From assembly GCA_034211175.1 (NCBI GenBank), contig JAXHUH010000073.1, positions 1 to 64,000 of the forward strand: a stretch of DNA of 64,000 nucleotides, read 5' to 3'. This DNA comes from Actinomycetota bacterium. Lineage in GTDB: Bacteria; Actinomycetota; Acidimicrobiia; Acidimicrobiales; CAIXPF01. Position numbers and translations under genes: made by a program. The notes below the pieces were generated by a model. The model was not told where the DNA came from and did not search any database. It saw nothing but the letters and a program-made list of their open reading frames with translations. Below, piece after piece: positions 1 to 64,000 of the stretch; within the stretch, counting starts at the first letter, position 1; each line of letters begins with the position of its first letter.

Positions 1-3
1 AGT

Positions 4-32
4 GGCGCGACCCCGGTGGCCGGGGTCGCGCC
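4..32 (-). terminator. GC-rich hairpin (13-bp perfect stem GGCGCGACCCCGG/CCGGGGTCGCGCC, 3-nt loop) just 3' of the minus-strand PFOR/DHOD-like operon
   Basis: Perfect inverted repeat read directly at the window start, 5 nt after the stop (38-40) of the last minus-strand gene. The U-tract cannot be assessed because it lies beyond the window edge. Confidence 0.45.
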
Positions 33-37
33 CCGGC

Positions 38-1056
38 TCAGAGCGCGCTGATCGCGGACAGCGGGTGCGACATGAGCGTGCGGATGTAGTTCGCCCGCTC
101 GAACGCCGTCGGGTCCGGTGACGCCAGCTGGCTGAGGCTGCCCCGGGCCTGGTCCACCGAGACGTAGTCCCGGTCTCCGAACCAGGCGCGGATCCCGTCG
201 AGCACCCCGGCCACGTGGTGGGGGCCCCGCTGGAGCAGCGCCGCGGTCATCATCGTGACGTCCGCGCCGGCCAGGATCAGCTTGATGGCGTCCTCGTCGG
301 TGTGCACGCCCGTCGTGGCGGCCAGCGACGCGTCGAGGCGGCCGTGGAGGATGGCCATCCACCGCAGCGTGAGCCGCAGGTCGGCCGACGTGCTCAGCTG
401 CAGGTTGGGCACGACGGTCAGCTCATCGAGGTCGATGTCGGGCTGGTAGAAGCGGTTGAACAGCACGAGGCCGTCGGCGCCCGCATCGACGAGGCGCCGG
501 GCGAGGTGGCCCGGTGAGCTGACGTAGGGCCCGATCTTGACCGCGAGCGGCATCGACACCGCCGCCCGCACTTGCTCCACGAGCCGCACGTACTGGTCGT
601 CGATCTCGGCCGAGGACCGGTCGAGGTCGGCGGCCACGTAGTACACGTTCAGCTCCAGCGCGTCGGCGCCCGTGTCCTCGATGTCGCGGGCGAACGCCGT
701 CCACCCGCCCGGGGTCACGCCGTTGAGGCTGGCGATCACCGGGATGTCGAGCGCGTCGGTCGCCCGGTGCACGAGGTCGAGGTAGCGCTCGGGACCCGAG
801 TTGTAGCCGTCGAGCTCGGGCAGGTAGCCGTCGGTGGCCTCGGGGTGGTGACCGATGCCGAGCTCCAGCTCGTCGTGCACGGCCAGCGCCTCGGCCACGA
901 CCTGCTCCTCGAACAGCGACGGCAGGACGACGGCGGCCACGCCGGCGGACTGGAGCTCGACGAGCCGGCCCACGTCACCGGTCAGCGGGGAGGCGGACGC
1001 CACGACCGGGTTGGCGAGCTGCAACCCGAGGTAACGGGTGGTGAGATCGGTGACGG

Positions 1057-1060
<4 letters not shown>
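38..1060 (-). CDS. dihydroorotate dehydrogenase-like (class 1 DHOD family) flavoprotein, co-operonic with PFOR
   Basis: 340-aa ORF with a DHOD-family TIM-barrel signature (ASASPLT, NRFYQPDIDL, GADVTMMTAALL). Its start overlaps the PFOR stop (1057-1060). Confidence 0.8.
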
Positions 1061-4638
<3,578 letters not shown>

Positions 4639-4913
4639 GCTGCGTGCTCCTGGCTCTGGAGTTGTCGCGGCGCGTCGGCCACGGGCGCTGCGTCCCGCTG
4701 GCGCGCTCGCAGGGGGGGGTGACACCGGTTCCCGGCGGGGCCTGCTGCTGCGCAGGTCCGCCCGTCCGGGTGCTGGGTGCTGTGTCGGTGGGTCGTGTCG
4801 GGTCTGTTACCGATCACGGTGCTCGGGGCGCCCGCTCGTCACCAGGGGCGAACGGCCTACAGGCCATGGGCCCACGTCACGACCCGAACCGCCGGTGTCG
4901 ACAGCGCATCCGC

Positions 4914-5414
4914 TCAGCGGTTGTGGGGCTCGGCGGGCTCTGCGGGTGGGACGAGCTCCAGCACGGGGTAGCGGCCGGCCACGGCGACGAAGTCGGCGAC
5001 CGGGGCGTCGTGGTCCACCTCGACGCGGACCCGGGCCTTCGTGGCCACCGCCAGGTACCGCTTCAGCACCGGACCGGCCTCGTCCCGCGTCGCCTCCCGC
5101 ACCTCGTAGCGCCGCCGCGTCCGCCCGTGGCGCAGCTCGACGGTGCCATCGGCGCGGGCGTTGCGCACCCAGCCGACGACGCCGTAGGGCGCGACGAGCC
5201 ATCGGCGGCCGTCGTGGACGACGGGGACCACCGGCTTGGTGTGGGGCTGCCCGGTGACGCGGCCCCGGGTGGTGAGCAGGTGGATCGGCCCGATCCCCGC
5301 CCGGGCGAGCAGCCCGACGAGCGCGTCACCGGCTCGCCACACGGGGCTGTCGAACCTCGGGCCCGGTGCCTCGGCGGCGTCGGGGTGTCCGTGGTGCTTC
5401 TCGGTGTTCGGCAC
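4914..5414 (-). CDS. nitroreductase-family deazaflavin(F420)-dependent oxidoreductase (DUF385/PPOX-like)
   Basis: 166-aa ORF. Motifs TTRGRVTGQPHTKPV, DGRRWLVAPYG, NARANP-like and RHGRTRRRYEV are typical of actinobacterial Ddn-like proteins. Confidence 0.8.
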   Translation of the reverse strand: MPNTEKHHGHPDAAEAPGPRFDSPVWRAGDALVGLLARAGIGPIHLLTTRGRVTGQPHTKPVVPVVHDGRRWLVAPYGVVGWVRNARADGTVELRHGRTRRRYEVREATRDEAGPVLKRYLAVATKARVRVEVDHDAPVADFVAVAGRYPVLELVPPAEPAEPHNR

Positions 5415-5432
5415 GATGCCTCCCTCCGGTTG

Positions 5433-5462
5433 GATACCGATAAGTATATACTGGACGGTATC
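5433..5462. promoter_or_regulatory. 30-bp dyad operator candidate (GATACCG-N16-CGGTATC with nested perfect palindrome AGTATATACT) between divergent nitroreductase and TetR genes
   Basis: Read directly. It is an AT-rich island in a 70% GC background, inside the 110-bp divergent intergenic region 5415-5524. Confidence 0.5.
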
Positions 5463-5524
5463 TGGAGGCAGGGGTTGTGCTCGGCGAACGGCTGCCGGCC
5501 GGCCGCGAGGGGTGACGGGGAGCC

Positions 5525-6109
5525 ATGCGACAGGAGGAACGTCGGGCGAGGACCCGTGGGCGGCTGCTCGACGCGGCGGCCGAGGTGTTCGGCCGGGTCG
5601 GGTTCCACGCCGCGACGATCGACGACGTGGCGTCGGCCGCCGGGCTGACGAAGGGCGCGGTCTACGCCAACTTCGAGGGCAAGGACGGCCTGTTCCGGGC
5701 CCTGCTCGACCGCCACCTCGACCACCAGGTCGACGCGGTCGATCGACTGCTCTCGGGTGGCGACCTGCGAGGTGACCTGGTGGCCGCGTCGGCCGCGTCC
5801 ATGGGTGGTGACGGATCGTTCGGCCTGCTCATGCTCGAGCTGTGGCTCTACGCGGCGCGCGACGACGGCGCGAGGGAGGCGTTGGCCGAGCGCTACGAGC
5901 GGATCCGCTCGACGCTGGCCGCCGCGCTCGCCGAGCGGGACGAGTCATCCGGCCACGTCGAGGGCCGGGACGCCGCCGAGATGGCCACGGTCGTCCTCGC
6001 CCTCGACGCCGGGCTCTTCCTCCAGCACCTCGTCGACCCCGACGCGGTCGGGCCCGACCTGCGGGCCCGGGCGATCGCCTCGCTCGTCGACCCGCAGGGC
6101 GGGACCTGA
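5525..6109 (+). CDS. TetR/AcrR family transcriptional regulator
   Basis: N-terminal TetR HTH (RLLDAAAEVFGRVGFHAATIDDVASAAGLTKGAVYANF). Confidence 0.85.
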   Translation: MRQEERRARTRGRLLDAAAEVFGRVGFHAATIDDVASAAGLTKGAVYANFEGKDGLFRALLDRHLDHQVDAVDRLLSGGDLRGDLVAASAASMGGDGSFGLLMLELWLYAARDDGAREALAERYERIRSTLAAALAERDESSGHVEGRDAAEMATVVLALDAGLFLQHLVDPDAVGPDLRARAIASLVDPQGGT

Positions 6110-6114
6110 TCGCG

Positions 6115-6381
6115 TCAGAGCCGGTCGGTGCCCGGGTGCAACGGCGTGATCAGCAGGCGGCCGGACGCCGTGACCTGGGCGATCAGGTGGCGGACGCCGT
6201 CGCGACGGAGGTACACCTTGCCGTGGGCCGCCGGCTCGAGCCCGAACGGCCCGCCGAGCTCGCGCTCGAGGACGGACCGGTGTCGCTCGACGAGCTGGTG
6301 GACCCGTTCGTGGGCGTCCCGCTCGATCCCGTCGAGGTCGAACTCCGGCCAGTCCTCGGGCCCGATGCCGATCGTGCTCAT
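6115..6381 (-). CDS. hypothetical small acidic protein (88 aa)
   Basis: ORF with non-repetitive, protein-like composition. No recognisable family. Confidence 0.35.
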   Translation of the reverse strand: MSTIGIGPEDWPEFDLDGIERDAHERVHQLVERHRSVLERELGGPFGLEPAAHGKVYLRRDGVRHLIAQVTASGRLLITPLHPGTDRL

Positions 6382-6521
6382 GCCACGGGCCCGCTCATGT
6401 CGCCGCCCGGGTCATCTCGCGGGCGTCATGTCGCAGAGGTGCTCGCCATGGCTCCACTGAACCAGACGGGGCGCGCCGGCGCGCGCTCGACGTCGGGCGC
6501 GGCCCCTGGTGGCTGACCCGG

Positions 6522-6764
6522 TCAGGCGGCCCGGTCGTCCCCGTCGGGTACGTACGTGGCGATCACCACACCGGCGGTGGTGGTCACCGCCGACACGAGG
6601 TGCAGCGGGAGGTGGGGCCCGGCATCGGGGAACAGCCGGCGACCCTGCCCGAGGACCACCGGGTGGATCGGGACGACGTACGCGGCGCCGACTATGGTCT
6701 GACCAACAGTCCACGACCACGACGGCAGAGCGGCCCGTTTCCAGGCGGTGCACCGGGCGACCAT
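6522..6764 (-). pseudogene. C-terminal relic of a dihydrofolate-reductase-family (RibD C-terminal domain) protein
   Basis: The 80-aa ORF ends with the family-typical C-terminus (PVVLGQGRRLFPDAGP...LVSAVTTTAGVVIATYVPDG). The N-terminal ~110 aa expected for the family are absent. That space is occupied by the plus-strand oxidoreductase gene starting at 6835. Confidence 0.5.
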
Positions 6765-6834
6765 GATGGTCCGGGCTGCTCGTACGAGCCCGACCGCACC
6801 ACGCCGCCCGCCCCGGCCCCCAGGAGCGCATCAC

Positions 6835-7869
6835 ATGAAGGCCGTCCGCTACGAGACCGTCGGCGGGCCGGAGGTCCTCCGGTACCTCGATGTGCCCGAC
6901 CCCGAGCCCGGCCCGGCCGACGTCGTGGTGAAGGTGGCGGCCTGTGCGCTCAACCGGCTCGATGTGGTCCAGCGCAACGGCTGGTTCGAGATGCCGGGCC
7001 GGCGGATGCCCCACATCGCCGGCATGGACGTGGCCGGCGAGGTCGCCTCGGTGGGCAGCGCGGTGACCGACGTGGCGGTGGGCGACCGGGTGGTGATCGA
7101 CCCGTCCCTGGCCGGCGTCGACGGCGACTCGGTCTATGCCGGGATGGGCGACCTCTACGGCGAGCTCGGCGTCATCGGCGCCACGGTCGACGGCGGCTAC
7201 GCCGAGCTGTGCCTGGCCCCGGCGAGCCACGTGTACCCGGTGCCGGCGGACATGCCGCTGACCCATGCGGCCACCTTCCCGACGACCTACCTCACCGCCC
7301 ACCACGCCCTGTTCGCCACCGGCGGGCTGCAGGCGGGGGAGACGGTGCTGATCCACGCGGCCGGCTCCGGGGTCTCGGTCGCCGGCATCCAGCTCGCCAA
7401 GCACGCCGGCGCCACGGTGCTGGCGACGGCCCGCTCCGACGCCAAGTGCGAGCGGGCCCTGACACTGGGTGCCGACCACGTGTGCAACACCGTGACCACC
7501 GACCTCGTCGGCTGGGCCAGGGAGGCGACCGGCGGCAAGGGCGTCGACATGGTGTTCGACCACGTCGGCACCGCCCTGTTCGGGCCGTCGCTGTTCTGCC
7601 TGGCCACCAAGGGCCGGCTCGTGAACTGCGGCAACTCGTCGGGTGACGAGGCCACGATTCCGTCGCTCGGGTACCTGTACCACATGGGCCTGTCGATCCT
7701 CGGCTCCGACCCGTACCGCCCCGAGGAGTTCGGGCCGGTGTGGGAGACGTTCTGCACCGGTGGCTTCGAGGTGGCGATCGACGCCGAGCTGCCCCTCACC
7801 GAGGCGGCACTGGCCCAGGACAAGATGCTGGCGTCGGACTTCTTCGGCAAGATCCTGCTGGTCCCGTGA
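6835..7869 (+). CDS. zinc-binding alcohol dehydrogenase / NADPH:quinone oxidoreductase (MDR superfamily)
   Basis: Typical N-terminus (MKAVRYETVGGPEVLRYLDVPDPEPGPADVVVKVAACALNRLD) and Rossmann motif (AAGSGVSVAGIQLAK). ATG chosen at 6835. The ORF track starts further upstream. Confidence 0.85.
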   Translation: MKAVRYETVGGPEVLRYLDVPDPEPGPADVVVKVAACALNRLDVVQRNGWFEMPGRRMPHIAGMDVAGEVASVGSAVTDVAVGDRVVIDPSLAGVDGDSVYAGMGDLYGELGVIGATVDGGYAELCLAPASHVYPVPADMPLTHAATFPTTYLTAHHALFATGGLQAGETVLIHAAGSGVSVAGIQLAKHAGATVLATARSDAKCERALTLGADHVCNTVTTDLVGWAREATGGKGVDMVFDHVGTALFGPSLFCLATKGRLVNCGNSSGDEATIPSLGYLYHMGLSILGSDPYRPEEFGPVWETFCTGGFEVAIDAELPLTEAALAQDKMLASDFFGKILLVP

Positions 7870-7892
7870 CCGGGCGCTGCTGAACGATCGCC

Positions 7893-8987
7893 GTGTTCGA
7901 ACCCCGCGACCCCGCCTACCCGGAGCTGAAGAAGACCCACACCGCGGCCCGGGTCGGTCGCCCGTGGACCGACTACAAGCCGCCGCCCGCCGCGCCGGTC
8001 TGGGGTGTGATCGAGGGCCTCGGCCGCTACCACACGCTGTGCGCGGCGCTGGAGCTCGGGGTGTTCGACGCCATCGAACGCATCGGACCGTGCGACGCCG
8101 CCGGGCTGTCCGCCGAGCTCGACGTCTCGGCGACCCACCTCGAGGCGCTGGTCGACGCGGTCGTGGTCATGGGCCTGCTCGACCGGGTCCACGGCCGCTA
8201 CGAGCTGAACGACACGACCCGGCGCTACCTGGTGACCGACGGGCCGGCGTCGATGGCGTCGCTCGTGCCGGTGGCGCCCGGCCCCCACGAGAACTGGGGC
8301 CGCCTGGCCGACACCGTGCGCCGGGGCCGCCCGGCGACCCCGATCGAGGACGACCCGGCCGCCTTCTACGTGCCGCTCGTCGAGGGGACGTTCACGACCA
8401 CGTTCCGCACCGCGAGCCGGGCCGACCTGAAGATGCGCTACTCGGCGCTGCGGGCGCCCCGGGTGCTCGACCTCGGCGCCGGTGGTGCGCCGTGGGCGAT
8501 CGCCGTGCTCTCCGCGGTGCCGGACGCGACCGCGGTGGTCAACGACCTGCCCGGTGTCGTGGGTGTTGCCGAGGCGAAGCTGGCCGAGCACGGGGTCGCC
8601 GACCGGGCGGAGGTGCGCGCCGGGGACTACTTCGAGATCGCGATCGAGGACGACGCCTACGACCTCGTCGTGCTCGGCCACCTGTGCCGGGCCGAGCCGC
8701 CCGTCGGCGCCCGCCGGCTGATCGACCGGGCGTTCCGGGCGCTGCGCCCCGAGGGGCGGATCGTGCTCTCCGACTACTTCGTGAACGCCGACGAGCTCGG
8801 CGCCAACCCCCACGCCGTGCTCATGGGCACGACCGTGATGGCCAGCACGGCCGCCGGGCGCTGCCACTCCCACGCCGACATCTCCGGCTGGTTGGCCGAC
8901 GCCGGCTTCGAGGCCATCCGCCTGATCGAGCCGATCGGCTTCCAGCAGGCCTACGTCGCCACCAAGCCGACGGCCGACCTGCACTGA
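7893..8987 (+). CDS. class I SAM-dependent O-methyltransferase (Methyltransf_2 with N-terminal dimerisation domain)
   Basis: 364 aa. Dimerisation-domain-like N-terminus and SAM motif (VLDLGAGGAPWAIAVL). Confidence 0.85.
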   Translation: MFEPRDPAYPELKKTHTAARVGRPWTDYKPPPAAPVWGVIEGLGRYHTLCAALELGVFDAIERIGPCDAAGLSAELDVSATHLEALVDAVVVMGLLDRVHGRYELNDTTRRYLVTDGPASMASLVPVAPGPHENWGRLADTVRRGRPATPIEDDPAAFYVPLVEGTFTTTFRTASRADLKMRYSALRAPRVLDLGAGGAPWAIAVLSAVPDATAVVNDLPGVVGVAEAKLAEHGVADRAEVRAGDYFEIAIEDDAYDLVVLGHLCRAEPPVGARRLIDRAFRALRPEGRIVLSDYFVNADELGANPHAVLMGTTVMASTAAGRCHSHADISGWLADAGFEAIRLIEPIGFQQAYVATKPTADLH

Positions 8988-9060
8988 GCCGCCGGTCCCC
9001 GCGCCGGGCCTGACCGGAGACCCACCCCGACCCGCCGAACGACCGAGGAGCAGCCGAGCG

Positions 9061-10446
9061 ATGGAACGGATCGACACCCTGGTGCGGGGTTGGTACGTGG
9101 TCACGATGAACGCGACCCGCGACATCATCCGCGACGGCGTGGTCGCCATCCGCGACGGCGCCATCGTCGACGTGGGCAAGGCGTCGGACCTGGCGGCCCG
9201 CTACGAGGCGGCCGAGACGATCGGCGGCGACCGGTTCGTGGTCACGCCGGGGCTGATCAACACCCACATCCACATCACCGGTGAGCCGATCACCCGGGGC
9301 TACGTCCCCGACGACACGCCCTTCGAGGAGAACGTCTTCGTCTGGCTGTGCCCGCTCTACGCCATCGCCAACCCGGCGGAGGAGCGGCTGTCGGCCCAGC
9401 TCGCCGCGGTCGAGATGCTGCGCTCGGGGACCACGTCGTTCCTCGAGGCCGGCACGATCAACTACCTCGACGTCGTGATGGAGGCGCTGGCCGACATCGG
9501 CATCCGGGGCCGGCTCGGCCGTTGGGTGTGGGACCTGCCGCCCGAGCCGAGCGTCTACCGCCAGACGACCGACGAGGCCATCGCCCAGCTCGAGCGCCAG
9601 CTCGACGAGTACGCGTCGGTGGCCGACGACCGCCTGGCCGCGTGGTCGATCATCGTCGGCCACACCACGTGCTCGGAGCCGCTGTGGAAGGCGGCCCGCA
9701 CCCTGGCCGACGAGCGCGGCGCCGGCATGAGCTTCCACATGTCGCCGGCGAAGATGGACCCCGACGGCTACGCCGCGGAGTTCGGCCAGCGCCCGATGGT
9801 CCACCTCGACGAGATCGGGGTGCTCAAGCCGGCGACGGCGATCACCCACTGCGTCCACGTCGACGACCGTGAGATCGCGCTGATGGCCAACCACGGCGTG
9901 TCGGTGGCCCACTGCCCGACGACGGCGCTGAAGGTCAGCTACGGCGTGACCCAGATCGGCAAGATGCCGGAGATGGTGCAGGCCGGGGTCAACCTGGGGA
10001 TCGGGACCGACGGCAACAACGCCTCGAACTACTCGGACCTGATGCGGGCGACGTACTTGGTGGCCGGGCTGTTCAAGGACGCCCGCACCGACCCGCAGAT
10101 GTTCCCGGCCGAGAAGGCGTTCGAGATGGCCACCCTCGGCGGGGCGAAGGCCCTGCAGATGGAGGACCGGATCGGGTCGCTGGAGGTCGGCAAGCGTGCC
10201 GACCTCGTGCTCCACGACACCGACCGGCCCGAGTGGCGGCCGCTGCTCAACGTGATGAACCAGCTCGTCTGGTCGGCCGACGGCCGCGGCGTGCACACCG
10301 TCCTGGTCGACGGCCGGACCGTGGTCGCTGACGGCCGGATGACGACGATCGACGAGTCCCGCCTGTGGTCGGAGGTCCAGGCCGCCGGCGAGGCCATCGC
10401 CACCCGCTCCGGCCTCCCCGACAAGGCCAAGTACCCCACCCTCTGA
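9061..10446 (+). CDS. amidohydrolase (TRZ/ATZ chlorohydrolase / guanine-deaminase-like metal-dependent hydrolase)
   Basis: 461 aa. Metal-binding signatures (GLINTHIHI...; HCVHVDD; GTDG). Confidence 0.85.
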
Positions 10447-10492
10447 GGCGGCTAGGGTCGGTTTCGTCGTTGGACCGAGGGGGAGGCCGCCG

Positions 10493-11377
10493 ATGCCGAT
10501 CACCGCCGAGTTCCCGTGGGCCAAGCAGCACGTCGATGTCGACGGCAAGCGCATGGCCTACGCCGAGACGGGGGAGGGCGACCCGATCGTCTTCCTCCAC
10601 GGCAACCCGACGTCGTCGTACCTGTGGCGCAACATCATCCCCCACGTCGCCGACCTCGGGCGCTGCATCGCACCCGACCTCATCGGCCAGGGTGACTCCG
10701 AGAAGCTCGCTGACCCGGGCCCCGGCTCGTACCGCTTCGTCGAGCACCGCTTCTACCTCGACGGCCTCCTCGACGCGCTCGGCGTGCACGAGAACGTCAC
10801 CTTCGTCATCCACGACTGGGGCTCGGCGCTCGGCTTCGACTGGGCCAACCGCCACCGCGACGCGGTCGCCGGCATCGCCTACATGGAGGCGATCGTCATG
10901 CCGGTGAACTGGAGCGACTGGCCGGCCGAGGCGCAGCGCATGTTCCAGGGCCTGCGCAGTCCGGCGGGCGAGGAGATGGTGCTCGAGAAGAACCTGTTCG
11001 TCGAGGCCGTCCTGCCCGGATCGGTGCTACGGGGCCTCGCCGACGAGGAGATGGCCGAGTATCGCCGTCCGTTCGCCGAGCCCGGCGAGAGCCGGCGGCC
11101 GACGCTGACCTGGCCCCGGGAGATCCCGATCGAGGGCGAGCCGGCCGACGTCGTCGCCATCGTCGAGTCCTACGGGGCGTGGCTGGCGGAATCGCCGGTG
11201 GCGAAGCTGCTGATCGCGGCCGAGCCCGGCGCCATCCTCAACGGCCGCCAGCTCGACTTCGCCCGCTCGTGGCCGAACACGACCGAGGTCACCGTGAAGG
11301 GCAACCACTTCGTCCAGGAGGACAGCCCCGACGAGATCGGCACGGCCATCCGGGAGTGGATCGTGGCCCGCCGCTGA
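10493..11377 (+). CDS. dhaA: haloalkane dehalogenase (DhaA/DmbA type alpha/beta hydrolase)
   Basis: 294 aa. Signature motifs: [16 protein letters not shown], nucleophile elbow HDWGSALG, catalytic His context [14 protein letters not shown]. Confidence 0.9.
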
Positions 11378-11467
11378 GCGGCGCACACGGCCGCACAGGC
11401 CGGGCGGCCACGGGCGAACGCGGTTTCTCCCGGGACGCCGACCGTCACATCGGGATACCATCGGCCC

Positions 11468-12022
11468 GTGGTCGGCCTCTACCTCGCCGCAGCCATCATC
11501 GGCGTCCCGCTCGTCGCCTACTTCGCCATCGCCGGCGAGGGCGACGAGATGGACACCGACGTCGACCTGGACGTCGACGGTGCGTTGGACGCCGGCGGCC
11601 TGCTCCACAGCATCTCGTTGGCGACCGGCGCGTTCTTCACGGCGTTCTTCGGTGTCGGCGGCCTCGCCATCGGCGCCGTCGGTGCCGGCACGCTGGTCAC
11701 GTTGCTGATGGCGATCGTCATCGGCGCGATCGCGGCCGGCATCCAGATGGCCCTGTGGCGGTTCGTGCGGAGCTCGTCGCAGTCGAGCGAGGTCGGCGCG
11801 ACCGAGCTGGCGGGGCGCCCGGCGGAGGTCGTCATGCCGATCGGGCCCGGCCGTCGTGGGCGCATCAGCCTCGTCGCCGGAGGCCAGCGGCTCTACGTGA
11901 GCGCCGAGGCGCTCGACGAGGACGTCGCCAACGGCATGTTGGAGAAGGGCCAGGCGGTCGTCGTCGTGACCGTCGAGCGCGGGGTGGCCACCGTGTCCAG
12001 GCTCGACGCCGAGCTCGCCTGA
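11468..12022 (+). CDS. NfeD-family membrane protein (OB-fold, flotillin partner)
   Basis: 184 aa. N-terminal hydrophobic helices plus a C-terminal OB-like segment. Sits immediately upstream of a flotillin gene, the classic NfeD-SPFH pairing. Confidence 0.75.
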   Translation: MVGLYLAAAIIGVPLVAYFAIAGEGDEMDTDVDLDVDGALDAGGLLHSISLATGAFFTAFFGVGGLAIGAVGAGTLVTLLMAIVIGAIAAGIQMALWRFVRSSSQSSEVGATELAGRPAEVVMPIGPGRRGRISLVAGGQRLYVSAEALDEDVANGMLEKGQAVVVVTVERGVATVSRLDAELA

Positions 12023-12074
12023 TGCCACACCCCACGGGCGGCGCCCTTCGCCGCCCGGTCCCCTGGAGGAGACC

Positions 12075-13424
12075 ATGGAAGTCGTCGTCGTAGCCGCGCT
12101 TCTCATCCTGGTGGCGATCTTCGCCGCGCTCGCCGCGGTGCGGTCGTTGATCGTGATCTGTCCGCCGAACATGGTCGCCGTCATCTCCGGTCGCAGCCGG
12201 GCGCTCACCGATGGTCGCCAGGTCGGCTACCGCGTGCTCAAGGGCGGCCGCACGCTCCGCGTGCCGCTGCTGGAGAAGGTCAACTGGATCGGGCTGAACA
12301 CGATGCCGATCGAGGTCGAGGTGAACAACGCGTTCTCCAAGGGCGCGATCCCCCTCAACGTCCAAGCCATCGCCAACGTCAAGGTGTCGAGCACCGACGG
12401 CCTGCTCGAGAACGCGGTCGAGCGGTTCCTCGAGAACGGCCAGGGCGCCATCGCCGACATCGCCAAGGAGACCCTCGAGGCCAACCTGCGCGGCGTGCTC
12501 GCGACCCTCACGCCGGAAGAGGTCAACGAGGACCGCCTCAAGTTCAGCCAGACCCTGATGGACGAGGCCGACGACGACATCAAGACGCTAGGGCTCGAGC
12601 TGGACACCCTGAAGATCCAGAACGTCTACGACGACGTCCACTACCTCGACTCCGTCGGTCGCCGCCAGACCGCGCAGGTGGTGAAGGAGGCGAGGGTCGC
12701 CGAGGCGCAGCGCACGGCCGAGTCCGAGGAGGCCGAGGCCGAGGGCCGGCGGCGCGCCGAGATCGCCCAGGTCAACGCCGACCTCATCGTCGTGGAGGAG
12801 CGCAACAACCTGCGCGTCCGCACCGCCGAGCTCGAGGCGATCGCCGCGGCCAAGGAGGCCGAGGCGAAGGTCGCGGGTGACAAGGCCCGGGTCGTCGCCG
12901 AGCAGAGCCTCGAGACCGAGCGCATCGAGCTCGAGCAGCGGCGCCTCGAGGCCGACGTCGTCACGCCGGCCCGGGCCGAGCTCGAGGCCCGCCAGCTCCA
13001 GGCGCGGGCCGAGGCCGCCCCGATCATCGAGAACGGCACCGCCCAGGTCGAGGTGTTCAAGCGCCTCGCCGACCAGTTCCGCGAGGCCGGCCCCGAGGCC
13101 GAGCGCATCTTCGTGCTCAACATCCTCCCCGACCTCGTCGAGCGCATCGCCGCGACGGTCGAGGGCGTCGACATCGACAAGGTGTCGATCATCGGTGGCG
13201 GTGGCGACGGCCGCGAGATCGGCGGGCTGCTCGGTCAGCTCCCGGCGTCGGTGATCAGCCTCACCGAGCAGATCGAGAACGCGACCGGCGTCGACATCCT
13301 GTCCAACCTTCGCAAGACGACGGAGGCGAACCGCTCGGCCCAGGCCGAGGGCAACGGCGCCACGACCGCCCCGACGCCCGCCGCACTCGGTGAGGGCGAG
13401 TCGGGCATCGACCACACGAGCTGA
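12075..13424 (+). CDS. flotillin-like SPFH/band-7 protein (YqiK family)
   Basis: 449 aa. N-terminal TM helix, SPFH domain, and a long Ala/Glu-rich coiled-coil tail (EAQRTAESEEAEAEGRRRAE...). Confidence 0.85.
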   Translation: MEVVVVAALLILVAIFAALAAVRSLIVICPPNMVAVISGRSRALTDGRQVGYRVLKGGRTLRVPLLEKVNWIGLNTMPIEVEVNNAFSKGAIPLNVQAIANVKVSSTDGLLENAVERFLENGQGAIADIAKETLEANLRGVLATLTPEEVNEDRLKFSQTLMDEADDDIKTLGLELDTLKIQNVYDDVHYLDSVGRRQTAQVVKEARVAEAQRTAESEEAEAEGRRRAEIAQVNADLIVVEERNNLRVRTAELEAIAAAKEAEAKVAGDKARVVAEQSLETERIELEQRRLEADVVTPARAELEARQLQARAEAAPIIENGTAQVEVFKRLADQFREAGPEAERIFVLNILPDLVERIAATVEGVDIDKVSIIGGGGDGREIGGLLGQLPASVISLTEQIENATGVDILSNLRKTTEANRSAQAEGNGATTAPTPAALGEGESGIDHTS

Positions 13425-13441
13425 CCTCCGGCGGCGTCAGC
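13420..13441. terminator. short hairpin (GCTGAC-N10-GTCAGC) shared by the convergent flotillin and PD-(D/E)XK-like genes; both stop codons lie in the stem arms
   Basis: Read directly. 6-bp stem only, so a weak terminator at best. Confidence 0.3.
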
Positions 13442-14135
13442 CGACCTGTTCGAACAGGTTGTAGCGGCCGTCCTTGCCGACCTGCTCGATCTCGCCGCAG
13501 CGCACGAGGGTGTACGCGACGCGCTGCGCGAGATCGAGCCGGATGTGGGCCTCGTCGGCCAGCATCCTGGTCGTGAACCGCGCCGGCAGGCTGTCGGGTA
13601 GGAGGTCGCGCAGCTCCCGGGTCGACGCGAACAGCTGGTGGGACACGACCTCGAGCAGTCGGCGGTCGTGGATGCTCCAGCCCCTTCGTCGCCAGCTCCC
13701 GAGGCCGTCGTCGCGTCGGATCTCCTCCTGGCGGACGAGCACGACGCCGACCGTCAGTCCGGGGTGGCCCAGCAGATCGGGGATGCGCATCAGCTCGGCG
13801 AACAGGTCGAGCTCGCCGCCCCGCTTCGGTGAGCGGCGCCGCCCGACCGGCTCGCCATCGGCCGTCTCCTTGACGATCCAGGTCTCGGTGGCCACCGGGT
13901 GGAGGACGATGATGCGGTGGTCGGCGGCGAGCAGCGTGTCGAGCTTGCGGCGCATCGAGCCGAACCCGCCGGTCTGGATCTCGACGAGGCGATCGCCGCG
14001 GACGAGGTCGATGACGTAGCCGTCGACCGGCACCTCGACCTGGTCACCGGGTCGGGCGAACCACACCTTCAGCTCCGCGTGGAGCGAGCGCTCGGTGAGC
14101 GTGCCGACGTGATTGGCGACCATGGTGGGTGCCAT
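13437..14135 (-). CDS. hypothetical protein with PD-(D/E)XK nuclease-like core and C-terminal wHTH-like tail
   Basis: 232 aa. E...D(GYVIDLV)...EIQ arrangement resembles a restriction-endonuclease-fold motif. The C-terminus (RLDLAQRVAYTLVRCGEIEQVGKDGRYNLF) looks like a winged helix. Family not identified. Confidence 0.6.
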   Translation of the reverse strand: MAPTMVANHVGTLTERSLHAELKVWFARPGDQVEVPVDGYVIDLVRGDRLVEIQTGGFGSMRRKLDTLLAADHRIIVLHPVATETWIVKETADGEPVGRRRSPKRGGELDLFAELMRIPDLLGHPGLTVGVVLVRQEEIRRDDGLGSWRRRGWSIHDRRLLEVVSHQLFASTRELRDLLPDSLPARFTTRMLADEAHIRLDLAQRVAYTLVRCGEIEQVGKDGRYNLFEQVG

Positions 14136-14251
14136 CGAACCAGCTCCCGGCGGTGAACGGGTGCATGGTTCCGGCTACCGAGGGTCGGTGATCGTTGCAG
14201 ATGTGACGAATGCGGCGGTAGTCGGACGACCGTGATGGGTAGGTCGACGTC

Positions 14252-14767
14252 ATGACCGACACCACGTTCGACGACATCTCGATCGACGACGCCGCGCTGG
14301 CCGAGTTGTCCGGAGCGACCCGGGTGCTCGCCGCCACCGACGACGGCACTGACCCCGAGCTGGTCTATGAGCGGAAGGCAGCGGCCCGCCTGGCCGCCCG
14401 CCTCGGCGCGACCTTGTTCCTGTCCGACCGCAGCCTGCGGACGTGGGGCGAGACACCTCACACCCGCGGCCCGGCCACCCTCGAGCAGCTCCGCGCCGAC
14501 GGGATCGAGCACATGGTCGCCCAGATGGAGGAGGCGATGGCGCTCGGCGTGGGTGAGGTCTACGCCGTGGCCCCGTCGATGCCGTCGCTCGAGTCCGTCG
14601 ACCTGGCCGTCGAGGCCACCGATCCGTCGGTCGTCGTGGTCCCGCCCCGGTTCGAGGAGACGACGCTGGGCGATCGCGTCCAGATGCGGGGCGACCTCGT
14701 CAAGGCCGTGCGTGACCGGGCCAAGGTCGTCGTCGCCCATCCCGACGGTCGGATCACGCTCGCCTGA
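14252..14767 (+). CDS. hypothetical protein (171 aa)
   Basis: Non-repetitive acidic ORF, divergent from the nuclease-like gene. No family recognised. Confidence 0.45.
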   Translation: MTDTTFDDISIDDAALAELSGATRVLAATDDGTDPELVYERKAAARLAARLGATLFLSDRSLRTWGETPHTRGPATLEQLRADGIEHMVAQMEEAMALGVGEVYAVAPSMPSLESVDLAVEATDPSVVVVPPRFEETTLGDRVQMRGDLVKAVRDRAKVVVAHPDGRITLA

Positions 14768-14803
14768 GCCCGGGCTCCGGCCGGGCGGCCGGCGTCGAGG
14801 TGC

Positions 14804-15616
14804 TCAGCGCCCGGCGTCGGCCCCGGCCACCGCATGCGCGTCCGCGATCACGAGGCGCATGAACGCCGCGACTTCCCGTGTCCGAGCGGCCGACGGTTGG
14901 TCGGCCGCTCGGGCCGCGTCGTCGGTGCGTAGCGCCAGCGCCTCGTCGATCAGCGCAGCCCACCGGTCGCCGAACCGCTCACGTGCGTAGAGACCCGCGG
15001 CCCGCTTGGACACGACGTCGCCGATCGCGATCGTCCGGTGCAGACGCGGCGGGCCGAGGACCATCCACTCGACGAACCCCGCCCCGGCCCGGGCGTTGCG
15101 CTCGTCATCGGCGGTCTCGATCATCTCGGCCAGGCCGGCCCAGTACGAGTCGAGGTTCGCGAGGTTCCAGGCCACGAGGTCGCCCCGGTCGAGGTGGACG
15201 TCGAGCGTCGACGGCGCCGGGCCCCGCAGCGCGATGCCGTGGTGGGCGAGCACGTGCCACTCGACCGGGTTCGCCGCGGTCGTCGAGAGCTCGAGCTCGC
15301 CGCCGTTCCAGAACGGCACGTCGACCAGACCGGCAGCGGGACCCGCGAGCTGGCGCGCTTCGACGTAGAGCGTGGACAGCGGCGGACCGGCCACGGCGGC
15401 GTCGACCTCGCGGCCGATCGCCTCGATCGTGGTGATGTCCGGCGCCGCCTCGCCGACCGCGACCAGGTCCACGTCGGAGCGCCCCTCCTCGAACGCCCCC
15501 AACGCGATCGATCCGCACACGTAGACACCGTCGACGCCGTGGTTCGGGTGTCGGTCGAGCGACCCGAGGTACGCCTCGACGGCGATGGCGGCGGACGTGG
15601 GCAACTCGGCGGCCAT
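14804..15616 (-). CDS. aminoglycoside nucleotidyltransferase-like protein (ANT(3'')/AadA-like NTase domain + DUF4111)
   Basis: NTase motif (GVYVCGSIALGAFEEGRSDVDLVAV). Start placed at ATG 15616 (MAAELPTSA...). The ORF track extends 138 codons upstream in an Arg-rich, non-protein-like stretch. Confidence 0.7.
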   Translation of the reverse strand: MAAELPTSAAIAVEAYLGSLDRHPNHGVDGVYVCGSIALGAFEEGRSDVDLVAVGEAAPDITTIEAIGREVDAAVAGPPLSTLYVEARQLAGPAAGLVDVPFWNGGELELSTTAANPVEWHVLAHHGIALRGPAPSTLDVHLDRGDLVAWNLANLDSYWAGLAEMIETADDERNARAGAGFVEWMVLGPPRLHRTIAIGDVVSKRAAGLYARERFGDRWAALIDEALALRTDDAARAADQPSAARTREVAAFMRLVIADAHAVAGADAGR

Positions 15617-15708
15617 ACCTCGACCCAAGCCGGCCGTGGTCCACCCGACAAGGTCCACCTGTGGCCCGCCACCCCGGCTCGGCCCGGTTCCGTGCGCAGT
15701 GGGCGTGT

Positions 15709-16509
15709 TCAGGCCCGGCGCTCGCGCACCACACCCTCCTGGGCGATGGTGGCGATGAGCACACCTTCCGCGGCGAACACCGAGCCGACCGCCAGGCCCC
15801 GCGAGCCGACCGTCCCCCGCGACGACACGTCGAAGAGCAACCACTCGTCGGCCCGCGCCGGCCGGTGGAACCAGATCGAGTGGTCGAGGCTGGCGGCCAT
15901 CGTGCCGTCGGCCGGTTCGGCCGGGTCGTAGGACAGCACGGCGTCCATCGCGTTGTAGTCCGAGAGGAACGCAAGCGCGCACGCGTGGAGCACGGGGTCG
16001 TCGCTCTCGAGCCCGTCGGCCGCCAGCCACTGGCGGCTCCGGTCGGGCCCCGGGGCGAGCTCGGCGCTCGCCCGGACGAAGAACCCGCGGTCGCTCGGCG
16101 AGGCGTCCTCGGGGCGGGGTACCCCCGCCGGGGCCTCGTCGGCCTGGTGGTCGAGGCCGCCTTCGCGCTGCTGGAACGAGGCGGTCACCGTGGCCAGGGT
16201 CTCGCCGTCCTGCACCACGTCGACCCGCCTGGTCGAGAACGAGCGGCCCTCGCGGGTGCGTTCGACGGCGTAGCGCAACGGCGCGGCGACATCGCCCCCG
16301 CCGAGGAAGTAGGCGTGCAGCGAGTGGACCGGCCGGTCCCGCTCGACCGTTGCCGCGGCGGCCCAGAGCGCCTGGGCGACGGCTTGACCGCCGTAGACCC
16401 GCTGATGGTCATAGGACGGGCTCTCGCCGACGAACTGGTCGTCGCCGTCGGGGAGGACGGCGATGAGCTGGGCGAGATCGAGGCGGAGCATCAGCGGCGA
16501 CCGCGCCAC
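15709..16509 (-). CDS. tesB: acyl-CoA thioesterase II
   Basis: 266 aa. Double hot-dog TesB signature (YGGQAVAQAL, HSLHAYFL, LDHSIWFHR). Confidence 0.8.
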   Translation of the reverse strand: MARSPLMLRLDLAQLIAVLPDGDDQFVGESPSYDHQRVYGGQAVAQALWAAAATVERDRPVHSLHAYFLGGGDVAAPLRYAVERTREGRSFSTRRVDVVQDGETLATVTASFQQREGGLDHQADEAPAGVPRPEDASPSDRGFFVRASAELAPGPDRSRQWLAADGLESDDPVLHACALAFLSDYNAMDAVLSYDPAEPADGTMAASLDHSIWFHRPARADEWLLFDVSSRGTVGSRGLAVGSVFAAEGVLIATIAQEGVVRERRA

Positions 16510-16706
16510 TCACCGATGCGCCGCAACGCCGGCGCGTGCATGGCATCACGCTAGTTGGGACCCGCTCGGGCGCGTCGATCCACCTCGGCGCGGCGAGGCG
16601 TCCCGCCGGAGCGGGTCCGTGCCGTGCCGGTGGGCTTGGCCGGGTGCGGCGGGGGGTAGGTTGCTGCGCCGTGGCCAGGTTTCGACGGGGTTCAGGCATC
16701 GATGAC

Positions 16707-17564
16707 GTGACGGACCGGCGGGGCGCGTCCAAGGGCGCGATGGCCGGAGGCGCCGTCGGAGGGGTGGGTGTCGTCGGGCTCGTGATCTACCTGCTCGTCA
16801 GCGTTCTCGGTGGCGGCGGGTCCGGCTCGGGTGGCTTCGACATCGGCACCGCCCTCGACGGTCTGTCGACCGGTGGGAGCCTGCCGACCGAGGAGGTCCC
16901 GCCGACCGGGTTCGACCCCGACGCCGACCTGGCCGCGTTCGTGTCCGACGCGACGACCAACATCCAGGACACGTGGCAGGCACAGTTCGACGCCTCGGGC
17001 GAGGTCTACCAGCGGGCCGACGTGATCCTGTTCGAGGGCAGCGAGCCGTCGGGCTGCGGCGGCGCGACCTCGGCGATCGGGCCCCACTACTGCCCGCCCG
17101 ACCAGCGGGTCTACCTCGACCTGGGCTTCTTCGAGGACCTCGAGACCCGCTTCGGCGCCCCCGGTGACTTCGCGGTCGCGTACGTCATCGCCCACGAGAT
17201 CGGCCACCACGTCCAGACCCTGCTCGGGATCAGCTCCGCAGTCCGGTCCGAGGCGCAGCGCAACCCGGACCAGGCCAACGAGCTGTCGATCCGCCAGGAG
17301 CTGCAGGCCGACTGCTTCGCCGGCGTGTGGACGGCGCAGGCGGAGGACGCCGGCACCCTGGTGCTCGAACCGGGCGACATCGACGAGGGCCTCACCGCAG
17401 CGGCCGCCGTCGGCGACGACCGGATCCAGGAGGCCGCCACCGGCCGGATCGACCCGGAGAGCTGGACGCACGGGTCGGCCGAGCAGCGCACCCGCTGGTT
17501 CACCAACGGCTACGAGTCCGCCGACCCCAACACCTGCGACACCTACTCGATCGCCGAGCCCTGA
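16707..17564 (+). CDS. neutral zinc metallopeptidase, YpfJ family
   Basis: Collinear with E. coli YpfJ (HYCPPDQRVYLDLGFF, VIAHEIGHHVQ, ELQADCFAGVW, GDDRIQ, SWTHGS). GTG start at 16707 chosen. ATG 16740 is an alternative. Confidence 0.85.
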   Translation: MTDRRGASKGAMAGGAVGGVGVVGLVIYLLVSVLGGGGSGSGGFDIGTALDGLSTGGSLPTEEVPPTGFDPDADLAAFVSDATTNIQDTWQAQFDASGEVYQRADVILFEGSEPSGCGGATSAIGPHYCPPDQRVYLDLGFFEDLETRFGAPGDFAVAYVIAHEIGHHVQTLLGISSAVRSEAQRNPDQANELSIRQELQADCFAGVWTAQAEDAGTLVLEPGDIDEGLTAAAAVGDDRIQEAATGRIDPESWTHGSAEQRTRWFTNGYESADPNTCDTYSIAEP

Positions 17565-17602
17565 TCGCTCCCGGGCCAGCGCGGCCGCCGGTGCGCCGCT
17601 GA

Positions 17603-18685
17603 TCAGGTGAGGTCGATCCCGGGGCCGAGCTCGCCGGCCGGCTCCCGACCCGCACCGAGCGATCCGAGATCGTCCGGGCCGTCGAGCCCGTGCTCCTCGT
17701 CCTTGCCGGGTGCCCGTGCGTCGTCGCCGTCGGCCTGCCAGGGGATCTCGAAGGCCTCGTAGGTGCCGGAGAGGCCCTTCAGGGTGAGGACCCGGGAGGC
17801 GCCGAACGCCACGTCGCCGCCGCTGGAGACGATCTCCTTGACCAGCGTCGACGCCAGGATCTGACCGCCGTCGGCGGCGTCCGCGATGCGGGACGCGATG
17901 ACGACGTGCTTGCCGAACAGGTCGCCGTCGGCCGTCATCGCCTCGCCGGTGTGGAGGCCCATGCGAATGCGGAACGCGAGCCGCGGGTCGTCGCGGTTGT
18001 GCGCCGCGATGTCGCGCTGGCAGGCGATGGCGAACAGCACGGCGCGGCGGGCGCTGGCGAAGGTGAGCATGAACCCGTCGCCCTGGTTCTTGACCTCCTG
18101 GCCGCCGAGCTCGCGCAGGCGCGTCCGGATGATCAGGTTGTGCGCCTCCAGCAGCTCGAACCACTGGCGATCACCGAGCCGCTCGGCCATCGCGGACGAC
18201 GACTCGATGTCGCTGAACACGATCGTGACCGTCGTACCCGTCTGGCGGCCCGGCGCCGCGCCGAGGCGGCGCATCGGCTGCGCGGGCAGCTGGGAGGTCA
18301 CGGCGTCGGCGACGTCGATGACCGAGGTGCGCCGGGCGTTCACCGCGCCGTGGACCATCGTGTCCATCGTCGCCCGCGGCACCAGATCGTCGACGCCGGG
18401 GAGCTTGACGAGCTGGATGCGGGTGTCGCCCAGCGTGAGGACGTCGCCGATGTCGAGTGAGCCGAAGCCGGCCGCGGTGCCGTTGACCGAGATCCCGTTC
18501 GTGCTGCCGAGGTCCTCGACCTGGAGCGTCGTGCCGTGGGGCGTCAGCATGCAGTGGCGACGCGACGCCCTCGGGTCCGCGATGAGCAGGCCGTCGCAGT
18601 CACGACCGACCTCGAGCGGTCGGTCGACGACGACGAGGAGCGGTCTGCGGCCTGGCTGAAGCACCTCGATGATCGGCGGGACCAC
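17603..18685 (-). CDS. FHA-domain-containing adenylate/guanylate cyclase
   Basis: N-terminal FHA (LEVGRDCDGLLIADPRASRRHCMLTP...GSTNGISVNG) and C-terminal class III cyclase domain (VTIVFSDIESSSAM...GDGFMLTF...MGLHTGEA). Confidence 0.85.
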   Translation of the reverse strand: MVPPIIEVLQPGRRPLLVVVDRPLEVGRDCDGLLIADPRASRRHCMLTPHGTTLQVEDLGSTNGISVNGTAAGFGSLDIGDVLTLGDTRIQLVKLPGVDDLVPRATMDTMVHGAVNARRTSVIDVADAVTSQLPAQPMRRLGAAPGRQTGTTVTIVFSDIESSSAMAERLGDRQWFELLEAHNLIIRTRLRELGGQEVKNQGDGFMLTFASARRAVLFAIACQRDIAAHNRDDPRLAFRIRMGLHTGEAMTADGDLFGKHVVIASRIADAADGGQILASTLVKEIVSSGGDVAFGASRVLTLKGLSGTYEAFEIPWQADGDDARAPGKDEEHGLDGPDDLGSLGAGREPAGELGPGIDLT

Positions 18686-18761
18686 GCTGCCTCCGGGGAT
18701 CTCGACGACCGATCGTAGCCGTGACCTCGTGAGTGAGCGCCATGGTGCGCGCCGCCGGCGA

Positions 18762-19133
18762 TCAGCTCGTGGCCGCGTCCCGTTCGCCGTGACGCAGGTG
18801 GCGGGTGTCGGTGGGTGGCGGCGGCGGGGGCCCGAGGAGCAGATCGACGACCTCCGGCGACGGCGGCGGGCCGGCGTCGCGGCGGCCGACGAGGAAGATC
18901 AACCGGGCGAGCTCGAAGCGGAGGTCGAGCGAGCCGTCGCCCTCCACGAACACGTCGAGCATCGGCCCGTACTCGAGGTGGACGTCGACCGGGATCGGTG
19001 CCGGCCCGGCGACCGGGTGCACGTCACGAGCGGCCACGACGGCGGACGCGCTCCGGTACACGGGCGCGTCGTCGCCGGTGCCGAGGGTCCAGAACGTCGT
19101 CGTCGGCCGGTCGGGTCGCTCCTTCACGGCCAC
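18762..19133 (-). CDS. hypothetical protein (123 aa), low confidence
   Basis: ORF divergent from the MFS gene. Pro-rich tail. It could be non-coding. Confidence 0.3.
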   Translation of the reverse strand: MAVKERPDRPTTTFWTLGTGDDAPVYRSASAVVAARDVHPVAGPAPIPVDVHLEYGPMLDVFVEGDGSLDLRFELARLIFLVGRRDAGPPPSPEVVDLLLGPPPPPPTDTRHLRHGERDAATS

Positions 19134-19251
19134 CCTTCGACGCCGTTAGGCGATCGCTTGAGACCGGCCCCCAGCCCGGATGACGTCGTCACGCAACCGT
19201 CCTTTCCGCGGCGCGGAACTGTGACGAACGACATCTGTCGTCGTTCGATAG

Positions 19252-20757
19252 TTGTCCGACTGCGACATAAGATCACCTGATGGCCACGCCCTCCACCGCT
19301 CTCGCCGCGTGCGCCAACCGGTGCGGCTGACCGAACCCCTCGTCCGGCGGCGCCTCGCGCTCATCGACCGGCTCAGCGCCGACGGTCGCTACCCCCGGTG
19401 GGTGCTCGTCACCGCGCTGATGGGCATCTTCTCGGTGACGTTCCCGGTCACCGTGCTCTCGGTCGCCATCGGCGACATGGCCCGCGAGTTCGGGGTCCGC
19501 GAGACGACGATGGCCCTCGTCGTGTCGGTCCCGTTCCTGCTGTCGGGGCTGGCGCTTCCGATCACCGGCAAGCTCGGCGACCTCTACGGCCACCGCGTCG
19601 TGTTCATCTACGGCTTCGCGCTCGCCACCGTCGGCGCGGCGCTCACCGTGTTCGCACCGAACGCGCTCGCCGTCATCGCGTGCCGCACCTTCTCCCAGGT
19701 CGTGGGCTCGGCCACGATCCCGGCCTCCAGCGCCCTCGTGCTCGGCGTCCACGCCCCCGACGAGCGGACCAAGGCGATGGGCTGGTGGTCGTTCGTCGCC
19801 GCCGCCGCACCGGCCATCGGTCTCGTGGTCGGCGGGCTGGTCATCGACAGCATCGGCTGGCGGCTGCTGTTCGGGATCCAGGCGGTGCTGTCGGCCATTG
19901 CGGTCGTCGCGGCGTGGATCGTCCTGTCGGAGACCACCGAGCGCAAGCGGGTCCGCTTCGACATCGCCGGCGCCGCGCTGCTGGTGCTCGGCGCCGGTGG
20001 CCTGATGGGGGCGCTCGACCGGGGCGAGGCGTGGGGCTGGACCCACTGGTCGGTGTACGCCGGCCTCGTCGCCTGCGTCGTCGGCCTCGTCGGCTTCACC
20101 CGCGTCGAGCGCCGCACCGCCTCGCCGCTCATCGACCTCGACCTGCTGTCGAACACCGCGTTCCGGGCGCCGCTCGTGTCGATGGCGTTCTTCGGTGCCG
20201 CGTACATGAGCGGGTTCGTGCTGGCGCCGCTGATGTTCCAGGAGGTGCTGGGCTACTCGGCTGCGGCGACCTCGCTGTTCATGGGGCTGCGGCCCGTGTC
20301 GGTCAGCACCGGCAGCGCCGCGGTCGGGCGGTTGTCCGACGCCGTCGGCCCCCGAACGACGACGATCATCGGCACCGGCCTGCTCAGCGGGTCACTGCTG
20401 CTGCTGGCCTTCGGGTCGAGCCGCGAGGCGGTGTGGCTGATGTGCATCGCCATCGCGCTCCAGGGCATCGCCAACGGCACCACCCAGCCCGCCCTGCAGG
20501 CCGCGGTGTCGAACGCGGTCGACGACGAGGACCTCGGCATCGCCATGGCCTCGCTGCGGATGGCGATGCAGGTCGGCGCGTCGCTCGGGATCAGCGCGCT
20601 CAGCTCGATCTACGGCGGCGTCAACGAGGCCGGCCGGTTCGGGGCGACGTTCGCCGCCGGCGCCGGCTTCGCGGTCATCGCCGTGATCGCCGCCCGCGGC
20701 GTCGACGCCCGCACCGAGGCCCGAGCCGAAGCCGCCCGCGCCCGCACTGCGGCGTGA
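19252..20757 (+). CDS. MFS transporter, DHA2 (14-TMS drug:H+ antiporter) family
   Basis: ~14 hydrophobic segments and typical MFS motifs (GKLGDLYGHRVVF). The true start is probably the internal GTG near 19341, just before the first TM segment. Confidence 0.85.
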   Translation: MSDCDIRSPDGHALHRSRRVRQPVRLTEPLVRRRLALIDRLSADGRYPRWVLVTALMGIFSVTFPVTVLSVAIGDMAREFGVRETTMALVVSVPFLLSGLALPITGKLGDLYGHRVVFIYGFALATVGAALTVFAPNALAVIACRTFSQVVGSATIPASSALVLGVHAPDERTKAMGWWSFVAAAAPAIGLVVGGLVIDSIGWRLLFGIQAVLSAIAVVAAWIVLSETTERKRVRFDIAGAALLVLGAGGLMGALDRGEAWGWTHWSVYAGLVACVVGLVGFTRVERRTASPLIDLDLLSNTAFRAPLVSMAFFGAAYMSGFVLAPLMFQEVLGYSAAATSLFMGLRPVSVSTGSAAVGRLSDAVGPRTTTIIGTGLLSGSLLLLAFGSSREAVWLMCIAIALQGIANGTTQPALQAAVSNAVDDEDLGIAMASLRMAMQVGASLGISALSSIYGGVNEAGRFGATFAAGAGFAVIAVIAARGVDARTEARAEAARARTAA

Positions 20758-20799
20758 GCGCCTCCTGACGGCCGGGCCCGGACCCCGGCAGCGGTCAGA

Positions 20800-21654
20800 T
20801 CAGAAGCCGGTCATGCCGCCGTCGACGGCGATGACCTGGCCGGTCAGGTAGACGCTCTCGTCCGAGGTGAGGAACAGGGCGGTGTACGCCACCTCCCAGC
20901 CGGTGCCCATGCGACCGAAAGGGATGCGGGTGCCGGCCCTCGACGGGCGGCCCTGGTTGGCCCGCCGGCCGAGGGGTGTGTCGATCAGGCCCGGGCAGAT
21001 CGTGTTGGCCCGGATCCCCCGGCGAGCGCCCTCCATGGCCACGTGGCGCATCAGGCCCGACAGCGCCGCCTTCGACGCGTCGTAGGCCGGGAGGCGGGAC
21101 CCGGCGGTGAGCCCGGCGACCGACGAGATGAACACGATCGACGAGTCGTCGTCGAGCACCTCGAGCGCCTGGCGGCAGCACAACATCGGCCCCCGCAGGT
21201 TGACCCGCAGCGTCTTGTCCCACGACGTCACGTCGGTGTTGGCGAGGCCGAGGCCGCCGAGGCCGATCCCGACGTTGCAGACCAGCCCGTCGAGCCCACC
21301 GAGGCGCTCGTGGGCCTCGGACACCATGGCGGCGACGTCGGCCTCCGAGGAGATGTCGGCCTCGATCCCGAACGCGGTCGCCTCGGGCGACTCGTCGCCG
21401 ATGCGGGCGATCGTCTCCTGCGCCGCGCCCAGGTCCTTGTCGGCGATGGCGACGGCCGCGCCCTCCCGGGCGAACAGCAGGCTCATCGCCCGGCCGTTGC
21501 CGATCGGATCGGTCTCCGCGTCGACGACCTGCTGGCCGCCGCCCACCACGAGCAACTTCCGCCCGGCCAGCCGGCCCCGTCCGGGTGCCTCCCCGGCCGA
21601 CTCCGCCGACGGTGGCCGCACGTGCCGCTCCGGTCGCGTCACCACATCGGTCAT
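20800..21654 (-). CDS. SDR family oxidoreductase
   Basis: 285 aa from ATG 21654. TGxxxGxG-like motif (LLVVGGGQQ), NVGIG, and catalytic YDASK. Confidence 0.85.
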   Translation of the reverse strand: MTDVVTRPERHVRPPSAESAGEAPGRGRLAGRKLLVVGGGQQVVDAETDPIGNGRAMSLLFAREGAAVAIADKDLGAAQETIARIGDESPEATAFGIEADISSEADVAAMVSEAHERLGGLDGLVCNVGIGLGGLGLANTDVTSWDKTLRVNLRGPMLCCRQALEVLDDDSSIVFISSVAGLTAGSRLPAYDASKAALSGLMRHVAMEGARRGIRANTICPGLIDTPLGRRANQGRPSRAGTRIPFGRMGTGWEVAYTALFLTSDESVYLTGQVIAVDGGMTGF

Positions 21655-21869
21655 GCCCAGCCCCCCGTCTCGCCCCACCAGCCGTCGATCACGCGCACCG
21701 AGTCGTCCTCCAACCTGAGCAGCACCCGCTCCGTGAGCTTCGCGTGACGTGCGTCTCATCTGCCAGCGTGGCGGCCCGAATCGTCTGAGCGTTCGTTCGG
21801 TGCGACCGGGCGTCATCCGGCCCGGCAAATCGCCGGTCGGCGAGGTCGGCGGGGGCTAGACCATCGGGT

Positions 21870-22655
21870 ATGGCCGACTGGTTGGTGGCGCGGTTGCGGG
21901 ACCGGTTGGAGGTCAACGCACCGTACGAGGGGGTCGTGGCCGAGGGCTACGACGCGTGGATCCCGGTCGACGAGCCGCTCGAGGAGGAGGCCGTCTACCG
22001 GCGGGTCCTCGACGAGACCGACGGGACCACCCTGGAGCTCGGCTGCGGCACCGGCCGACCGCTGCTGCGCTGGCTGGCCGACGGCTACGACGTCGAGGGC
22101 ATCGACGCGTCGGTCGACATGTTGCGCATCCTCTACCGCCACGCCACCGAGCGCGGCCTCGACCCGACCGTCCACCACGGTGACATGGCCCCGCTCGCCC
22201 TCGCCCGCGGCTACGGCGCCATCGTCTGCCCGGCCGGCTCGTTCATGCTCATCGACGACGTGGACCGCGCCCGCCGGGCCCTCGCCAGCTACCTGGCCCA
22301 CCTGCACCCGGGTGGCACGCTCGGCCTCACGATGAGCGCACCCGGCCCCGACGACGACGTCGGGCAGCTGTCGTGGCGGATCCGGCGCACCGGCACGACC
22401 TCGGACGGGCGCACGATCGTCGTGAACGAGGCGACCCGGGTCGACCGCGACGAGCACGTCACGATCGTGTTCAACCGCATCGAGACCTACGACACCGAGG
22501 GCAACCTCCATGCCACCACCATGCGGCGCAACCACCTCCGCTGGTGGCCCCGCGACGTGCTCGGCGCCACGCTGGCCGAGGTCGGCTTCGTGGACGTGCG
22601 CTCGGTCGGTGACGACCGGGGCTGGGTGAGCCTGGCCCGCGCCCCGCAGGCCTGA
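21870..22655 (+). CDS. class I SAM-dependent methyltransferase
   Basis: 261 aa. SAM motif LELGCGTGRP. Confidence 0.8.
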   Translation: MADWLVARLRDRLEVNAPYEGVVAEGYDAWIPVDEPLEEEAVYRRVLDETDGTTLELGCGTGRPLLRWLADGYDVEGIDASVDMLRILYRHATERGLDPTVHHGDMAPLALARGYGAIVCPAGSFMLIDDVDRARRALASYLAHLHPGGTLGLTMSAPGPDDDVGQLSWRIRRTGTTSDGRTIVVNEATRVDRDEHVTIVFNRIETYDTEGNLHATTMRRNHLRWWPRDVLGATLAEVGFVDVRSVGDDRGWVSLARAPQA

Positions 22656-22746
22656 TGGCGCAGAGCCCGCGGCCTGCGTCCCGTTCGACCAGACTCGGAG
22701 CCGACCGGCGAGCGACGCCGGGTGTCGAACCCCGGAGGGGCCAGCC

Positions 22747-23661
22747 GTGCCGACCACGTTGCGACCGGACGTCCTCGTCGCCGGCGGGGACCGCCTCGGT
22801 GAGGGCCCGCTGTGGGACGACCGCACCGGGACGCTCCACTGGATCGACATCAGCGACGGCGAGATCTGGAGCCGCACCGGGCTCGACGACGACGCGACCG
22901 TCGAGCGCCGGACGACTCCGTCGATGGTCGGCACCGTGGCACTCGACGAGGACGGCCGCCTCTTCGCCGGGCTCGTCGACGGCATCGCGGTCCTCGACGG
23001 TGCAGAGGGCGATGCGGTCGCCACGGCGGGAGGCGACCCCGACTGGCGGATGGTGGCCACCTACGGCGATCAGCCGGCCGACGTCCGCAGCAACGACGGC
23101 AAGGCCGACCCGTTCGGCTCGCTGGTCATCGGCACCGCGCACCACGACGGGGCTCCGGATCTCGGGAAGCTCTACCGCCTGCGGCCCGACCGGGCGGACC
23201 TCGAGGTGCTGCTGGAGCCGGTGACGATCTCCAACGGCCTCGACTGGGACGAGACCGGCACCACGCTGACCTACATCGACACCCCGACCCGCACGCTCCG
23301 CCGTTTCCGCTATCGCCCCGACGGCCCGCTCGAACCGACCGGCGACGACCTCGTCGTCGACCGCACGCTCGGCCACCCCGACGGCATGTGCCTCGACGCC
23401 GATGGCTGTGCCTGGGTTGCGCTCTGGGGCGGCGGCGGGGTCGCCCGGTTCACACCGGCGGGTGTGCTCGACACGTTCGTCGAGGTCCCGACGACGAACG
23501 TGACCTGCTGCTGCTTCGCAGGGGCCGACCTCGACCGCCTCGTGATCACCACTGCGTCGCAGGGCCTCGACGCCGGCGCCGACCGGACCCACGCCGGTTC
23601 GGTGTTCGTGGTCGACCCCGGCGTCACGGGTCGGCGGGCCAACCGCATCTGGCGCACCTGA
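22747..23661 (+). CDS. SMP-30/gluconolactonase/LRE family beta-propeller protein
   Basis: 304 aa. GEGPLWD, N-D-G and DxDG blade motifs. Confidence 0.85.
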   Translation: MPTTLRPDVLVAGGDRLGEGPLWDDRTGTLHWIDISDGEIWSRTGLDDDATVERRTTPSMVGTVALDEDGRLFAGLVDGIAVLDGAEGDAVATAGGDPDWRMVATYGDQPADVRSNDGKADPFGSLVIGTAHHDGAPDLGKLYRLRPDRADLEVLLEPVTISNGLDWDETGTTLTYIDTPTRTLRRFRYRPDGPLEPTGDDLVVDRTLGHPDGMCLDADGCAWVALWGGGGVARFTPAGVLDTFVEVPTTNVTCCCFAGADLDRLVITTASQGLDAGADRTHAGSVFVVDPGVTGRRANRIWRT

Positions 23662-23688
23662 CGCCCCGCGCGGAGCGGAGGCTGGTGC

Positions 23689-24165
23689 TCAGACGCGGAT
23701 GCTGCGCTGCACCGCGAAGCGGCCGCCGTCGTCGACGGCCGCGATGAGCAGGCGGGCGAGCTCGGTTCGTCGATCGTCGTCGAGCTCGGCCAGCACCTCG
23801 CCCATCACCCGGGTGCGCACGACGGCGAGGCGCTCGTCGGCCTCGCGGCCCGCGTCGGTGGCGACGACGGCGTGGCGCCTCCGGTCGGCGGGATCGCGGC
23901 GGCGCTCGACGAAGCCGGCGTGCTCGAGGATGTCCAGCACCCCGACGAGGTCCGACGGGTCGAGGAGCAGGTGGTCGCTGATGCCGCGCTGGGAGATCGG
24001 GCCGACGGCGACGACGCAGTGGAGCACGCTCATGCACGGCGGCCGGAAGCCGGTGTCGGCGAGCCAGGTCTCCGCCGCCATCAGCTCCTGGGTCGATTGC
24101 CGGAGCCGGGACGCCACGGCCAGCAGCGCCCAGAACATGTCATCGGGGGACGGCTCCGTCGCCAT
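23689..24165 (-). CDS. MarR family transcriptional regulator
   Basis: 159 aa from ATG 24165. wHTH (SQRGISDHLLLDPSDLVGVLDILEHAGFVERRRDPADRR). Confidence 0.8.
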   Translation of the reverse strand: MATEPSPDDMFWALLAVASRLRQSTQELMAAETWLADTGFRPPCMSVLHCVVAVGPISQRGISDHLLLDPSDLVGVLDILEHAGFVERRRDPADRRRHAVVATDAGREADERLAVVRTRVMGEVLAELDDDRRTELARLLIAAVDDGGRFAVQRSIRV

Positions 24166-24321
24166 CGCCCGATCGTAGCGACCGCAGCCGGAGACGATGG
24201 CGGCGAGCCACGGTTCGAGCCGCGATTCGTGGGTGGCGCCCACGGAATCGTCGTGTGGTCGGGTTCCGCGGGCGGATCCGGCGGGTGGGGCCGGCGGGCC
24301 GGCTCTCGGCGGGTCGGGACC

Positions 24322-25215
24322 TCAGTCGGTGTGGTCGGCAGCCGTAGTCCGGACGCGGTCGGTGAACTCCCGGACGACGTTCGTGAACGGGCCGGGTGCC
24401 TCGAGGTTCACCTGGTGGCCGACGCCGGCGAGCATGCCGACCGATGCGCCCCGCACCTTGGCGACGAGCAACGCTGCGGCGTCGTGCACGTCGGAGGTGG
24501 CGAGCTCGCCGACGAGGACCCGGACCGGCAGCTCGAGCTCGGCCAGGCGGTCGTTGGCCCGCAGCTCGAGGCTGCGGCCGGTGCCGGCGGCCAGGGTCGA
24601 GAGGGACTCCTCGTAGAGCGACCGGCAGCGATCGCGCACCGCGGCGTCGGTCTGGCCCGCCGTCCGGTGCGGGCCGTCGACCCACAGGCGCAGCAGGAGC
24701 TCGATGACGTCCGGCGCGTTGGTCGAACCGGCGGCATCGCGCAGGCGGTCGTTGTGGGCCAGCACGTACGGGTCGCGGTACCGGGCGCCGCTCAGCTCGG
24801 GGGACGCCAGCACGAGCCCGTGCACGCGCTCGGGGTGGGTGAGCGCGGCGTCGACGGCGATTCGGGCGCCGAGGCCCGCGCCGACGAGAACGGCGCGCTC
24901 GAGCGCGAGGTGGTCGAGCAGCGACCGCAGGTCGTCGACGTGGGAGAAGTCGCCGCGCACGGCGGGCGATCGGCCGTGGCCGCGCAGGTCGTAGCGCACG
25001 ACGTCGTGGTCCTCGGCCAGCGAGGCGACCTCGCCGTCCCAGGCGGCGGCCGTGAGTGCCCGGTCGTGGACGAGTACCAGCGGCACGCCGTCGCCGTGGC
25101 GCTCGTGGTGGACCGTGCCCGCACTCGCCCCGGGCTCCGATGCCCCGTGCCCGACTCCACCTGCCGCGTGCTCCCCACCGACGCGGTCGTTGCCGACGTG
25201 TTCACCACCAACCAT
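24322..25215 (-). CDS. alpha/beta hydrolase fold protein
   Basis: HG oxyanion-like (LVLVHD), RGHGRS, and nucleophile-elbow-like GAGLGARIA. Downstream of and co-directional with a TetR gene. Confidence 0.75.
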   Translation of the reverse strand: MVGGEHVGNDRVGGEHAAGGVGHGASEPGASAGTVHHERHGDGVPLVLVHDRALTAAAWDGEVASLAEDHDVVRYDLRGHGRSPAVRGDFSHVDDLRSLLDHLALERAVLVGAGLGARIAVDAALTHPERVHGLVLASPELSGARYRDPYVLAHNDRLRDAAGSTNAPDVIELLLRLWVDGPHRTAGQTDAAVRDRCRSLYEESLSTLAAGTGRSLELRANDRLAELELPVRVLVGELATSDVHDAAALLVAKVRGASVGMLAGVGHQVNLEAPGPFTNVVREFTDRVRTTAADHTD

Positions 25216-25275
25216 GCATCAACTGTACGGAGAGTGGTGTACACGTGACGCACCGTGTCGGGATTTGGGGGAGAA

Positions 25276-25929
25276 TCACCCAGGGGAGGGGCGTCGGGGG
25301 AGCACCTGCTCGGCCATGTCGGTGAGCAGGTCATCGATCGGGGGCCACGGGAACGCCGGGTGGTTGGCCCGCAGGTCGGCGATGCCGTGCACGCCGGTCC
25401 AGAGGTGGACCGCGATGCGGAACGCGTCGCGCTCGTCGGAGCTGCCGTCGTCGGGGGGTTCGGCGTCGAGGCAGCGCTGCACGGCATCGACGATCGCCAC
25501 GAAGCAGCCCGATCCGGGCACCTCCTCGAACGGCACGTCGCCCGCGACCCGGTCGGCGAGGCCGTGGTGGAAGATCGCCTGGTAGCGCCCCGGCTGCTCG
25601 TCGGCGAACTGCAGGTAGGCGCGGCCCATCGCCACCAGCGCGGCGAACGGGTCGTCGATCCCGTCGGTCGCGGCGGCGAGGTGCTGCTCGAAGTCGCCGA
25701 ACCGGGCCTCCACCACCGCCAGCAGCAGGTCGTCGAGGTCGTCGAAGTGCCGGTACACCGACGGGGCGCTGACGCCCGCCTCGGTCGCGACGGCCCGAAG
25801 TGAGAGCGCCTCGACGGCCCCGTGCTGCTCGAGGAGTCGGCTGGCCGCGTCGATCAGCTCGTCGCGCAGCTTCTGGCCCTCGCCGCGTCGGTTCCGCTTC
25901 CGGGTGGTCGTCTGCTTCTGGCTCTCCAT
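25276..25929 (-). CDS. TetR/AcrR family transcriptional regulator
   Basis: N-terminal TetR HTH (LRAVATEAGVSAPSVYRHF). Confidence 0.85.
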   Translation of the reverse strand: MESQKQTTTRKRNRRGEGQKLRDELIDAASRLLEQHGAVEALSLRAVATEAGVSAPSVYRHFDDLDDLLLAVVEARFGDFEQHLAAATDGIDDPFAALVAMGRAYLQFADEQPGRYQAIFHHGLADRVAGDVPFEEVPGSGCFVAIVDAVQRCLDAEPPDDGSSDERDAFRIAVHLWTGVHGIADLRANHPAFPWPPIDDLLTDMAEQVLPRRPSPG

Positions 25930-26110
25930 GCGCCCACCAGTGTGCGTCAGCTCGCGCTGTGTCGGAGGACACCGTGGACACGAGCGTCAATACGTCTTAA
26001 GGTCCTGCCCGTTAGCTTACATTCGTAAAGCTAAGAACGTGAGTTCACGACCGTGAACCGATGTGTGTGCCGTGCCGTCGGGCGGTCGGAGCGTCGGGCC
26101 GGGGTGGACC

Positions 26111-28390
26111 ATGCGGAGGAGGGACCCGATGTTCACCCGATTGTCCGAGCTCACCTTCACGAGACGCCGGCTGGTGCTCGTCGTGACCGTCGTGGCCGTG
26201 GCGCTCGCCGCCGCGGTCGGCTCCGGTGTCTTCGGCCGCCTCTCCGGAGGGGGCTTCGACGACCCCGACGCCGAGGCGATCCGGGCCGCCGAGGTGCTCG
26301 ACGAACGCTTCGACGCCGGCTCACCCGACCTCGTGCTGCTCGTCGATGCCGCCGGGGGAGACGTCGACGCCGACGCGGTCGCCGCCGCCGGCGTCGCCCT
26401 CACCGAGGAGGTCGGTGGCCTCGACGGGGTCGGCCGGGCGATCTCCTACTGGACGGCCGGTCGGCCGCCGTCGCTGCGCAGCGGCACCGGGGACGGTGCG
26501 CTCGTCCTCGTCCGACTCGACGGCGACGAGGACGCACAGGACGCCAGCGCGGAGCACGTCGCCGAGGTCGTCGAGCGGGCGAACGCCGACGCGGACGGTC
26601 TGATCGATGTCGGCGTCGGCGGACCGACCCAGGTGTTCACCGAGGTCTCCGAGACGATCGAGGGTGACCTCGCCCGGGCCGAGTCCATCGCTGTGCCGAT
26701 CACGTTGGTGCTGCTCGTCGTCGTGTTCGGCGGCCTGGTCGCCGCGTTGTTGCCCCTCGCCGTGGGCATGGTCGCGGTGTTCGGCGGGTTCGCCGTGCTC
26801 GTCGGCGTCACCATGTTCACCGACGTGTCGGTGTTCTCGATCAACCTGATCACCGCGATGGGCCTCGGCCTCGCCATCGACTACAGCCTGTTCATCGTCA
26901 ACCGGTTCCGTGAGGAGCTCGACGCCGGCCACGAGGTCCGGGACGCGATCTCCCGCACCGTGCGGACCGCCGGGCGCACCGTCGCCTTCAGCGGGGTCAC
27001 GGTGGCCGTGTCGCTGGCCGCGCTGCTCGTCTTCCCGCTCTACTTCCTGCGCTCGTTCGCCTGGGCCGGCATCGGTGTCGTCGCCGTCGCCGTGCTCACC
27101 TCGACCGTCGCCCTGCCTGCGCTGCTCGCGGTGCTCGGCCACCGGGTCGACCGCCTCCGGATCGGGCATCGCCGGCCGGTGGTCTCTGCCGATGGCTTCT
27201 GGTCCCGCACCGCCCACGCGGTGATGGCCCGCCCGTGGCCCTTCGCACTCGGCGTGACGCTGGTCCTCGTCGTGGCGGGCCTGCCGTTCTTCGGCGTGCA
27301 ATGGGGCCTGCCCGACGACCGGGTGCTCCCCGAGGATGCACCGGCCCGGGTCGTGAGCGACGAGCTGCGCGCCGACTTCGATGCTGGCGAGCAGGACGCC
27401 TTCGGCGTGGCCCTCCTCGGTCCGGGCGCCGCCACGGATGCCGCCGACGGGCTGGCCGCGTACGCCGCACTGGTGTCGCGGGTCGACGGCGTCGCCCGGG
27501 TCGACTCCGCCGTCGGCCACCACGCCGGCGGCGAGCTGGTCGCCGGGCCCGACGCCACGACGCTCCGCTTCCCGGCCGAGGGCGACACGTGGATCTCGGT
27601 CGTCGCGTCCGTCGAGGACATCTCGCCGGAGGCCGAGGCGATGATCGCCGACATCCGCTCGATCGACGCGCCCTACGACGAGGCACTCGTGGGCGGCACC
27701 TCGGCCGAGCTCGTCGACTCGAAGGCCGCGATCTTCGGCCTCGTCCCGTGGGCCGCGCTCTTGATCGCGGCGTCGACGTTCGTGCTGCTGTTCCTGATGT
27801 TCGGGAGCGTGGTCGTGCCGGCGAAGGCGATCGTGCTGAACCTGCTGTCGCTGACCGCGACGTTCGGGGCCATCGTCTGGGTCTTCCAGGAGGGCCACGG
27901 CGCCGGGCTCCTCGACTTCACGCCCACCGGCCTGACCGACACGTCGATGCCGATCCTCATGTTCTGCATCGCCTTCGGCCTGTCCATGGACTACGAGGTC
28001 TTCCTGCTCTCGCGCATCAAGGAGGAGTACGACCGCACCGGCGACAACACCGCGTCGGTGGCAACCGGCCTGCAGCGCACCGGCCGGCTCGTCACCGCCG
28101 CGGCGGCGCTGCTGTCGGTCACGTTCATCGCCTTCGGCACCTCCGAGATCACCTTCATCAAGATGTTCGGCGTCGGGCTCGCCATGGCCATCCTCGTGGA
28201 TGCGTCGCTGGTGCGTGCGCTGCTGGTGCCGGCGTTCATGCGCCTCGCCGGCGACGCCAACTGGTGGGCGCCCGCCGCGCTGCGCCGGCTCCACGACCGC
28301 ATCGGGATCAGCGAGCACGTCGAGCTCGACGACCCCGCCGCCGCGGATCGCGACCCGGCCGACGACGACCGTCCGTCGGTCCCCGCCTGA
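26111..28390 (+). CDS. MMPL family (RND superfamily) transporter
   Basis: ~760 aa. Two 6-TM bundles each followed by a periplasmic domain. Conserved MMPL segments (GLAIDYSLFIVNRFREE; GLSMDYEVFLLSRIKEE). Confidence 0.9.
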   Translation: MRRRDPMFTRLSELTFTRRRLVLVVTVVAVALAAAVGSGVFGRLSGGGFDDPDAEAIRAAEVLDERFDAGSPDLVLLVDAAGGDVDADAVAAAGVALTEEVGGLDGVGRAISYWTAGRPPSLRSGTGDGALVLVRLDGDEDAQDASAEHVAEVVERANADADGLIDVGVGGPTQVFTEVSETIEGDLARAESIAVPITLVLLVVVFGGLVAALLPLAVGMVAVFGGFAVLVGVTMFTDVSVFSINLITAMGLGLAIDYSLFIVNRFREELDAGHEVRDAISRTVRTAGRTVAFSGVTVAVSLAALLVFPLYFLRSFAWAGIGVVAVAVLTSTVALPALLAVLGHRVDRLRIGHRRPVVSADGFWSRTAHAVMARPWPFALGVTLVLVVAGLPFFGVQWGLPDDRVLPEDAPARVVSDELRADFDAGEQDAFGVALLGPGAATDAADGLAAYAALVSRVDGVARVDSAVGHHAGGELVAGPDATTLRFPAEGDTWISVVASVEDISPEAEAMIADIRSIDAPYDEALVGGTSAELVDSKAAIFGLVPWAALLIAASTFVLLFLMFGSVVVPAKAIVLNLLSLTATFGAIVWVFQEGHGAGLLDFTPTGLTDTSMPILMFCIAFGLSMDYEVFLLSRIKEEYDRTGDNTASVATGLQRTGRLVTAAAALLSVTFIAFGTSEITFIKMFGVGLAMAILVDASLVRALLVPAFMRLAGDANWWAPAALRRLHDRIGISEHVELDDPAAADRDPADDDRPSVPA

Positions 28391-28478
28391 GCGGCGGAGA
28401 GCGGGAGCACGGCCTGAGCGGCGGAGAGCGGGGGCACGGCCTGAGCGGCGGAGAGCGGGGGCACGGCCTGAGGCGAGG
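28386..28478. repeat. three perfect or near-perfect 27-bp tandem repeats (CCTGAGCGGCGGAGAGCGGG[A/G]GCACGG) plus a 12-bp partial fourth copy
   Basis: Read directly. The first copy contains the MMPL TGA stop (28388-28390). Each following copy re-presents an in-frame TGA. The array lies ~45 bp upstream of the next gene. Confidence 0.8.
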
Positions 28479-28524
28479 TTCCCCACGCCGGGGGAGTTTC
28501 GGCTCGTGCGCCAGCGGGTACCGG

Positions 28525-30114
28525 GTGCCGGTGAGCCAGCCAGCTCCCCGTGACGGGCGACCCGATCCGACCACCGATGACCGGCGCCTCCGGGTGCTGG
28601 TCATCGGCGCGACCGGCTACGTCGGTGGCCGCCTGACCCCCCGCCTCCTCGCCGAGGGCCACCGCGTCCGTTGTCTGGTGCGGCGGCCGCCGAAGCTCAC
28701 CGCCCGTGTCTGGCACGAGCGGGTCGAGGTCCACAAGGGCGACGTCACCGACGCCGAGTCCCTCGAGGGTGCGTTCGACGACATCGACGTCGTCTACCAC
28801 CTGGTGCACTCGATGGGCGGCGGCGACGACTTCGCCGAGGTCGACCGGAAGGCCGCGGCCAACGTCGCCGAGGCCGCGGCCGCTGCCGGGGTCCGCCAGA
28901 TCGTCTACCTCGGCGGCCTCGGTGACGAGTCCGACCCGTCGGGTGCCGCGGCCGCGCTGTCACCCCACCTCGAGAGCCGCCACGAGGTCGGGCGCGTGCT
29001 CGCGTCCGGGTCGGTGCCGGTGACCGAGCTGCGGGCGGCCGTGATCATCGGGTCCGGCTCGGCGTCGTTCGAGATGCTGCGCTCCCTGGTCGAGGTGCTG
29101 CCGGCGATGATCACCCCGTCGTGGGTGCGCCGGTCGCGGTGCCAGCCGATCGCCATCGCCGACGTCCTCGACGACCTCGTCGGCGTTGCCGGGCTCGAGG
29201 ACGCCATGGGGCAGGTGCTCGACATCGGCGGCACCGACGTCGTGACCTACCAGGAGATGATGGTCACCTTCGCCGAGGTCGCCGAGCTGAACCGGCGCAT
29301 CGTCGTGCCCGTGCCGCTGATCTCGCCCCGGCTCAGCACCCACTGGGTCAACCTCGTCACCCCACTGCCGATCGGGCTGGCCCGGGAGCTGGTCAGCAGC
29401 CTGGTCAACGACGTCGTCGTCCGCGACGACCACGACATCAACCGCGTGCTGCCCCGCGAGCGCCTCGGGTTCCGCGAGGCGATCGCCGACGCGCTGGCCC
29501 GCATCGAGGACCGCGAGGCATCGACGAGCTGGTCCGACGCCAGCCTGGCCAGCCGCCCGGCCGAGCCGTGGAACTACGACCCGTCGTGGGCCGGCGCGAC
29601 CCTCTACGACGACGTCCGCACCCGCACGACGACGGCGTCGCCCGAGCGCACGTTCCGCACCATCGAGGGTGTCGGCGGGCGGCGCAGCTGGTACGTCGCC
29701 GATCCGCTGTGGAAGCTGCGTGGCCTGATCGACAAGCTCGTCGGCGGCGTCGGCCTGTCCCGGGGTCGGCGCGACCCCGACGAGCTGCGGGTCGGTGACG
29801 CGCTCGACTTCTGGCGGGTCGAGGAGCTCGACGAGCCGACCCGCCTGCGCCTGCGGGCCGAGATGCGCCTCCCGGGCCGGGCGTGGCTCGAGTGGCGGCT
29901 GCGGGGCCTCCCCGACGGGGGTGCCGAGGTCACCCAGCGGGCGATCTACCACCCGAAGGGCCTGGCCGGACGCGCCTACTGGTGGGTCCTGTGGCCGTTC
30001 CACGGGGTGATCTTCCCCCGCATGCTGCGTCGCCTCGTCGCCGAGGCCGAGGAGAAGGCCGCCGCGGCCGGCTCGAACGGCGGTCGCGCCCGGTCCCCGG
30101 TCGCCGCGGGCTGA
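28525..30114 (+). CDS. NAD(P)H-binding (NmrA/SDR-like) domain fused to DUF2867
   Basis: Rossmann motif VLVIGATGYVGGRL, then a DUF2867-like C-terminal half. GTG start near 28525 assumed. The 959-aa track ORF is an artefact that extends upstream antisense to the MMPL gene. Confidence 0.75.
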   Translation: MPVSQPAPRDGRPDPTTDDRRLRVLVIGATGYVGGRLTPRLLAEGHRVRCLVRRPPKLTARVWHERVEVHKGDVTDAESLEGAFDDIDVVYHLVHSMGGGDDFAEVDRKAAANVAEAAAAAGVRQIVYLGGLGDESDPSGAAAALSPHLESRHEVGRVLASGSVPVTELRAAVIIGSGSASFEMLRSLVEVLPAMITPSWVRRSRCQPIAIADVLDDLVGVAGLEDAMGQVLDIGGTDVVTYQEMMVTFAEVAELNRRIVVPVPLISPRLSTHWVNLVTPLPIGLARELVSSLVNDVVVRDDHDINRVLPRERLGFREAIADALARIEDREASTSWSDASLASRPAEPWNYDPSWAGATLYDDVRTRTTTASPERTFRTIEGVGGRRSWYVADPLWKLRGLIDKLVGGVGLSRGRRDPDELRVGDALDFWRVEELDEPTRLRLRAEMRLPGRAWLEWRLRGLPDGGAEVTQRAIYHPKGLAGRAYWWVLWPFHGVIFPRMLRRLVAEAEEKAAAAGSNGGRARSPVAAG

Positions 30115-30138
30115 CGGTTCGGGCCGCGGCGCGGTCCG

Positions 30139-30567
30139 TCACTCCACCAGCTTGCGCAACAGCCCGTCGAGCGTGGCCCGCTCCTCGTCGGTGAGCACGG
30201 CGAACGCCTCCCGGTCGACGTCGCGGACCACGGGGTAGGCGCGCCCCAGCAGCTCGTGGCCGGCGTCGGTGACGACGAGGTTCGACGGGCGACCGCGTCC
30301 GGCGTCACCGCGCTCGATCAGCCCGGCCGACGCCAGGCTGCGCAGCAGCTCGCTCATGCTCTGCGGGGTGATCAGCACCCGTCGTGCCAGTTCACCCTGG
30401 CTCAGCGTCTCGTCGTCGGCCACGAGGGCCAGGACGCTGAACTGGCGCGGATTGATGCCGCTCTCCCGCAGTGCCTCGTGCCACGACCGGGAGACGGTGT
30501 CGGCGGCGCGGGCGAGCAGGTAGCCGAGCTGGCGGTCGGGCTCCAGGGGCGCGCTCGGATCGTCCAC
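30139..30567 (-). CDS. MarR family transcriptional regulator
   Basis: wHTH (LSQGELARRVLITPQSMSELLRSLASAGLIERGDAGRGRPSNLVVTDAG). GTG start at 30567 assumed. Confidence 0.8.
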   Translation of the reverse strand: MDDPSAPLEPDRQLGYLLARAADTVSRSWHEALRESGINPRQFSVLALVADDETLSQGELARRVLITPQSMSELLRSLASAGLIERGDAGRGRPSNLVVTDAGHELLGRAYPVVRDVDREAFAVLTDEERATLDGLLRKLVE

Positions 30568-30611
30568 GACGTCGTACCTACACCCCCCTGCGACGGAACC
30601 GCCACGCGAGC

Positions 30612-30651
30612 CATCAGGTTCCTGATACTCTCCTCTATCAGGAACCTGATG
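30612..30651. promoter_or_regulatory. perfect 16/16 inverted repeat CATCAGGTTCCTGATA-N8-TATCAGGAACCTGATG (each arm itself near-palindromic) in the MarR/DUF1772 divergent intergenic region
   Basis: Read directly. Lower-GC island, 45 nt upstream of the MarR start and 70 nt upstream of the DUF1772 start. Confidence 0.6.
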
Positions 30652-30720
30652 GTCTGCGCGCGGTCGTCGGGTGCTGGTCGAGGTCCGGTGGATGCCGGAC
30701 GTGGTGAACGGGAGGCAGCA

Positions 30721-31272
30721 GTGACGACGACGGGAACAGGGGCCGCGGCGGGGATCGCGGCGATCTCGGGAGGTGCCGACGAGCGCCCGTGGCGTCGGTG
30801 GTCGACGCTCGGGGCGGTGCTCGGGCTCCTGCACTGGTTCTTCGGCAACCTCTACGAAGCCGTCGTCATCTCGCCGAACTGGGTCGTCGAGTCGCCCGCG
30901 CAGCTCACGCGGCTCAACGACTTCTTCGCGCGGACCAGCCCGACCCTCTACTTCGTGCCGGTGCTGGTCGTGGCGGTTGCGCTGACCTGGTGGCTGTGGG
31001 CGACGGCCCGCGGCTCGGTCGCCGCCACCGCCTACCGCCGCGCCGGCTGGTTGGCCGTGGTGGCGATGGCGGTCAACACGGTCGTCGTCGTGACCGTCGT
31101 GAGCGTGCTCTTCGGAGACGAGGCGACGCGGGCCGACGCCGATCTCACCGCCTACGCGTGGCGGTGGAACGTGCTCAACGTCGTCCGCATGGTCCTCGTC
31201 GCCGCGACCGCCGTCCAGCTGTTCGAGGCCTTTCGCCGGCTCGACCGGGCGGCCGAGCCGGCGCAGACCTGA
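30721..31272 (+). CDS. DUF1772-like (anthrone-oxygenase-like) small membrane protein
   Basis: 183 aa from GTG 30721 with a GGGAGG SD 8 nt upstream. Four hydrophobic helices and conserved Trp-rich segments. Confidence 0.6.
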   Translation: MTTTGTGAAAGIAAISGGADERPWRRWSTLGAVLGLLHWFFGNLYEAVVISPNWVVESPAQLTRLNDFFARTSPTLYFVPVLVVAVALTWWLWATARGSVAATAYRRAGWLAVVAMAVNTVVVVTVVSVLFGDEATRADADLTAYAWRWNVLNVVRMVLVAATAVQLFEAFRRLDRAAEPAQT

Positions 31273-31290
31273 CGGCGGCGCCCCGGCGGC

Positions 31291-33822
31291 TCAGCGCCAG
31301 AAGGTGCGGCGCCGCGTGCCGGTGTCCGACGGCCCGCCGTCGCCGGTCCCGTTGGTGTCGCCTGCGTCGTCGGCGAAGGCGTCGATGGCGGCGAGGGTGG
31401 CGCGATCGTCGCCTGCCGTCCCGGTCGTCCACGCCGTCGCGGCGTCGACGATCGCCCGTAGGCGATCGACGAGCCCCGCCGTCGCGCCGACCGACGTCAG
31501 GTCGTCGACGAGGAGCCGCAGCCGGCCGATCGCCCTGCGGGCCTCGTCGCGATCGCCGCCGGTGATCGCGGAGCGGAGCGCGGCGAGCTCGTCGTCGATC
31601 CGGTCGCGGTAGCGGGCCTCGGGCGGGTTCGCCGGCTCCTCGCGGCGGGCGCCGTCGGATCCACGGTCGCCGGCGGCCTCTCGTGCCGGGCGCCGCCGCA
31701 GGGCCCTGCCCAGGCGGCCGCCCGTCGCCTCGAGGTGGAGGGACGTCTGTGCTGCGGGCGGGGGCTGTGGCGACGCGAACGCGACGAACCCGTCGCCCGC
31801 GGCCGGTGATGCGGCGGCCGGCGCCGAGGCGACGAACGCCCGCATCGGAGGTGACGGTGGCGCCGCGGATGCCTGCTCCCAGCCGGAGGGCAACTCGACC
31901 GGCTGGACGATCCTCGCCGGGTCCGTCGACGACGTGCGCTCGGTGGTGTCGACGGCCAGGTACGCAGTGAACCGGCTGAGCACCCCGAACTGCAGCGAGG
32001 TGGCGATGATCCGGTCGGCCAGCCCGGCGTCGGGGCGCACGGCGTGGGCGTCCTCGAGATCCCGGACGCGGGCTCGGGCCCACATCGCGTGACCGGCCCG
32101 GTCGTCGACGCGGCAGGCGACCTCGGCGGTCCACGGGTCCCCGAGCTCGTCGGTCGCCGCCAGCGTGACCGTCGCCGGTGGGCGGCCCCGGTAGCGGCCG
32201 GCCACGACGAGCGGCACCCCTTCGAAGCAGTCGGCGCGGCCCGGGGTGGTGTCGTCGGCGACCACGTCGAAGCCGCCGCTCCCGGGTTCGCCGGCGTCGT
32301 GGTCACCGGCGTGGATGGTGAGGTCGCGCAGGACGGGTCGGGCGATGCGACGGTGGAGCGCCGTCATGACCTCGTCGAGGCGGTCCTCCGATTCGACGAG
32401 CTCGCACCGCCCGGCGCCGGCCGCCGCGAGGCGCCGGAGGAAGCCGGCGTTGACGGCCCGGTCGATGCCGACGGTGAACAGCCGCGCCGAGCCGAGCTTC
32501 GGGTCGAGCCCGGCGAGGATCTGGTCCTCGTTGCCGACCTGGCCGTCGGTGACGACCACGACGACGGCGTCCCGGTCACCGGACTCCTCGAGCGGCGCGA
32601 CGGCCTGCGTGAGCGCCGGCAGCATCTGGGTGCCACCCCGGGCGTCGAGGCGGGACAGGAACTCGACGGCCGCGTAGCGGTTCCGATCGGTGGCGGCGAC
32701 GAGCCCGTCCTGGTCGGGCGGGGTCTCGCACACGTGGTCGAACGCGACCACGGCGAACCGGTCGGTGCTGCGCAGCGAGTCGACGATCCGGGCCGCGGCA
32801 CGGCGGGCGGCGACCATCTTCCACCCCTGCATCGAGCCCGACCGGTCGAGGACGAGCACGACGTCGCGGGGCCCCGAACCCGTGGCCGCCGGTGGCACGA
32901 CCGTGGCATACCAGGTCCCGGTCCCGCGGTCTCCCGCGTCGCCGGCGCCGGGCTCGTTCACGTGGTCGGCGGCCGTCGTCGGCGTCGCGGTGTCGGGGGT
33001 GCACGTGACCCCGGTGGTGATCGTGTCGCCCCCGATCCCGAACCGGAGGACGAAGTCCCGGTCGACCCGCTCGCCGGGGCGCAGCTCGACCCGCATCGGC
33101 CCGGTGCCTGCCCCGTCGGTCATCACGACGTCGTGCAGCGCCGACCGCAGCCCACGGAGCCCGAGGTCGTCCGCGTCGATCGTCACGCCGACGGACAGGC
33201 GCACCGGGTTCGGGGAGCCCGGAAGGAGGACCGGGGGCGAGATCGTCGATGCGTCGGGCACCGCGTCGGTGTCGTCGGTGGTCCCGCCGGCGACGTTCGG
33301 CCCGTCGAGCGGGCTGCCGGGGACGTACCGGGGTGCGGTCACGAGCGGGAAGCGGAACGTGGCCTCGGCGCCGTCGACCGGGAGGCGCCACTCGAGATCG
33401 AGCTCGACGACCGCGGTCTCGCCCGGCCCGATGTTGCCGACCCGCATGGAGAACGTGTCCGGCCGGTTCTCCTCGGCGATGGCGGCGCGACGGCCCTGCT
33501 CGATCGCCTCGTCGTAGCCGGCCCGGGCCGCGGCGCGCTCCATCAGGGTGCCGTCGACGACGCGGTCGGCCACCGTCATGCGGAACCGGGTGACCGCGGC
33601 ACGGTCGGGGAGCGGGTGGAGGTAGGTGGCCTCGATCGCCCGGTCGAGGCGGTTCTCGAACGTCTGGCGCACCCGGACTCGGGCGACGAGGCCGGCGATG
33701 TGGCCGTCGACGTCGAGCGCCACCAGCGGCAGCGCCCCCTCCTCGGTCCGCAGCTCGCTCGGTGTGTCGCTCCAGGGCTCGTCGAGCTCGTCCGGTCGCA
33801 TCGTCGGGACGGGTGTGGTCAT
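31291..33822 (-). CDS. VIT (vault/inter-alpha-trypsin) domain + von Willebrand factor type A domain protein, 843 aa
   Basis: N-terminal VIT-like region, then a vWA domain with intact MIDAS (VLVLDRSGSM...GGT...VVVVTDGQVG), then a long Ala/Pro-rich C-terminal region. The ATG overlaps the stop of the upstream MerR gene as ATGA (33819-33822). Confidence 0.8.
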   Translation of the reverse strand: MTTPVPTMRPDELDEPWSDTPSELRTEEGALPLVALDVDGHIAGLVARVRVRQTFENRLDRAIEATYLHPLPDRAAVTRFRMTVADRVVDGTLMERAAARAGYDEAIEQGRRAAIAEENRPDTFSMRVGNIGPGETAVVELDLEWRLPVDGAEATFRFPLVTAPRYVPGSPLDGPNVAGGTTDDTDAVPDASTISPPVLLPGSPNPVRLSVGVTIDADDLGLRGLRSALHDVVMTDGAGTGPMRVELRPGERVDRDFVLRFGIGGDTITTGVTCTPDTATPTTAADHVNEPGAGDAGDRGTGTWYATVVPPAATGSGPRDVVLVLDRSGSMQGWKMVAARRAAARIVDSLRSTDRFAVVAFDHVCETPPDQDGLVAATDRNRYAAVEFLSRLDARGGTQMLPALTQAVAPLEESGDRDAVVVVVTDGQVGNEDQILAGLDPKLGSARLFTVGIDRAVNAGFLRRLAAAGAGRCELVESEDRLDEVMTALHRRIARPVLRDLTIHAGDHDAGEPGSGGFDVVADDTTPGRADCFEGVPLVVAGRYRGRPPATVTLAATDELGDPWTAEVACRVDDRAGHAMWARARVRDLEDAHAVRPDAGLADRIIATSLQFGVLSRFTAYLAVDTTERTSSTDPARIVQPVELPSGWEQASAAPPSPPMRAFVASAPAAASPAAGDGFVAFASPQPPPAAQTSLHLEATGGRLGRALRRRPAREAAGDRGSDGARREEPANPPEARYRDRIDDELAALRSAITGGDRDEARRAIGRLRLLVDDLTSVGATAGLVDRLRAIVDAATAWTTGTAGDDRATLAAIDAFADDAGDTNGTGDGGPSDTGTRRRTFWR

Positions 33823-34511
33823 CGTGTCCGCCTTTCGGGGCCGCTCGCTGCTGTGGCGTCGGGGTCGTCGTCTCGGAGGAGCCCCCGGGCGCGCAGCTCG
33901 TCGAGGAGCTGGTGGGCCGCGGCTGTGACCGCGGCGCCATCGGCCGTGGTCGGCATGCGCCCGGCCGGGAAGCTCAGGTGGACCCCGGGCGCCAGTTCCA
34001 CGGCAGCCAGCACCGGGGTCGTGTCCTCGGCGGGGGTCGTGTCCTCGTCCACGGGGGCCGGCGTCGCAGCCCAGAACGCGGCGGACCGGTGCGTCGGTCC
34101 CGCGGGCGCGGGTTGGCGCGGCGTGGGCTGCGGCACCGGTTGCCGCGGACGCGCCTCGGCGGACGCGGCCCTCGTGGCCGTCGTGGCCACGGCCCCGATG
34201 GCGGCGAGCTCCCGGTCGGTGCGGCCGACGAGGCGCTGCTGGATGTCGCCCAGCGCGACGTCGTCGGCCTGGAGCCGCTTGATGGCCAGCACCTGGAGCA
34301 CGTGGCGCTCGCCGTAGAGCGCCGTGCGGCCCCGGTGGGACACCGGCGGGTCCAGGAGCCCGAGCGTGCGGTAGTAGCGCAGCGTCCGCTCGGTCGGTGC
34401 GGCACCGTTGCCGTCGGGCGCGCGCAGATGCCGACCGACCTGCCGCACGAGCTCGTCGATCGTGAACGTCGCCCCGTCCGGCGCTGATGCTGATCCCGGC
34501 GTCGTTCCCAT
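33819..34511 (-). CDS. MerR family HTH protein, Cys-free, with Pro-rich linker and ~90-aa C-terminal domain
   Basis: MerR HTH (FTIDELVRQVGRHLRAPDGNGAAPTERTLRYYRTLGLLDP) with an unusual insertion in the recognition region. There are no cysteines. Translationally coupled (ATGA) to the VIT-vWA gene. Confidence 0.8.
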   Translation of the reverse strand: MGTTPGSASAPDGATFTIDELVRQVGRHLRAPDGNGAAPTERTLRYYRTLGLLDPPVSHRGRTALYGERHVLQVLAIKRLQADDVALGDIQQRLVGRTDRELAAIGAVATTATRAASAEARPRQPVPQPTPRQPAPAGPTHRSAAFWAATPAPVDEDTTPAEDTTPVLAAVELAPGVHLSFPAGRMPTTADGAAVTAAAHQLLDELRARGLLRDDDPDATAASGPERRTR

Positions 34512-34519
34512 CGCCGCCC

Positions 34520-34542
34520 ACTGTAACAGTCACTGTGACAGT
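34520..34542. promoter_or_regulatory. 23-bp near-perfect dyad ACTGTAACAGT-C-ACTGTGACAGT (20/23 self-complementary; two nested 11-bp palindromes), 8 nt upstream of the MerR start
   Basis: Read directly in the 100-bp gap between the MerT-like gene's stop and the MerR ATG. Confidence 0.45.
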
Positions 34543-34612
34543 ACTGCGGGGAAACGGGGAGATCGGTGGGGCCCGGGTCTGCGGCGCGAGGTCTCGGGCT
34601 CGGCCGTCGAGC

Positions 34613-34849
34613 TCAGTGTCGGGTCGGCTCGGTTGTGTCCGGAGCGGGGTCGCCGTCGCCGCGGCCGCTCCGCCGTCGGGCCGCGGCACGTGCCCCGACG
34701 ACGATGAGCACGCCGAGTACGGCGATGACCGGACCGCCGGCGCGATCGAGCGCCGCCCCGACCCCGACCCCGACCGCGGCGAGCAGCGGCCCCGCGCAGC
34801 ACGCCAGGCATCCGACTGCGCCGAGGGCGGCGAGCCGCCGCCCGCTCAT
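34613..34849 (-). CDS. small two-helix membrane protein with MerT/MerF-like vicinal-cysteine helix (78 aa)
   Basis: MSGRRLAALGAVGCLACCAGPLLAAVGVGVGAAL resembles MerT TM1 (…SPCCWLPLLAVALGVSGAWL…), followed by a second hydrophobic helix. The ATG overlaps the upstream regulator's stop as ATGA (34846-34849). Confidence 0.55.
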   Translation of the reverse strand: MSGRRLAALGAVGCLACCAGPLLAAVGVGVGAALDRAGGPVIAVLGVLIVVGARAAARRRSGRGDGDPAPDTTEPTRH

Positions 34850-35622
34850 GCGGGGACCCCGAAGACCGCGTCGACGAGCTCTGCGGCGTCGGACGGGGTC
34901 CGCACCTCGAGCGCGACGCCGCGGTGGTCGACGGTGATGGTGAAGGCGAAGAACGTGCAGCACGCCTGCTCGGCCACGACCAGGCGGGTCAGCTCGTCGA
35001 TCGGTGCCGCCGGGACGAGCTCGAGGCGGAGGCCTCCGTCGTCGGTGCGGGACCGGTGGCGCACGTGGTCGAGGAACCGGCCCCAGTCCGCAGCGCGGTC
35101 GGGGATCTCGTCGGCGGACAGGGTGCAGGTGATGGCCGGGTCGCCCGTGGTCCCGAGCGGCACCCCCGTCGGCCGGACATCGTCGGCGTCACCGCCGTCG
35201 GATCGGCACCCGCACCCGGCGCTCATGCACGCGCACCCCTCGTCGCACGGGCCGTCGATCGGTGCGCCACCGAGGCGGGCGGCCGCGGTCTGCAGCTGCG
35301 CCGTGAGCCGCACGAGCTCGGCGCTGCGGGTGCGGGCATCGGCGATCTTGGTCGTCACCAGCGCGTGGAGCCGGGCCTGCACCGGTTCGCACTCGTCGCT
35401 GTCCCACAGCTCGACGAGGTCGGCGATCTCCTCGAGGCTGCACCCGAGCTGCTTGGCCCGGGCGATGAACCCGAGACGCTGCAGCGAACGATCGTCGTAG
35501 AGGCGGTAGCCGGCGTCGGTGCGCCCGGCCGGCTCGAGGAGGCCGTGCTGCTCGTAGTAGCGCAGCGTCGAGGCCGGGAAGCCGCTCCGCTCGGCGACCT
35601 GGCTGATGGTGAACGAGGCCAT
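34846..35622 (-). CDS. MerR family regulator with Cys-cluster (GPCDEGCACMSAGCGCRS) and C-terminal ~110-aa domain bearing a CC motif (EQACCTFFAF)
   Basis: MerR HTH at the N-terminus (FTISQVAERSGFPASTLRYYEQHGLLEP), then a coiled coil and the Cys cluster. The second domain is of unknown family. Confidence 0.75.
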   Translation of the reverse strand: MASFTISQVAERSGFPASTLRYYEQHGLLEPAGRTDAGYRLYDDRSLQRLGFIARAKQLGCSLEEIADLVELWDSDECEPVQARLHALVTTKIADARTRSAELVRLTAQLQTAAARLGGAPIDGPCDEGCACMSAGCGCRSDGGDADDVRPTGVPLGTTGDPAITCTLSADEIPDRAADWGRFLDHVRHRSRTDDGGLRLELVPAAPIDELTRLVVAEQACCTFFAFTITVDHRGVALEVRTPSDAAELVDAVFGVPA

Positions 35623-35677
35623 GGGGCGACGGTAGACCTTCGACCCGACTCGAAGGTCAAGGCCCGGTCGCCATCCC

Positions 35678-36000
35678 TCAGCGCGACGCGTACATGATCA
35701 CGGCCACGCCGACGAGGCAGATGGCGGCGCCGGTGAGGTCCCAGCGATCCGGTCGGAAGTCGTCCGCGACCACGCCCCAGGCCAGCGAGCCGGCGACGAA
35801 GATCCCGCCGTAGGCGGCCAGGACCCGCCCGAAGTGGTCGTCGTCCTGCAGCGTCGCCACGAAGCCGTAGGCCCCGGCAAGCTGAACGCAGCTCGACCGG
35901 AGGGCGCAGCCCGACGGCGAGCGAGGCTCAGCCGATCTCCGCGAGCGCGGCGAGGACGAACAGGGCGAGGGAGCGGCCGACGGGCACGTCGCGACCGTAG
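35678..36000 (-). pseudogene. ynfA: ynfA-like (UPF0060 small membrane protein) gene disrupted by an in-frame TGA and a frameshift (~20-nt internal deletion)
   Basis: Frame B encodes …[14 protein letters not shown] then TGA. Frame A encodes the rest ([67 protein letters not shown]). Both halves match the UPF0060/YnfA family order. This could also be an assembly error. Confidence 0.5.
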
Positions 36001-36029
36001 GCGCCGGGCAGACGGGCCCGCGTCGAACC

Positions 36030-37478
36030 TCAGTCGCGATGCCTGGGCGCGCGGACGTGGAGGGGGTGGCCGAGGGCGCCGTGGGCGGCTTCGGCGATGG
36101 CCTCGGCGAGCGTCGGGTGGGCGTGGATCGTGCCGGCGACGTCCTCGAGCGTGGCGGCCATCTCCACCGCGAGCGCGGCCTCGCCGGCCAGCTCGGCGAC
36201 ACCGGGCCCGACGAGATGGATGCCGAGGACCGTGCCCTCGGCGTCGGCGACGATCTCGGCGTGGCCGAGGTCGCGACCGAGCGACAGCGCCCGACCGTTG
36301 GCGGCGAACGGGAACCGGAACGTGGTCAGCTCGGCGGTCGCTCCCGCCGCGTCCTCGCCGTCGCGATCGCCGTCGGGCCTGACGCCGACGCTGACGACCT
36401 CGGGGTCGCAGAACACGACCTGGGGGACGGCAGCGGGGGAGAACGCCGCCGGTTCGCCGCACGCAGTGGCCGCGGCGACCTCGGCCTCGGCCGTCGCCTT
36501 GTGGGCCAGCGCCGGGCCGGCGGTGACGTCGCCGATGGCCAGGATCGTCGGCGCCGCCCGGCGGTCCGGACCGACCGGGATGTAGCCGGCGCCGTCGACC
36601 TCGACACCGACCCGGGCCAGGCCGAGATCGTCGGTGTTGGGCCGCCGGCCCACCGCCATGAGCACCACCTCGGCAGCCAGTCGATGCTCGGTCCGGTCGT
36701 CGTCGCCATCGTCGCCCGCCACCTCGCGCACGACGAGGTCGGGACCGTCGAGCCCGGCGGCGGCCGTGCCGGTGAGCACGGTGACCCCGAGCTGACGCAG
36801 CCGGCGGGCAACCACCCGGCCGAGGCTGGCAGCCATCCCGGGCAGGAGCCGGTCGGCTGCCTCGACGATCGTGACCTGCGCGCCGAGCTTCGCCCATGCC
36901 GTGCCCAGCTCGAGGCCGATGTAGCCGCCACCCACCACGACGAGGCGCTCGGGCACACGGTCGAGTCGCAGGGCGGCCGTCGAATCGATGACCCGGGTCC
37001 CGTCGAACGGCAGCATCGCGAGCTCGACCGGGCGGGACCCGGTGGCCACGATGGCCTGGGAGAACTCGACGTGGGTCACCCCCTCGCCGTGGACGACCGC
37101 GGCGCGGTCGGCGCGGCTGAACCGGGCCGTGCCCTCGACGACGGTCACGCCGGCGCCGTCGAGGAGCTGGCGCACGCCACCGGTGAGCCGGCCGACGACG
37201 GCGTCCATGTGCTCGCCGACCCGGGCGAGGTCGACCTCGGCCGACACGTCGACGCCCCACGAGCCGGCCTCGTGCGCGAGCGCCGCCGTCTCGGCCACGT
37301 GGATCAGCGTCTTCGACGGGATGCAGCCGACGTTGAGGCACACCCCGCCGACGGCGTCGCGCTCGACCAGGGTCACCGACCGGCCCCGCTCCGCGACCCG
37401 GAGCGCGGCGGCGTAGCCGCCGGGACCGCCGCCGATGACGAGCACGTCGGTGGAGGTCGCGAGCTCGCCGACGACCAC
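36030..37478 (-). CDS. lpdA: dihydrolipoyl dehydrogenase (E3)
   Basis: 482 aa. FAD motif [11 protein letters not shown], redox disulfide [13 protein letters not shown], and C-terminal [11 protein letters not shown] start. Confidence 0.92.
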
Positions 37479-37479
37479 G

Positions 37480-38823
37480 TCACACCTCCAGGAGCAGCAG
37501 GGTCGGATCGGCGACGCCGGCCATCACGTGGCGATGGAACGCCGTCGACAGGTCGCCGTCGATCAACCGGTGGTCGACGGCGATGCTCACCGGGAGGACG
37601 GGACGGACGGCGAGCTCACCGTCGACGACCCACGGTCGGGGCGCGGCGGCGCCGAACCCGACGATCGCCACCTGGGGCGGCACGATCAGCGGCGCGGCGT
37701 AGCGCCCGCCGAGGCTGCCGTAGTTGGTGATGGTGGCGGTGCCGCCCCGCATCTCGTCGGGCCCGAGCGACCCGCCGCGGGCGGCGTCGGTGAGCCGGGC
37801 GATCTCGGCGGCGAGGCTTCCCAGGCCGCGGCGGTCGGCGTGGCGGACCACCGGGACGACGAGGCCGTGGGGCGAGGCGACGGCGATGCCGACGTGGACG
37901 TCGGGGTGGACGGTGATCGTGCCGGCCTCGGGGTCGATGCTGGCGTTGACCAGTGGGAACGCCCGCAGCGCCCGGGCGACGGCCTTCACGAAGAACGCCA
38001 GCGGCGTCAGGCGCTGTGCCGCGGCGCCGCCCTCGTCCCGGAGCCGCGCCCGGGCGGCGAGCAGCTCCGTGGCGTCGAGGTCGTCGTGGGCCCAGATGTG
38101 GGGGATCTCGCTCCACGCCCGCGCCATGTTGGCGGCAGTCACCCGGCGCACGCCGCGCAGCGGGTGGGTGCCCGGTTCCATCTGGCCGAGCCCGGTCCCG
38201 GCCGGCGCCGCGGCGCCCACGGCCGGCTCGCCCGGCGGGACAGGCGCCGCCGGCGTGTCGCCGGTCGTGGGGGAGGGAGCCGCCGGGGCGGACGGGGCCG
38301 CCGGCGCCTCCGCGGCGGCCTCGACGTCGGTCCGCAGGATCCGACCGCCGGGCCCCGTGCCCTCGACCGTGTGCAGCTCCACCCCGAGCTCGACCGCCCG
38401 CTTGCGGGTGGCGGGTGACGCCTTCGGGCGACGCACGCCGCCACTCGACGGGGCCGACGGCGCCGACGCTGACGGTGCCGTCCCGGGCGCTGCCGTCGCC
38501 GCGTCGGCTGTGTTGTCCGCCGGGCCCGTCCCGTCCGCCGGCTGCGCGATGTCCGCCGCCGGCGCCGGTGGGGTCGAGGGCGCCCGGCCGTCGTCGATCT
38601 CGAACAGCACGTCGCCGACCCGGGCCAGGTCGCCGGGAGCGAACGCGAGGCGGTTGACCGTGCCCGCGGTCGGGGACGGGAGCTGGGTCTGGGACTTGTC
38701 GGTCAGCACCTCGACGACCGGTTGGTCGCGCTCCACCCGCTCGCCCTCGCCGACGAGCCACTCGACGATCTCGGCCTCCTCGAGGCCCTCGCCGATGTCG
38801 GGCAGACGGAACTCGACGGCCAT
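37480..38823 (-). CDS. 2-oxoacid dehydrogenase E2 (dihydrolipoamide acyltransferase), one lipoyl domain
   Basis: Lipoyl domain (EIVEWLVGEGERVERDQPVVEVLTDKSQTQL), Ala/Pro linker, E3-binding domain, and catalytic domain with DHRLIDG. Stop lies 1 nt from the lpdA start. Confidence 0.88.
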   Translation of the reverse strand: MAVEFRLPDIGEGLEEAEIVEWLVGEGERVERDQPVVEVLTDKSQTQLPSPTAGTVNRLAFAPGDLARVGDVLFEIDDGRAPSTPPAPAADIAQPADGTGPADNTADAATAAPGTAPSASAPSAPSSGGVRRPKASPATRKRAVELGVELHTVEGTGPGGRILRTDVEAAAEAPAAPSAPAAPSPTTGDTPAAPVPPGEPAVGAAAPAGTGLGQMEPGTHPLRGVRRVTAANMARAWSEIPHIWAHDDLDATELLAARARLRDEGGAAAQRLTPLAFFVKAVARALRAFPLVNASIDPEAGTITVHPDVHVGIAVASPHGLVVPVVRHADRRGLGSLAAEIARLTDAARGGSLGPDEMRGGTATITNYGSLGGRYAAPLIVPPQVAIVGFGAAAPRPWVVDGELAVRPVLPVSIAVDHRLIDGDLSTAFHRHVMAGVADPTLLLLEV

Positions 38824-38939
38824 CGCCGCTCCTCGCTGATCCGGCCGGCCCGCAGGGCGCGGCGGTCGGGTTGGGGCGAGTCCGACGGTACGCCATCGGT
38901 GCACACCGCGCCGGTGCGCTGTCTACCCTCGCGTCCACG

Positions 38940-40184
38940 ATGGTTGCGACGAACCACCCGCCCACGAACGATCGGGTCCGAAACGACCGGCTCCCGAACG
39001 ACCGGATCACGCGCCACGGCGACCGTGTCCCCGCGGCCGGTCCCGCGCCCGGTGATGGGCCCTCGTTGCGCATCGGCCCGCTGGTGGTCGACCCGCCGGT
39101 GGTGCTCGCCCCGATGGCCGGCGTGACCAACGCGCCGTTCCGGACGTTGTGCCGGCGCTTCGGGGCCGGGCTGTACGTGAGCGAGATGGTGACCGCCCGC
39201 GGCCTCGTCGAGGGCAACGACAAGACCAAGCGCATCGGCGAGTTCTGGCCCGGGGAATCACCCCGGAGCATCCAGATCTACGGCGTCGACCCGATCGTCG
39301 TCGGCGAGGCCGTGCGCCGTCTCGTCGCCCCCGACGACCCGGCGGCCGCGGTCGACCACGTCGACCTCAACTTCGGCTGCCCGGCCACGAAGGTGACCCG
39401 CAAGGGCGGCGGCGCCGCGCTGCCGGTGCGGCGCCACCTGCTCCGGGCGATCATCCGGGCCGCGGTCACCGCCGCCGGTGACGTGCCGGTCACCGCCAAG
39501 TTCCGCACCGGCGTCGACGAGGAGCTGCTGACCTACGTCGAGTCGGGCCGCATCGCCCAGGACGAGGGCTGCGCCGCCGTTGCGCTCCACGGCCGCACCG
39601 CCGCCCAGCTCTACAGCGGTCGCGCCGACTGGTCCGCCATCGCCAGGTTCAAGGAGGCGGTCACCGAGGTCCCCGTCCTCGGCAACGGCGACATCTGGGA
39701 GGCGTCCGATGCGCTGCGCATGGTCGCCGAGACCGGCTGCGACGGCGTCGTCGTCGGGCGCGGCTGCCTCGGCCGCCCGTGGCTGTTCGGCCAGCTCGCC
39801 GCGGCGTTCGCCGGCGAGGAGGTCGAGCCGATGCCCCGCCTCGGGCCGGTGGTCGACACGCTGATCGAGCACGCCGACCTGCTCGTCGAGTGGATGGGCC
39901 ACGACCGGGCCATGCGCGACGTGCGCAAGCACATCGCCTGGTACACGAAGGGCTACCCGATCACCGGTGAGGTTCGCCGCCGGCTCATGGAGGTCACGCG
40001 GCGCGACGAGCTGGTCGAGCTGCTCGCCACGCTCGACCGGACCGTGACCGTCGATCCGAACTCGATCCGCGCGCCGCGGGCGAAGCGCAGCGGCCGCCAG
40101 AAGGTGACGCTGCCCCACCGTTGGGTCGAGGACCGCGACGACCCGACCCCGCTCGAGTCCGACCTGGTCGTCTCCGGCGGCTGA
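38940..40184 (+). CDS. dus: tRNA-dihydrouridine synthase
   Basis: LAPMAGVTNAPFR, DLNFGCP, HGRTAAQ and GNGDI motifs. Long C-terminal tail. ATG 38940 chosen. Confidence 0.85.
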   Translation: MVATNHPPTNDRVRNDRLPNDRITRHGDRVPAAGPAPGDGPSLRIGPLVVDPPVVLAPMAGVTNAPFRTLCRRFGAGLYVSEMVTARGLVEGNDKTKRIGEFWPGESPRSIQIYGVDPIVVGEAVRRLVAPDDPAAAVDHVDLNFGCPATKVTRKGGGAALPVRRHLLRAIIRAAVTAAGDVPVTAKFRTGVDEELLTYVESGRIAQDEGCAAVALHGRTAAQLYSGRADWSAIARFKEAVTEVPVLGNGDIWEASDALRMVAETGCDGVVVGRGCLGRPWLFGQLAAAFAGEEVEPMPRLGPVVDTLIEHADLLVEWMGHDRAMRDVRKHIAWYTKGYPITGEVRRRLMEVTRRDELVELLATLDRTVTVDPNSIRAPRAKRSGRQKVTLPHRWVEDRDDPTPLESDLVVSGG

Positions 40185-40389
40185 CCGGCCGGGCGCGTCG
40201 TCGCCCGTCCCGTGGGTCGGCCACCGGGTCGACGCGGGCTCCGTGGGGTGACACCGCCGCCGTTCAGGGTGGTCGTCGCTGGTCGCAGGGGTACCGTGGG
40301 TCGGGCGGGCGTCGGGCGGAACGGGCCGGCGGCGATGCCTGCGGCCCGGACGACACTGGCGGAGCGGGCATGGCGAAAGGCCGAGGCGG

Positions 40390-41217
40390 ATGACGGTTCC
40401 GGCGGACGGAGGTCTGTCCAAGAAGGGCGGCCCGAGGGCGTGGTGGGCGGTAGGTGCCGCTGCGGTGCTGGTCGCCGCGGTGATCATCGGCACCCTGGTG
40501 CTGACCGACGACGACGACAAGGAGATCGTGGCGTCGGACCAGTCGACGACGTCGAGCTCCACCAGCTCGACCTCGTCGTCGAGCACGAGCTCGACGAGCG
40601 TCGCGGACACCTCGACGACGGTCCCGGCCGACACGACCACCTCCCTGGACACGACCGACACGACCGGAGCCGAGCTCGACACCTCCACCGTCGTGTTCCC
40701 CGACCCGGACACCGCCGAGCGCTTCGACGACCCGGTCGCCGCGACGCAGGCGTTCGCCACCGGGGTCATCGGCTTCACCGACCCGGTCCTCGGCGCGTAC
40801 GTCGCCGGGCCCGACAGCGCCGGCGTGGTCGAGGTCCGTCCCGCGGCCGACGGCCCGGTCACCACGGTGTCGATCGTCGAGCTCGCAGACGGCAACTGGT
40901 GGGTCCAGCAGGCGACGACCGAGAACATCGTCCTCGACGAGCCGACGCCGGCGGCCACGATCACGTCGCCGGTCACCCTGGCCGGCTCGGCGCTCGCCTT
41001 CGAGGGCACGGTCCAGGTCGCGCTGTGGGAGCGCGGCGGCGCCGCGCCGCTGGCCGAGACGTTCGTGACCGGCGGTGGCGACGCCATGGCCCCGTTCGAG
41101 GGCACGCTCGAGTTCCCGGCGCCGACCTCCACCGACGGCATGCTCGTCCTGTCGACGGAGTCCGCGGAGGACGGCTCGGTCCTCGAGGCGGTCGTCGTCA
41201 AGGTGGGCTTCGGCTGA
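40390..41217 (+). CDS. membrane-anchored Ser/Thr-rich protein with C-terminal Gmad2-like immunoglobulin-like domain
   Basis: N-terminal TM helix, an STS-rich low-complexity linker, and a C-terminal beta-rich domain (ITSPVTLAGSALAFEGTVQVALWE). Confidence 0.6.
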   Translation: MTVPADGGLSKKGGPRAWWAVGAAAVLVAAVIIGTLVLTDDDDKEIVASDQSTTSSSTSSTSSSSTSSTSVADTSTTVPADTTTSLDTTDTTGAELDTSTVVFPDPDTAERFDDPVAATQAFATGVIGFTDPVLGAYVAGPDSAGVVEVRPAADGPVTTVSIVELADGNWWVQQATTENIVLDEPTPAATITSPVTLAGSALAFEGTVQVALWERGGAAPLAETFVTGGGDAMAPFEGTLEFPAPTSTDGMLVLSTESAEDGSVLEAVVVKVGFG

Positions 41218-41330
41218 GCGGCCGTGCTCGCCGTCGACGACGTCGCACATCGTGATGACCAGCGGTGTTACGCGCGCATCGCGGTCACGTTGCCCCGTGG
41301 AATCCGCCCGGCGGGCGGTACCGTCGAATT

Positions 41331-41924
41331 GTGCTCACGCTCAGTGACATAGGGGATCTGCAGTGGCTCGACCACACGGGTGAGGCGACGCTCGACGGCG
41401 ACCGACTCGTGCTGCGCGCCGGGCCGCGGACCGACTGGTTCTCGGACCCGTGCGGCGCGACCCGCCTGACGAGCGCACCGGCGCTCGTGCGCGAGGTGAC
41501 CGAGGACTTCATGCTCTCGGCCCGGGTCACGCCCGAGCTCGCCGAGACCTACGACGCCGGGGTGCTGTTCCTCCACCAGAACGAGGACAGCTGGGCCAAG
41601 CTGTGCCTCGAGCGGTCGCCGACGGGCCGGCCGACGATCGTCTCGGTCGTCACCCGGGGCCTCTCCGACGACTGCAACGGGCCCTCCTACGACATCGAGG
41701 CGGTGTGGTTGCGCATCGCCCGCCTCGGCGACGCCTATGCGTTCCACCACTCGCTCGACGGCGAGACGTGGGAGCTGACCCGGCTGTTCACGCTGGCCGA
41801 CCCGGAGTCGACGACCAGAGTCGGCTTCCTCGCCCAGACGCCGCTCGGCGCGGAGTCGACCACGGTGTTCGACGCGATCCGCTATCGCGCCGGCACCCTC
41901 GTCGACGTCCGCTCCGGCATCTGA
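41331..41924 (+). CDS. DUF1349 (concanavalin-like) domain protein
   Basis: 197 aa from GTG 41331. DUF1349-like segments (DWFSDP, AGVLFLHQNEDSWAKL). Confidence 0.65.
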   Translation: MLTLSDIGDLQWLDHTGEATLDGDRLVLRAGPRTDWFSDPCGATRLTSAPALVREVTEDFMLSARVTPELAETYDAGVLFLHQNEDSWAKLCLERSPTGRPTIVSVVTRGLSDDCNGPSYDIEAVWLRIARLGDAYAFHHSLDGETWELTRLFTLADPESTTRVGFLAQTPLGAESTTVFDAIRYRAGTLVDVRSGI

Positions 41925-42037
41925 TCCTCCGGCTCCTGCACCCGCCCGTTCTGGCCTGCGCCGGTCTCGTGAACGCCCTGGTGGCGTCGTGGGCCGTGTA
42001 GACCAGATCGGGCGAGCCTCGGCGGGCGTTCAGCGCA

Positions 42038-43072
42038 TCACGGCTCGACGAGCACCTTGAGGGCGCTGCGGTCGTCCATCGACCGGTAGCCGTCGGCCAC
42101 CTCGTCGAGGCCGACGGTGCGGTCGAAGACCCGTCCGGGCTGGACGGTGCCGTCGAGGACCGACGGGAGCAGCTCCTCGATGTAGGCCCGTGCCGGGCAC
42201 GGTCCGCCGGTGAGGGTGATGTTGTGGCCGAAGAGGCTGGCGAACCCGACGCCGGCCTCCTCGTACTGGGGCACGCCGACCCGGCTGATCACGCCGCCGG
42301 GCCGGACGACGCCGACCGCCTGCTCGTAGGCCGGCATGTGGCCGACCGCCTCCAGCACGGTGTGGGTGCCGTCGCCGCCGGTCAGCTCACGGACCTTCTC
42401 GATGCCCTCCTCGCCGCGCTCGGCGACCACGTCGGTGGCGCCGAACGCACGGCCGAGGTCGGTGCGGTCGGTGTGGCGGCCCATGAGGATGATCCGCTCG
42501 GCGCCCAGGCGCTTCGCGCTCAGCACGGCGAGCAGTCCGACGGCGCCGTCACCGATCACGGTGACGGTGGTGTCCGGCCCGACACCGGCGCGGACCGCGG
42601 CGTGGTGGCCGGTCGGGTACACGTCGGACAGCGTGAGCAGCGACGGGAACAGCGCCGGATCGGCGGACGGGGTCTTCACGAGGGTGCCATCGGCGAACGG
42701 GACGCGGATCGCCTCGGCCTGGGCCCCACCGGCGCCGCCCGCGGCCCAGAAGCCGCCGTGGCGACACGACGTGTGCAGCCCCTCGTGGCAGAACTCGCAG
42801 GTGCCGTCGGAGAAGGCGAACGGGGCGATCACGAAGTCGCCGGCCTTCACGGTCGACACGTCGCTGCCGGTCTCCTCGACGACGCCGATGAACTCGTGGC
42901 CCATCGGGACGCCCGGCCCGTCCGCCGGCATCGAGTGGTAGGGGTGCAGGTCGCTGCCGCAGACGCAGGCCCGCACGATCCGCACCAGCGCGTCGGTCGC
43001 CAGCTCCAGCTTCGGGTCGGGGACGTCCTCGACACGGACGTCGCCGGCGCCGTACATCAGGGTTGCTCGCAT
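42038..43072 (-). CDS. zinc-dependent alcohol dehydrogenase family protein
   Basis: Zn ligands CGSDLH and GHEFIGVV. Structural zinc CxxC…C (CEFCHEGLHTSC). Rossmann motif VIGDGAVGLLAV. Confidence 0.85.
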   Translation of the reverse strand: MRATLMYGAGDVRVEDVPDPKLELATDALVRIVRACVCGSDLHPYHSMPADGPGVPMGHEFIGVVEETGSDVSTVKAGDFVIAPFAFSDGTCEFCHEGLHTSCRHGGFWAAGGAGGAQAEAIRVPFADGTLVKTPSADPALFPSLLTLSDVYPTGHHAAVRAGVGPDTTVTVIGDGAVGLLAVLSAKRLGAERIILMGRHTDRTDLGRAFGATDVVAERGEEGIEKVRELTGGDGTHTVLEAVGHMPAYEQAVGVVRPGGVISRVGVPQYEEAGVGFASLFGHNITLTGGPCPARAYIEELLPSVLDGTVQPGRVFDRTVGLDEVADGYRSMDDRSALKVLVEP

Positions 43073-43251
43073 GGGAGGGGTTCGCCTCTTCGGTCTCGCG
43101 TTCGGGTCGCGTCACGATCGGGTGCGGTGCGCGGGGATCGGACGCCGTGCCCCCCACCTTCGGGCCGGCGGGGCGTCGCGGGAAGGTCACGTCGATACAG
43201 GTACTGCCAGTGCCTCCCGCTCCGGCACCGACCGTTCGTACCCTCGGAGAC

Positions 43252-44136
43252 GTGACGACGAACGACGAGGTGAAGGACTTCCTCTCGAGCCGTCGGGCCC
43301 GCATCACGCCCGACGAGGCCGGGCTGCCGACCTACGGGGGGAACCGGCGGGTCCCGGGGCTGCGCCGGGAGGAGGTCGCGCTGCTCGCCGGTGTCAGCGT
43401 CGACTACTACACGAAGCTCGAGCGGGGGAACCTCAAGGGCGCATCGGAGGAGGTGCTCGAGTCGCTCGTGCGGGCGCTCCAGCTCGACGAGGCCGAGCGG
43501 GCCCACCTGTTCGACCTGGCCCGCGCCGCGAGCGCCGCCCCGGCCCGCCGGACCCGGCGACGCGCGGCCGAGGAGAAGGTCCGCCCCGCCGTCCAGCGCG
43601 TGCTCGACTCGTTGATCGGCGCGCCGGCGTTCGTGGTCAACGGCCGCCTCGAGATCCTGGCCGCCAACCGCCTCGGCGAGGCGTTCTACTCGGACATGTA
43701 CGACACGGTGGCCCTGCCGGTGAACACCGCACGGTTCACCTTCCTCGACCCCCGGGCCACGGAGTTCTTCGTCGACTGGGACCGCATCGCCGACGACGCC
43801 GTCGGCATCCTCCGCACGGCCGCCGGCCGCGACCCGTTCGACCGGCGACTGTCCGACCTGATCGGCGAGCTGTCGACCCGCAGCGAGGACTTCCGCACCC
43901 GTTGGGCGGCCCATCCGGTGAACCTCCACCGCACCGGTGTGAAGCACTTCCGCCACCCGCTGGTCGGTGAGCTCACGCTCGGCTTCGAGTCGCTCGACCT
44001 CAGCGGCGACCCCGGCCAGAAGCTGCTCGTGTACACCGCCGAGCCGGCGTCGCCGTCCCAGGAGGCGCTGAACCTGCTCGCCAGCTGGGCGTCCACGCCT
44101 GAAGCCCTCCCCGACGGGGCCCGCCGGTCCGGCTGA
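43252..44136 (+). CDS. MmyB-like HTH transcriptional regulator (XRE-type HTH + MmyB ligand-binding domain)
   Basis: HTH (GLRREEVALLAGVSVDYYTKLERG) and MmyB-like C-terminal domain. Divergent from the ADH gene. GTG start at 43252 assumed. Confidence 0.75.
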   Translation: MTTNDEVKDFLSSRRARITPDEAGLPTYGGNRRVPGLRREEVALLAGVSVDYYTKLERGNLKGASEEVLESLVRALQLDEAERAHLFDLARAASAAPARRTRRRAAEEKVRPAVQRVLDSLIGAPAFVVNGRLEILAANRLGEAFYSDMYDTVALPVNTARFTFLDPRATEFFVDWDRIADDAVGILRTAAGRDPFDRRLSDLIGELSTRSEDFRTRWAAHPVNLHRTGVKHFRHPLVGELTLGFESLDLSGDPGQKLLVYTAEPASPSQEALNLLASWASTPEALPDGARRSG

Positions 44137-44175
44137 TCGGCCGATCGTCAGGCGCCCCACCAGCGTCGCCGGGCG

Positions 44176-45009
44176 ATGGTCCTCGGCGTCGAGGAACCGC
44201 CGGCCGAGGCCGACATCGACCGCTGGGCCGACGCCGCGGTCACGACGTTCCTGCCGCCTACGGCCCCCGATAGCGGCGAACCCGCCGGAACTCGTCGGGT
44301 CGACGGCGGGTGGGCGTGGCAGGGTCGGGGCGTGGACAACGTGCGGCGTCGTCGACTGGTCACCGAAGCGCTCGACGGGTACGCGGCCGGGCCCGACGCA
44401 ACGGTCGCGGCCACGGCCGACGCACTGGACCGGGCGGCATCGGCCCGGGCCGTGGTGCTCGTCGAGGGGATCAGCGACCAGATGGCGCTCGAGGAGCTGG
44501 CGCGGTGCCAGGGCCGGGACCTCGGCGCCGAGCGGCTCGTCGTCGTGCCCATCGGCGGCGCGCAGGCGTTCGCCCGCGAGCTGCGCCGGTTCGGGCCGGG
44601 CGGCGCCGGCGTGATCGTCGCCGGGCTGTACGACGCCGGCGAGGAGGAGGTCGTCCGCCGGGCGATCGCCACCGCCGGGCTCGGTGCGCCCGTCACCCGG
44701 CACGAGCTGGAGGAGCTCGGGTTCTTCGTGTGCGTGAAGGACCTCGAGGACGAGCTGATCCGGGCCGCCGGTGCCGCGACGATCGAGGAGCTCCTGGCGT
44801 CCCAGGGCGACCTCGGCTCGTTCCGGACGCTCCAGAAGCAACAGGTCTGGCGGGGCCGGCCCTTCGACGAGCAGTTCCACCGGTGGCTGCGGGCCGGCGC
44901 CCGCCGCAACCTGCGCTACGCCCGCCTGCTCGTCCGGTCGCTGCCGCCCGACCGGGTCCCCCGACCGCTCACGGCCACCCTCGGCGCCATCCCGAACCAC
45001 CCCGGGTGA
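44176..45009 (+). CDS. hypothetical protein with Toprim-like (OLD/AriB-type) C-terminal domain; no ATPase partner nearby
   Basis: AVVLVEGISDQMALEELA … LVVVPIGGAQAF … FFVCVKDLEDELI follows Toprim motif order. The DxD motif appears degenerate (LYDAGEEE). Confidence 0.5.
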   Translation: MVLGVEEPPAEADIDRWADAAVTTFLPPTAPDSGEPAGTRRVDGGWAWQGRGVDNVRRRRLVTEALDGYAAGPDATVAATADALDRAASARAVVLVEGISDQMALEELARCQGRDLGAERLVVVPIGGAQAFARELRRFGPGGAGVIVAGLYDAGEEEVVRRAIATAGLGAPVTRHELEELGFFVCVKDLEDELIRAAGAATIEELLASQGDLGSFRTLQKQQVWRGRPFDEQFHRWLRAGARRNLRYARLLVRSLPPDRVPRPLTATLGAIPNHPG

Positions 45010-45118
45010 CCACTCGACGACCCCAACGCCGTTCTGGTCTACCTGCGTCGTCGGCCGACCTGGGCGTTCGCGACCGGGTCGGTAGACCAGAACGGGCGGC
45101 TCGGAAGGGAAGGGCGGG

Positions 45119-46354
45119 TCAGAAGGGGGTGAGCTCGACGGTGAACGCCGTCGGCGCCGTGTCCTGGATGTAGGACGCGTGCTCGCAGACGTCGTCGAAG
45201 GCGAACCCGTAGGCCTTCCCGTCCACCGTGTGCTCGTGGAGGATGCGGGCGTAGTGGTTGGTGATCGGCGTGCCGTAGTAGGCGGCCGGGTCGGTCACCG
45301 GCTGGTCGGGCTGGCCGACGAGCGCCGACCGGTTCAGCCCGGCGGCGACGATGGCGGCCACCGGCCCGGACAGGCCGTCGTTGGGGGCGACCAGCGCGCC
45401 GTCGCAGAACAGCACGTCGCGGGTCGTCGGGCGGGCGATCGGCGTGACGCCGCCGTCGAAGGCGAGCGCATCACCCTGGACCCGGCCGGTGAACGTGCCG
45501 GCGTTGGTCGTTACCCGCAGGTCGGTGCCCTGGTAGGCCGCCCACACCTCGGCGACGTAGGGGTCGAGGTAGGTGGGCGAGAACCGGCCGGCATCGAGGC
45601 CGTGGCCGGGGGCGATCACCCGGACCCCGTCGACGACGAGGTCGGCAAAGCCCTCCTGGGCCGCGACGGCGGCGAAGATGGCGTCGCGGCCGCCGTCGAC
45701 CAGGCGGCCCGTCGTCTGTGACTGCGCACCCTCGAGCGTGATCGCCATCGGCACGCTGAGCATGTCGACCATCGTCGTGTTGGTGAACATGCCGGCGTCG
45801 TTGTGGGTGAACTCGACGCAGTCGTGGAGGACGGCGTAGTTCGGGTCGCCCTCGACCCAGCCCGCGGGGTAGGCGAACGCCGCGTTGCCGTTGCCGTCGG
45901 TGACGACCTTCATCTTCAGCGTGTCGTCCAGCGCCACGTAGATGCGCCCCGACATGTGGGGCAGCGCGAGCGCGGTGGCGCCGCTCGTCGAGAACGGGAT
46001 GGCGATCTGCGCGTTGCCGTCGCCGTCGACCGGGGCCTCGGCCACCGGGTGGGGGTTGCCGGCGGCGTCGAGGTAGACCTGACCGCCGGTGGTCAGGTCG
46101 GTGCCGACCACGCACAGGCTGATCTGACCGCTGGCGAACCGGCCGGTGTTGTTGACCACGCTGACCGGCAGCGTGCCCGCCGCCGCCGTGGGGCCGGCGG
46201 TGGTCGACGTGGTCGGCCCGGTCGTGGTCGAGGTCGTCGGGTCGGCCGGTGAGGCCGGGCCGTCGGGGGAGCCGGACAGCGGTCCGCACCCGGCCACGGC
46301 GCCCAGGGCGAGGGCCCCGGCGGCACTGCTCAGGAAGTTCCTTCGGCTCAGCAC
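45119..46354 (-). CDS. glycoside hydrolase family 64 (beta-1,3-glucanase-like) with Tat signal and Thr/Pro linker
   Basis: GTG start. Tat motif SRRNFLSSAAGALALGA, a lipobox-like AGC, and a GH64-like body. Confidence 0.8.
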   Translation of the reverse strand: MLSRRNFLSSAAGALALGAVAGCGPLSGSPDGPASPADPTTSTTTGPTTSTTAGPTAAAGTLPVSVVNNTGRFASGQISLCVVGTDLTTGGQVYLDAAGNPHPVAEAPVDGDGNAQIAIPFSTSGATALALPHMSGRIYVALDDTLKMKVVTDGNGNAAFAYPAGWVEGDPNYAVLHDCVEFTHNDAGMFTNTTMVDMLSVPMAITLEGAQSQTTGRLVDGGRDAIFAAVAAQEGFADLVVDGVRVIAPGHGLDAGRFSPTYLDPYVAEVWAAYQGTDLRVTTNAGTFTGRVQGDALAFDGGVTPIARPTTRDVLFCDGALVAPNDGLSGPVAAIVAAGLNRSALVGQPDQPVTDPAAYYGTPITNHYARILHEHTVDGKAYGFAFDDVCEHASYIQDTAPTAFTVELTPF

Positions 46355-46420
46355 GGCATCACTCCAGTCCTCGTCGCCCGCTGGCAGCGCGGAACATTGC
46401 GGCCGTGTGATGGTTGCATG

Positions 46421-46466
46421 ACGAACGTGTTGCGAAAACCGGTTCGTTGCGAAGGTGAACGAACAC
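46421..46466. promoter_or_regulatory. repeat-rich lower-GC element upstream of the GH64 gene (GTTGCGAA direct repeats flanking palindrome AACCGGTT; outer CGAACG repeats)
   Basis: Read directly in the 217-bp gap between the GH64 start and the meaB stop. Confidence 0.3.
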
Positions 46467-46571
46467 TGCGCCGGTCACCGAGGCGACTGCGCTGGTCCGT
46501 GCGTGACGATGCCTCGGTTGACGAGGTCTCAGGACCTCACCGGGTTCCCGGGGTCCGAGGGCGTGGCCGCC

Positions 46572-47582
46572 TCAGTCGTTCGGGCGGGTGTCGCCGAGGC
46601 CGAACGCCCCGAGGAGGCGGCGGGTGGCGAGGGTCGGCGTCGTCGAGCCGTCCCGGACCGCGGCCTCGACCTCGCCGAGCACGTCGCGGACGGCCGGCGT
46701 CGAGCGGAACGCGGTCATCAACCGGTCCTCGAGCATCGACCACATCCAGCGGACCCGCTGGTCCCGGCGCCGCTCGTCCCACTCGCCGGAGTCGGTGAGG
46801 AGCTTGCGGTGGCGTTCGATCTGGTCCCAGATCGTGTCGAGGCCCATGGGTGTGACCGCCGAGCAGGTCACCACCGGCGGCGTCCACGACGCACTCGCCG
46901 GCGTCATCAGCCGCAGGGCGTTCTGGTACGAGCGGGCGGCCCGACGGGCGGGGAGGTCGTTGTTGCCGTCCGCCTTGTTCACCGCAATGAGGTCGGCCAT
47001 CTCCAGCAGGCCCTTCTTGATGCCCTGCAGCTCGTCGCCCGCCCCGGCCAGCATCAGCACGCAGAAGAAGTCGACCATCTCGGCGACGACCGTCTCGCTC
47101 TGGCCCACGCCGACCGTCTCGACCAGCACGACGTCGTGGCCGGCGGCCTCGACGACGACGATCGTCTCCCGGGTCCGTCGGGTGACCCCGCCGAGCGTGC
47201 CGGAGCTGGGGGAGGGGCGGATGAACGCCGACGGGTCGACGGCCAGGCGCTCCATGCGGGTCTTGTCGCCGAGGATCGAGCCGCCGGTGCGCGAGCTCGT
47301 CGGATCGACGGCGAGCACCGCGACCCGATGGCCGCCTTCGGTGAGCATCGTCCCGAACGCGTCGATGAACGTCGACTTGCCGACGCCGGGCACGCCGGTG
47401 ATGCCGATGCGGTGCGAGTCGCCGGCATGGGGCTGGAGCCGCACGAGCAGCTCCTGGGCCAGCTCGGCGTGGCGTTCGCTGCGCGACTCGACGAGCGTGA
47501 TCGCCCGCGCCACGAGCGCGCGCTCGCCGGCCAGGACGCCGTCGACGAGCGTGTCGAGATCGGGGAGGCGGCCGGCCATCAA
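46572..47582 (-). CDS. meaB: methylmalonyl-CoA mutase-associated GTPase
   Basis: G1 motif GVPGVGKST, G3 motif ETVGVGQSE, and NKAD. Confidence 0.92.
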   Translation of the reverse strand: MMAGRLPDLDTLVDGVLAGERALVARAITLVESRSERHAELAQELLVRLQPHAGDSHRIGITGVPGVGKSTFIDAFGTMLTEGGHRVAVLAVDPTSSRTGGSILGDKTRMERLAVDPSAFIRPSPSSGTLGGVTRRTRETIVVVEAAGHDVVLVETVGVGQSETVVAEMVDFFCVLMLAGAGDELQGIKKGLLEMADLIAVNKADGNNDLPARRAARSYQNALRLMTPASASWTPPVVTCSAVTPMGLDTIWDQIERHRKLLTDSGEWDERRRDQRVRWMWSMLEDRLMTAFRSTPAVRDVLGEVEAAVRDGSTTPTLATRRLLGAFGLGDTRPND

Positions 47583-47622
47583 CCGGCGCGCGACGAGGTG
47601 GGCATCTCCTCGGCCGCGCCCC

Positions 47623-49866
47623 TCAGCCGGCGTCGGCCGCGGGCGGCTCCACGCCGACGCGCTCGAACAGCACGCCGAGCAGCTCGATCGCCGCCTTCGG
47701 GATCTGGGTGCCCGGCGGGTAGATGGCCGACGCCCCGGCCGCGAGCAGCTCGTCGAAGTCCTGGGGCGGGATGACGCCGCCGACCACGATCACGATGTCG
47801 TCGCGGCCCATGGCCGCCAGCTCGTCGCGCAGCGCGGGCACGAACGTCAGGTGGCCGGCGGCGAGCGAGCTCACGCCGACGACGTGGACGTCCGCCTCGA
47901 CCGCCTGGCGGGCCGCCTCGGCCGGCGTGGCGAACAGCGGGCCGACGTCGACGTCGAAGCCGAGGTCGGCGAACGCGGTGGCGATCACCTTCTGGCCCCG
48001 GTCGTGGCCGTCCTGGCCCATCTTCGCGACGAGGATCCGGGGCCGGCGACCCTCGGCCTCCTCGAACGCCGCCACCAGCTCGGCGCAGCGGTCCTTGGCC
48101 CCGTCGTCGCTCGACAGCTCTCGCGAGTACACGCCCTCAACCGTTCGGATCGGGGCGGTGTGCCGCCCGAAGACCTTCTCCATGGCGTCGCTGATCTCGC
48201 CGACCGTCGCCTTTGCCCGGGCCGCGTCGATCGACAGGGCCATCAGGTTGCCGTCGGCGGCGGCGCCGTTGGTCAGGGCGGTGAGCGCGGCCTGGCAGGC
48301 GTCCTCGTCGCGCTCGTCGCGCAGGCGCTCGAGCTTCGCCTTCTGCATCCGCAGGACCTCGGCGTTGTCGACCTTGAGGACGTCGATGTCCTCGGCCTCG
48401 TCGAGGGGGTAGCGGTTGACGCCGACGACGGTCTGGCGGCCCGAGTCGATCCGGGCCTGGGTCCGGGCCGCGGCCTCCTCGATGCGCAGCTTGGGCACGC
48501 CGGCGTCGATCGCCTCGGCCATGCCGCCCATCGAGTCGATCTCGGCGATGTGGGCCTTCGCCTTCATCGCCAGCTCCGCGGTGAGCCGCTCCACGTAGTA
48601 GCTGCCGCCCCACGGGTCGATCACCGAGGTGGTCTGCGACTCCTGCTGGAGGAGGAGCTGGGTGTTGCGGGCGATGCGGGCGCTGAAGTCGGTCGGCAGC
48701 GCCAGCGCCTCGTCCATCGAGTTGGTGTGGAGCGACTGGGTGTGGCCCTGGGTGGCGGCCATCGCCTCCACGCAGGTGCGGACGACGTTGTTGTAGACGT
48801 CCTGGGCGGTGAGGCTCCACCCCGAGGTCTGCGAGTGGGTGCGCAGCGACAGCGACTTCGGGTTCTTCGCGTCGAAGCCCGCCATCAGGTCGGCCCACAG
48901 CAGGCGGGCGGCCCGGAGCTTGGCGACCTCCATGAAGAAGTTCATGCCGATGGCCCAGAAGAAGCTGAGCCGGGGGGCGAACGTGTCGACGTCGAGGCCG
49001 GCGGCCATGCCCGCCTTCACGTACTCGACGCCGTCGGCGAGCGTGTACGCCAGCTCGAGGTCGGCGGTCGCGCCGGCCTCCTGCATGTGGTAGCCGGAGA
49101 TCGAGATCGAGTTGAACCGCGGCATGTGCTGCGACGTGAACGAGAAGATGTCGCTGATGATCCGCATGGAGGGGCCCGGGGGGTAGATGTAGGTGTTCCG
49201 GACCATGAACTCCTTGAGGATGTCGTTCTGGATCGTCCCCGCGAGCTGCTCGGGGGCGACACCCTGCTCCTCCGCGGCGACGACGTAGAGCGCCATCACC
49301 GGGAGGACCGCGCCGTTCATCGTCATCGACACGCTCATCCGGTCGAGCGGGATGCGGTCGAAGAGCGTGCGCATGTCGTAGATCGAGTCGATGGCCACGC
49401 CGGCCATGCCGACGTCGCCCGCCACGCGGGGGTTGTCGGAGTCGTAGCCCCGGTGGGTGGCGAGGTCGAACGCCACCGACAGGCCGCGCTGGCCGGCCGC
49501 CAGGTTGCGCCGGTAGAACGCGTTCGAGTCCTCGGCCGTGGAGAAGCCCGCGTACTGGCGGATCGTCCACGGCTGGCTCGTGTACATCGTCGCGTAGGGG
49601 CCGCGCAGGTACGGCGGCAGGCCCGGGTACGTGCGGAGGAAGTCGAGCCCGGCGACGTCGTCGGCGGTGTAGAGCGGCTTCACCCCGATGCCCTCGGGGG
49701 CCTCCCACACGAAGGCGTCGACGTCCTTGCCCGTCTCCGCCTCCACCCGGTCGCGCCACGCGCCGAGGTCGGCGGTGCCGCTGCTGCCGCCGAGGCCGAC
49801 CGTCGAGAAGTCGATGTCGGCGAGTGGCCCGCCGCCCTGCGTCGTCGAGTCGCGGTTCGTCGTCAT
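47623..49866 (-). CDS. mutB: methylmalonyl-CoA mutase large (alpha) subunit with C-terminal B12-binding domain
   Basis: 747 aa. Collinear with MutB/ScpA ([33 protein letters not shown]…; the DxHxxG B12 motif lies in GHDRGQKV). Confidence 0.95.
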
Positions 49867-51863
49867 GGCCGGGCGACCCCCAGGTGGTCGTGCGCTCGTT
49901 GGAGGGTGTCGAGGACGTCGATGCCGACGTGGACGAACTCGTCGACGCCGGCGTCACGCCACGTCTGCTCGTGCTCGCCGGGCTTGCCGGCGAGGTAGAT
50001 CCGTCGGGCGCCGGCCTCACGCAGCGCCGTCGCGGTCTCCGCGGCGCGCTCGGCGTAGACGTCGTCGGAGGAACAGAGGCAGACGACGGTCGAGTCGTCG
50101 GCCTCGAAGGCGGCGACCGCGGCGGCGACGTCGTCGAGCGGTCCCGGCTCGATGGAACGGACGCCGCCGACGGCGAACAGGTTGGCGGCCCACGTCGCCC
50201 GGGCGGTGTGGGTGGCGATCGGGCCGAGCGTGATCAGCAGGATCGTCGGCTCCGGCGAGGCGTGCTCGGCGGCGTTGCGCAGGGCCTCGAACGGGGCGGA
50301 CGGACGCCGCACCTCGAGCGGGGTGACCCATGCGGCCGGACCGCTGACCGTCGCGGCGACGCGGCCGGTCGTGGCGCCGTCGGTGACGGCGGCGACCGCC
50401 GAGCGGGCGCGGGTGCCGTCACCGGCCGGGGCGAGGTCGAGCGGCACCTCGGAGGTGTCGGCTGGCGGCGACGGCGGGGCCTCCGCCGTACGGCGCGGCA
50501 GGACCTCCTCGAGCGACGGGAACTCGCTGACGCCGGTGAGGGCCGCCTTGCGGGTGGCGAGCGCACGGGCCCGGGGCTCCCAGCTCGCGTCGATCGTCGC
50601 GGCGAGGCTGCCGTCGCCCAGTGCGGCGGCGAGACCGCCGGCCGCCTCGATGGCCTGGAAGCGGCGCCACGCCTCGGCAGCCAGCTCCTCGGTGCGGGCC
50701 TCGACGTACCAGGAGCCGCCGGCCGGGTCGACGACCGCGGCGAGGCGGGACTCGTCGGCCAGCACCAGCTGGGTGTTGCGGGCCACGCGCCGGGCGAGGG
50801 GATCGGGGAGCCCGAGGGCCGCGTCGAAGGGCACGACGGTGACCGCGTCGGCGCCCGCCACCGCGGCGGCGAACGTGGCGATCGTGCCCCGGAGGATGTT
50901 CACCCACGGGTCCCGGGCGGCGAACATGGTCGGCGCGGTCACCGCGTGGAGGAACATCGGTGGGCTGTCAGCCGACGCGCCGGCGACCTCGGCGACCCGC
51001 GCCCAGCATCGGCGGGCGGCCCGGAGCTTGGCGATCGAGGCGAACTGGTCGACCCCGGCCGTGAGCGTGAAGATCAGCTCGGCGCAGGCGGCGTCGACAT
51101 CGAGCCCGCCTCGACTCGTTGCGGCCCGCAGGTAGGCGACGCCGCACGCCAGGGCGTAGGCGAGCTCGTCGGCGTCGCTGCCGCCGGCGTCCGCGACGAT
51201 CGCCGCGTCGACCGACAGGGCCCGCACCCCGGGGTAGCGGGCGGCGCTCAGCGCGGCGAGGTCGGCGGCATCGGCCAGCGCTTCGTCGAGCGGCTGGGGC
51301 AACGTGCCCCGGCGGGCCAGCACGCCGAGCGGGTCGGCGCCGAACCCGCCGCTCGCCGCGCTCGGCGCGACACCCCGGCGCTCCCAGAGGGCCATGAGCA
51401 GCGCCGCGGGGCCGAGCGGGTTGGTGCTCGGCTCGAGCCACACGCCGGCGAGGTCCAACATCACGCCGTCGAGCACGCGGTCGAGGTCGTCGACCGTGTG
51501 GGTGCCCCGGGCGTTGAGCCGGATCGAGGTGACGCCCTTCTCGAGGTCGGTCAGGATCGCCTCGTTCGCCGCGGCGTGGTCGGCGGAGTCGTGGGACTGG
51601 CTCACGTCCCAGCCCCCGGCCGGGCCGCCCGCGGCCCGGGTGCCACGGGTGAAGGGCAGCAGGCCCGGGAGACCGGCCGGATCGCCGTCGGTCGGGTGAT
51701 CGTCGGGCCCGTAGAGCGGCTGGATCTCCAGGCCCTCGGGCGTACGGGTCACGAGCGACTCGAGCGGGCGACCGCGCAGGGCCTTGGTGGCCGCGTCGAG
51801 CCACTCGTCGCGTGAGGGCTCGGCGAATCGGGCGGCGAGCGGTGCGACGTCGGAGGCGGACAC
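49863..51863 (-). CDS. mutA: methylmalonyl-CoA mutase small (beta) subunit
   Basis: 666 aa. Mutase fold without the conserved B12 His context. Stop overlaps the mutB start (ATGA at 49863-49866). Confidence 0.9.
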
Positions 51864-51971
51864 GCCGCGATGCTAGGAAAGCGACCCTCCGGCGCCCAAG
51901 TCCCGACGGCATCACCGCCACCGCGCCCTACATGACCGGGTTCGCGATGCGGCCCCGGCCCGGTGCCGCGC

Positions 51972-52535
51972 TCAGGCTCCTTCGGTTGGTGCGGGCCCGG
52001 CCACCGGATCGATCAGCGTCGTGAGCCGCACCGACGGCTGCAGCGCGGTGGGCTTCCAGCCCGTCGCCTCCTGGATGAAGCCGCCAGGATCGACCCGGTC
52101 GCGGACCCATCGCTTGTCGAGGACCGGGACGCGGTGCCAGTCGACGACGTCGCCGGTTCGCTCGGAGACCGGGACCGAGAACACGTCGGAGAACGACGGT
52201 CGGCCGAGCACGGCCGGTGGGCGGCGGACCGGCCAGCGATCGACGACCAGCTGGCGCCCGAAGCGGCGCTCCATGACCACCCACCACACGATCGTGAGCA
52301 CGTCGCCGTCGCGGCCGACCCGGGCGGCCCACAGCCGCAGGAGCCCGGCGGCGTCGATCTCCGCCGGCACCCAGTTCTCGCTGAAGTACGTCGCGTCGCG
52401 CAGCTCCCAGTCGAGGCGCAGGCGGCGGTTCTGGAGCACCATGCCCCACTCGAGGTCGCGGATCGTCCACGTCTCGTCGGGCTCGGGTGACGGTGCCGCG
52501 GGGTCCTGCGGCGGATCGACGGGGCTGACGTCCAC
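51972..52535 (-). CDS. hypothetical protein (187 aa)
   Basis: Trp-rich, non-repetitive ORF. No family recognised. Confidence 0.45.
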   Translation of the reverse strand: MDVSPVDPPQDPAAPSPEPDETWTIRDLEWGMVLQNRRLRLDWELRDATYFSENWVPAEIDAAGLLRLWAARVGRDGDVLTIVWWVVMERRFGRQLVVDRWPVRRPPAVLGRPSFSDVFSVPVSERTGDVVDWHRVPVLDKRWVRDRVDPGGFIQEATGWKPTALQPSVRLTTLIDPVAGPAPTEGA

Positions 52536-52654
52536 ATGACTGTCCTACCACCGCCGCGGGGCAAGGGCGCGCCCCGCCACGCCGGTCGGTGAAGGCGGCC
52601 CCGAGCGGTCGCGGGGCCGAGGGCCGCCGGGTGGGGCGGGGCTAGCGTGCCGCC

Positions 52655-53449
52655 GTGGCCGTCGCATCGTCCCTGTTCAGCTCCGGCGGCGGTGTGTTCG
52701 TCCCGTCGCCCGCGGCACGCGGGCCGTGGGACCCGGGTGCGCTCCACGGAGGTGCACCGGCGGCGCTGGTCGCCCATCTCCTGGAGTCGATGCCCTTCGA
52801 CGGCCCGGGTCGGTTCACGCGTCTCTCGGTCGAGCTCCTGCGGCCGGTGCCCCTCGATCACCTCGAGGTCGAGCTCCGGGTGGTGCGCGCCGGGCGCCAG
52901 GTCCAGTGGCTCGAGGCCGGGATCGACGCAGCCGGTCGTCCGGTCGGGCGGGTGCAGGCCACCCGTGTCCGGACCCTGCCGGGTACGAACGACGCGGCAC
53001 CGGGTCCCGACGCGGCGCCGCCCCCGCCCGAGGCGGGCGAGGTGCGCGCGGGCCCGCCGGGCTCGGATGAGGGCGGGTTCGCCACCGACGCACTCGAGCT
53101 GCGCTTCGTCCGCGGTGAGTTCGGGGTGGCGGGACCGGCGACCACCTGGTTCCGCTTCCGCTTCCCGGTGCTCGACGGGGCCGCGGCGTCGCCGTTCGTG
53201 TTGGCCGCGGCGGTGTCGGACTTCGGCAACGGCATCGCCAACGCCCTCGACTGGAACGCCTACACGTTCCTCAACGCCGACCTCGACCTCCACCTCGAGC
53301 GTGCGCCGGAGGGGGAGTGGTTGGCCTCCGAGGCGATCACGTGCCTCGCCGAGGACGGGACCGGCGTCGCCCACGCCCGGCTCCACGACCGGCGCGGGCC
53401 GGTGGGCCGTGCGTCGCAGAGCCTCCTGGTCGTGCCCCGATCCGGCTGA
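52655..53449 (+). CDS. thioesterase-like (double hot-dog, TesB-related) family protein
   Basis: 264 aa. Hot-dog-like halves (GGAPAALVAHLL…; DLHLERAPEGEWLASE). Confidence 0.7.
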   Translation: MAVASSLFSSGGGVFVPSPAARGPWDPGALHGGAPAALVAHLLESMPFDGPGRFTRLSVELLRPVPLDHLEVELRVVRAGRQVQWLEAGIDAAGRPVGRVQATRVRTLPGTNDAAPGPDAAPPPPEAGEVRAGPPGSDEGGFATDALELRFVRGEFGVAGPATTWFRFRFPVLDGAAASPFVLAAAVSDFGNGIANALDWNAYTFLNADLDLHLERAPEGEWLASEAITCLAEDGTGVAHARLHDRRGPVGRASQSLLVVPRSG

Positions 53450-53459
53450 GCGCTCCCCC

Positions 53460-53696
53460 TGATCATCTGAGCTCTCTCCGTGCTCAGGTGAGCACCCTAG
53501 GACGCCGATTCAACGGTGTGAGAGTCGGAGGTCCCAAATCGTGGTGGTCTTCGTGACCTACCTTCAAGGGCGATCGACCCACTCCGTGGTATCTTCAGCT
53601 CAGATGGTTTATTCGGATGATTTGAGCGTGTGTTTCAACCGGGTGGCGGAGGGCACCGTACAGTCTTCGACGAGCGACGACCGGAGGAGCGCGTAG
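53460..53696 (+). promoter_or_regulatory. 237-bp lower-GC leader/promoter region of whiB-like gene
   Basis: A GC drop to roughly 50% with AT-rich stretches (GGTTTATTCGGATGATTTGAGCGTGTGTTTCAACC), read directly. Confidence 0.35.
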
Positions 53697-54026
53697 ATGC
53701 CCTCAGCATCAGACCAAGCGGCCGACGCGATGGCCGATCTGCTGCCCCGATGGACCCAGCAGGCGTGGATGGAGCACTCGGCCTGCAAGTCCCAGACCCA
53801 CCTCTTCTTCCCTCCGCTCGCCGAGCGCCCCCAGGCGCGGGTCAAGCGGGAGTCCGCCGCCCGTCGCGTGTGTGCCGACTGCCCGGTGATGGTCGAGTGC
53901 CGCACCTACGCCCGGGTCCACCGCGAGCACGGCTACTGGGGTGGCGAGAGCGAGGAGGAGCGGGTCCGCGCCGGGTTCGCCCCGTCGAACCCGATCGGCG
54001 GGTCCCGCCTGCGCCGGGCGAGCTGA
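53697..54026 (+). CDS. whiB: WhiB-family (Wbl) Fe-S transcription factor
   Basis: Four Cys in C-Xn-CxxC-X5-C spacing (ACKS…VCADCPVMVEC), HLFFPP motif, and a basic C-terminal tail. Confidence 0.85.
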   Translation: MPSASDQAADAMADLLPRWTQQAWMEHSACKSQTHLFFPPLAERPQARVKRESAARRVCADCPVMVECRTYARVHREHGYWGGESEEERVRAGFAPSNPIGGSRLRRAS

Positions 54027-54132
54027 CCGCCGGCCGACCCACCTGCCGCGCGCCCCGAGCCGGGGTCGACAGGCCCCGAGGATCCGGCCGCCATCGCGGC
54101 CGGATCGGATCGTGGGCGCCGCAGCCGGCTGA

Positions 54133-54501
54133 TCAGCCGCCGGTCGACCCGCCCGAGATCTTGTAGCTCCACAGCTCGGCCGACATGCTGACCGGCGGCG
54201 GGGCGTCCCCTCCGCCGTGCGCGCCGCCTCCGCCGTGCGCCCCACCGGGGCCGCCCGAGCCCTCGGTCCCGCGATGGCCGTGGGCGAACGACTCCGAGTT
54301 CTTCCACGCCTCGAACGACTCCTCGTCGCGCCAGCGGGTCACCACGAGCCACACGTCGCGCCCGTCGGTCGGCTCGAGCAGCTCGAAGCCCTCGAAGCCG
54401 TCCTGGCCGTCGACGGCCCCGGCCCGGGCCGCGAAGCGCCGGGCGAGCTCGCCGCCCATCTCCGCGGCGACGGTGATCGCGTTGATCTTGATGACGGTCA
54501 T
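54133..54501 (-). CDS. antibiotic-biosynthesis-monooxygenase (ABM) domain protein with Gly/His-rich tail
   Basis: ABM fold signature (MTVIKINAITV…GFEGFELL…WRDEESFEAW), then GGPGGAHGGGGAHGGG. Confidence 0.7.
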   Translation of the reverse strand: MTVIKINAITVAAEMGGELARRFAARAGAVDGQDGFEGFELLEPTDGRDVWLVVTRWRDEESFEAWKNSESFAHGHRGTEGSGGPGGAHGGGGAHGGGDAPPPVSMSAELWSYKISGGSTGG

Positions 54502-54649
54502 CTCCGGAGGGTTCCCCTTCTCGGCGTCTGGGACGCCGCGACGCTACCGGTCCCGCCCGCACTGGCTCACCGTCGGGGAACCGTTGCGCAGGAACACGAA
54601 CCTGGCGGCCACGCGCCGTGCTCTACGCTGGCCCGCTCGGAGGTAGCTG

Positions 54650-56176
54650 ATGGCTTCAGACGAGATGGCGGCCGAGACCGACGAGGGCGCCGCTGGCGGC
54701 TCGCTCGAGGAGCAGCGCAAGGTCCGCATCGACAAGGTGGCGGCGCTGCGGGCGGACGGTGTCGACCCCTACCCCGACCGCTTCGAGCGCTCGGCCACCT
54801 CCGACCAGCTGCGTGAGCGGTTCGGTGCCCTCGAGCCCCAGCAGGAGACCGGCGTCGTCGAGCGCGTCGCCGGGCGCGTGCTGCTGCACCGCAACCTCGG
54901 GCGGCTGATCTTCCTCACCCTCAAGGACCCGGGCGGCACCATCCAGCTGTTCGTGTCGAAGGGCGTCATCGGTGCCGAGGCGTTCGCCCGGGTCGCCGAG
55001 CTGGACCGGGGCGACTGGGTCGGCGCCGAGGGCGAGGTCATGACGACCAAGACCGGCGAGCTGTCGGTGAAGGCGGCCGAGGTCCGCCTGCTCGCCAAGG
55101 CGCTGCGACCGCTCCCCGAGAAGCACCGCGGGCTCGCCGATGTCGACACCCGGTTCCGTCAGCGCTACGTCGACCTCATCGTCAACGAGGACGCGCAGCG
55201 GGTGTTCGACATCCGCCACCGCACGATCGCCACCTTCCGGCGGGTGCTCGCCGGGCGCGGCTTCGTCGAGGTCGAGACCCCGGTGCTCCAGCACGAGGCC
55301 GGCGGCGCCGCCGCCCGCCCGTTCACCACCCACCACAACGCGCTCGACATGCAGCTCTACCTGCGCATCGCCACCGAGCTCCACCTCAAGCGGCTCGTGG
55401 TCGGCGGGATGGAGCGGGTCTTCGAGATCGGGCGGATCTTCCGCAACGAGGGCATCGACACCCGCCACAACCCCGAGTTCACGACGGTCGAGATCTACCA
55501 GGCGCTCGCCAACCAGCACGACATGATGGACCTGACCGAGGACCTGGTCGTGGCGGCGGCCCAGGACACGCTCGGCACGACGGTGGTGGAGAGCCCCGAC
55601 GGTCCGGTCGATCTGACGCCCCCGTGGCCCCGTCGCCGCCTGGTCGAGCTCGTCGCCGAGGTGATCGGCGAGGAGGTCGACCCGCGCATGCCGCTCGAAG
55701 ATCTGCGGTCGGTGTGCGACCGCGTCGGGCTCGAGTACGAGGCCCACTGGGGCCCGGGTCGGCTCGTGTACGAGCTGTTCGACGACAAGGTCGAGCGCAC
55801 GCTGTCAGGGCCGGTGTTCGTGCACGAGTACCCCGCCGAGGTGTCGCCGCTCGCCCGACGCAACACCGAGGTCCCCGAGCTCGCCGACCGCTTCGAGCTG
55901 TTCGTGCGCGGTCGTGAGCTCGCCAACGCGTTCAGCGAGCTCAACGAGCCGTCGCTCCAGCGCGCCGCGTTCGAGGCGCAGGTCGACCAGGCCCGTGCCG
56001 GCGACCTGGAGGCGCAGCAGACCGTCGACGAGGACTACCTACGTGCCCTCGAGCACGGCCTGCCCCCCACCGGTGGCCTCGGCATCGGCATCGACCGGCT
56101 GGTCATGCTCCTCGCCGGGGTCGACACCATCCGCGAGGTCATCCTCTTCCCGACGCTGCGCCCCGAGCAGGCCTGA
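54650..56176 (+). CDS. lysS: lysine--tRNA ligase (class II)
   Basis: 508 aa. OB anticodon-binding domain. Class II motifs ([18 protein letters not shown]; [14 protein letters not shown]). Confidence 0.95.
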
Positions 56177-56189
56177 CCTCGGCGTGGGC

Positions 56190-56222
56190 GCCGGGACCGG
56201 GGCCGCCGACCGCGGTCCCGGC
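56190..56222. terminator. GC-rich hairpin (10-bp stem GCCGGGACCG/CGGTCCCGGC) between convergent lysS and glutaminyl cyclase genes
   Basis: Read directly. 13-nt loop. No clear U-tract. Confidence 0.35.
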
Positions 56223-56230
56223 CGGTGGGC

Positions 56231-57196
56231 TCAGCCCTCGGAGAGCTCGAGCACGAACAGCGTCGGCCAGTACTTGCCGGTCACCAGGAAGTGGCCGGTG
56301 GTCTCGTCGTACGCGATGCCGTTGAGGACCGCGCCGTCGAGGGTGACGTCCGGGCGGATCTCGCCGAGGAAGAGGGTGCCGGTGACCACGCCGGTCGTCG
56401 GGTCGATGCGGACGATGTGGTCGGTCTGCCAGACGTTGGCCCAGACCTCGCCGTCGATGCACTCGAGCTCGTTGAGCTGGTTCAGCGGTGCGCCACGGAC
56501 GGTCACGGCCACCGAGCCCGTGACCTCGAAGGTCGTCGGGTCCCGGAACGTGAGCCGGTCGCTGCCGTCGCTCATGACCAGCCGCTCGCCGTCGTGGCAC
56601 AGGCCCCAGCCCTCGCCCTCGTAGGAGTGGGCGTCGACGCGGGCCATCGTGGCCCGGTCCCAGACGAGGGCGCGGCCCGCCTGCCAGGTGAGCTGGATGA
56701 AGTGGTCGTCGATCAGCGCCAGGCCCTCGCCGAACAGCTCGTCGCCGAGCGGTTCAGACCGGACCACCTCGCCGGTCACCGGGTCGAGCTGGCGGAGCTC
56801 GGAACGCTCGTACTGGCCGGTGCTCTCCCACAGCTCGCCGTCGTCGAACACCAGGCCCTGGGTGAAGGCCGCCGTGTCGTGGGGTCGCTCCTCGACGACC
56901 TCGTAGCCGATGGCGACGGGCTCGTCGCCGACCTGCGGGGCGACGGTGGTCGAGGTGACCGAGCTCTCCGTGGCCACTCCCGGGGCGGTCGTCGGAGCGG
57001 CGGTGCCCGGTGCGTCCTCGGGGGTGGTCTCGCCGATCGTCGCCTGCTCGGTCGTGTCCGGCGCGGTGAGCAGCGGGGTGATCGTGTCGGCCGAGCTCTC
57101 CGGAGGTCGGAGCGAGACCTCGCCACCGCACGCGGCGAGCAGGGCGACGGCGACGAGTGGCGCGACCACGACGATCAAGCGGGAACGGGACAGCAC
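56231..57196 (-). CDS. glutaminyl-peptide cyclotransferase-like beta-propeller lipoprotein
   Basis: GTG start assumed at 57196, giving MLSRSRLIVVVAPLVAVALLAACGG (lipobox). Body matches the bacterial/plant glutamine cyclotransferase family. Confidence 0.7.
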   Translation of the reverse strand: MLSRSRLIVVVAPLVAVALLAACGGEVSLRPPESSADTITPLLTAPDTTEQATIGETTPEDAPGTAAPTTAPGVATESSVTSTTVAPQVGDEPVAIGYEVVEERPHDTAAFTQGLVFDDGELWESTGQYERSELRQLDPVTGEVVRSEPLGDELFGEGLALIDDHFIQLTWQAGRALVWDRATMARVDAHSYEGEGWGLCHDGERLVMSDGSDRLTFRDPTTFEVTGSVAVTVRGAPLNQLNELECIDGEVWANVWQTDHIVRIDPTTGVVTGTLFLGEIRPDVTLDGAVLNGIAYDETTGHFLVTGKYWPTLFVLELSEG

Positions 57197-57290
57197 CGAC
57201 AGAAGGGTAGCGACGGCCACCGAGACGCCGACCGCCCCGGTGCGCTGAAATGGGGACCTCGCCCGAGCGACCCGGAACGTGGAGACTGCG

Positions 57291-58403
57291 ATGATCGTTG
57301 GCGTCCCCTCCGAGACCAAGACGCTCGAACGGCGCGTCGCGATGACGCCCGCCGGCGTGCGGGAGGTCGTCGCCGCCGGCCACGAGGTCCTCGTCGAGAA
57401 GGGGGCGGGGGAGGGCTCGGGGCTCGGGGACGACGAGTTCGTCGCCGCCGGCGCCACGATCGTCTCCGACGTCGCCGAGCTCTACGACCGGGCCCGGCTG
57501 ATCGTCCACGTGAAGGAGCCCCAGGCCCGGGACCTCGAGCTGCTGCGGCCCCACCACACGCTGTTCACCTACCTCCACCTGGCCGCCTACCCCGACGTCG
57601 CCGAGGCGCTGATCGAGTGCGGCACCACGGCGATCGCCTACGAGACCGTCGAGCTGGCCTCGGGCGAGCTGCCGCTGTTGGCGCCCATGAGCCGCATCGC
57701 CGGGCGGATGGCCGTCCAGGCCGGCGCGTACTTCCTCGAGGCGGCCCACGGCGGCAAGGGCATCCTCCTCGGTGGGATCCCCGGCGTGTCCATGGCGACG
57801 GTCGTCGTGCTCGGCGCCGGGACCTCGGGATGGCACGCCATCGACGTCGCCGTCGGGCTCGGCGCCAAGGTGACGGTGCTCGACATCTCGTTGCCGAAGC
57901 TCGAGTCGGTCGAGTCGTTCTGGGGCGGACGGGTCGAGACGCTGTACTCCACCCGCCATGCGGTGGAGCACGCCGTTGCCGGCGCCGATCTGGTCATCGG
58001 TGCGGTGCTCGTCGCCGGGCGCCGTGCGCCGGTCGTGGTCGATGCCGAGCAGGTGCGGTCGATGGCCGCGGGCAGCGTGCTCGTCGACATCTCGATCGAC
58101 CAGGGCGGCTGCTTCGAGACGTCCCGGGAGACGACCCACCAGGACCCCGTGTACACGGTCGACGGCGTGATCCACTACGCCGTCGGCAACATCCCCGGCG
58201 CGGTCCCCCGGACGTCGACGTTCGCGCTGACGAACGCGACGCTGCGCTACACGGTCGACCTGGCCGGCGGTCTCGTCCACGCCGCCTCCCGCCACCCCGA
58301 GCTGGTCGCGGGGATCAACGTCGCCGGTGGTGAGGTCACCAACCCGGTCGTCGCGGACACGCTCGGCCTGCCGTACACGCCGGCCGACCAGGTCGTGCGC
58401 TGA
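57291..58403 (+). CDS. ald: alanine dehydrogenase
   Basis: MIVGVPSETK… and Rossmann motif VVVLGAGTSG. Collinear with Ald. Confidence 0.92.
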   Translation: MIVGVPSETKTLERRVAMTPAGVREVVAAGHEVLVEKGAGEGSGLGDDEFVAAGATIVSDVAELYDRARLIVHVKEPQARDLELLRPHHTLFTYLHLAAYPDVAEALIECGTTAIAYETVELASGELPLLAPMSRIAGRMAVQAGAYFLEAAHGGKGILLGGIPGVSMATVVVLGAGTSGWHAIDVAVGLGAKVTVLDISLPKLESVESFWGGRVETLYSTRHAVEHAVAGADLVIGAVLVAGRRAPVVVDAEQVRSMAAGSVLVDISIDQGGCFETSRETTHQDPVYTVDGVIHYAVGNIPGAVPRTSTFALTNATLRYTVDLAGGLVHAASRHPELVAGINVAGGEVTNPVVADTLGLPYTPADQVVR

Positions 58404-58420
58404 GGCGCCACCCGCCGCGG

Positions 58421-58437
58421 TCACCCCGTAGGGGTGA
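58421..58437 (+). terminator. short perfect hairpin TCACCCC-gta-GGGGTGA 18 nt after the ald stop
   Basis: Read directly. 7-bp stem. Followed by ATCGG, not a U-tract. Confidence 0.35.
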
Positions 58438-58451
58438 TCGGCCCCGATAGC

Positions 58452-59477
58452 GTGCGGCGGGTGCGTTCGTGGCTCGCCCCCATCGGCTCCGCCGCCCTGT
58501 TCGCGCTCGGCCTGCTCGTCGGCGCGCTCGCGGTCGAGATCGTCCCGGCCGGCACCGCGCCGGCGCCCGGTGAGGGCCTCGGGGCGGCGCTGGCGGACGA
58601 GATCGCCTACGAGCCCGGCCCACGCGACGCCAGTGTGTACGAGGGCCTGGGCACCTGGGTCGACGCGTTCGACTTCGCTCCCGCCTACTCGGGAGGCGAG
58701 CCGTCGGTGACGGTCGACGACCTCGAGGAGATGGCGGCCCTCGGCGTGCGGACGCTCTACCTCCAGGTGTCCCGCGACGACGACCGGGCCGAGGGGCTGA
58801 TCCTCGACACGGAGCTGGTCAGCCGGTTCCTGCTGCGGGCCCATCGCCACGGCATCGCCGTCGTCGGGTGGTACCTGCCGCGCTTCGGCGATGTCGGCCG
58901 CGACCTCGAGCACCTCGAGGCGGTCGACACCTTCGAGGTGGCGGGACACCGCTTCGACGGGGTCGGGATCGACATCGAGTGGACCGGCGATGTCGAGGAC
59001 CCGATCGAGCGGGGCGCCCGGCTCGTCGAGCTGACCGAGCGCTACGACGAGATCGCCACCGTGGACGCCATCGGCGGCATCGTCCTGCCGCCCGTGCTGC
59101 TCGAGGTGGTCAACGATCAGTTCTGGCCGTCGTTCCCGTGGGCCGAGCTGGAGCCGCTCATCGACGTGTGGCTGCCGATGAGCTACTGGACCGACCGGCG
59201 ATCGGACTCCGGCTACCGCGACGGGTTCACCTACAACGAAGAGAGCACGCGGCGGCTGCGGCGCAACGTCGGCAACCCCGACGCCGTCGTCCACGGCATC
59301 GGTGGGATCGGCGACGCAGTGGACGCCGCCCAGCTCGGCGACTTCGCCGAGTCCCTCGCCGCCACCGACTCGATCGGCGGGTCGATCTACGACTGGAACA
59401 CCCTCGACGACTCGGCCCGGCGGGCGTTGCGGGACCTGTTCGTGAGCGGCCCGGCCGCCGACCTGCCCTCGTCCTGA
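58452..59477 (+). CDS. hypothetical membrane-anchored protein, possibly glycoside-hydrolase-like TIM barrel (GHL/DUF4015-like)
   Basis: GTG start at 58452 assumed (MRRVRSWLAPIGSAALFALGLLVGALAV). Family assignment is weak. Confidence 0.55.
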   Translation: MRRVRSWLAPIGSAALFALGLLVGALAVEIVPAGTAPAPGEGLGAALADEIAYEPGPRDASVYEGLGTWVDAFDFAPAYSGGEPSVTVDDLEEMAALGVRTLYLQVSRDDDRAEGLILDTELVSRFLLRAHRHGIAVVGWYLPRFGDVGRDLEHLEAVDTFEVAGHRFDGVGIDIEWTGDVEDPIERGARLVELTERYDEIATVDAIGGIVLPPVLLEVVNDQFWPSFPWAELEPLIDVWLPMSYWTDRRSDSGYRDGFTYNEESTRRLRRNVGNPDAVVHGIGGIGDAVDAAQLGDFAESLAATDSIGGSIYDWNTLDDSARRALRDLFVSGPAADLPSS

Positions 59478-59512
59478 TCCGGCGCCGCCCGCCATGGCGG
59501 CGCCCGGGCGGC

Positions 59513-60553
59513 TCACGCCGCCTCGGCCGTCGGGGCGACGATGCGCTCGACGAGCGCACGACCGCCCGGGCCGACGCGCTCCCACAGCGCGGCGAGTGCC
59601 TCGGAGGCCGGTGCGTTCTCGGCGAGCACCCAGCGGGCGAACGACCCGGTGTCGAACCAGGCCGCGCCCCGTTGGTCCAGCCCGAGCCCGAGCCCGGCGC
59701 CCGGTTGGTGGCCGGTGCGGACCTCGTGGTGGAGACGCTCCCAGCTCGTCCCGCGCGTGGCCGCGCCGGTCTGGTCGTCCGCCGGTGGTGGCTGCGCGTC
59801 GCGGCGGGCGAGGGGGTGTCGGACGCGGACGTCGAGCTCGGTGAGGTTCGCCGGGAGCTCGTCGGCGAGCGCGTCCGCGGCCAGGCGGTCGAGCCAGAGG
59901 CTGCGCCAGAGCCGCTCGATCGGCTCGCCAGGTGGTGGGGTCGGCAGCGACAGCAACCGCCGGCACACGTCGAGCACGCGGCCCGTGGGCGCTTCGAGCG
60001 GCTCCGAGCCGTCCGCATCGCCGAGGGCGCACGCCACCCGCCCCCGACGGTCGACGAAGACCGCCAGCGTGCGCTCCGCCGGCGGGTCGCCCGGCGCGGC
60101 GGTGGTGGAGGCGGCGACGTGGACGCGGGCCGGGGCGAGCAGCCCGACCGCTGACCACGACGGTGGCGCCGTGGTCCCGATCACGGCGTCGGGCAGGACG
60201 GCACCGTCGGGTGGCGCCAGGAGCTCGATCCGGCAGTCGGTCGAGCCGGGAGGGCCCCCGGTGATCGCGACGAGCGTGGTGATCGGGCAGTCGCGTGCGA
60301 GACGGCGGGCGAGGGCGACCAGGGGTGCGGACACGGCGGGCCTCTCGACGAGGTGTGCGAGAGCGACCGGGTCGCCACCCCGCGAGCGCTGTGGCCATGG
60401 GTTGCCGGCCGATCGCCAACCGGCGCAGACCAGTCTGGCGCGCACCTGTGACAGTCGGGCCGGCCGCTGCGCGGCAGGCGCGAACGACCCGGGCGGGATC
60501 GACGACGCCGACGGTCCTCGACCGTCTCCGTGCCGCCGGAAGGGCGGCGTCAC
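59513..60553 (-). CDS. hypothetical protein (start uncertain)
   Basis: Long minus-strand ORF with protein-like acidic/Leu-rich composition in its 3' two-thirds (ERLWRSLWLDRLAADALADELPANLTELD). The N-terminal part is dubious. Confidence 0.4.
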   Translation of the reverse strand: MTPPFRRHGDGRGPSASSIPPGSFAPAAQRPARLSQVRARLVCAGWRSAGNPWPQRSRGGDPVALAHLVERPAVSAPLVALARRLARDCPITTLVAITGGPPGSTDCRIELLAPPDGAVLPDAVIGTTAPPSWSAVGLLAPARVHVAASTTAAPGDPPAERTLAVFVDRRGRVACALGDADGSEPLEAPTGRVLDVCRRLLSLPTPPPGEPIERLWRSLWLDRLAADALADELPANLTELDVRVRHPLARRDAQPPPADDQTGAATRGTSWERLHHEVRTGHQPGAGLGLGLDQRGAAWFDTGSFARWVLAENAPASEALAALWERVGPGGRALVERIVAPTAEAA

Positions 60554-60637
60554 CGGACCCGGGGCAACCGCCGTGGTCGCGCGGGGATCTGCGGTGTCAT
60601 CGACCGCGGCGCGGGCCGCGGCGTCTCGGGGGTGGGG

Positions 60638-60949
60638 TCAGCTCGCGGCGCGGTGGCGGTTCCCCCGGAGACCGATCGGCGCCTGGAGCGGATATCCCGC
60701 CCGCACGCGCTCCTCCTCGTTCTCCCCGCCCCAGACGCCGTACTCCCGGTGGTCGCGGCCGAACTCGCGGCACGGCTCGCTCACGGGGCACTCCTGGCAC
60801 AGCTTGCGTGCCTTGGCCTCTCGCCGGCTGCGGGCCTGTGGCCGCTCGGCGCTCGGGGGGAAGAACAGGTGGGTGTTGCCGCCACAGGCGGCTCGGGCAA
60901 TCCACTCCCGGTCAGCGGGCATCGGAGAAGCGGGTTGGCCCATCATCAC
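60638..60949 (-). CDS. whiB: WhiB-family (Wbl) Fe-S transcription factor, paralogue of the 53697 gene
   Basis: Four Cys (AACGG…LCQECPVSEPC). Shares HLFFPPxAERPQAR…EERVRAG…PIG with the other copy. Confidence 0.85.
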   Translation of the reverse strand: MMMGQPASPMPADREWIARAACGGNTHLFFPPSAERPQARSRREAKARKLCQECPVSEPCREFGRDHREYGVWGGENEEERVRAGYPLQAPIGLRGNRHRAAS

Positions 60950-61071
60950 CTCTCGCTACGAGACACTCCCGGGTGCACCCTGACCAGCGCACCCGGCCGA
61001 CGACATTAGTTACTAAACCACAAAAGGTGAAGGACTCCGATGAACCACCCGTTCGGCGATTCCGGTCTCGC

Positions 61072-61530
61072 GTGTCCGAGGTCACGACGGTGAGCCGGTC
61101 GGGCACCTGTGTCTTCTGCTCGATCGTGGCGGGCGACACCTTCGCGCACATCGTCGTCGACGACGAGCATGTCGTCGCGTTCCTCGACACCCGGCCGCTG
61201 TTCGTCGGGCACGTCCTCGTCGTGCCCCGGGCCCACCACGAGACCCTGGCCGACCTGCCGCCCGAGGCCGTGGACCCACTCTTCCGTCGGGTCCGGGCGC
61301 TGACTAGCGTGGTCACCTCAGCACTCGACGCGCGAGGGACCTTCGTGGCCATGAACAACACGGTCAGCCAGAGCGTTCCCCACCTGCACGTCCACGTCGT
61401 CCCCCGCCGCCCCAAGGACGGGCTGCGCGGCTTCTTCTGGCCGCGGACCTCCTACGACGACGACGCCCACGCCGCCGAGGTCGCCGGGAACCTGCGGGCT
61501 CGGTTCGGCGAGGTATGGCACGCTGAGTAG
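61072..61530 (+). CDS. HIT (histidine triad) family protein
   Basis: CVFCSI N-terminus and HxHxHVVP triad (VPHLHVHVVP). GTG 61072 or GTG 61090 as start. Confidence 0.8.
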   Translation: MSEVTTVSRSGTCVFCSIVAGDTFAHIVVDDEHVVAFLDTRPLFVGHVLVVPRAHHETLADLPPEAVDPLFRRVRALTSVVTSALDARGTFVAMNNTVSQSVPHLHVHVVPRRPKDGLRGFFWPRTSYDDDAHAAEVAGNLRARFGEVWHAE

Positions 61531-61615
61531 GTTCTTCCACACTCCCCGCGTTTCCATCGCTAGGATCGTCGGGGCGCGGGTCGTAGGTTGGAGACCGAGG
61601 GATGGGCGGTCGCTG

Positions 61616-62959
61616 ATGTCAGAACCGCCGCAGGTTGGGGTCCACCCAGCTCGTGGTATCGCTGCTCGGGACGCCGGGCGCCCGCCGTCCGGGCGGGCCG
61701 GTGGCCCGACGCAGGGGACCTCCGCCGGAGGGTCCGGCGGCGCGCCCCGCCAGACGCTCGGGCAGCGCCGCGCCCGGCGACGGGCACGCCGCCTCGCCGC
61801 CCGAGCCGAGTTCGGCGGCTCCGGGATCATCGTGGTCGACGACTCCCGCATCGTCGGCACCGGTCCCGCCGCGGTCACGCTCGTCGGCCTGGAGGCCCGC
61901 ACCGCCACCGACATCGTGGAGCTGGCGGTCCCCGAGGACGTGCCATCGCTGCTCGACGCGCTGCGCGGCACCGGCGGGGCGCACGGGCCCCACCTGTGGC
62001 GGCCGGCCGCCAAGCCCGACCGGTGGCTGATCAGCGCGGTCGTCGACGGCGTTCGCCGCAACACGGCCTGGCGGTTCATGACGGTCCACGACGCGACGGC
62101 CGAGTGGGTCGAGACGGCCCGCCTGCGCGAGGAGCTGCGCCGGGGTGAGGCGCTGGCCGACTTCGCCGCCCAGGCACTGCGCACCGCCGACGGCGCCACC
62201 CTGCGCGACCTGGCCACGACGTGCATCGAGAGCGTGCTCGGCGAGGACCGGTGCGTGATGCGCATCGGCACGGAGGTGCCGGCCGACCGGTCGATCGGGG
62301 TGCCGGTGCCGTGCGAGCTCGCGGCCCCCTGCCAGCTCGTGGTCTACGGGGCGTGCCATCGTCGGCCCGACGGCGACGACGTCGCGTTCGTGACCTCGGT
62401 CGCCGCCGCGCTGGCTCCGGCGCTGGACCGGGCCGCCGGCCAGGACGGCCACCTCGGCCCGCCCCGCGACGAGCTCACCGGTCTCGCCAGCCGACGCCTG
62501 CTCGACCGACGCCTCGCGGCCGCCCTCGGACCCGACGGGGCGGGCGCGGCCATCGTGTTCTGCGACCTCGACCGGTTCAAGGTGGTCAACGACCGCTTCG
62601 GCCACCGGGCCGGCGATCTGGTGCTCGTCGAGGTCGCCCGGCGCCTGCGGGGCGCGATCCGGCCGCTCGACACGGTCGCCCGCGTCGGCGGCGACGAGTT
62701 CTGCGTGCTGTGCCCGGCGGCGGCCGTCGAGGAGGCCGAGACCGTCTCCGAGCGCATCGTGGCCGCGCTCGAGCGGCCCGTGCTCCTGCCCGGCGGTCGC
62801 TGCGCCACGGTGTCGATGAGCGTCGGGTTCGCGCTCGCCGCGCCGGGGTCGGACCCCTCCGAGCTCCTCGACGCGGCCGACGGCGCCATGTACCGGTCGA
62901 AGCGCTCCGACGTGGAACCGATCTCGTACCTCGACTCGCCGTTCTCCGCCGCCGGCTGA
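61616..62959 (+). CDS. GGDEF-domain diguanylate cyclase with N-terminal sensory (PAS/GAF-like) region
   Basis: GGDEF core (RFGHRAGDLVLVEVARRL…ARVGGDEFCVL) in the C-terminal 170 aa. The true start is probably downstream of the Arg-rich first ~60 codons. Confidence 0.8.
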   Translation: MSEPPQVGVHPARGIAARDAGRPPSGRAGGPTQGTSAGGSGGAPRQTLGQRRARRRARRLAARAEFGGSGIIVVDDSRIVGTGPAAVTLVGLEARTATDIVELAVPEDVPSLLDALRGTGGAHGPHLWRPAAKPDRWLISAVVDGVRRNTAWRFMTVHDATAEWVETARLREELRRGEALADFAAQALRTADGATLRDLATTCIESVLGEDRCVMRIGTEVPADRSIGVPVPCELAAPCQLVVYGACHRRPDGDDVAFVTSVAAALAPALDRAAGQDGHLGPPRDELTGLASRRLLDRRLAAALGPDGAGAAIVFCDLDRFKVVNDRFGHRAGDLVLVEVARRLRGAIRPLDTVARVGGDEFCVLCPAAAVEEAETVSERIVAALERPVLLPGGRCATVSMSVGFALAAPGSDPSELLDAADGAMYRSKRSDVEPISYLDSPFSAAG

Positions 62960-62989
62960 GCCGGTCCCGGTCGACGGCCACCGTCGCGC

Positions 62990-63739
62990 TCAGGCCCGGA
63001 CCACCATCGCCAGGCCGAGGGCATCGACCGCGTCGGTGCCGGTGTCGTCGGTGCCGGTGAAGCGCTGCGCCACGCCGGCCACCACCCGCCGGGCGGTCCA
63101 CACCACCGCGCAGGCGTCGAGGACGTCGTCGGTCGCGGCGCCCCTCGGCGTCGGGCCGTCGAGCACCTCGTCGATGCCCGCGACGTGCTCGACCAGCAGC
63201 CGGCGGCGGTCCGCCCGCCCGGCCGCCGTGCGCTTCGGCTCGGCCAGCGGATGGCCGGCGAGGAGCGCGAACGACAGCTCGGGGCAGACCTCGACGACCC
63301 GCTCGGCGTCGACGCCCGGGGCCCGCACGGCCCGGTCGAGCGCCTCGATCGCCCCCAGCAGGTTGAACGACTGGCGCGACAGGCCGCGCCCGTCGTCGAG
63401 TCGCCGGGCCGTCGCCAGGGCGGTCTCGTAGTCGTCGATGCCGAGCAGTGGCCGGATCGGCGCGGGGAACACCGACGAGCGGCGGGGGCCGAGCGCCCGG
63501 CGCGCCGCCCGATCGCACGGACGCGGCCCGCGGTCGGTGAGCCCGATCGGCATGTCGACGCCGACGATGGCCAGCTCACCGGTGCGCACGCGCCCCACGA
63601 CGTCGCCGATGTCGGCGACGACCTCGACCGTCGCCGGCCGCCCGGTCCGCTCGGGGTCGGGATCCGCGTCGGCGGTGACGACCAGCCAGCCCCCTCGGCA
63701 GCCGTCGACACCGGCCACGCGGCGCCCGGCGGGGCTCAC
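62990..63739 (-). CDS. DUF429 domain protein (predicted RNase H-like fold)
   Basis: 249 aa. GVDGCRGGW N-terminus and DAxxA spacing typical of DUF429. Confidence 0.7.
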   Translation of the reverse strand: MSPAGRRVAGVDGCRGGWLVVTADADPDPERTGRPATVEVVADIGDVVGRVRTGELAIVGVDMPIGLTDRGPRPCDRAARRALGPRRSSVFPAPIRPLLGIDDYETALATARRLDDGRGLSRQSFNLLGAIEALDRAVRAPGVDAERVVEVCPELSFALLAGHPLAEPKRTAAGRADRRRLLVEHVAGIDEVLDGPTPRGAATDDVLDACAVVWTARRVVAGVAQRFTGTDDTGTDAVDALGLAMVVRA

Positions 63740-64000
63740 ACGTCGTCGATGAGCTTGAACGCCTCGCCCAGGGCCACGTCGGCCAGGGCGCCGTGCTCGG
63801 CGGCCTTGCGCTGCACCCGCGCCGCGAACTCGTCGCGCTGGCGTTGCGCCGCGCCCGGGTCGTCGCCGATCTCCATCGTCGTCTCGTACTGGCTCTCGTG
63901 GGCCAGCAGCGCCGCGACCTTGGCATCGACGTAGCCGTCGACGTCCTCGACGTGGTCGGGCTCGTCAGCCTCGAAGAGCATGATCGCCGAGGGCCGATGG
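63736..64000 (-). CDS. C-terminal part of a gene running off the window edge; weak resemblance to PIG-L/LmbE deacetylase C-terminus
   Basis: 81-aa visible portion (…LLAHESQYETTMEIGDDPGA…). Stop overlaps the DUF429 start (ATGA-type, 63736-63739). Partial. Confidence 0.45.
   Translation of the reverse strand, partial: HRPSAIMLFEADEPDHVEDVDGYVDAKVAALLAHESQYETTMEIGDDPGAAQRQRDEFAARVQRKAAEHGALADVALGEAFKLIDDV

What the first reader, a model, noticed from the sequence alone, without database searches (positions are those of the whole stretch)
28386..28478. Three tandem 27-bp repeats that begin inside the MMPL stop codon
The unit CCTGAGCGGCGGAGAGCGGG(A/G)GCACGG occurs three times head-to-tail plus a partial fourth. 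Because the unit is 9 codons long, every copy presents an in-frame TGA to ribosomes leaving the MMPL gene. The array lies in the upstream region of the NAD-binding/DUF2867 gene. Candidate roles are a reiterated regulator-binding site, a mini-satellite subject to copy-number variation, or a read-through buffer.
Basis: seen in the sequence. Interest (0 to 1): 0.5.

Follow-up and report, generated by a model that had tools for sequence, protein, structure and literature searches.

The report
Ordinary 27-bp minisatellite after MMPL gene
A 27-base stretch that contains the stop codon of a membrane-transporter gene is present three times in a row, most likely through replication slippage; nothing indicates a function, and comparable repeats are common in related genomes.

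Summary
Window 28385-28472 holds 3.3 head-to-tail copies of a 27-bp unit with one substitution. It is by far the strongest tandem repeat in the window. The MMPL stop codon (TGA 28388-28390) lies in unit 1, so an in-frame TGA recurs every 9 codons.

The array is non-coding: codon-position GC signal ends at the MMPL stop and resumes only near 28570-28594. It is not more structured than shuffled sequence on either strand. It matches no Rfam family and has no promoter or terminator consensus. No diverged copy occurs elsewhere in the window. Its 24-nt core has no exact match in 185,579 species genomes or 241 million metagenome records.

An independent k=31 assembly of run SRR24907501 breaks exactly where a tandem array predicts, so the duplication is not an artefact of one assembler. 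The copy number was not independently verified.

Comparable arrays occur about once per 57 kb in 455 kb of related loci, several on gene boundaries. In Yersinia pestis, 10 of 88 VNTRs overlap stop codons.

Best reading: a private, slippage-generated minisatellite, tolerated because it changes neither flanking protein. Regulator-site and read-through-buffer roles have no support. Copy-number variation could not be tested. Interest is low.

The parts
28385..28472 (.). Tandem array of 3.3 copies of a 27-bp unit (CCTGAGCGGCGGAGAGCGGGRGCACGG). The + strand is G-rich: 15 G and 7 C per unit.
   Evidence: TRF score 169, 98% matches. Period-27 identity runs from 28385 to 28445 with one mismatch at 28406. 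The 27-mer occurs nowhere else in the window.
28386..28412 (+). Unit 1, the variant with A at 28406. It contains the MMPL stop codon.
28413..28439 (+). Unit 2, identical to unit 3.
28440..28466 (+). Unit 3.
28466..28472 (+). Terminal partial copy GCCTGAG. Together with 28385-28391 it forms the 7-nt direct repeat that probably seeded the first duplication (inference).
26129..28390 (+). MMPL-family transporter gene, 753 aa, identical to NCBI MDY7101183.1. Its stop is TGA 28388-28390.
   Evidence: Pfam MMPL E = 2.8e-78. A 100% match P0121 and its accession. The C-terminal tail length is normal compared with homologues.
28388..28390 (+). The functional MMPL stop codon. In-frame copies of it lie at 28415-28417, 28442-28444 and 28469-28471.
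28474..28501 (+). An 11-bp-stem hairpin immediately 3' of the array, -17 kcal/mol, with no U tract. It may be a weak U-tail-less terminator of the MMPL transcript; this is uncertain.
   Evidence: z = -1.5; 14 of 200 shuffles fold as well. It does not match the terminator consensus.
28531..30114 (+). SDR-type NAD(P)-binding + DUF2867 gene. NCBI (MDY7101184.1) starts it at GTG 28531. Codon-position GC and homologue N-termini favour GTG 28594.
25276..25929 (-). TetR-family regulator (MDY7101182.1), divergent from MMPL. Context only.

Best explanation
The array is a lineage-private minisatellite, a VNTR-type locus, in the non-coding spacer between an MMPL transporter gene and an SDR/DUF2867 gene.

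Proposed origin (inferred): the ancestral sequence held one 27-bp unit bounded by the 7-nt direct repeat GCCTGAG. Slipped-strand mispairing or unequal recombination between those short repeats produced the first duplication, and further slippage produced the present three units plus a partial one.

Why it persists (inferred): the duplicated segment begins 3 nt before the MMPL stop codon, so translation always ends at the first TGA. The downstream start codon lies at least 58 nt beyond the array. Copy-number changes therefore alter neither protein and only lengthen the spacer by 27 nt per unit. The extra in-frame TGAs are a by-product.

Shown here: the anatomy, the non-coding status, the lack of structure, the lack of dispersal, and the base rate of similar arrays. 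Inferred: the slippage origin, neutrality, and likely copy-number instability.
For: Near-perfect copies, with 1 substitution in 81 nt, indicate a recent origin or ongoing homogenisation. The array ends in a partial copy, so it is bounded by the direct repeat GCCTGAG.

Codon-position GC is 0.93-1.0 in the MMPL frame up to about 28390, flat from 28420 to 28570, and high in the SDR frame from about 28570. The array is therefore non-coding. Homologue N-termini place the downstream start next to the GATGY motif.

The RNA folds no better than shuffles: z = +0.76 for the + strand and +2.77 for the - strand of the array, and +1.04 and +0.66 for the whole spacer. No G-quadruplex appears in the minimum-energy fold. 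There is no Rfam match and no promoter or terminator consensus.

There is no other copy in the window, even a diverged one. The 24-nt core has 0 exact matches in genome contigs and metagenome contigs.

The MMPL-DUF2867 adjacency is absent from relatives at about 60% identity, so the spacer is not a conserved intercistronic element.

The base rate is similar elsewhere. In 454,783 nt of related loci there are 8 arrays with period >=10, >=2 copies, >=85% matches and score >=70. Three of these have >=3 copies at >=93%. Several sit on gene boundaries, including an 18-bp duplication that also contains a TGA stop (L006).

In Y. pestis, 10 of 88 VNTRs overlap stop codons, and the authors judged them to have little effect on the ORF (PMC3689786).
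Against: Copy-number polymorphism, the defining behaviour of a VNTR, could not be tested. The nearest available relatives (84% nt identity, L012-L014) stop 144 nt or more short of the array, and nothing closer is in the collections.

The copy number of three rests on the MAG assembly alone. Absence of evidence for a function is not proof of neutrality: no binding, transcription or expression data exist. A role for the array in spacing the stop codon from the adjacent hairpin (28474-28501) or from the downstream start is not excluded.
Confidence: 0.75

Rival explanations
1. The array is a reiterated cis-regulatory site. A DNA-binding protein that recognises direct repeats would bind it; each unit carries two GAGCGG hexamers 10 nt apart. 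Binding would control the downstream SDR/DUF2867 gene or read-through from MMPL.
For: The array lies 58-121 nt upstream of the downstream start codon. GAGCGG occurs six times with 10/17-nt spacing. TetR and MarR regulators are encoded nearby.
Against: TetR and MarR proteins typically bind palindromes. Operator-like palindromes exist in the TetR/MMPL spacer and do not resemble the unit. The hexamer pair is not enriched elsewhere in the window: 5 matches against 3.9 expected. No promoter-like sequence lies in or beside the array. The 27-bp period is about 2.6 helical turns. Near-identity of the copies points to recent duplication rather than an old conserved site. The sequence is absent from all other genomes scanned.
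Confidence: 0.08
2. The array is a selected read-through buffer. The repeated in-frame TGAs would be maintained to stop ribosomes that read through the leaky UGA of MMPL.
For: There are four in-frame TGAs at 27-nt intervals. In a 73% GC genome in-frame stops are otherwise sparse (my estimate from base composition).
Against: Any duplication of a stop-containing unit whose length is a multiple of 3 produces this pattern. One back-up stop would suffice. The proposed ancestral single unit already had two in-frame TGAs. The L006 array shows the same by-product in a relative. There is no comparative evidence of conservation.
Confidence: 0.03
3. The array, or its copy number, is an assembly artefact.
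For: The source is a metagenome-assembled genome. Short tandem repeats form loops in de Bruijn graphs. The independent Logan assembly does not span the array.
Against: Logan contig L015 (run SRR24907501, k=31) is 100% identical to window 28443-35935. It starts exactly at the first 31-mer that is unique after the exact period-27 stretch 28407-28445 = 28434-28472. This is the branch point expected if the reads contain both the ...CCTGAG|C and the ...CCTGAG|G continuations. The A/G difference between unit 1 and units 2-3 is not what a collapsed or looped artefact gives. The whole array is 88 nt, short enough for single reads to span.
Confidence: 0.05
4. The array is translated. It could be an N-terminal (LSGGERGHG)x3 extension of the SDR/DUF2867 protein, whose frame is open through the array, or part of a frameshift fusion of MMPL to that protein.
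For: The downstream gene's frame is open from 27235 to 30114 and reads LSGGEREHG LSGGERGHG LSGGERGHG.
Against: The only in-frame start codon upstream of the array from 27900 onward is GTG 28264, inside MMPL. There the third-position GC of that frame is about 0.5, against 0.93-1.0 for the MMPL frame. No codon-position signal exists across 28420-28570. Most homologues start 2-8 residues before the GATGY motif. Long open frames are common at 73% GC.
Confidence: 0.02
5. The array is a structured or functional RNA element of the MMPL 3' UTR or the intercistronic region, such as a terminator, a stabiliser, a G-quadruplex or a Rho-loading site.
For: The + strand RNA is G-rich. The - strand RNA is C-rich, G-poor and unstructured, which resembles a rut site for antisense transcripts. 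A hairpin follows the array.
Against: The array folds no better than shuffles on either strand. No G-quadruplex appears in the minimum-energy fold. There is no Rfam hit and no terminator consensus. The hairpin lies outside the array and is only marginally better than shuffles.
Confidence: 0.04

Closest known systems
Bacterial VNTR/minisatellite loci that overlap a stop codon (e.g. 10 of 88 VNTRs in Yersinia pestis; PMC3689786)
   Same: Head-to-tail copies of a short unit, with the stop codon of the upstream ORF inside the repeat, so that copy-number change leaves the protein unchanged. The location is intergenic or at a gene boundary.
   Different: Polymorphism among strains is documented for the Y. 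pestis loci and is untested here. The host is an uncultured high-GC Actinomycetota (Acidimicrobiia-like) MAG. The unit is 27 bp and very GC-rich.
MIRU-VNTR loci of the Mycobacterium tuberculosis complex (my own knowledge of Supply et al. 1997 and 2000; an example in the rnc-fpg1 spacer is in PMC2734929)
   Same: A tandem minisatellite in a spacer between same-strand genes of an actinobacterium. The repeat touches the stop codon of the upstream gene.
   Different: MIRU units are about 40-100 bp, belong to a family dispersed over some 40 loci, and can carry small ORFs coupled to both flanking genes. Here the unit is 27 bp, it is single-locus as far as can be seen, and no start codon is coupled to the stop.
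REP/BIME-type intergenic repetitive palindromes
   Same: A position just downstream of a gene.
   Different: REP elements are imperfect palindromes that form hairpins and occur in hundreds of dispersed copies. This unit has no dyad symmetry, folds no better than shuffles, and has no other copy.
Iterons and direct-repeat operator arrays
   Same: Several identical direct repeats side by side.
   Different: Such arrays sit at origins or promoters and have a cognate binding protein. None of these is evident here.

Membership tests
VNTR / bacterial minisatellite | Head-to-tail copies of a unit of about 10-100 bp with high identity between copies | tested here: met
   27 bp x 3.3 copies, 98% matches, no indels
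VNTR / bacterial minisatellite | Copy number differs among strains or populations | not testable with these tools
   No read access. The closest relatives' contigs (84% nt) end before the spacer. No closer sequence is in the collections.
VNTR / bacterial minisatellite | A real feature of the genome rather than an assembly artefact | tested here: inconclusive
   An independent k=31 assembly breaks exactly at the predicted branch point, which supports at least two tandem copies. The copy number of 3 was not independently verified.
MIRU (mycobacterial interspersed repetitive units) | Unit of about 40-100 bp belonging to a family dispersed over many intergenic loci | tested here: not met
   The unit is 27 bp. 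No other copy exists in 64 kb at up to 3 mismatches or by gapped search. There are no exact core matches in public genomes or metagenomes. The rest of the source genome was not available.
MIRU (mycobacterial interspersed repetitive units) | A small ORF in the repeat whose start and stop overlap those of the flanking genes | tested here: not met
   The stop overlap is present. No ATG, GTG or TTG overlaps it (the sequence is CTGA), and the array ends 58 nt or more before the next start.
REP/BIME palindromic elements | An imperfect palindrome able to form a stable hairpin | tested here: not met
   Array fold z = +0.76 (+ strand) and +2.77 (- strand)
REP/BIME palindromic elements | Many dispersed copies per genome | tested here: not met
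   None in the window beyond chance: the best match is 21/27, equal to the shuffle maximum. Only 64 kb of the genome was available.
Reiterated regulator-binding site / iterons | A cognate binding protein and a position at a promoter or origin | not testable with these tools
   No promoter consensus. No similarity to the local operator-like palindromes. The motif is not enriched. Binding itself needs an experiment.
Intrinsic terminator | A GC-rich hairpin followed by a U tract | tested here: not met
   No site was found. The array is unstructured. The adjacent hairpin 28474-28501 lacks a U tract.
CRISPR array | Repeats separated by unique spacers of similar length | tested here: not met
   The units abut directly, with period equal to unit length and no spacers

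The most novel reading that the evidence does not exclude
The array could be a contingency-type element. Slippage in units of 27 nt would change the distance between the MMPL stop codon or 3' hairpin and the SDR/DUF2867 start, or the number of binding sites for an unidentified direct-repeat-binding protein. Expression of the downstream gene would then vary within the population.
Probability: 0.07. Interest if true: 0.35.

Novelty: new member of a known kind. Interest (0 to 1): 0.08.

Why it matters
It matters little for biology. The locus is a clean example of a tandem duplication that is tolerated because it starts at a stop codon. Its practical value would be as a strain-typing marker for this uncultured Actinomycetota population if copy number proves variable. 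It also shows that this locus breaks k=31 de Bruijn assemblies. If copy number turned out to affect the downstream SDR/DUF2867 gene, it would be a modest case of repeat-mediated expression variation in an environmental actinobacterium.

Tried and rejected
Dispersed element. I ran a mismatch search, an ungapped scan of all 27 cyclic permutations on both strands, and a gapped blastn-short against the window. Nothing exceeded chance. An apparent resemblance at 53470-53489 was not significant.

Public collections. The 24-nt core gave 0 matches in genome contigs and in metagenome contigs.

Orthologous loci for a copy-number comparison. The best DUF2867 and MMPL relatives are only 60-67% identical and lack the gene adjacency. 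A search with the C-terminal 90 aa of MMPL returned only fragments at or below 81% identity. The 84%-identical relatives in Logan runs SRR28562609-11 end at window-equivalent 28616 or 28900. Ten guessed partial MMPL products, meant to retrieve the left-hand Logan contig, were not in the collection. A look-up of P0121 found no contig on record.

RNA roles. Rfam was searched at permissive and gathering thresholds. Folding on both strands and G-quadruplex-enabled folding were run. A promoter and terminator scan was run. All were negative. One script with a regex G4 scan returned no answer.

Coding roles. These were rejected from the frame plot, the list of start codons and the homologue N-termini.

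Regulon motif. GAGCGG-N4-GAGCGG is not enriched.
Full report
**1. Observation**

The sequence at 28385-28472 is a head-to-tail array of a 27-bp unit, CCTGAGCGGCGGAGAGCGGG(A/G)GCACGG.
- Tandem Repeats Finder reports period 27, 3.3 copies, 98% matches, no indels and score 169. The next best score among 108 rows for the window is 84.
- A search for the 27-mer with up to three mismatches returns only the three full units (28386, 28413, 28440). The expectation from 100 dinucleotide-preserving shuffles is 0.00.
- A base-by-base comparison at lag 27 shows identity from 28385 to 28445 with one mismatch: A28406 against G28433. The fourth, partial copy is therefore CCTGAG, ending at 28472.
- The MMPL ORF ends at TGA 28388-28390, inside unit 1.
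- Because 27 is a multiple of 3, in-frame TGAs recur at 28415, 28442 and 28469.

The description is confirmed, with two small corrections. The array starts 3 nt before the stop codon rather than inside it, and it ends at 28472 rather than 28478.

**2. Context and source**

Pfam annotation of the neighbourhood gives this gene order:

| Gene | Coordinates | Strand |
|---|---|---|
| TetR regulator | 25276-25929 | - |
| MMPL transporter | to 28390 | + |
| NAD_binding_10 + DUF2867 protein | to 30114 | + |
| MarR regulator | 30139 onward | - |

- The window is 73% GC.
- The MMPL protein from ATG 26129 is identical to NCBI MDY7101183.1, from a 104,938-nt contig of a MAG labelled Actinomycetota bacterium.
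- The TetR, SDR and MarR proteins are MDY7101182.1, MDY7101184.1 and MDY7101185.1.
- The best homologues of the SDR/DUF2867 and MMPL proteins are 60-64% identical. They come from Acidimicrobiia: MAGs, Iamia, Actinomarinicola and Ilumatobacter.
- In three relatives examined, the gene upstream of the DUF2867 homologue is not an MMPL gene. The spacer is therefore not a conserved intercistronic region.
- The MMPL C-terminus is conserved up to ...RRLHDRIGISE. A variable acidic tail follows, and its length here is typical, so the array has not truncated the protein.

**3. The array is non-coding**

- GC at third codon positions of the MMPL frame is 0.93-1.0 up to about 28390.
- Between about 28420 and 28570 the three phases are flat, at 0.7-0.83.
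- From about 28570 the third-position signal of the SDR frame rises to 0.9-1.0.
- Most homologues begin 2-8 residues before the V(I/T)GATGY motif. This favours GTG 28594, although NCBI chose GTG 28531. Either start lies 58 nt or more beyond the array.
- The SDR frame is open through the array, reading LSGGEREHG and then LSGGERGHG twice.
- The only upstream in-frame start from 27900 onward is GTG 28264, inside MMPL. There that frame shows no coding signal.

**4. The array shows no sign of being a structured or recognised element**

- Spacer RNA 28370-28600 folds no better than shuffles: z = +1.04 on the + strand and +0.66 on the - strand.
- The array alone gives z = +0.76 on the + strand and +2.77 on the - strand.
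- Allowing G-quadruplexes does not change the minimum-energy structure.
- No Rfam family matches at gathering thresholds anywhere in the window. At E <= 10 within 27800-29000, no match overlaps the array.
- No sigma-70-like promoter and no hairpin-plus-U-tract terminator is found in 27800-29000.
- Immediately after the array, 28474-28501 can form an 11-bp-stem hairpin of -17 kcal/mol. It is only marginally better than shuffles (z = -1.5) and has no U tract. It might be a weak terminator, but it is not part of the repeat.

**5. The array is not dispersed and not shared**

- The best match outside the array to any cyclic permutation of the unit, on either strand, is 21 of 27. This equals the maximum in shuffled windows.
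- A gapped blastn-short of a unit dimer against the masked window gives at best an 11-nt exact match, E = 0.53.
- The 24-nt core GAGCGGCGGAGAGCGGGNGCACGG has no exact match in one genome from each of 185,579 species, nor in 241 million metagenome records.
- The source MAG is evidently not in those DNA collections, so the rest of its genome could not be searched.

**6. Regulator-site idea**

- The TetR/MMPL divergent spacer holds two palindromes: TTAGCTTACATTCGTAAAGCTAA at 26012-26037 and GTTCACGACCGTGAAC at 26043-26058. These are what TetR operators usually look like, and they bear no resemblance to the unit.
- The internal pair GAGCGG-N4-GAGCGG, allowing one mismatch, occurs 5 times outside the array against 3.9 ± 1.9 expected.
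- Nothing here supports a binding site. Binding itself cannot be tested in silico.

**7. Is it an artefact?**

- Two contigs of an independent assembly (Logan, run SRR24907501) are 100% identical to the window. L010 covers 22162-27059 and L015 covers 28443-35935.
- The exact period-27 stretch is 28407-28445 = 28434-28472. The last 31-mer that occurs twice therefore starts at 28442, and the first unique 31-mer after it starts at 28443.
- L015 begins at exactly 28443.
- A k=31 de Bruijn graph branches at that position only if the reads contain both continuations of ...GGCCTGAG: C (another unit) and G (exit from the array).
- This is independent support for at least two tandem copies. It does not fix the number at three.

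**8. Base rate and precedent**

- I ran TRF with the same parameters on 454,783 nt of related loci, fetched around DUF2867 homologues.
- It finds 8 arrays with period >=10, >=2 copies, >=85% matches and score >=70. That is about one per 57 kb.
- Three of them have >=3 copies at >=93%. The window has one array passing the same filter in 64 kb.
- Several of the eight lie on gene boundaries. L006 2036-2082 is an 18-bp, 2.6-copy duplication that also contains the TGA stop of the upstream gene, so it also repeats an in-frame TGA.
- In Yersinia pestis, 54.5% of 88 VNTRs are intergenic. Sixteen overlap ORF ends, and ten of these overlap stop codons. The authors note that copy-number variation there should have little effect on the ORF (PMC3689786).
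- Tandem repeats that fill a spacer between same-strand genes are also documented in the M. tuberculosis complex (PMC2734929).

**9. Interpretation**

The most economical account is a slippage-born minisatellite.
- The array is bounded by the 7-nt direct repeat GCCTGAG (28385-28391 and 28466-28472). This is the kind of microhomology that seeds a first duplication.
- Units 2 and 3 are identical and unit 1 differs by one base. This fits a very recent last expansion.
- The position is one where such an event is harmless. The first TGA still ends MMPL at a normal place, and the next gene starts well downstream.
- The extra in-frame stops follow automatically.

These steps are inference from anatomy. 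What is shown is the anatomy, the non-coding and unstructured nature, the single-locus distribution, the partial independent confirmation and the ordinary base rate. I put this reading at about 0.75. The remainder is shared among an unrecognised cis-regulatory role, a copy-number artefact, an RNA role, selected tandem stops, and translation.

**10. What could not be done**

- The key test, copy number in close relatives or in reads, was out of reach.
- The only close relatives found (84% nt identity; Logan runs SRR28562609-11) have contigs ending at window-equivalent 28616 or 28900.
- Protein searches with the whole MMPL, its C-terminal 90 aa and the SDR protein found nothing else above 81%.
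- Guessed partial products did not retrieve the left-hand Logan contig.

**11. Verdict**

The repeat is real and correctly seen. It is an ordinary, private minisatellite of a well-known kind, and its interest is low.

Noticed in passing
window 26012-26058: Two palindromes, TTAGCTTACATTCGTAAAGCTAA and GTTCACGACCGTGAAC, lie in the AT-richer divergent spacer between the TetR gene and the MMPL gene. They are likely TetR operators controlling the transporter.
   Followed up: partly
window 34519-34546: CACTGTAACAGTCACTGTGACAGT consists of two adjacent ACTGTnACAGT palindromes. It sits at the start of a MerR-family gene (33819-34511, - strand) and is probably an operator.
   Followed up: no
L006 2036-2082: In an Acidimicrobiia MAG (GCA_020832495.1), an 18-bp, 2.6-copy tandem duplication contains the TGA stop of a class II aminoacyl-tRNA synthetase-like gene. 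It repeats an in-frame TGA, the same phenomenon as the finding.
   Followed up: partly
L047 124-186: A 17-bp, 3.7-copy array (GACAGTCATGAGGAAGA) carries an SD-like GAGGAA and an ATG in each unit, at the start of an ORF. A repeat on a start codon could change the N-terminus or the translation start.
   Followed up: no
window 28474-28501: An 11-bp-stem hairpin (-17 kcal/mol, no U tract) lies directly after the array. It may be a U-tail-less terminator for MMPL. A 15-codon mini-ORF (GTG 28506 to TGA 28553), preceded by GGGGGAG, lies between it and the SDR gene.
   Followed up: partly
window 53450-53700: A roughly 250-nt AT-richer spacer follows ORF 52646-53449. It has a weak 21-bp repeat and a CTGAGC...GCTCAG hairpin that starts at the stop codon. 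No Rfam match was found.
   Followed up: no
P0125, P0127, P0130-P0132, P0135-P0137 (MMPL homologues): A subset of MMPL homologues shares a conserved C-terminal extension of about 50 aa (...EPVGDGGHGGAVLEEEGV..VEP...LLVGG.GDAV...) that is absent from the window's protein.
   Followed up: no
protein cluster of MDY7101184.1 (window 28531-30114): The 90% cluster that holds the source SDR/DUF2867 protein is represented by a 50-aa TARA fragment (P0243) with no evident resemblance to it. This hid the source protein from the homologue search.
   Followed up: partly

Follow-up and report, generated by a model that had tools for sequence, protein, structure and literature searches.

A conserved MerR/VIT-vWA gene pair beside a MerR-type metal-sensor candidate in an actinobacterial contig

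Results

Four genes in two overlapping pairs

In the window, a stretch of 64,000 nucleotides from an Actinomycetota bacterium, four open reading frames (G1 to G4) lie on the minus strand between positions 31291 and 35622, all at the coordinates given in an earlier note made from the sequence alone (Table 1). Both ATGA start/stop overlaps that it had reported were found again on reading the sequence, and MerP, MerA and MerB are absent from the block, which, as that note stated, is not a canonical mer operon. A lone 4-nt overlap is frequent in high-GC genomes and is weak evidence by itself; the overlaps carry weight here because they are conserved, between G3 and G4 in 54 of 74 loci across three phyla and, among 22 relatives with a G2-like gene, between G1 and G2 in 21.

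Table 1. Genes, protein domains and promoter elements of the block and its upstream neighbour.
Feature	Position	Strand	Description
G1	34846..35622	-	MerR-family metal-sensor candidate, 258 aa
G2	34613..34849	-	Two-helix membrane protein, 78 aa; ATG overlaps G1 stop (ATGA, 34849-34846)
G3 (MerR2)	33819..34511	-	Cys-free short MerR-fold protein, 230 aa
G4	31291..33822	-	Cytoplasmic VIT-vWA protein, 843 aa; ATG overlaps G3 stop (ATGA, 33822-33819)
G4 domains	residues 34-141; 320-482		VIT; vWA; hybrid and helical regions
G4 C-terminal part	residues 643-726; 735-820; tail 31311-31294		Disordered; 4-helix domain; tail RRRTFWR
Pair 1 promoter-operator	35623..35660	-	Read from sequence
Pair 1 -35	35660-35655	-	TTGACC
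Pair 1 inverted repeat	35658-35650 / 35643-35635	-	GACCTTCGA-N6-TCGAAGGTC, inside 20-nt spacer
Pair 1 -10	35634-35629	-	TACCGT, then 6 nt to ATG
Broken ynfA/UPF0060 gene	35678..35987	-	Upstream of G1
Pair 2 promoter-operator	34512..34545	-	Window-clade variant; ACTGTCACAGT-G-ACTGTTACAGT at 34542-34520
Pair 2 operator core	34540-34529	-	TGTCA-N3-TGAC
Pair 2 -10	34525-34520	-	TACAGT, then 8 nt to ATG

G1 and G2

G1 matched the Pfam profiles MerR_1, MerR and MerR-DNA-bind and comprises a wHTH, a long helix for dimerisation, a cluster of Cys residues (C78, C126, C130 and C132, with C137 and C139 in addition) and, C-terminally, a 'CC' domain (C166, C221-C222), for which no Pfam model gave a match. 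More than 1000 full-length homologues were found, and C61, C78, C126, C132, C166 and C221-C222 were invariant in the homologue alignment, which bears out the earlier description of a first MerR with a Cys cluster and a second, CC-bearing domain. The best PDB match was B. megaterium MerR (4ua1), and the NCBIfam models for ZntR, CueR, MerR and CadR scored 66-91 bits, all under their equivalog cut-offs. G1 is a candidate canonical MerR-type metal sensor whose specificity class is fixed by no equivalog model. Like MerR, ZntR, CadR/PbrR and CueR, it combines a wHTH with a long dimerisation helix, has Cys at the start of this helix and in a C-terminal Cys loop, and has a promoter whose 20-bp spacer holds a central dyad (ACCTTCGA-N6-TCGAAGGT). 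What sets G1 apart from the canonical proteins is an extra domain of ~100 aa, the one in which C166 and C221-C222 are invariant, and its position: it would control an operon that it heads, instead of lying divergent to it.

The arms of the pair 1 inverted repeat are 9 nt long and 100% complementary (a perfect 9-6-9 dyad), and the same box, with identical geometry, was found upstream of essentially all G1 homologues (L081-L166). The 6 nt between the -10 hexamer and the ATG imply a leaderless transcript. Further upstream, the UPF0060 gene of the window is broken: the tblastn match to the intact UPF0060 proteins from L081 and L086 is split between two frames, and an in-frame TGA interrupts it at 35930-35928. 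Of 56 loci with G1 homologues, 10 have UPF0060 immediately upstream of G1, and it is a third, facultative member of the pair 1 neighbourhood; thallium(I) resistance phenotypes have been described for UPF0060 (bioRxiv 10.1101/072470).

G2 carries CxxCC (C14, C17, C18) in its first hydrophobic helix, and in the family alignment (consensus AACVACCAGPIL) C14 and C18 were invariant and C17 nearly so. Among the G1 homologues, 12 of the 48 long ones and 10 of the 20 short ones are followed by a G2-like gene; the G1/G2 pairing is facultative (25-50% of loci). The MerT profile (PF02411) matched 7 of 17 G2 relatives, with E values of 0.0012 or weaker and all below the gathering score, and did not match G2 of the window even at E<=10. 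The profile searches supported the MerR, VIT and VWA assignments of the earlier note but not MerT for G2, which stands as a 78-aa CxxCC membrane protein, its MerT-like label being reduced to a sub-threshold resemblance. G2 resembles MerT and MerF in that its first transmembrane helix contains a pair of vicinal Cys with G-P-[IL]-L behind it, and differs from them in having two helices only and a single Cys pair. We read pair 1 as an ordinary MerR metal switch with a small Cys-bearing membrane protein.

MerR2 and the VIT-vWA protein

Direct reading of G3 (MerR2) found no Cys. Its only Pfam match, to MerR_1, starts at residue 40, which corresponds to profile position 13, as would be expected if helices 1 and 2 were separated by an insertion. 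In the AF2 model, a helix at residues 18-29 is followed by an 11-residue loop and a helix at residues 41-49, and the wHTH as a whole (residues 15-105) contains the 11-residue insertion between helices 1 and 2. The missing Cys, the profile offset and the modelled loop confirm the earlier description of a Cys-free second MerR with an insertion in its HTH. A long alpha-5 helix carries the metal site of canonical MerR proteins, and a long alpha-5 coiled coil is absent from the MerR2 model. Without Cys and, in the model, without this helix, MerR2 lends no support, as far as pair 2 is concerned, to the suggested thiophilic-metal or redox sensor on a MIDAS scaffold. Beyond the wHTH, a disordered linker holds the invariant F146-W147 (34076-34071), and a conserved, well-folded C-terminal domain is formed by a beta-hairpin and two helices (residues 167-208; 34013-33888). 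The best matches of the model were GlnR, TnrA, CbpM and DafA, which are MerR-fold proteins that act via protein partners; the NCBIfam TnrA model matched 3 of 35 MerR2 members, weakly.

G4 matched the Pfam profiles VIT (1.4e-32) and VWA, and its MIDAS residues D326, S328, S330, T398 and D426 were invariant in alignments of 18 and 74 sequences, in agreement with the earlier reading as an 843-aa VIT and vWA protein with an intact MIDAS. On reading its sequence, no hydrophobic signal sequence was found at the N-terminus. The AF2 model had a pTM of 0.82, PDB profile searches matched PARP4 (5e-56), ITIH4 (1e-42) and ITIH1 (1e-27), and the best Foldseek match was ITIH1 (6fpy). G4 is related to human VWA5A, PARP4 and ITIH, and its closest known counterparts are intracellular eukaryotic proteins (VWA5A/BCSC-1, Dictyostelium Vwa1, the N-terminal region of PARP4) and the extracellular ITIH heavy chains. 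It shares with these the order VIT sandwich, hybrid, vWA with MIDAS, hybrid, helices and, behind a disordered linker, a helical C-terminal domain. Bacterial sequences were previously found to group with the intracellular VIT-vWA clade, and an identical layout was described (PMC10539598). Unlike the eukaryotic proteins, G4 is bacterial, is coupled to a DNA-binding protein and has a conserved R-R-x-F-W-K tail; no transcription-factor partner of a eukaryotic VIT-vWA protein was reported in PMC10539598 or in the literature searched.

MerR2 lies directly upstream of the VIT-vWA gene in 76 of 80 loci, the upstream DNA being missing for three of the four exceptions, and reverse look-ups from three MerR2 homologues found a VIT gene next in every case (3/3). 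The pair is found in three phyla (Actinomycetota, Planctomycetota and Myxococcota) and comprises more than 1000 clusters at 50% identity. These results uphold, for this pair, the earlier proposal of an uncharacterised module and show that MerR2 and the VIT-vWA protein form a widely conserved pair, translationally coupled to judge from the gene overlap, without a described function. In addition, MerR2 and the VIT-vWA protein have an R-x-F-W motif in common, which lies in disordered regions; it was present in 74 of 75 MerR2 sequences and C-terminally in 70 of 79 VIT-vWA proteins, and is retained even in a pseudokinase-fused variant. In the AF2 monomer models of G3 and G4, neither FW motif was docked, and both were of low confidence.

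The main form of the pair 2 promoter-operator, TTGACAsTGTCA-nnn-TGACAGTGTCA-N10-ATG, was found in about 70 of 76 loci, with TTGACA, two TGACAsTGTCA palindromes and the start codon in fixed order. TTGACA begins 15 nt ahead of the proximal palindrome (44/50 loci), the distance between palindromes is 14 nt (38/42), and the start codon follows 10-11 nt past the palindrome (49/65), which implies a leaderless transcript. The operator motif occurred 121 times in 990 kb of loci, almost solely at the MerR2 promoter. The pair 2 promoter of the window has no TTGACA -35, and its operator consists of ACTGTnACAGT twice, a form common to the closest relatives (including L172) only; TGTCANNNTGAC occurs a single time in the 64 kb window.

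Separate conservation of the two pairs

In a neighbourhood comparison of 80 genomes with a VIT-vWA gene, G1/G2 homologues were found at none of the 80 VIT-vWA loci, and G3/G4 homologues at none of 86 G1 loci, bar weak chance matches. Ortholog clustering of the 80 loci retrieved only VIT-vWA (80/80) and MerR2 (76/80) as conserved, the next cluster reaching 28/80, with no third conserved gene beside them. The four-gene order recurred in one close relative only, L172 (nucleotide identity 80-83%), and in L170 and L171, which belong to the same MerR2 subclade, TetR or CorA is found upstream instead of G1/G2. Furthermore, each pair has its own promoter-operator, conserved separately. The earlier view of the four genes as one module is not sustained by these comparisons. 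The 101-nt gap between G2 and G3 yielded no terminator-like site, so transcription may read through from G2 into G3; no G1 site was found in 34512-34612.

Discussion

We estimate at roughly 60% the probability that the block consists of two independent bicistronic operons side by side, G1-G2 (operon A) and G3-G4 (operon B), and that both work as follows. In operon A, G1 would act as a canonical activator of the MerR type, responding to a soft divalent metal and binding the 9-6-9 dyad inside the over-long 20-bp spacer of its own promoter; metal at C78, C126, C130 and C132 would realign the promoter, leading to expression of G1 itself and of G2, which probably binds the metal or passes it on at the membrane. 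The promoter geometry suggests that each operon is transcribed leaderless. In operon B, MerR2, a short MerR-fold protein of the GlnR/TnrA kind, would bind a pair of 11-bp palindromes spanning the -35, the spacer and the edge of the -10 of an optimally spaced promoter and thereby repress its own expression, the VIT-vWA protein being translated from the coupled downstream cistron. The latter may bind MerR2 and alter its DNA binding, possibly on sensing a ligand through its MIDAS or VIT surfaces, and the R-x-F-W peptides of both proteins are likely contact elements. Pair 2 would then be an autorepressor modulated by a VIT-vWA partner.

It is also conceivable, if rather unlikely, that MerR2 is a conventional autorepressor without a physical partnership, that the VIT-vWA protein has an unrelated cytoplasmic job, for example as a scaffold or adaptor, and that the FW motifs serve a third partner or are coincidental. 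An operator that overlaps the promoter would explain regulation without interaction, the FW peptides are undocked in the monomer models, and the intracellular VIT-vWA proteins of eukaryotes are presumed to act as scaffolds for protein interactions (PMC10539598). However, a reading without contact is hard to square with the stop/start overlap conserved across phyla, the strict pairing in both directions, the conserved extra C-terminal domain of MerR2 and the R-x-F-W motif common to both proteins.

We regard it as improbable that MerR2 and VIT-vWA form a mobile conflict or anti-phage module of the toxin-antitoxin kind, with the HTH protein as autorepressing antidote or regulator and the vWA protein as sensor or effector. 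The pair is a self-contained two-gene unit with variable neighbours, its identity of ~50% across phyla suggests horizontal transfer, and a small HTH autoregulator overlapping a larger partner recalls toxin-antitoxin loci. Against this, PADLOC found nothing for G4 and a generic HTH match for G3; nuclease, protease, NTPase and pore domains are all absent; no close relatives were found on plasmids or among 2.9 million viral contigs, where identity reached at most 29%; and integrases and defence genes are absent among the conserved neighbours.

A single thiophilic-metal or redox-sensing module of all four genes around a MIDAS scaffold is very unlikely: the genes are adjacent on the same strand, their order is repeated in L172 and no terminator separates G2 from G3, but the pairs never occur together in 80 and 86 independent loci, their promoters are conserved separately, TetR or CorA takes the upstream place in L170 and L171, and MerR2 has no Cys. 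It can practically be discounted that G4 belongs to the 'marine proteobacterial sortase target' adhesins, secreted or anchored at the surface, with G3 as its regulator. In favour stands the best NCBIfam match of G4, TIGR03788 (375 bits, residues 37-655), but the score lies under the 551.65 cut-off, G4 has neither a signal peptide nor a hydrophobic segment at its N-terminus, it has no sorting signal at its C-terminus (it ends in RRRTFWR), and true sortase-target proteins share only 31-34% identity.

For pair 2 as an autorepressor with a modulating partner, the closest known systems are TnrA/GlnR with glutamine synthetase (Bacillus, Staphylococcus), HspR-DnaK, CbpM-CbpA and DafA. In contrast to TnrA/GlnR-type systems, the putative partner is a VIT-vWA protein, whose gene shares the operon of MerR2 and overlaps its stop codon with the start codon; MerR2 itself adds the helix 1-2 insertion, the long disordered FW linker and the beta-hairpin/two-helix domain, and the operator consists of two 11-bp palindromes 14 bp apart.

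The four genes belong to two modules

The four minus-strand genes form two pairs, each joined by an ATGA stop/start overlap (34849-34846 and 33822-33819), as the earlier note had claimed. The first pair encodes a Cys-rich MerR-family protein (G1) and a small CxxCC membrane protein (G2), and the second encodes a further MerR-fold protein (G3, hereafter MerR2) and a VIT-vWA protein (G4). The window has a G+C content of ~72-76% and comes from an Actinomycetota MAG. Genes for the E3 (lipoamide dehydrogenase) and E2 components of a 2-oxoacid dehydrogenase complex lie directly upstream of the block, and a MarR-family gene lies downstream of it. The second operon terminates at G4, because a converging plus-strand membrane protein gene ends just beyond it. 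A sigma-70 and terminator scan of 31000-36100, of a kind ill-suited to high-GC promoters, gave no match, and an Rfam search of 30000-37000 gave none.

Positions of the features discussed, in window coordinates
Feature	Position	Strand	Remarks
MarR-family gene	within 30139-30834	minus	downstream of G4
Membrane protein gene	end at 31272	plus	converges on G4
G4 (VIT-vWA)	31291-33822	minus	843 aa
G3 (MerR2)	33819-34511	minus	230 aa
MerR2 operator repeats	34520-34542	minus	ACTGTnACAGT type
G2	34613-34849	minus	78 aa
G1	34846-35622	minus	258 aa
G1 C-terminal domain	34858-35145	minus	motif E-[QK]-x-C-C-x-F, invariant Cys upstream
ynfA/UPF0060	35678-35987	minus	split over two reading frames, in-frame TGA 35930-35928
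E3 gene	36030-37478	minus	482 aa
E3 and E2 genes	36030-38904	minus	E2, 474 aa

The analysis covered 80 loci, taken from species-representative genomes with a VIT-vWA homologue. In 76 the gene immediately upstream, on the same strand, is a MerR2 homologue. Of the other four, three have under 360 nt of sequence on that side, and one of these three, L062, still retains the C-terminal end of a MerR2 gene; L020 is the sole genuine exception. All-against-all ORF clustering of these loci returned only VIT-vWA (80/80) and MerR2 (76/80) as conserved, and the next cluster (28/80) was attributed to lineage synteny. The reverse look-up agreed, with a VIT gene following each of the three MerR2 homologues on long contigs. 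No G1 or G2 homologue was found near the VIT-vWA gene in any of the 80 loci, and no credible MerR2 or VIT-vWA homologue was found in 86 loci centred on G1 homologues. The complete four-gene order was seen again only in L172, the closest relative, with 80-83% nucleotide identity to the window, and two further members of the same MerR2 subclade carry a TetR or CorA gene upstream instead. Collectively, these results demonstrate that the block consists of two separate modules. The earlier note had taken them as a single thiophilic-metal or redox module; the co-conservation this entails is rejected by the counts from both sets of loci, and even with the recurrence in L172 we regard a single module as very improbable.

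MerR2 and VIT-vWA genes are paired behind a conserved operator

The MerR2 family comprises 1047 clusters at 50% identity (E <= 1e-30) and the VIT-vWA family more than 4000 matches, and carriers of the pair include Streptosporangiales, Micromonosporales, Acidimicrobiia, Gemmatales, Isosphaerales and Myxococcota. Among the carriers that can be cultivated are Actinomadura madurae ATCC 19425, Singulisphaera acidiphila and Planomonospora, and CP107927 and NZ_CP083237 are examples of complete genomes with the pair. In 54 of 74 loci the stop codon of MerR2 and the start codon of VIT-vWA share 4 nt, and in most others the two are no more than 36 nt apart; this retention upholds the translational coupling proposed from the window. 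Furthermore, a conserved element, TTGACAsTGTCA-nnn-TGACAGTGTCA-N10-ATG, precedes the MerR2 gene; an example from the main family, in a Streptosporangium or Actinomadura strain, is TTGACAGTGTCAnnnTGACAGTGTCA. Across 990 kb of loci we counted 121 copies of the operator 11-mer, almost exclusively at the MerR2 promoter position. Its geometry is fixed: TTGACA starts 15 nt ahead of the proximal palindrome in 44/50 cases, the palindrome starts are separated by 14 nt in 38/42, and the start codon follows the proximal palindrome by 10-11 nt in 49/65. The promoter thus has a consensus -35 element, a spacer of 17-18 nt rather than 19-20 bp, and a -10-like hexamer that shares bases with the palindrome. 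A leaderless mRNA is implied, since the start codon lies only ~7 nt beyond the -10 element. Because the operators span the -35 and -10 elements, occlusion is expected rather than the MerR twist mechanism. Taken together, these results demonstrate strict pairing of the two genes, their coupling and a shared operator/promoter geometry.

The operator of the window is a clade-specific variant, ACTGTCACAGT-G-ACTGTTACAGT, which lacks TTGACA and is also present in L172. The inner TGTCA-N3-TGAC core is retained, and 8 nt separate the TACAGT -10 hexamer from the ATG. The window clade has ACTGTnACAGT repeats where most of the family (L001-L080, the loci around VIT-vWA homologues) has TGACAsTGTCA, and comparison with these loci and with L170-L172, from the window's own MerR2 subclade, showed no difference in where the repeats lie with respect to the -10 element and start codon. 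Operator and regulator thus look like they have drifted together within one family. In Dactylosporangium darangshiense (L071, 4191-4903), about 10 extra operator cores (GGTGACAGTGTCAGC) are scattered along 700 bp of DNA ahead of the MerR2 gene, and a second promoter-like copy lies near 4653-4680; these could be an operator array or a titration site.

MerR2 and VIT-vWA share a short FW motif

MerR2 has a MerR-type winged HTH, and its Pfam MerR_1 match begins only at residue 40, consistent with the HTH insertion described in the earlier note, which had also correctly found the protein to be free of cysteine. It is not a classical MerR activator: besides having no Cys, its AF2 model contains only short helices beyond residue 95. 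MerR2 resembles GlnR/TnrA in structure and function only. Just 3 of 35 members match the NCBIfam TnrA model (NF053740), at E >= 0.028, which does not support membership, and VIT-vWA, rather than glnA, is conserved as its neighbour. A RiPP-recognition (PqqD-like) fold was also considered for the C-terminal domain of MerR2 and rejected, the single TIGR04353 match (E 0.0025, 1 of 35 members) being taken as chance.

The VIT and vWA assignments of G4 hold, with 112.6 bits (1.4e-32) for PF08487 and scores above the cut-offs for PF13768 and PF00092, and the MIDAS is intact, D326, S328, S330, T398 and D426 being invariant in 74 homologues. G4 resembles PARP4 (5e-56), ITIH4 and ITIH1, the last also by Foldseek (2.8e-33). 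Its AF2 model (pTM 0.82) runs from a VIT sandwich through hybrid, vWA and second hybrid domains to helices and an 80-residue disordered stretch, followed by a confident four-helix C-terminal domain and a disordered tail. Intracellular eukaryotic VIT-vWFA proteins have the same layout, and bacterial sequences have been placed in their group (PMC10539598).

In addition, the two proteins share a peptide. An R-x(1-2)-F-W motif was found in the disordered linker of MerR2 in 74/75 loci (F146-W147 in the window), and R-R-x-F-W-K-(R) at the VIT-vWA C-terminus in 70/79 (RRRTFWR in the window). In some homologues (such as L168, 4621-7695, and P0089), a kinase-like domain with HGT instead of HRD, probably a pseudokinase judging by this motif, replaces the helical C-terminal domain of VIT-vWA, while the NFWK end and the 4-nt overlap behind the MerR2 gene are kept.

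A possible partner switch

We tentatively propose, at a probability of about 0.3, that pair 2 is a widespread bacterial signalling module in which a cytoplasmic VIT-vWA sensor controls a GlnR-like repressor by exchange of R-x-F-W contacts, a partner switch that would be the prokaryotic counterpart of intracellular VWA5A, PARP4 and Dictyostelium Vwa1. The copies involved are those on the repressor linker and on the C-terminal tail of the sensor. In the mechanism that we favour for pair 2, MerR2 would occupy the two palindromes and repress its own leaderless operon; VIT-vWA, produced in fixed proportion, would bind MerR2, with the FW peptides, the C-terminal domain or both as the contact; and a ligand at the MIDAS or VIT surfaces of VIT-vWA would alter DNA binding by MerR2.

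Regulation by MerR2 without any interaction with VIT-vWA is a less likely alternative. The FW peptides of both proteins are undocked in the AF2 monomer models; we take the sharing of the motif as the strongest hint that MerR2 and VIT-vWA may meet or compete for one site. A conflict or defence module is unlikely. In PADLOC 2.0, MerR2 and G1 matched only the generic HTH of mad1 and neither G4 nor G2 had a match; an anti-phage role was rejected, with nothing specific in PADLOC and no close relatives in viral contigs or plasmids. That G4 is a secreted adhesin is hardly credible: it reaches 375 bits against TIGR03788 (marine proteobacterial sortase target), below the cut-off of 551.65, true members are 31-34% identical to it, and it has neither a signal peptide or hydrophobic N-terminus nor a C-terminal sorting signal.

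Our literature search returned no paper linking MerR to VIT-vWA in bacteria. Pair 2 combines known parts, a VIT-vWA protein and an HTH of the MerR fold, under an equally familiar logic in which a transcription factor regulates its own operon and is encoded together with its partner. In the literature found, there is no description of this combination, of the operator, of the departure from the classical MerR mechanism or of the FW motif common to both proteins. Proteins of the intracellular VIT-vWA type are found in organisms ranging from bacteria to humans (VWA5A/BCSC-1, PARP4), and what they do is essentially unexplained. The bacterial VIT-vWA protein brings three handles, namely a DNA-binding protein as obligate partner, a well-delimited operator/promoter and a short peptide common to both proteins, which turn the idea of a protein-interaction scaffold into the questions of what signal lifts repression and what ligand the MIDAS binds. 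Pair 2 also offers a clean case of a MerR-fold regulator that has abandoned promoter twisting and would instead simply occupy its operator, probably alongside a protein co-regulator. If true, the partner-switch reading would provide a tractable model for the eukaryotic intracellular VIT-vWA proteins.

Pair 1 resembles a MerR-type metal switch

G1 has an N-terminal winged HTH and a long alpha-5 dimerisation helix, and the MerR assignment made previously is borne out by Pfam, with PF13411 (MerR_1, 66.5 bits), PF00376 (MerR, 56.3) and PF09278 (MerR-DNA-bind, 50.7) all above their cut-offs. The Cys cluster and second CC-bearing domain also stood, C61, C78, C126, C132, C166 and C221-C222 being invariant and C130 at least 90% conserved among 28 homologues. 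The closest solved relative is MerR of B. megaterium, and C78 aligns within 2 residues of its Hg-binding Cys (4ua1). C78 occupies the helix-5 Cys position of divalent-metal sensors, and C126, C130 and C132 form the loop. Against the NCBIfam ZntR, CueR, MerR and CadR models G1 scored 66-91 bits, and as none of the equivalog cut-offs (147-168) was reached, no named metal specificity can be given.

MerR-type activation is marked by a promoter whose spacer is too long and has a dyad at its centre, as for MerR, ZntR and CueR. The G1 promoter reads TTGACC, a 20-nt spacer, TACCGT, 6 nt and ATG, and its spacer holds a perfect 9-6-9 inverted repeat, GACCTTCGA-N6-TCGAAGGTC; the identical box and geometry precede essentially all G1 homologues examined. 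The winged HTH with alpha-5, the Cys sites and the dyad promoter place G1 in the metal-sensing MerR branch.

The C-terminal domain of G1 (~100 residues) and its stand-alone relatives matched no Pfam family at E <= 10; it probably binds metal. The same domain was also found as a separate ORF of 80-130 aa beside short MerR variants (L145, L146, L152, L153, L155, L156 and L164).

G2 is a two-helix protein with CxxCC within its first hydrophobic helix, as had been described. The MerT/MerF-like label given to it was not supported: G2 had no MerT (PF02411) match at E <= 10, 7 of 17 relatives matched only below threshold (E 0.0012 or weaker), and the likeness is confined to the CC-GP motif of helix 1. 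With duplicate loci removed, a G2-like gene lies behind 12/48 long and 10/20 short G1 homologues, overlapping G1 by 4 nt in 21 of these 22 loci. MerA, MerP and MerB are all absent from 31291-35622, in agreement with the view that this is not a canonical mer operon. The E3 flavoprotein upstream was considered as a hidden MerA and rejected, as it has the CLNVGC lipoamide-dehydrogenase motif, lies behind the E2 gene and lacks the C-terminal Cys pair.

A UPF0060/YnfA gene is often found just upstream of G1 homologues, and thallium(I) resistance phenotypes have been reported for this family (bioRxiv 10.1101/072470). For the split copy in the window, the choice is between a pseudogene and an error in the MAG assembly; other loci have an intact gene ahead of their G1 homologues. 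From these sequence features, pair 1 appears to be a canonical MerR-type metal switch with additions, a soft-metal response unit that is ordinary in kind. It represents a large unnamed Cys-rich MerR branch with an extra CC domain, a small CC membrane partner and a frequent thallium-linked UPF0060 neighbour. In L081-L084, which belong to one metagenomic lineage, the UPF0060/G1/G2 block has as neighbours a pair of tyrosine-integrase genes and another short MerR gene, the latter coupled to a pyridine-nucleotide-disulfide oxidoreductase gene, possibly MerA; this arrangement suggests a mobile metal-resistance island.

Follow-up and report, generated by a model that had tools for sequence, protein, structure and literature searches.

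A predicted MerF/MerT-like membrane hairpin with a CxxCC signature in a MerR-associated, reductase-free gene module of Actinomycetota

The stretch of DNA analyzed here, referred to below as the window (64,000 nucleotides in full), carries a gene for a 78-aa micro-protein in which a first-pass annotation had recognized a membrane helix with a vicinal cysteine pair like that of the mercury importers MerT and MerF. No mercuric reductase partner had been seen beside it, and the locus raises the question of what such a protein could do where merA is missing. The import of Hg(II) without its reduction would be harmful, which counts against reading the product as a mercury carrier; the annotation had preferred either a relic or a protein handling a different thiophilic cargo. 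The features on which the following analysis is based are collected in Table 1.

Table 1. Coordinates of the module genes, their parts, and the control region in the window.
Feature	Coordinates	Strand	Basis
Micro-protein CDS, 78 aa	34613..34849	(-)	ORF and translation; family HMM match over 34640-34849, E = 3e-11
Family signature codons C14-L-A-C17-C18-A-G-P21 (CxxCCxGP), helix 1	34787..34810	(-)	Conservation in 121 sequences
MerR-family regulator/three-Cys fusion, 258 aa	34846..35622	(-)	Pfam MerR_1, MerR, MerR-DNA-bind
DNA-binding and dimerization part of the MerR regulator (residues 1-125; conserved C61, C78)	35248..35622	(-)	HMM match
Sensor loop C126-x3-C130-x-C132 (DGPCDEGCAC)	35227..35247	(-)	Cys fractions in homologues
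C-terminal three-Cys domain, residues about 152-257	34852..35169	(-)	
MerR-type promoter/operator	35629..35660	(-)	Inverted repeat, conserved upstream of the regulator gene
-35 element TTGACC	35660-35655	(-)	
Perfect inverted repeat GACCTTCGA-N6-TCGAAGGTC in the 20-nt spacer	35635-35658	(-)	
-10 element TACCGT	35634-35629	(-)	
ynfA (UPF0060, SMR-like exporter) pseudogene	35678..35987	(-)	Pfam match limited to profile positions 41-106

Although the DNA of the window has a high GC content (70–77%), the micro-protein frame is a genuine gene and not a high-GC artefact, because its codon-position GC is 0.85/0.67/0.85, with a minimum at position 2 in no other frame, its ATG overlaps the TGA of the upstream regulator gene (ATGA, 34846–34849), an identical micro-protein is annotated in a public MAG (P0001), and the family numbers at least 664 homologues. 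The NCBI label of the window protein is "hypothetical". Its translation is MSGRRLAALGAVGCLACCAGPLLAAVGVGVGAALDRAGGPVIAVLGVLIVVGARAAARRRSGRGDGDPAPDTTEPTRH, and the stretch quoted in the first-pass annotation does lie in it, at residues 10–34. Hydropathy and an AF2 model (pLDDT 68.7) placed two helices at residues 3–32 and 39–62, and the mean numbers of K/R residues across the family were 2.4 at the N-terminus, 0.04 in the loop, and 4.0 in the first ten residues of the tail. The micro-protein is predicted to be a two-helix membrane hairpin with N-in/C-in topology, because positive charges are concentrated at both termini throughout the family; the membrane character proposed earlier was thus borne out by topology prediction. 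The vicinal pair noted in helix 1 is also present (C17/C18), but a third cysteine had been overlooked, and it is C14/C17 that is invariant throughout the family. Beyond C18, the window protein is free of cysteine, its tail being RRRSGRGDGDPAPDTTEPTRH; it has a shortened helix 2 and is the most divergent of the members sampled (44 bits against the family HMM vs. 60–132 bits). A second short-form member, P0122, is 56% identical to it.

The family was collected by way of the conserved neighbor gene, whose adjacent homologues were aligned and used in a profile search. With the micro-protein sequence alone, a word-indexed search returned the query as its sole match, and an exhaustive phmmer search returned four relatives and one low-complexity match. 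A scan of genome contigs with the whole regulator produced mostly generic MerR genes, of which only the loci L006–L008 were useful, while a scan of metagenomes with the hairpin profile confirmed six loci and no more. The profile search gave at least 664 proteins of about 78–105 aa (E ≤ 0.01), with the consensus AAACVACCAGPILA. Among the 121 aligned members, C14, A16, C17, and P21 were invariant and C18, A19, and G20 were conserved in at least 90%. The CxxC motif occurred in 121/121 sequences, a third cysteine in 119 (with Tyr in the other two), and a proline no more than four residues further on in all 121, so that the cysteine motif on which the earlier comparison depended is indeed a conserved property of the orthologues. 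The three thiols, spaced i, i+3, and i+4, would lie on one face of helix 1. A single cysteine in the tail was found in 68 of the 87 long forms; of the 34 short forms, three had a tail cysteine. No Pfam or NCBIfam model covers these proteins, several of which are named "mercuric ion transport protein" by JGI. Judged by its sequences, the family is widespread, hitherto unnamed, and belongs to no curated family.

Taken alone, the window micro-protein matched no MerT, MerF, MerC, or MerE model (Pfam at E ≤ 1; NCBIfam), and nothing was obtained beyond a sub-threshold match to DUF7269 and one to MerT_CopZ_Se at E = 0.65. When the 121 members were scanned singly, 49 matched Pfam MerT, all under the curated cutoff; the best of these matches (E = 5.8e-6, 26.8 bits vs. 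a cutoff of 32.9) spanned residues 11–81 of the protein and positions 13–82 of the 116 in the profile. In NCBIfam, 69 members matched MerT (best E = 1e-5), 41 matched MerTP, and 8 matched merT_RC607, again all below the cutoffs. These counts alone are no proof, because an actinobacterial holin family, a composition-driven model, was matched about as often (67/121), and the MerT signal may in part be hydrophobic bias. MerF was absent from the 25 models most matched by the family in the Pfam and NCBIfam scans. A profile search of the PDB with the hairpin family recovered no MerF entries, its matches being confined to the hydrophobic tails of hydrogenase small subunits, and a Foldseek comparison of the AF2 model of the hairpin with the PDB gave no match.

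Profile–profile comparison with hhalign aligned the family with MerF at a probability of 84.4% (E = 7e-6, 49 columns, score 36.0; best of 150 column shuffles 22.0, reversed alignment 18.0) and with MerT at 54.8% (E = 1.2e-4, 37 columns, score 31.3; best of 150 column shuffles 23.5, reversed alignment 21.5). It should be noted that the MerF probability of 84% lies under 95%, and that the reference alignments of MerT and MerF were small and were taken from annotated plasmid records, with five sequences in the case of MerF; the Tn501 MerT and pMER MerF sequences were 100% identical to the annotated genes. For both references, the CC pair of the family stood in register with CC, and the MerF alignment extended from this pair across helix 2 into the basic cluster. 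The hairpin family may consequently be regarded as a distant relative of MerF and MerT, or at least as one that appears to have the same helix-1 design in register. The likeness to MerT and MerF claimed in the first-pass annotation therefore stood at the level of the family, whose hhalign scores exceeded those of all 150 shuffles, but not for the single sequence, which matched no model. The string with which the window protein had been compared is not that of Tn501 MerT, whose actual sequence is ASTCCLGPLVLVALGFSGAWIG; the CCxGP of Tn501 MerT fits the CCAGP of the window better than that string did.

The absence of a mercuric reductase in cis was confirmed. The 64 kb encode a single class-I flavoprotein disulfide reductase (36030–37478); it scored 448 bits as a dihydrolipoyl dehydrogenase (cutoff 409) and 289 bits as MerA (cutoff 454), and it adjoins an ORF for an E2 acyltransferase. 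In the 64-kb window, tblastn with flavoprotein probes detected no further reductase, a regular-expression search detected no GMTCxxC metal-binding motif, and no MerP was found. Neither merA nor merP occurred within about 8 kb of the hairpin in any of the 17 distinct loci carrying it (0/17). Having no merA nearby is thus normal in this family and presents no paradox. One candidate was rejected: a 449-aa flavoprotein encoded near the module in locus L001 is glutathione-reductase-like (324 vs. 283 bits) and is devoid of the C-terminal Cys pair. A gene of the MerB family was found beside the module in two of the 17 loci, L078 (8744–9300) and L094 (10891–11502; PF03243), 0.5–2.6 kb downstream and with the catalytic Cys-Asp-Cys; in L094 it comes after an ArsR-like gene and a methyltransferase gene. 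These two neighbors are the only hint towards mercury. Another set of transporter genes with no reductase adjacent was seen on the Pseudomonas putida plasmid pNY5709-IMP (L083, 2528–3859), where the genes of a "GDCCVxC domain-containing (seleno)protein" and then of a Tn3 transposase come after annotated merR-merT-merP and the stretch examined contains no merA.

The constant company of the hairpin is of a different kind. The HMM search over the examined loci placed the hairpin gene immediately after the gene of a special MerR regulator in 17 of 17 distinct loci, the two genes overlapping by 4 bp in most of them. This Cys-rich regulator with its fused domain, the decisive part of the context, had gone unnoticed in the first-pass annotation. 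A three-Cys domain is fused to this regulator in 11 of them, namely, in the window, in L001, L004, L006, L071, L072, L075, L077, L091, and L093, and in one JGI contig known without its DNA, for which the fusion was inferred solely from the regulator length of 254 aa. In the remaining six loci (L007, L076, L078, L079, L080, and L094), the domain is encoded by a separate downstream gene. The three-Cys domain accompanies the hairpin in every locus that could be checked by sequence, and because it occurs both fused and free, the regulator, the hairpin, and the domain are probably functionally linked. A module of this composition was not found described in the literature searched, which covered YnfA with MerR, CxxCC, and MerH or actinobacterial transporters.

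Several loci depart from the regular arrangement. In L007 (9947–11087) and L078 (7551–9300), the module genes lie in three frames or are split, probably through indel errors in the MAG assemblies, and these two loci were taken for gene order only. In L005 (3623–4747) and L008 (6862–8608), ynfA and the regulator with the three-Cys domain were present and the hairpin gene was not detected, so the module can lose its hairpin. In L001, as also in L002 and L003, two genes of tyrosine recombinases lie upstream (1036–3326 in L001) and a gene of a TrwC-type relaxase lies downstream (7974–8756). Between the recombinases and the relaxase, L001 contains a second, CadR/ZntR-like MerR gene and that of the glutathione-reductase-like flavoprotein. 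The regulator protein of the L001 element was found on 35 contigs, and it is probable that the module is carried there on an integrative mobile element.

For the regulator, over 1000 homologues with lengths near 250 aa were found. In the 120 fused homologues compared, each of its five cysteines was conserved in at least 99% of the sequences (fractions of 1.00 for C61 and C78, and of 1.00, 0.99, and 1.00 for C126, C130, and C132, respectively), and the cysteines of the sensor loop, with the motif DGPCxxGCxC, were found also in five unfused homologues. An extra C-G-C just past the CxxxCxC loop of the window protein (residues 137 and 139; 35204–35212 (-)) was present in 1% of the 120 homologues. 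The closest relative of solved structure was the Hg-MerR of Bacillus (4ua1, E = 1.8e-14), followed by CueR and CadR, and the alignment to 4ua1 placed C78 at the start of the dimerization helix, near C79 of Hg-MerR. The scores against the equivalog models were 91 bits for ZntR (cutoff 168), 88 for CueR (147), and 75 for MerR (151); since none of the cutoffs was reached, the metal is not assignable from the regulator sequence. The three-Cys domain comprises about 110 aa with invariant C166, E218, C221, C222, F224, and F227, and no Pfam or NCBIfam family corresponds to it. Where it is free, it forms a separate 119-aa gene directly after the micro-protein gene, and the free form was related to the window fusion with BLASTP E-values of 4e-12 and 1e-10. 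It appears to be a new, cytoplasmic domain.

Upstream of the regulator gene, the element cTTGACCTTCGAgtcgggTCGAAGGTtTAcgGT was common to all 14 aligned loci, with the start codon 6–8 nt further on; in the window, the ATG lies six nt past the -10 element. A standard sigma-70 scan with spacers of 16–18 bp found no promoter, which is the expected outcome for a promoter of the MerR type. The architecture is that of a promoter activated by a MerR-family protein and implies that the regulator and hairpin genes are co-transcribed in an autoregulated operon, while its mRNA is probably leaderless, because only six nt separate the -10 element from the ATG. The operator element occurs once in the window (0.03 occurrences expected by chance), and, consequently, its local targets are the regulator, the fused domain, and the hairpin only.

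The usual upstream neighbor of the module is ynfA, which lies beside the regulator gene in roughly half the loci, in either a co-directional or a divergent orientation, and is served by a separate TAnnnT promoter that lacks the operator. YnfA has been reported to act in Shigella as an efflux transporter of the SMR type (PMC9295541). According to three-frame translation and DNA alignment with the intact copies of L001, L091, and L075, the window copy carries an in-frame TGA (GGC in the relatives) and has lost 19 and 1 nt in two deletions. The inactivation looks recent, because the C-terminal two thirds of the sequence are still well conserved. On the other side of the module, some 100 nt beyond the end of the micro-protein gene, an atypical MerR-like protein of 230 aa without a Cys-rich loop is encoded at 33819–34511 (-) (MerR_1, E = 3e-11), followed by a von Willebrand A-domain protein at 31291–33351 (-); these two look like a conserved pair of their own, with no relation to the module.

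The reading preferred here, to which a probability of roughly 0.6 is assigned, is that the hairpin is a functional protein, distantly related to MerF and MerT, in a MerR-induced thiolate relay for soft metals. A soft (thiophilic) metal or metalloid would bind the regulator and induce the operon, the C14/C17/C18 cluster of helix 1 would bind the ion, and the ion would pass between the hairpin and the three-Cys domain through an exchange of thiol ligands, for which the model is the handing of Hg(II) by MerT or MerF to the N-terminal domain of MerA. The end point might be delivery to the sensor, with a gain in sensitivity, buffering in the cytoplasm, or a hand-off for export; it would not be reduction, because there is no reductase. 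For export, the candidate would be YnfA, the often adjacent exporter of the SMR type, whereas a fused domain, as in the window, would offer the most direct route to sensing. With three thiols at every one of its three stations, the relay would be suited to Hg(II), Cd(II), Pb(II), or As(III)/Sb(III). The points counted against the relay are the sub-threshold scores of the single sequence, the equally frequent matches to the holin model, the MerF probability of 84%, the missing second Cys pair, the lack of merA and merP, the dead ynfA, and the divergence of the window member. A narrower "import-to-sense" form of the relay is possible but doubtful: the hairpin would pass the soft metal or metalloid straight to the three-Cys receiver, here fused to the transcription factor, giving a reductase-independent readout of metal in the envelope or outside the cell, with a cargo preferring three-thiolate coordination, e.g., Pb(II), Cd(II), As(III), Sb(III), or Hg(II) derived from organomercury.

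The single operator copy and its short list of targets also agree with a role in signaling rather than transport, in which the hairpin would be a membrane tether or co-sensor that docks the three-Cys domain, and with it the fused regulator, and releases or activates it once the hairpin thiols are occupied. The fusion of the domain to a DNA-binding protein in most loci (11/17) and the lack of any enzyme or pump under the operator, ynfA having a promoter of its own, fit this idea; nevertheless, we consider it unlikely, as the domain is free in 6/17 loci, so that tethering of the regulator is no general role, the regulator already owns a complete set of metal-sensor cysteines, and the hairpin resembles carriers (MerF and MerT) and no known anti-activators. 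Quite unlikely, too, is a relay of thiol redox or electrophile chemistry, in which CxxC and the Cys-rich partners would exchange disulfides or be alkylated and would sense oxidants or thiol-reactive compounds instead of a metal. It is true that the invariant pair has CxxC, the classic redox spacing, rather than the vicinal CC, that some members of the MerR family sense redox state or electrophiles, and that the regulator weakly matches the SoxR and NmlR models. Metal-sensor models, however, score far higher (ZntR 91, CueR 88, and MerR 75 vs. SoxR 41 bits), and the MerB neighbors in two loci point to mercury chemistry. Moreover, the regulator carries a cysteine at the start of the dimerization helix, which marks the sensors of divalent metals in the MerR family.

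Decay from a mer operon stripped of merA, the relic of the first-pass annotation, would account for the absence of merA from 64 kb, for the adjacent ynfA pseudogene, and for the lowest family score and shortened helix 2 of the window member. It is very improbable, since the merA-less module is kept in 17 distinct loci with its Cys motif, 4-bp overlap, and operator, and since the reading frame, the start overlap, and the operator of the window are intact and a second short-form member (P0122) exists. In addition, dN/dS was below 1 in all pairs tested, a result of little weight given the saturation of the synonymous sites. Translational coupling, an intact operator and promoter, and family-wide conservation all speak for a working gene, the relic is not supported, and decay is limited to ynfA. 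Finally, a Tat or lipoprotein signal (RR ... AVG-C) with a secreted peptide beginning at a lipidated C14, suggested by the N-terminus MSGRRLAALGAVGC of the window protein and by weak matches of 4/121 members to the TAT_signal model, is hardly credible, because the twin arginine is not conserved (K-D-G in many members), position -3 is Ala and not Leu, at least 16 hydrophobic residues continue past C14 as one long helix like that of MerT and MerF, and positive charges stand at both ends.

The handling of soft metals is poorly described in Actinomycetota, above all in those uncultured Acidimicrobiia that are dominant in many soils and waters. The module considered here as a soft-metal relay is compact, with ten conserved cysteines, a clean operator, and fused and free arrangements that point to physical interaction. 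Identification of its inducer would provide a new and very small metal-responsive switch for biosensors and a new soluble metal-binding fold, and it would be a test of whether hairpins of the MerF/MerT type serve in sensing or buffering instead of feeding a reductase. The automatic label "mercuric ion transport protein" on genes of such hairpins does not mean mercury resistance.

Among known systems, MerF (NF033565, Transport_MerF, 81 aa) is the best profile–profile match of the hairpin family. The two are alike in a length of about 80 aa with two membrane helices, in a Cys cluster of helix 1 followed by Pro, in a basic stop-transfer cluster after helix 2, and in the cytoplasmic position of both ends, which is predicted for the hairpin. 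Unlike MerF, the hairpin has an extra invariant cysteine three residues ahead of the pair (CxxCC) and no vicinal Cys pair at the C-terminus; the second Cys pair of MerF and MerT is required for transport. Most of the annotated merF genes examined directly precede merA, but the hairpin gene never stands beside merA or merP; the family belongs to Actinomycetota, while MerF is found in Proteobacteria or Firmicutes.

MerT (PF02411, NF010314, 116 aa) is the specific model most often matched by members of the family (69/121). CCxGP is common to both, with C17-C18-A-G-P21 of the window in register with C24-C25-L-G-P of MerT in the hhalign alignment, and so is the Gly-rich continuation of helix 1 (CCAGPLLAAVG in the hairpin and CCLGPLVLVALG in MerT). 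The C76/C82 pair on the cytoplasmic side of MerT has no counterpart in the window protein. With MerC (PF03203), whose motif reads GCAACFP, the hairpin has in common a first helix in which cysteines of CxxC spacing precede a Pro, and 6/121 members weakly matched the MerC model; MerC, however, is a protein of four helices and about 140 aa from proteobacterial mer operons with merA. In the number of helices, the hairpin, with two, differs from MerT and agrees with MerF, which have three and two membrane spans, respectively (PMC3466566).

As in mer operons of the Gram-positive type, the regulator gene of the module comes first, is co-directional with a transporter-like gene, and is read from one promoter with a long spacer, here of 20 bp; merR is known in both orientations in mer operons (PMC3466566). 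Unlike these operons, the module has the hairpin or the three-Cys domain as its last product, with no merA, merP, or merB under its operator. The regulator differs from Hg-MerR in the CxxxCxC spacing of its sensor loop. The role postulated for the three-Cys domain, that of a soluble, Cys-bearing partner in ion exchange, is the one played by the N-terminal domain of MerA (NmerA) and by MerP. Set against all of these systems, the CxxCC signature on a MerF/MerT-like hairpin, together with a set of partners free of reductase, appears to be new.

Follow-up and report, generated by a model that had tools for sequence, protein, structure and literature searches.

The published classes of OLD-family nucleases all include an ABC ATPase: Class 1 is a single fused gene, Class 2 is Gabija, with GajB, Class 3 is retron-associated, Class 4 is PARIS, with adjacent ariA and ariB genes, and Class 5 is the archaeal Cran1 (PMC10568477; PMC12796447). 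In these systems (P2 Old, Gabija, retron-associated, PARIS and Cran1), the nuclease is gated by the ABC ATPase, a sensor of infection or nucleotides, and the substrates include DNA for GajA and the C-terminal regions (CTRs) of Class 2 enzymes, and tRNA for AriB and, according to a 2026 preprint, P2 Old. In the OLD enzyme of Burkholderia pseudomallei (Bp), metal A is assigned to E400, D455 and D457 and metal B to E404, T506 and E508, K562 is required for processive cleavage, the active site tolerates single substitutions, and the CTR retains nuclease activity in vitro on its own (PMC6755086). Not every OLD enzyme can dispense with its ATPase in this way: Cran1 no longer acts as a nuclease once its ATPase domain has been removed (PMC12796447). 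A literature search found no publication that describes Toprim-only OLD relatives, and databases already label the domain. Domain-only relatives of multidomain enzymes are common.

The window analysed here, a stretch of 64,000 nucleotides with a G+C content of about 73% from an actinobacterial genome of the order Acidimicrobiales (contig JAXHUH010000073.1), encodes a protein that, on balance, appears to be a free-standing Class 2 OLD/GajA-type catalytic CTR, which would have lost its ATPase and UvrD-like helicase and would act as an autonomous metal-dependent phosphodiesterase. Residue numbers follow the 277-amino-acid open reading frame; subtraction of 52 gives those of the shorter form. The features of the gene are:

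44176..45009, + strand: open reading frame as listed, 277 amino acids
44176..44331, + strand: N-terminal extension of 52 codons, not conserved and probably not translated, also annotated in MDY7101198.1
44332..45009, + strand: probable true coding sequence of the solitary OLD/GajA-type Toprim nuclease, 225 amino acids plus stop, with a GTG start at V53 of the longer frame
44332..44442, + strand: two N-terminal helices (amino acids 53-89), equivalent to the ATPase-Toprim linker of full-length relatives
44443..44736, + strand: Toprim core (amino acids 90-187) with the PF20469 match, four strands and flanking helices in the AlphaFold2 model
Within the Toprim core, + strand: E97 (44464-44466), D101 (44476-44478), G127-G128, D153 (44632-44634) and E156/E157 (44641-44646)
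44737..44985, + strand: OLD-type helical domain (amino acids 188-270), which also bears a basic helix, G-A-R-R-N-L-R-Y-A-R
Within the helical domain, + strand: D189-L-E191-D-E193 (44740-44754), R239 (44890-44892) and N245 (44908-44910)

The family alignment starts at V53, the GTG at 44332, where the N-termini of homologues align, and the 52-codon extension is missing from nearly all of them. By codon-position G+C analysis, GC3 is 0.95 over the core stretch 44332..45009 and 0.70, equal to GC2, in 44266-44355, just before the GTG. Because the extension is not conserved and its GC3 is mixed (0.93, then 0.70), the nuclease is probably a protein of 225 amino acids that starts with the GTG at 44332. 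The first 90 nucleotides of the extension (44176-44265) have a coding-like GC3 of 0.93, and the start codon is not fully settled. Alignment of profiles with hhalign places the 225-residue protein at residues ~316-541 of full-length relatives. Its N-terminal helices, H3-14 and H23-35 in the numbering of the AlphaFold2 model, are matched with low confidence to positions 320-356 of the full-length profile, which directly follow the ABC H-loop motif. A promoter and terminator scan around the gene gave no informative signal in this high-GC genome.

The preliminary description had called the protein Toprim-like, of OLD/AriB type, and the profile and structure searches that it proposed bear out the Toprim fold and the first of the two types. 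PF20469 (OLD-like_TOPRIM) matches at 32.6 bits, above the gathering cut-off of 23.2, and a profile of 40 homologues finds the Class 2 OLD CTRs of Xanthomonas and Burkholderia in the PDB (1.1e-6 and 2.5e-4). An AlphaFold2 model built from the homologue alignment (pLDDT 92.2, pTM 0.88) has the four parallel strands and flanking helices of a Toprim sheet, and its top five PDB matches in Foldseek are all Class 2 OLD CTRs (E about 5e-6, TM 0.64-0.69). The Toprim glutamate, E97, lies within V-L-V-E-G (277 of the 282 family sequences) and aligns to E400 of Bp OLD; the glycine motif is P125-x-G127-G128, with G128 in 278/282. The Toprim core is followed by an OLD-type helical domain with the predicted metal-B ligands and catalytic basic residue, and the protein is OLD-type, not AriB-type; it has neither an AriB/DUF4435-type sequence or fold nor an adjacent ariA ABC-ATPase gene. 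An ABC-type ATPase domain is likewise absent, both fused and in an adjacent gene, and the downstream gene is convergent and encodes a GH64 protein instead of the helicase of Gabija. The PADLOC GajA model PDLC00075 matches the Toprim part only (1.9e-16, model positions 355-468 of 536), not the full length, and NCBIfam has no model for the protein. The Toprim core (44455-44667, amino acids 94-164) also weakly matches the Pfam family DUF3097_C (E 0.074; 0.0047 for the homologue P0155), a hint that actinobacterial DUF3097 proteins may have a Toprim-like C-terminal domain.

The active site looks intact. E97, D101, D153 and G155 of the window protein align to E400, E404, D455 and D457 of Bp OLD, and D189, E191 and N245 align to T506, E508 and K562. 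Each of E97, D101, D153, D189, E191 and E193 is conserved in 274 or more of the 282 family sequences. Of the DxD motif only D153 is found; position 155 is occupied by G, A or R and followed by E156/E157 (266/282 and 215/282), which gives the pattern D-x-x-E-E. Relatives that bear an ATPase have the same pattern (E156 in 27/30, E157 in 26/30) and D189 (29/30), whereas the outgroup of Bp and Xanthomonas campestris (Xcc) OLD has DxD and a threonine at the position of D189. The missing second aspartate is a trait of the lineage, shared by the ATPase-bearing relatives, and is therefore no evidence of inactivation. The preliminary description had noted a degenerate DxD (LYDAGEEE) in a possibly inactivated Toprim: the second aspartate is indeed missing, but the replacement is a conserved motif common to ATPase-bearing relatives, and the near-invariance of the other metal ligands and a dN/dS of 0.25 speak against inactivation.

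Position 245 is lysine in most members and asparagine in the subtype of the window protein, and it covaries with position 239. Exactly one basic residue occupies the two positions in 237 of 247 sequences, with both basic in one and neither in nine, and a rough tree implies that the state changed at least 18-23 times. The Bp/Xcc outgroup is basic at both positions, and full-length relatives always have K245. A single positive charge may thus be required at 239/245, and R239 would supply it in the window protein.

The closest full-length relatives are GajA-like proteins of ~535 amino acids. One of them, P0292 (541 amino acids, 42% identity over 183 residues), is a complete OLD enzyme with an AAA_15/AAA_21 ATPase and Toprim, matches the PADLOC GajA model PDLC00075 over its full length (1.4e-62), and belongs to a small subfamily of 171 clusters (~532-536 amino acids). 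Its gene is overlapped at the 3' end by a UvrD-family helicase gene in the one locus examined, and the flanks hold a gene pair for an N6_N4 methyltransferase and ResIII and another for PIN and HTH proteins. The order there (L085, 2026-10559) is N6_N4 methyltransferase, ResIII helicase-like, GajA-like, overlapping UvrD-family helicase, then PIN and HTH_17, which looks like a compact defence island.

Profile-profile alignment of the solitary family with the full-length relatives gives a probability of 100 and an E-value of 1.4e-58, and starts just after the ABC H-loop motif. In a neighbour-joining tree rooted on the Bp/Xcc CTRs, the solitary proteins group as a single clade that lies either next to or inside the full-length subfamily. 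Because bootstrap support is weak (20/60 and 33/60), a single loss of the ATPase is the simplest reading but is not established; later fusion is the alternative direction. The solitary family also differs in charge. Its median net charge over amino acids 90-268 is -1 (pI 6.4), against -10 (pI 4.7) in full-length relatives and -18 (pI 4.4) in the Bp/Xcc outgroup; in the segment 222-252, the respective values are +6, +2 and -0.5. The solitary family has conserved arginines of its own (R226, R228, R236, R243, R247 and R250) and a three-residue insertion, where full-length relatives have E247 and P250 instead. This basic patch would fit a gain of autonomous nucleic-acid binding.

A word-indexed search found 7,293 clusters of relatives at E<=1e-3, and the best 120 of these are 214-277 amino acids long and 53-69% identical to the window protein, except for one identical sequence, P0001, which NCBI names 'TOPRIM nucleotidyl transferase/hydrolase domain-containing protein' in an Actinomycetota MAG. 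An exhaustive search of 50%-identity representatives yielded 1,423 with E<=1e-3, of which 161 reach E<=1e-30; among the best 150 of the 1,423, most are stand-alone proteins of ~180-240 amino acids or shorter fragments. The family consists of single-gene proteins of ~220 amino acids, mainly in Actinomycetota. Among species-representative genomes, the family is found in Acidimicrobiia, Streptosporangiaceae, Micromonosporaceae, Pseudonocardiaceae and Jiangellaceae, with a few in bins labelled Chloroflexia, Gemmatimonadota or Alphaproteobacteria. Copies in Streptomyces (205-222 amino acids) are located on giant linear plasmids. RefSeq labels one of the Streptomyces homologues, a protein of 222 amino acids that has no ATPase (L088, 6872-7540, on plasmid NZ_CP109324.1 of Streptomyces sp. 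NBC_01592), an 'ATP-dependent endonuclease', as do seven other Streptomyces plasmid records, which is misleading for a family that lacks the ATPase. A phage origin was rejected, as INPHARED, IMG/VR and PHROGs contain no relatives.

Over 346 pairs, dN/dS has a median of 0.25; the gene is thus subject to purifying selection and is not a decaying fragment. Even 16 Micromonosporaceae loci share no synteny. A Planotetraspora copy is 95% identical to a Micromonospora copy, with a dS of 0.14, although the two genera belong to different orders. Identities of 86-95% and dS of 0.14-0.21 were found in three such pairs (L046 with L049, L046 with L051, and L059 with L049, the gene lying at ~10001-10663 in each), which match Planotetraspora or Microbispora (Streptosporangiales) with Micromonospora (Micromonosporales). 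These values suggest recent horizontal transfer between Streptosporangiales and Micromonosporales, although strong GC3 bias may deflate dS. Some MAGs hold two copies of the gene. In MFD05442.bin.2.3 the two (L026 and L031) are 96% identical; in MFD09964.bin.1.311 (L007 and L009) both share flanking gene clusters, which could be a segmental duplication or redundancy of assembly or binning. Given the lack of synteny, the two-copy MAGs and the near-identical copies across orders, the gene is accessory and moves horizontally.

No conserved ATPase, helicase or small partner was found beside the gene in about 85 loci, and the protein is solitary across the whole family. The preliminary description's view of it as lacking an ATPase partner is upheld: phmmer with the ATPase half of P0292 found no match in the window at E<=10, and no such gene is conserved within +/-10 kb in 80 loci. 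In those loci there were faint matches in three (L031, L026 and L015), against 7e-223 for the positive control; the best, in L031, proved to be an ABC-F protein. An 'ATP-binding protein' near the copy of Streptomyces goshikiensis was likewise dismissed as a classical AAA+/TPR protein. Clustering of open reading frames within +/-8 kb of 80 loci produced no recurrent neighbour beyond shadow frames of the gene itself and one generic cluster, of ABC-transporter ATPases, which was found in 21/80 loci at variable distance and strand, adjacent in only one, and was set aside as background. No conserved small flanking frame was detected, as the small-ORF screen of the flanks yielded a low-complexity artefact cluster and one cluster limited to closely related genomes.

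In annotated contexts (five long contigs and two plasmids), the neighbours differ each time and are mostly metabolic or regulatory. The 129 nearest-neighbour proteins match 137 Pfam families, none in more than five proteins, and neither AAA_15/AAA_21 nor UvrD is among the 25 commonest. PADLOC finds only singletons among them, with no defence-island enrichment. The commonest neighbours, in L005-L072, are of the glyoxalase/bleomycin-resistance fold (5), GNAT (4), chloramphenicol-phosphotransferase-like (2), mycothiol S-transferase (2) and MFS (2) families, small numbers of types concerned with small-molecule detoxification or resistance. Such families are abundant in actinomycetes. In the context of the homologue P0020 (L086, 1-16669), the Toprim gene lies amid many hypothetical genes, a Peptidase_S24 (LexA/repressor-like) gene and a Peptidase_M15_4 gene, with a UvrD-helicase fragment of 235 amino acids 7 kb downstream; this region may be a prophage or mobile-element remnant.

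The neighbours of the gene in the window are ordinary metabolic and housekeeping genes. The MmyB-like regulator and GH64 glucanase named in the preliminary description are both borne out, the former upstream on the same strand (MLTR_LBD, 7.7e-61) and the latter, a beta-1,3-glucanase, downstream and convergent (3.9e-96). Farther away are genes for a Zn-dependent alcohol dehydrogenase, a DUF1349 protein, a Gmad2-domain protein, a dihydrouridine synthase, MeaB and methylmalonyl-CoA mutase. The Gmad2-domain gene (40390-41217, + strand) encodes 275 amino acids in which an N-terminal hydrophobic segment is joined by a long Ser/Thr-rich linker to a C-terminal Gmad2 immunoglobulin-like domain (1.5e-16), and its product is probably secreted or on the cell surface.

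The proposed mechanism is that a module of linker, Toprim and helical domain, having lost both the ABC-ATPase sensor and the UvrD-like helicase partner, would act as an autonomous divalent-metal-dependent phosphodiesterase by the two-metal mechanism of OLD enzymes. E97 and D153 would coordinate metal A, with E156/E157 as an outer-sphere stand-in for the missing DxD aspartate, while D101, D189 and E191 would coordinate metal B. The transition state would be stabilised by one basic residue, K245 in most members and R239 in the window's subtype, and the lineage-specific arginine-rich patch on the helical domain would provide its own nucleic-acid binding. We infer the catalytic activity, and conservation and covariation suggest the compensating roles of E156/E157 and R239. 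Nicking or cleavage of DNA would be the favoured activity because the nearest relatives are GajA-like, with tRNA a possible substrate, and the protein may be an accessory nuclease of conflict or nucleic-acid turnover, not a core housekeeping enzyme. A defence role is without guilt-by-association support, because neither defence-island enrichment nor phage-borne copies were found.

The missing DxD aspartate and the asparagine at the position of K562 count against an autonomous nuclease, and would suit a catalytically dead remnant, a GajA-like fragment kept as a nucleic-acid binder, decoy or regulator. An unregulated, constitutively active nuclease is expected to be toxic, and no regulatory mechanism was found. 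It is nevertheless unlikely that the protein is such a pseudo-enzyme: near-invariance of every other metal ligand in 282 sequences is unexpected for a non-catalytic scaffold, D-x-x-E-E is shared with ATPase-bearing relatives, which have a helicase partner in the one locus examined, and dN/dS is low. The strict rule of one basic residue at 239/245 points to a maintained catalytic or substrate-contact function, and the tolerance of Bp OLD to single active-site substitutions (PMC6755086) also speaks for activity.

A nuclease subunit of a split PARIS-like OLD system, with its ABC-ATPase sensor encoded elsewhere in the genome and acting in trans, would accord with the fact that every OLD-family Toprim nuclease characterised so far is paired with an ABC ATPase, fused or adjacent (PMC10568477; PMC12796447). 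This is improbable given that split defence systems are normally operonic, whereas no OLD-type ATPase is present in the window, and none is conserved within +/-10 kb of 80 loci or in the annotated loci. The search with the full-length relative also uncovered no ATPase-only sister family, since every match listed retained Toprim, and the basic patch gained by the solitary lineage suggests self-sufficiency. The ordinary metabolic and regulatory neighbours, the lack of a defence-island signal and the absence of phage copies would agree with a domesticated housekeeping nuclease outside conflict and defence, for example one for RNase M5-like rRNA/tRNA processing or a DNA-repair nickase. The OLD family offers precedents in the tRNases P2 OLD and AriB and in the non-defence, cell-cycle role of Cran1 (PMC12796447). 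Such a housekeeping role is unlikely. As a tentative extension, the autonomous phosphodiesterase may represent a large OLD branch that has not been described before. Having dispensed entirely with the ABC-ATPase sensor, and with a basic binding surface of its own and a catalytic basic residue that can occupy one or the other of two positions, it would spread horizontally in Actinomycetota as a self-sufficient single-gene nuclease, and would serve in immunity or conflict as a minimal effector under new control or be a domesticated enzyme with a role in the cell.

More than 7,000 clusters with an intact-looking active site and no linked ATPase raise the questions of how these proteins are kept harmless and what they are for. 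At 225 amino acids, the protein is a small natural model in which to study how OLD Toprim domains cleave and select their substrates, and the one-basic-residue rule and D-x-x-E-E are directly testable predictions. The family also exposes an annotation problem, as some members without an ATPase are labelled as ATP-dependent.

In Class 1 OLD enzymes (P2 Old, Thermus scotoductus OLD and E. coli YbjD) the ATPase is still fused and their phenotypes require it, whereas the solitary protein has none. PARIS AriB, of Class 4, is likewise a Toprim nuclease on a polypeptide separate from any ATPase. Compared with Class 2 Gabija GajA, of which the nearest subfamily is PDLC00075 (e.g. P0292), the solitary protein has no ABC ATPase and no adjacent UvrD/GajB and lies outside defence islands; it differs from GajA-like relatives in the insertion and extra arginines around the catalytic-lysine helix, in net charge and, in the window's subtype, in the replacement of the catalytic lysine by asparagine together with R239. 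The best PDB matches in both structure and sequence are the Bp and Xcc OLD CTRs (6nk8 and 6njv/6njw/6njx), which have the canonical DxD, threonine at the position of D189, basic residues at both 239 and 245 and a far more negative net charge. Those CTRs are artificial constructs of full-length enzymes, laboratory truncations that are active without the ATPase (PMC6755086), and the solitary protein is their natural analogue.
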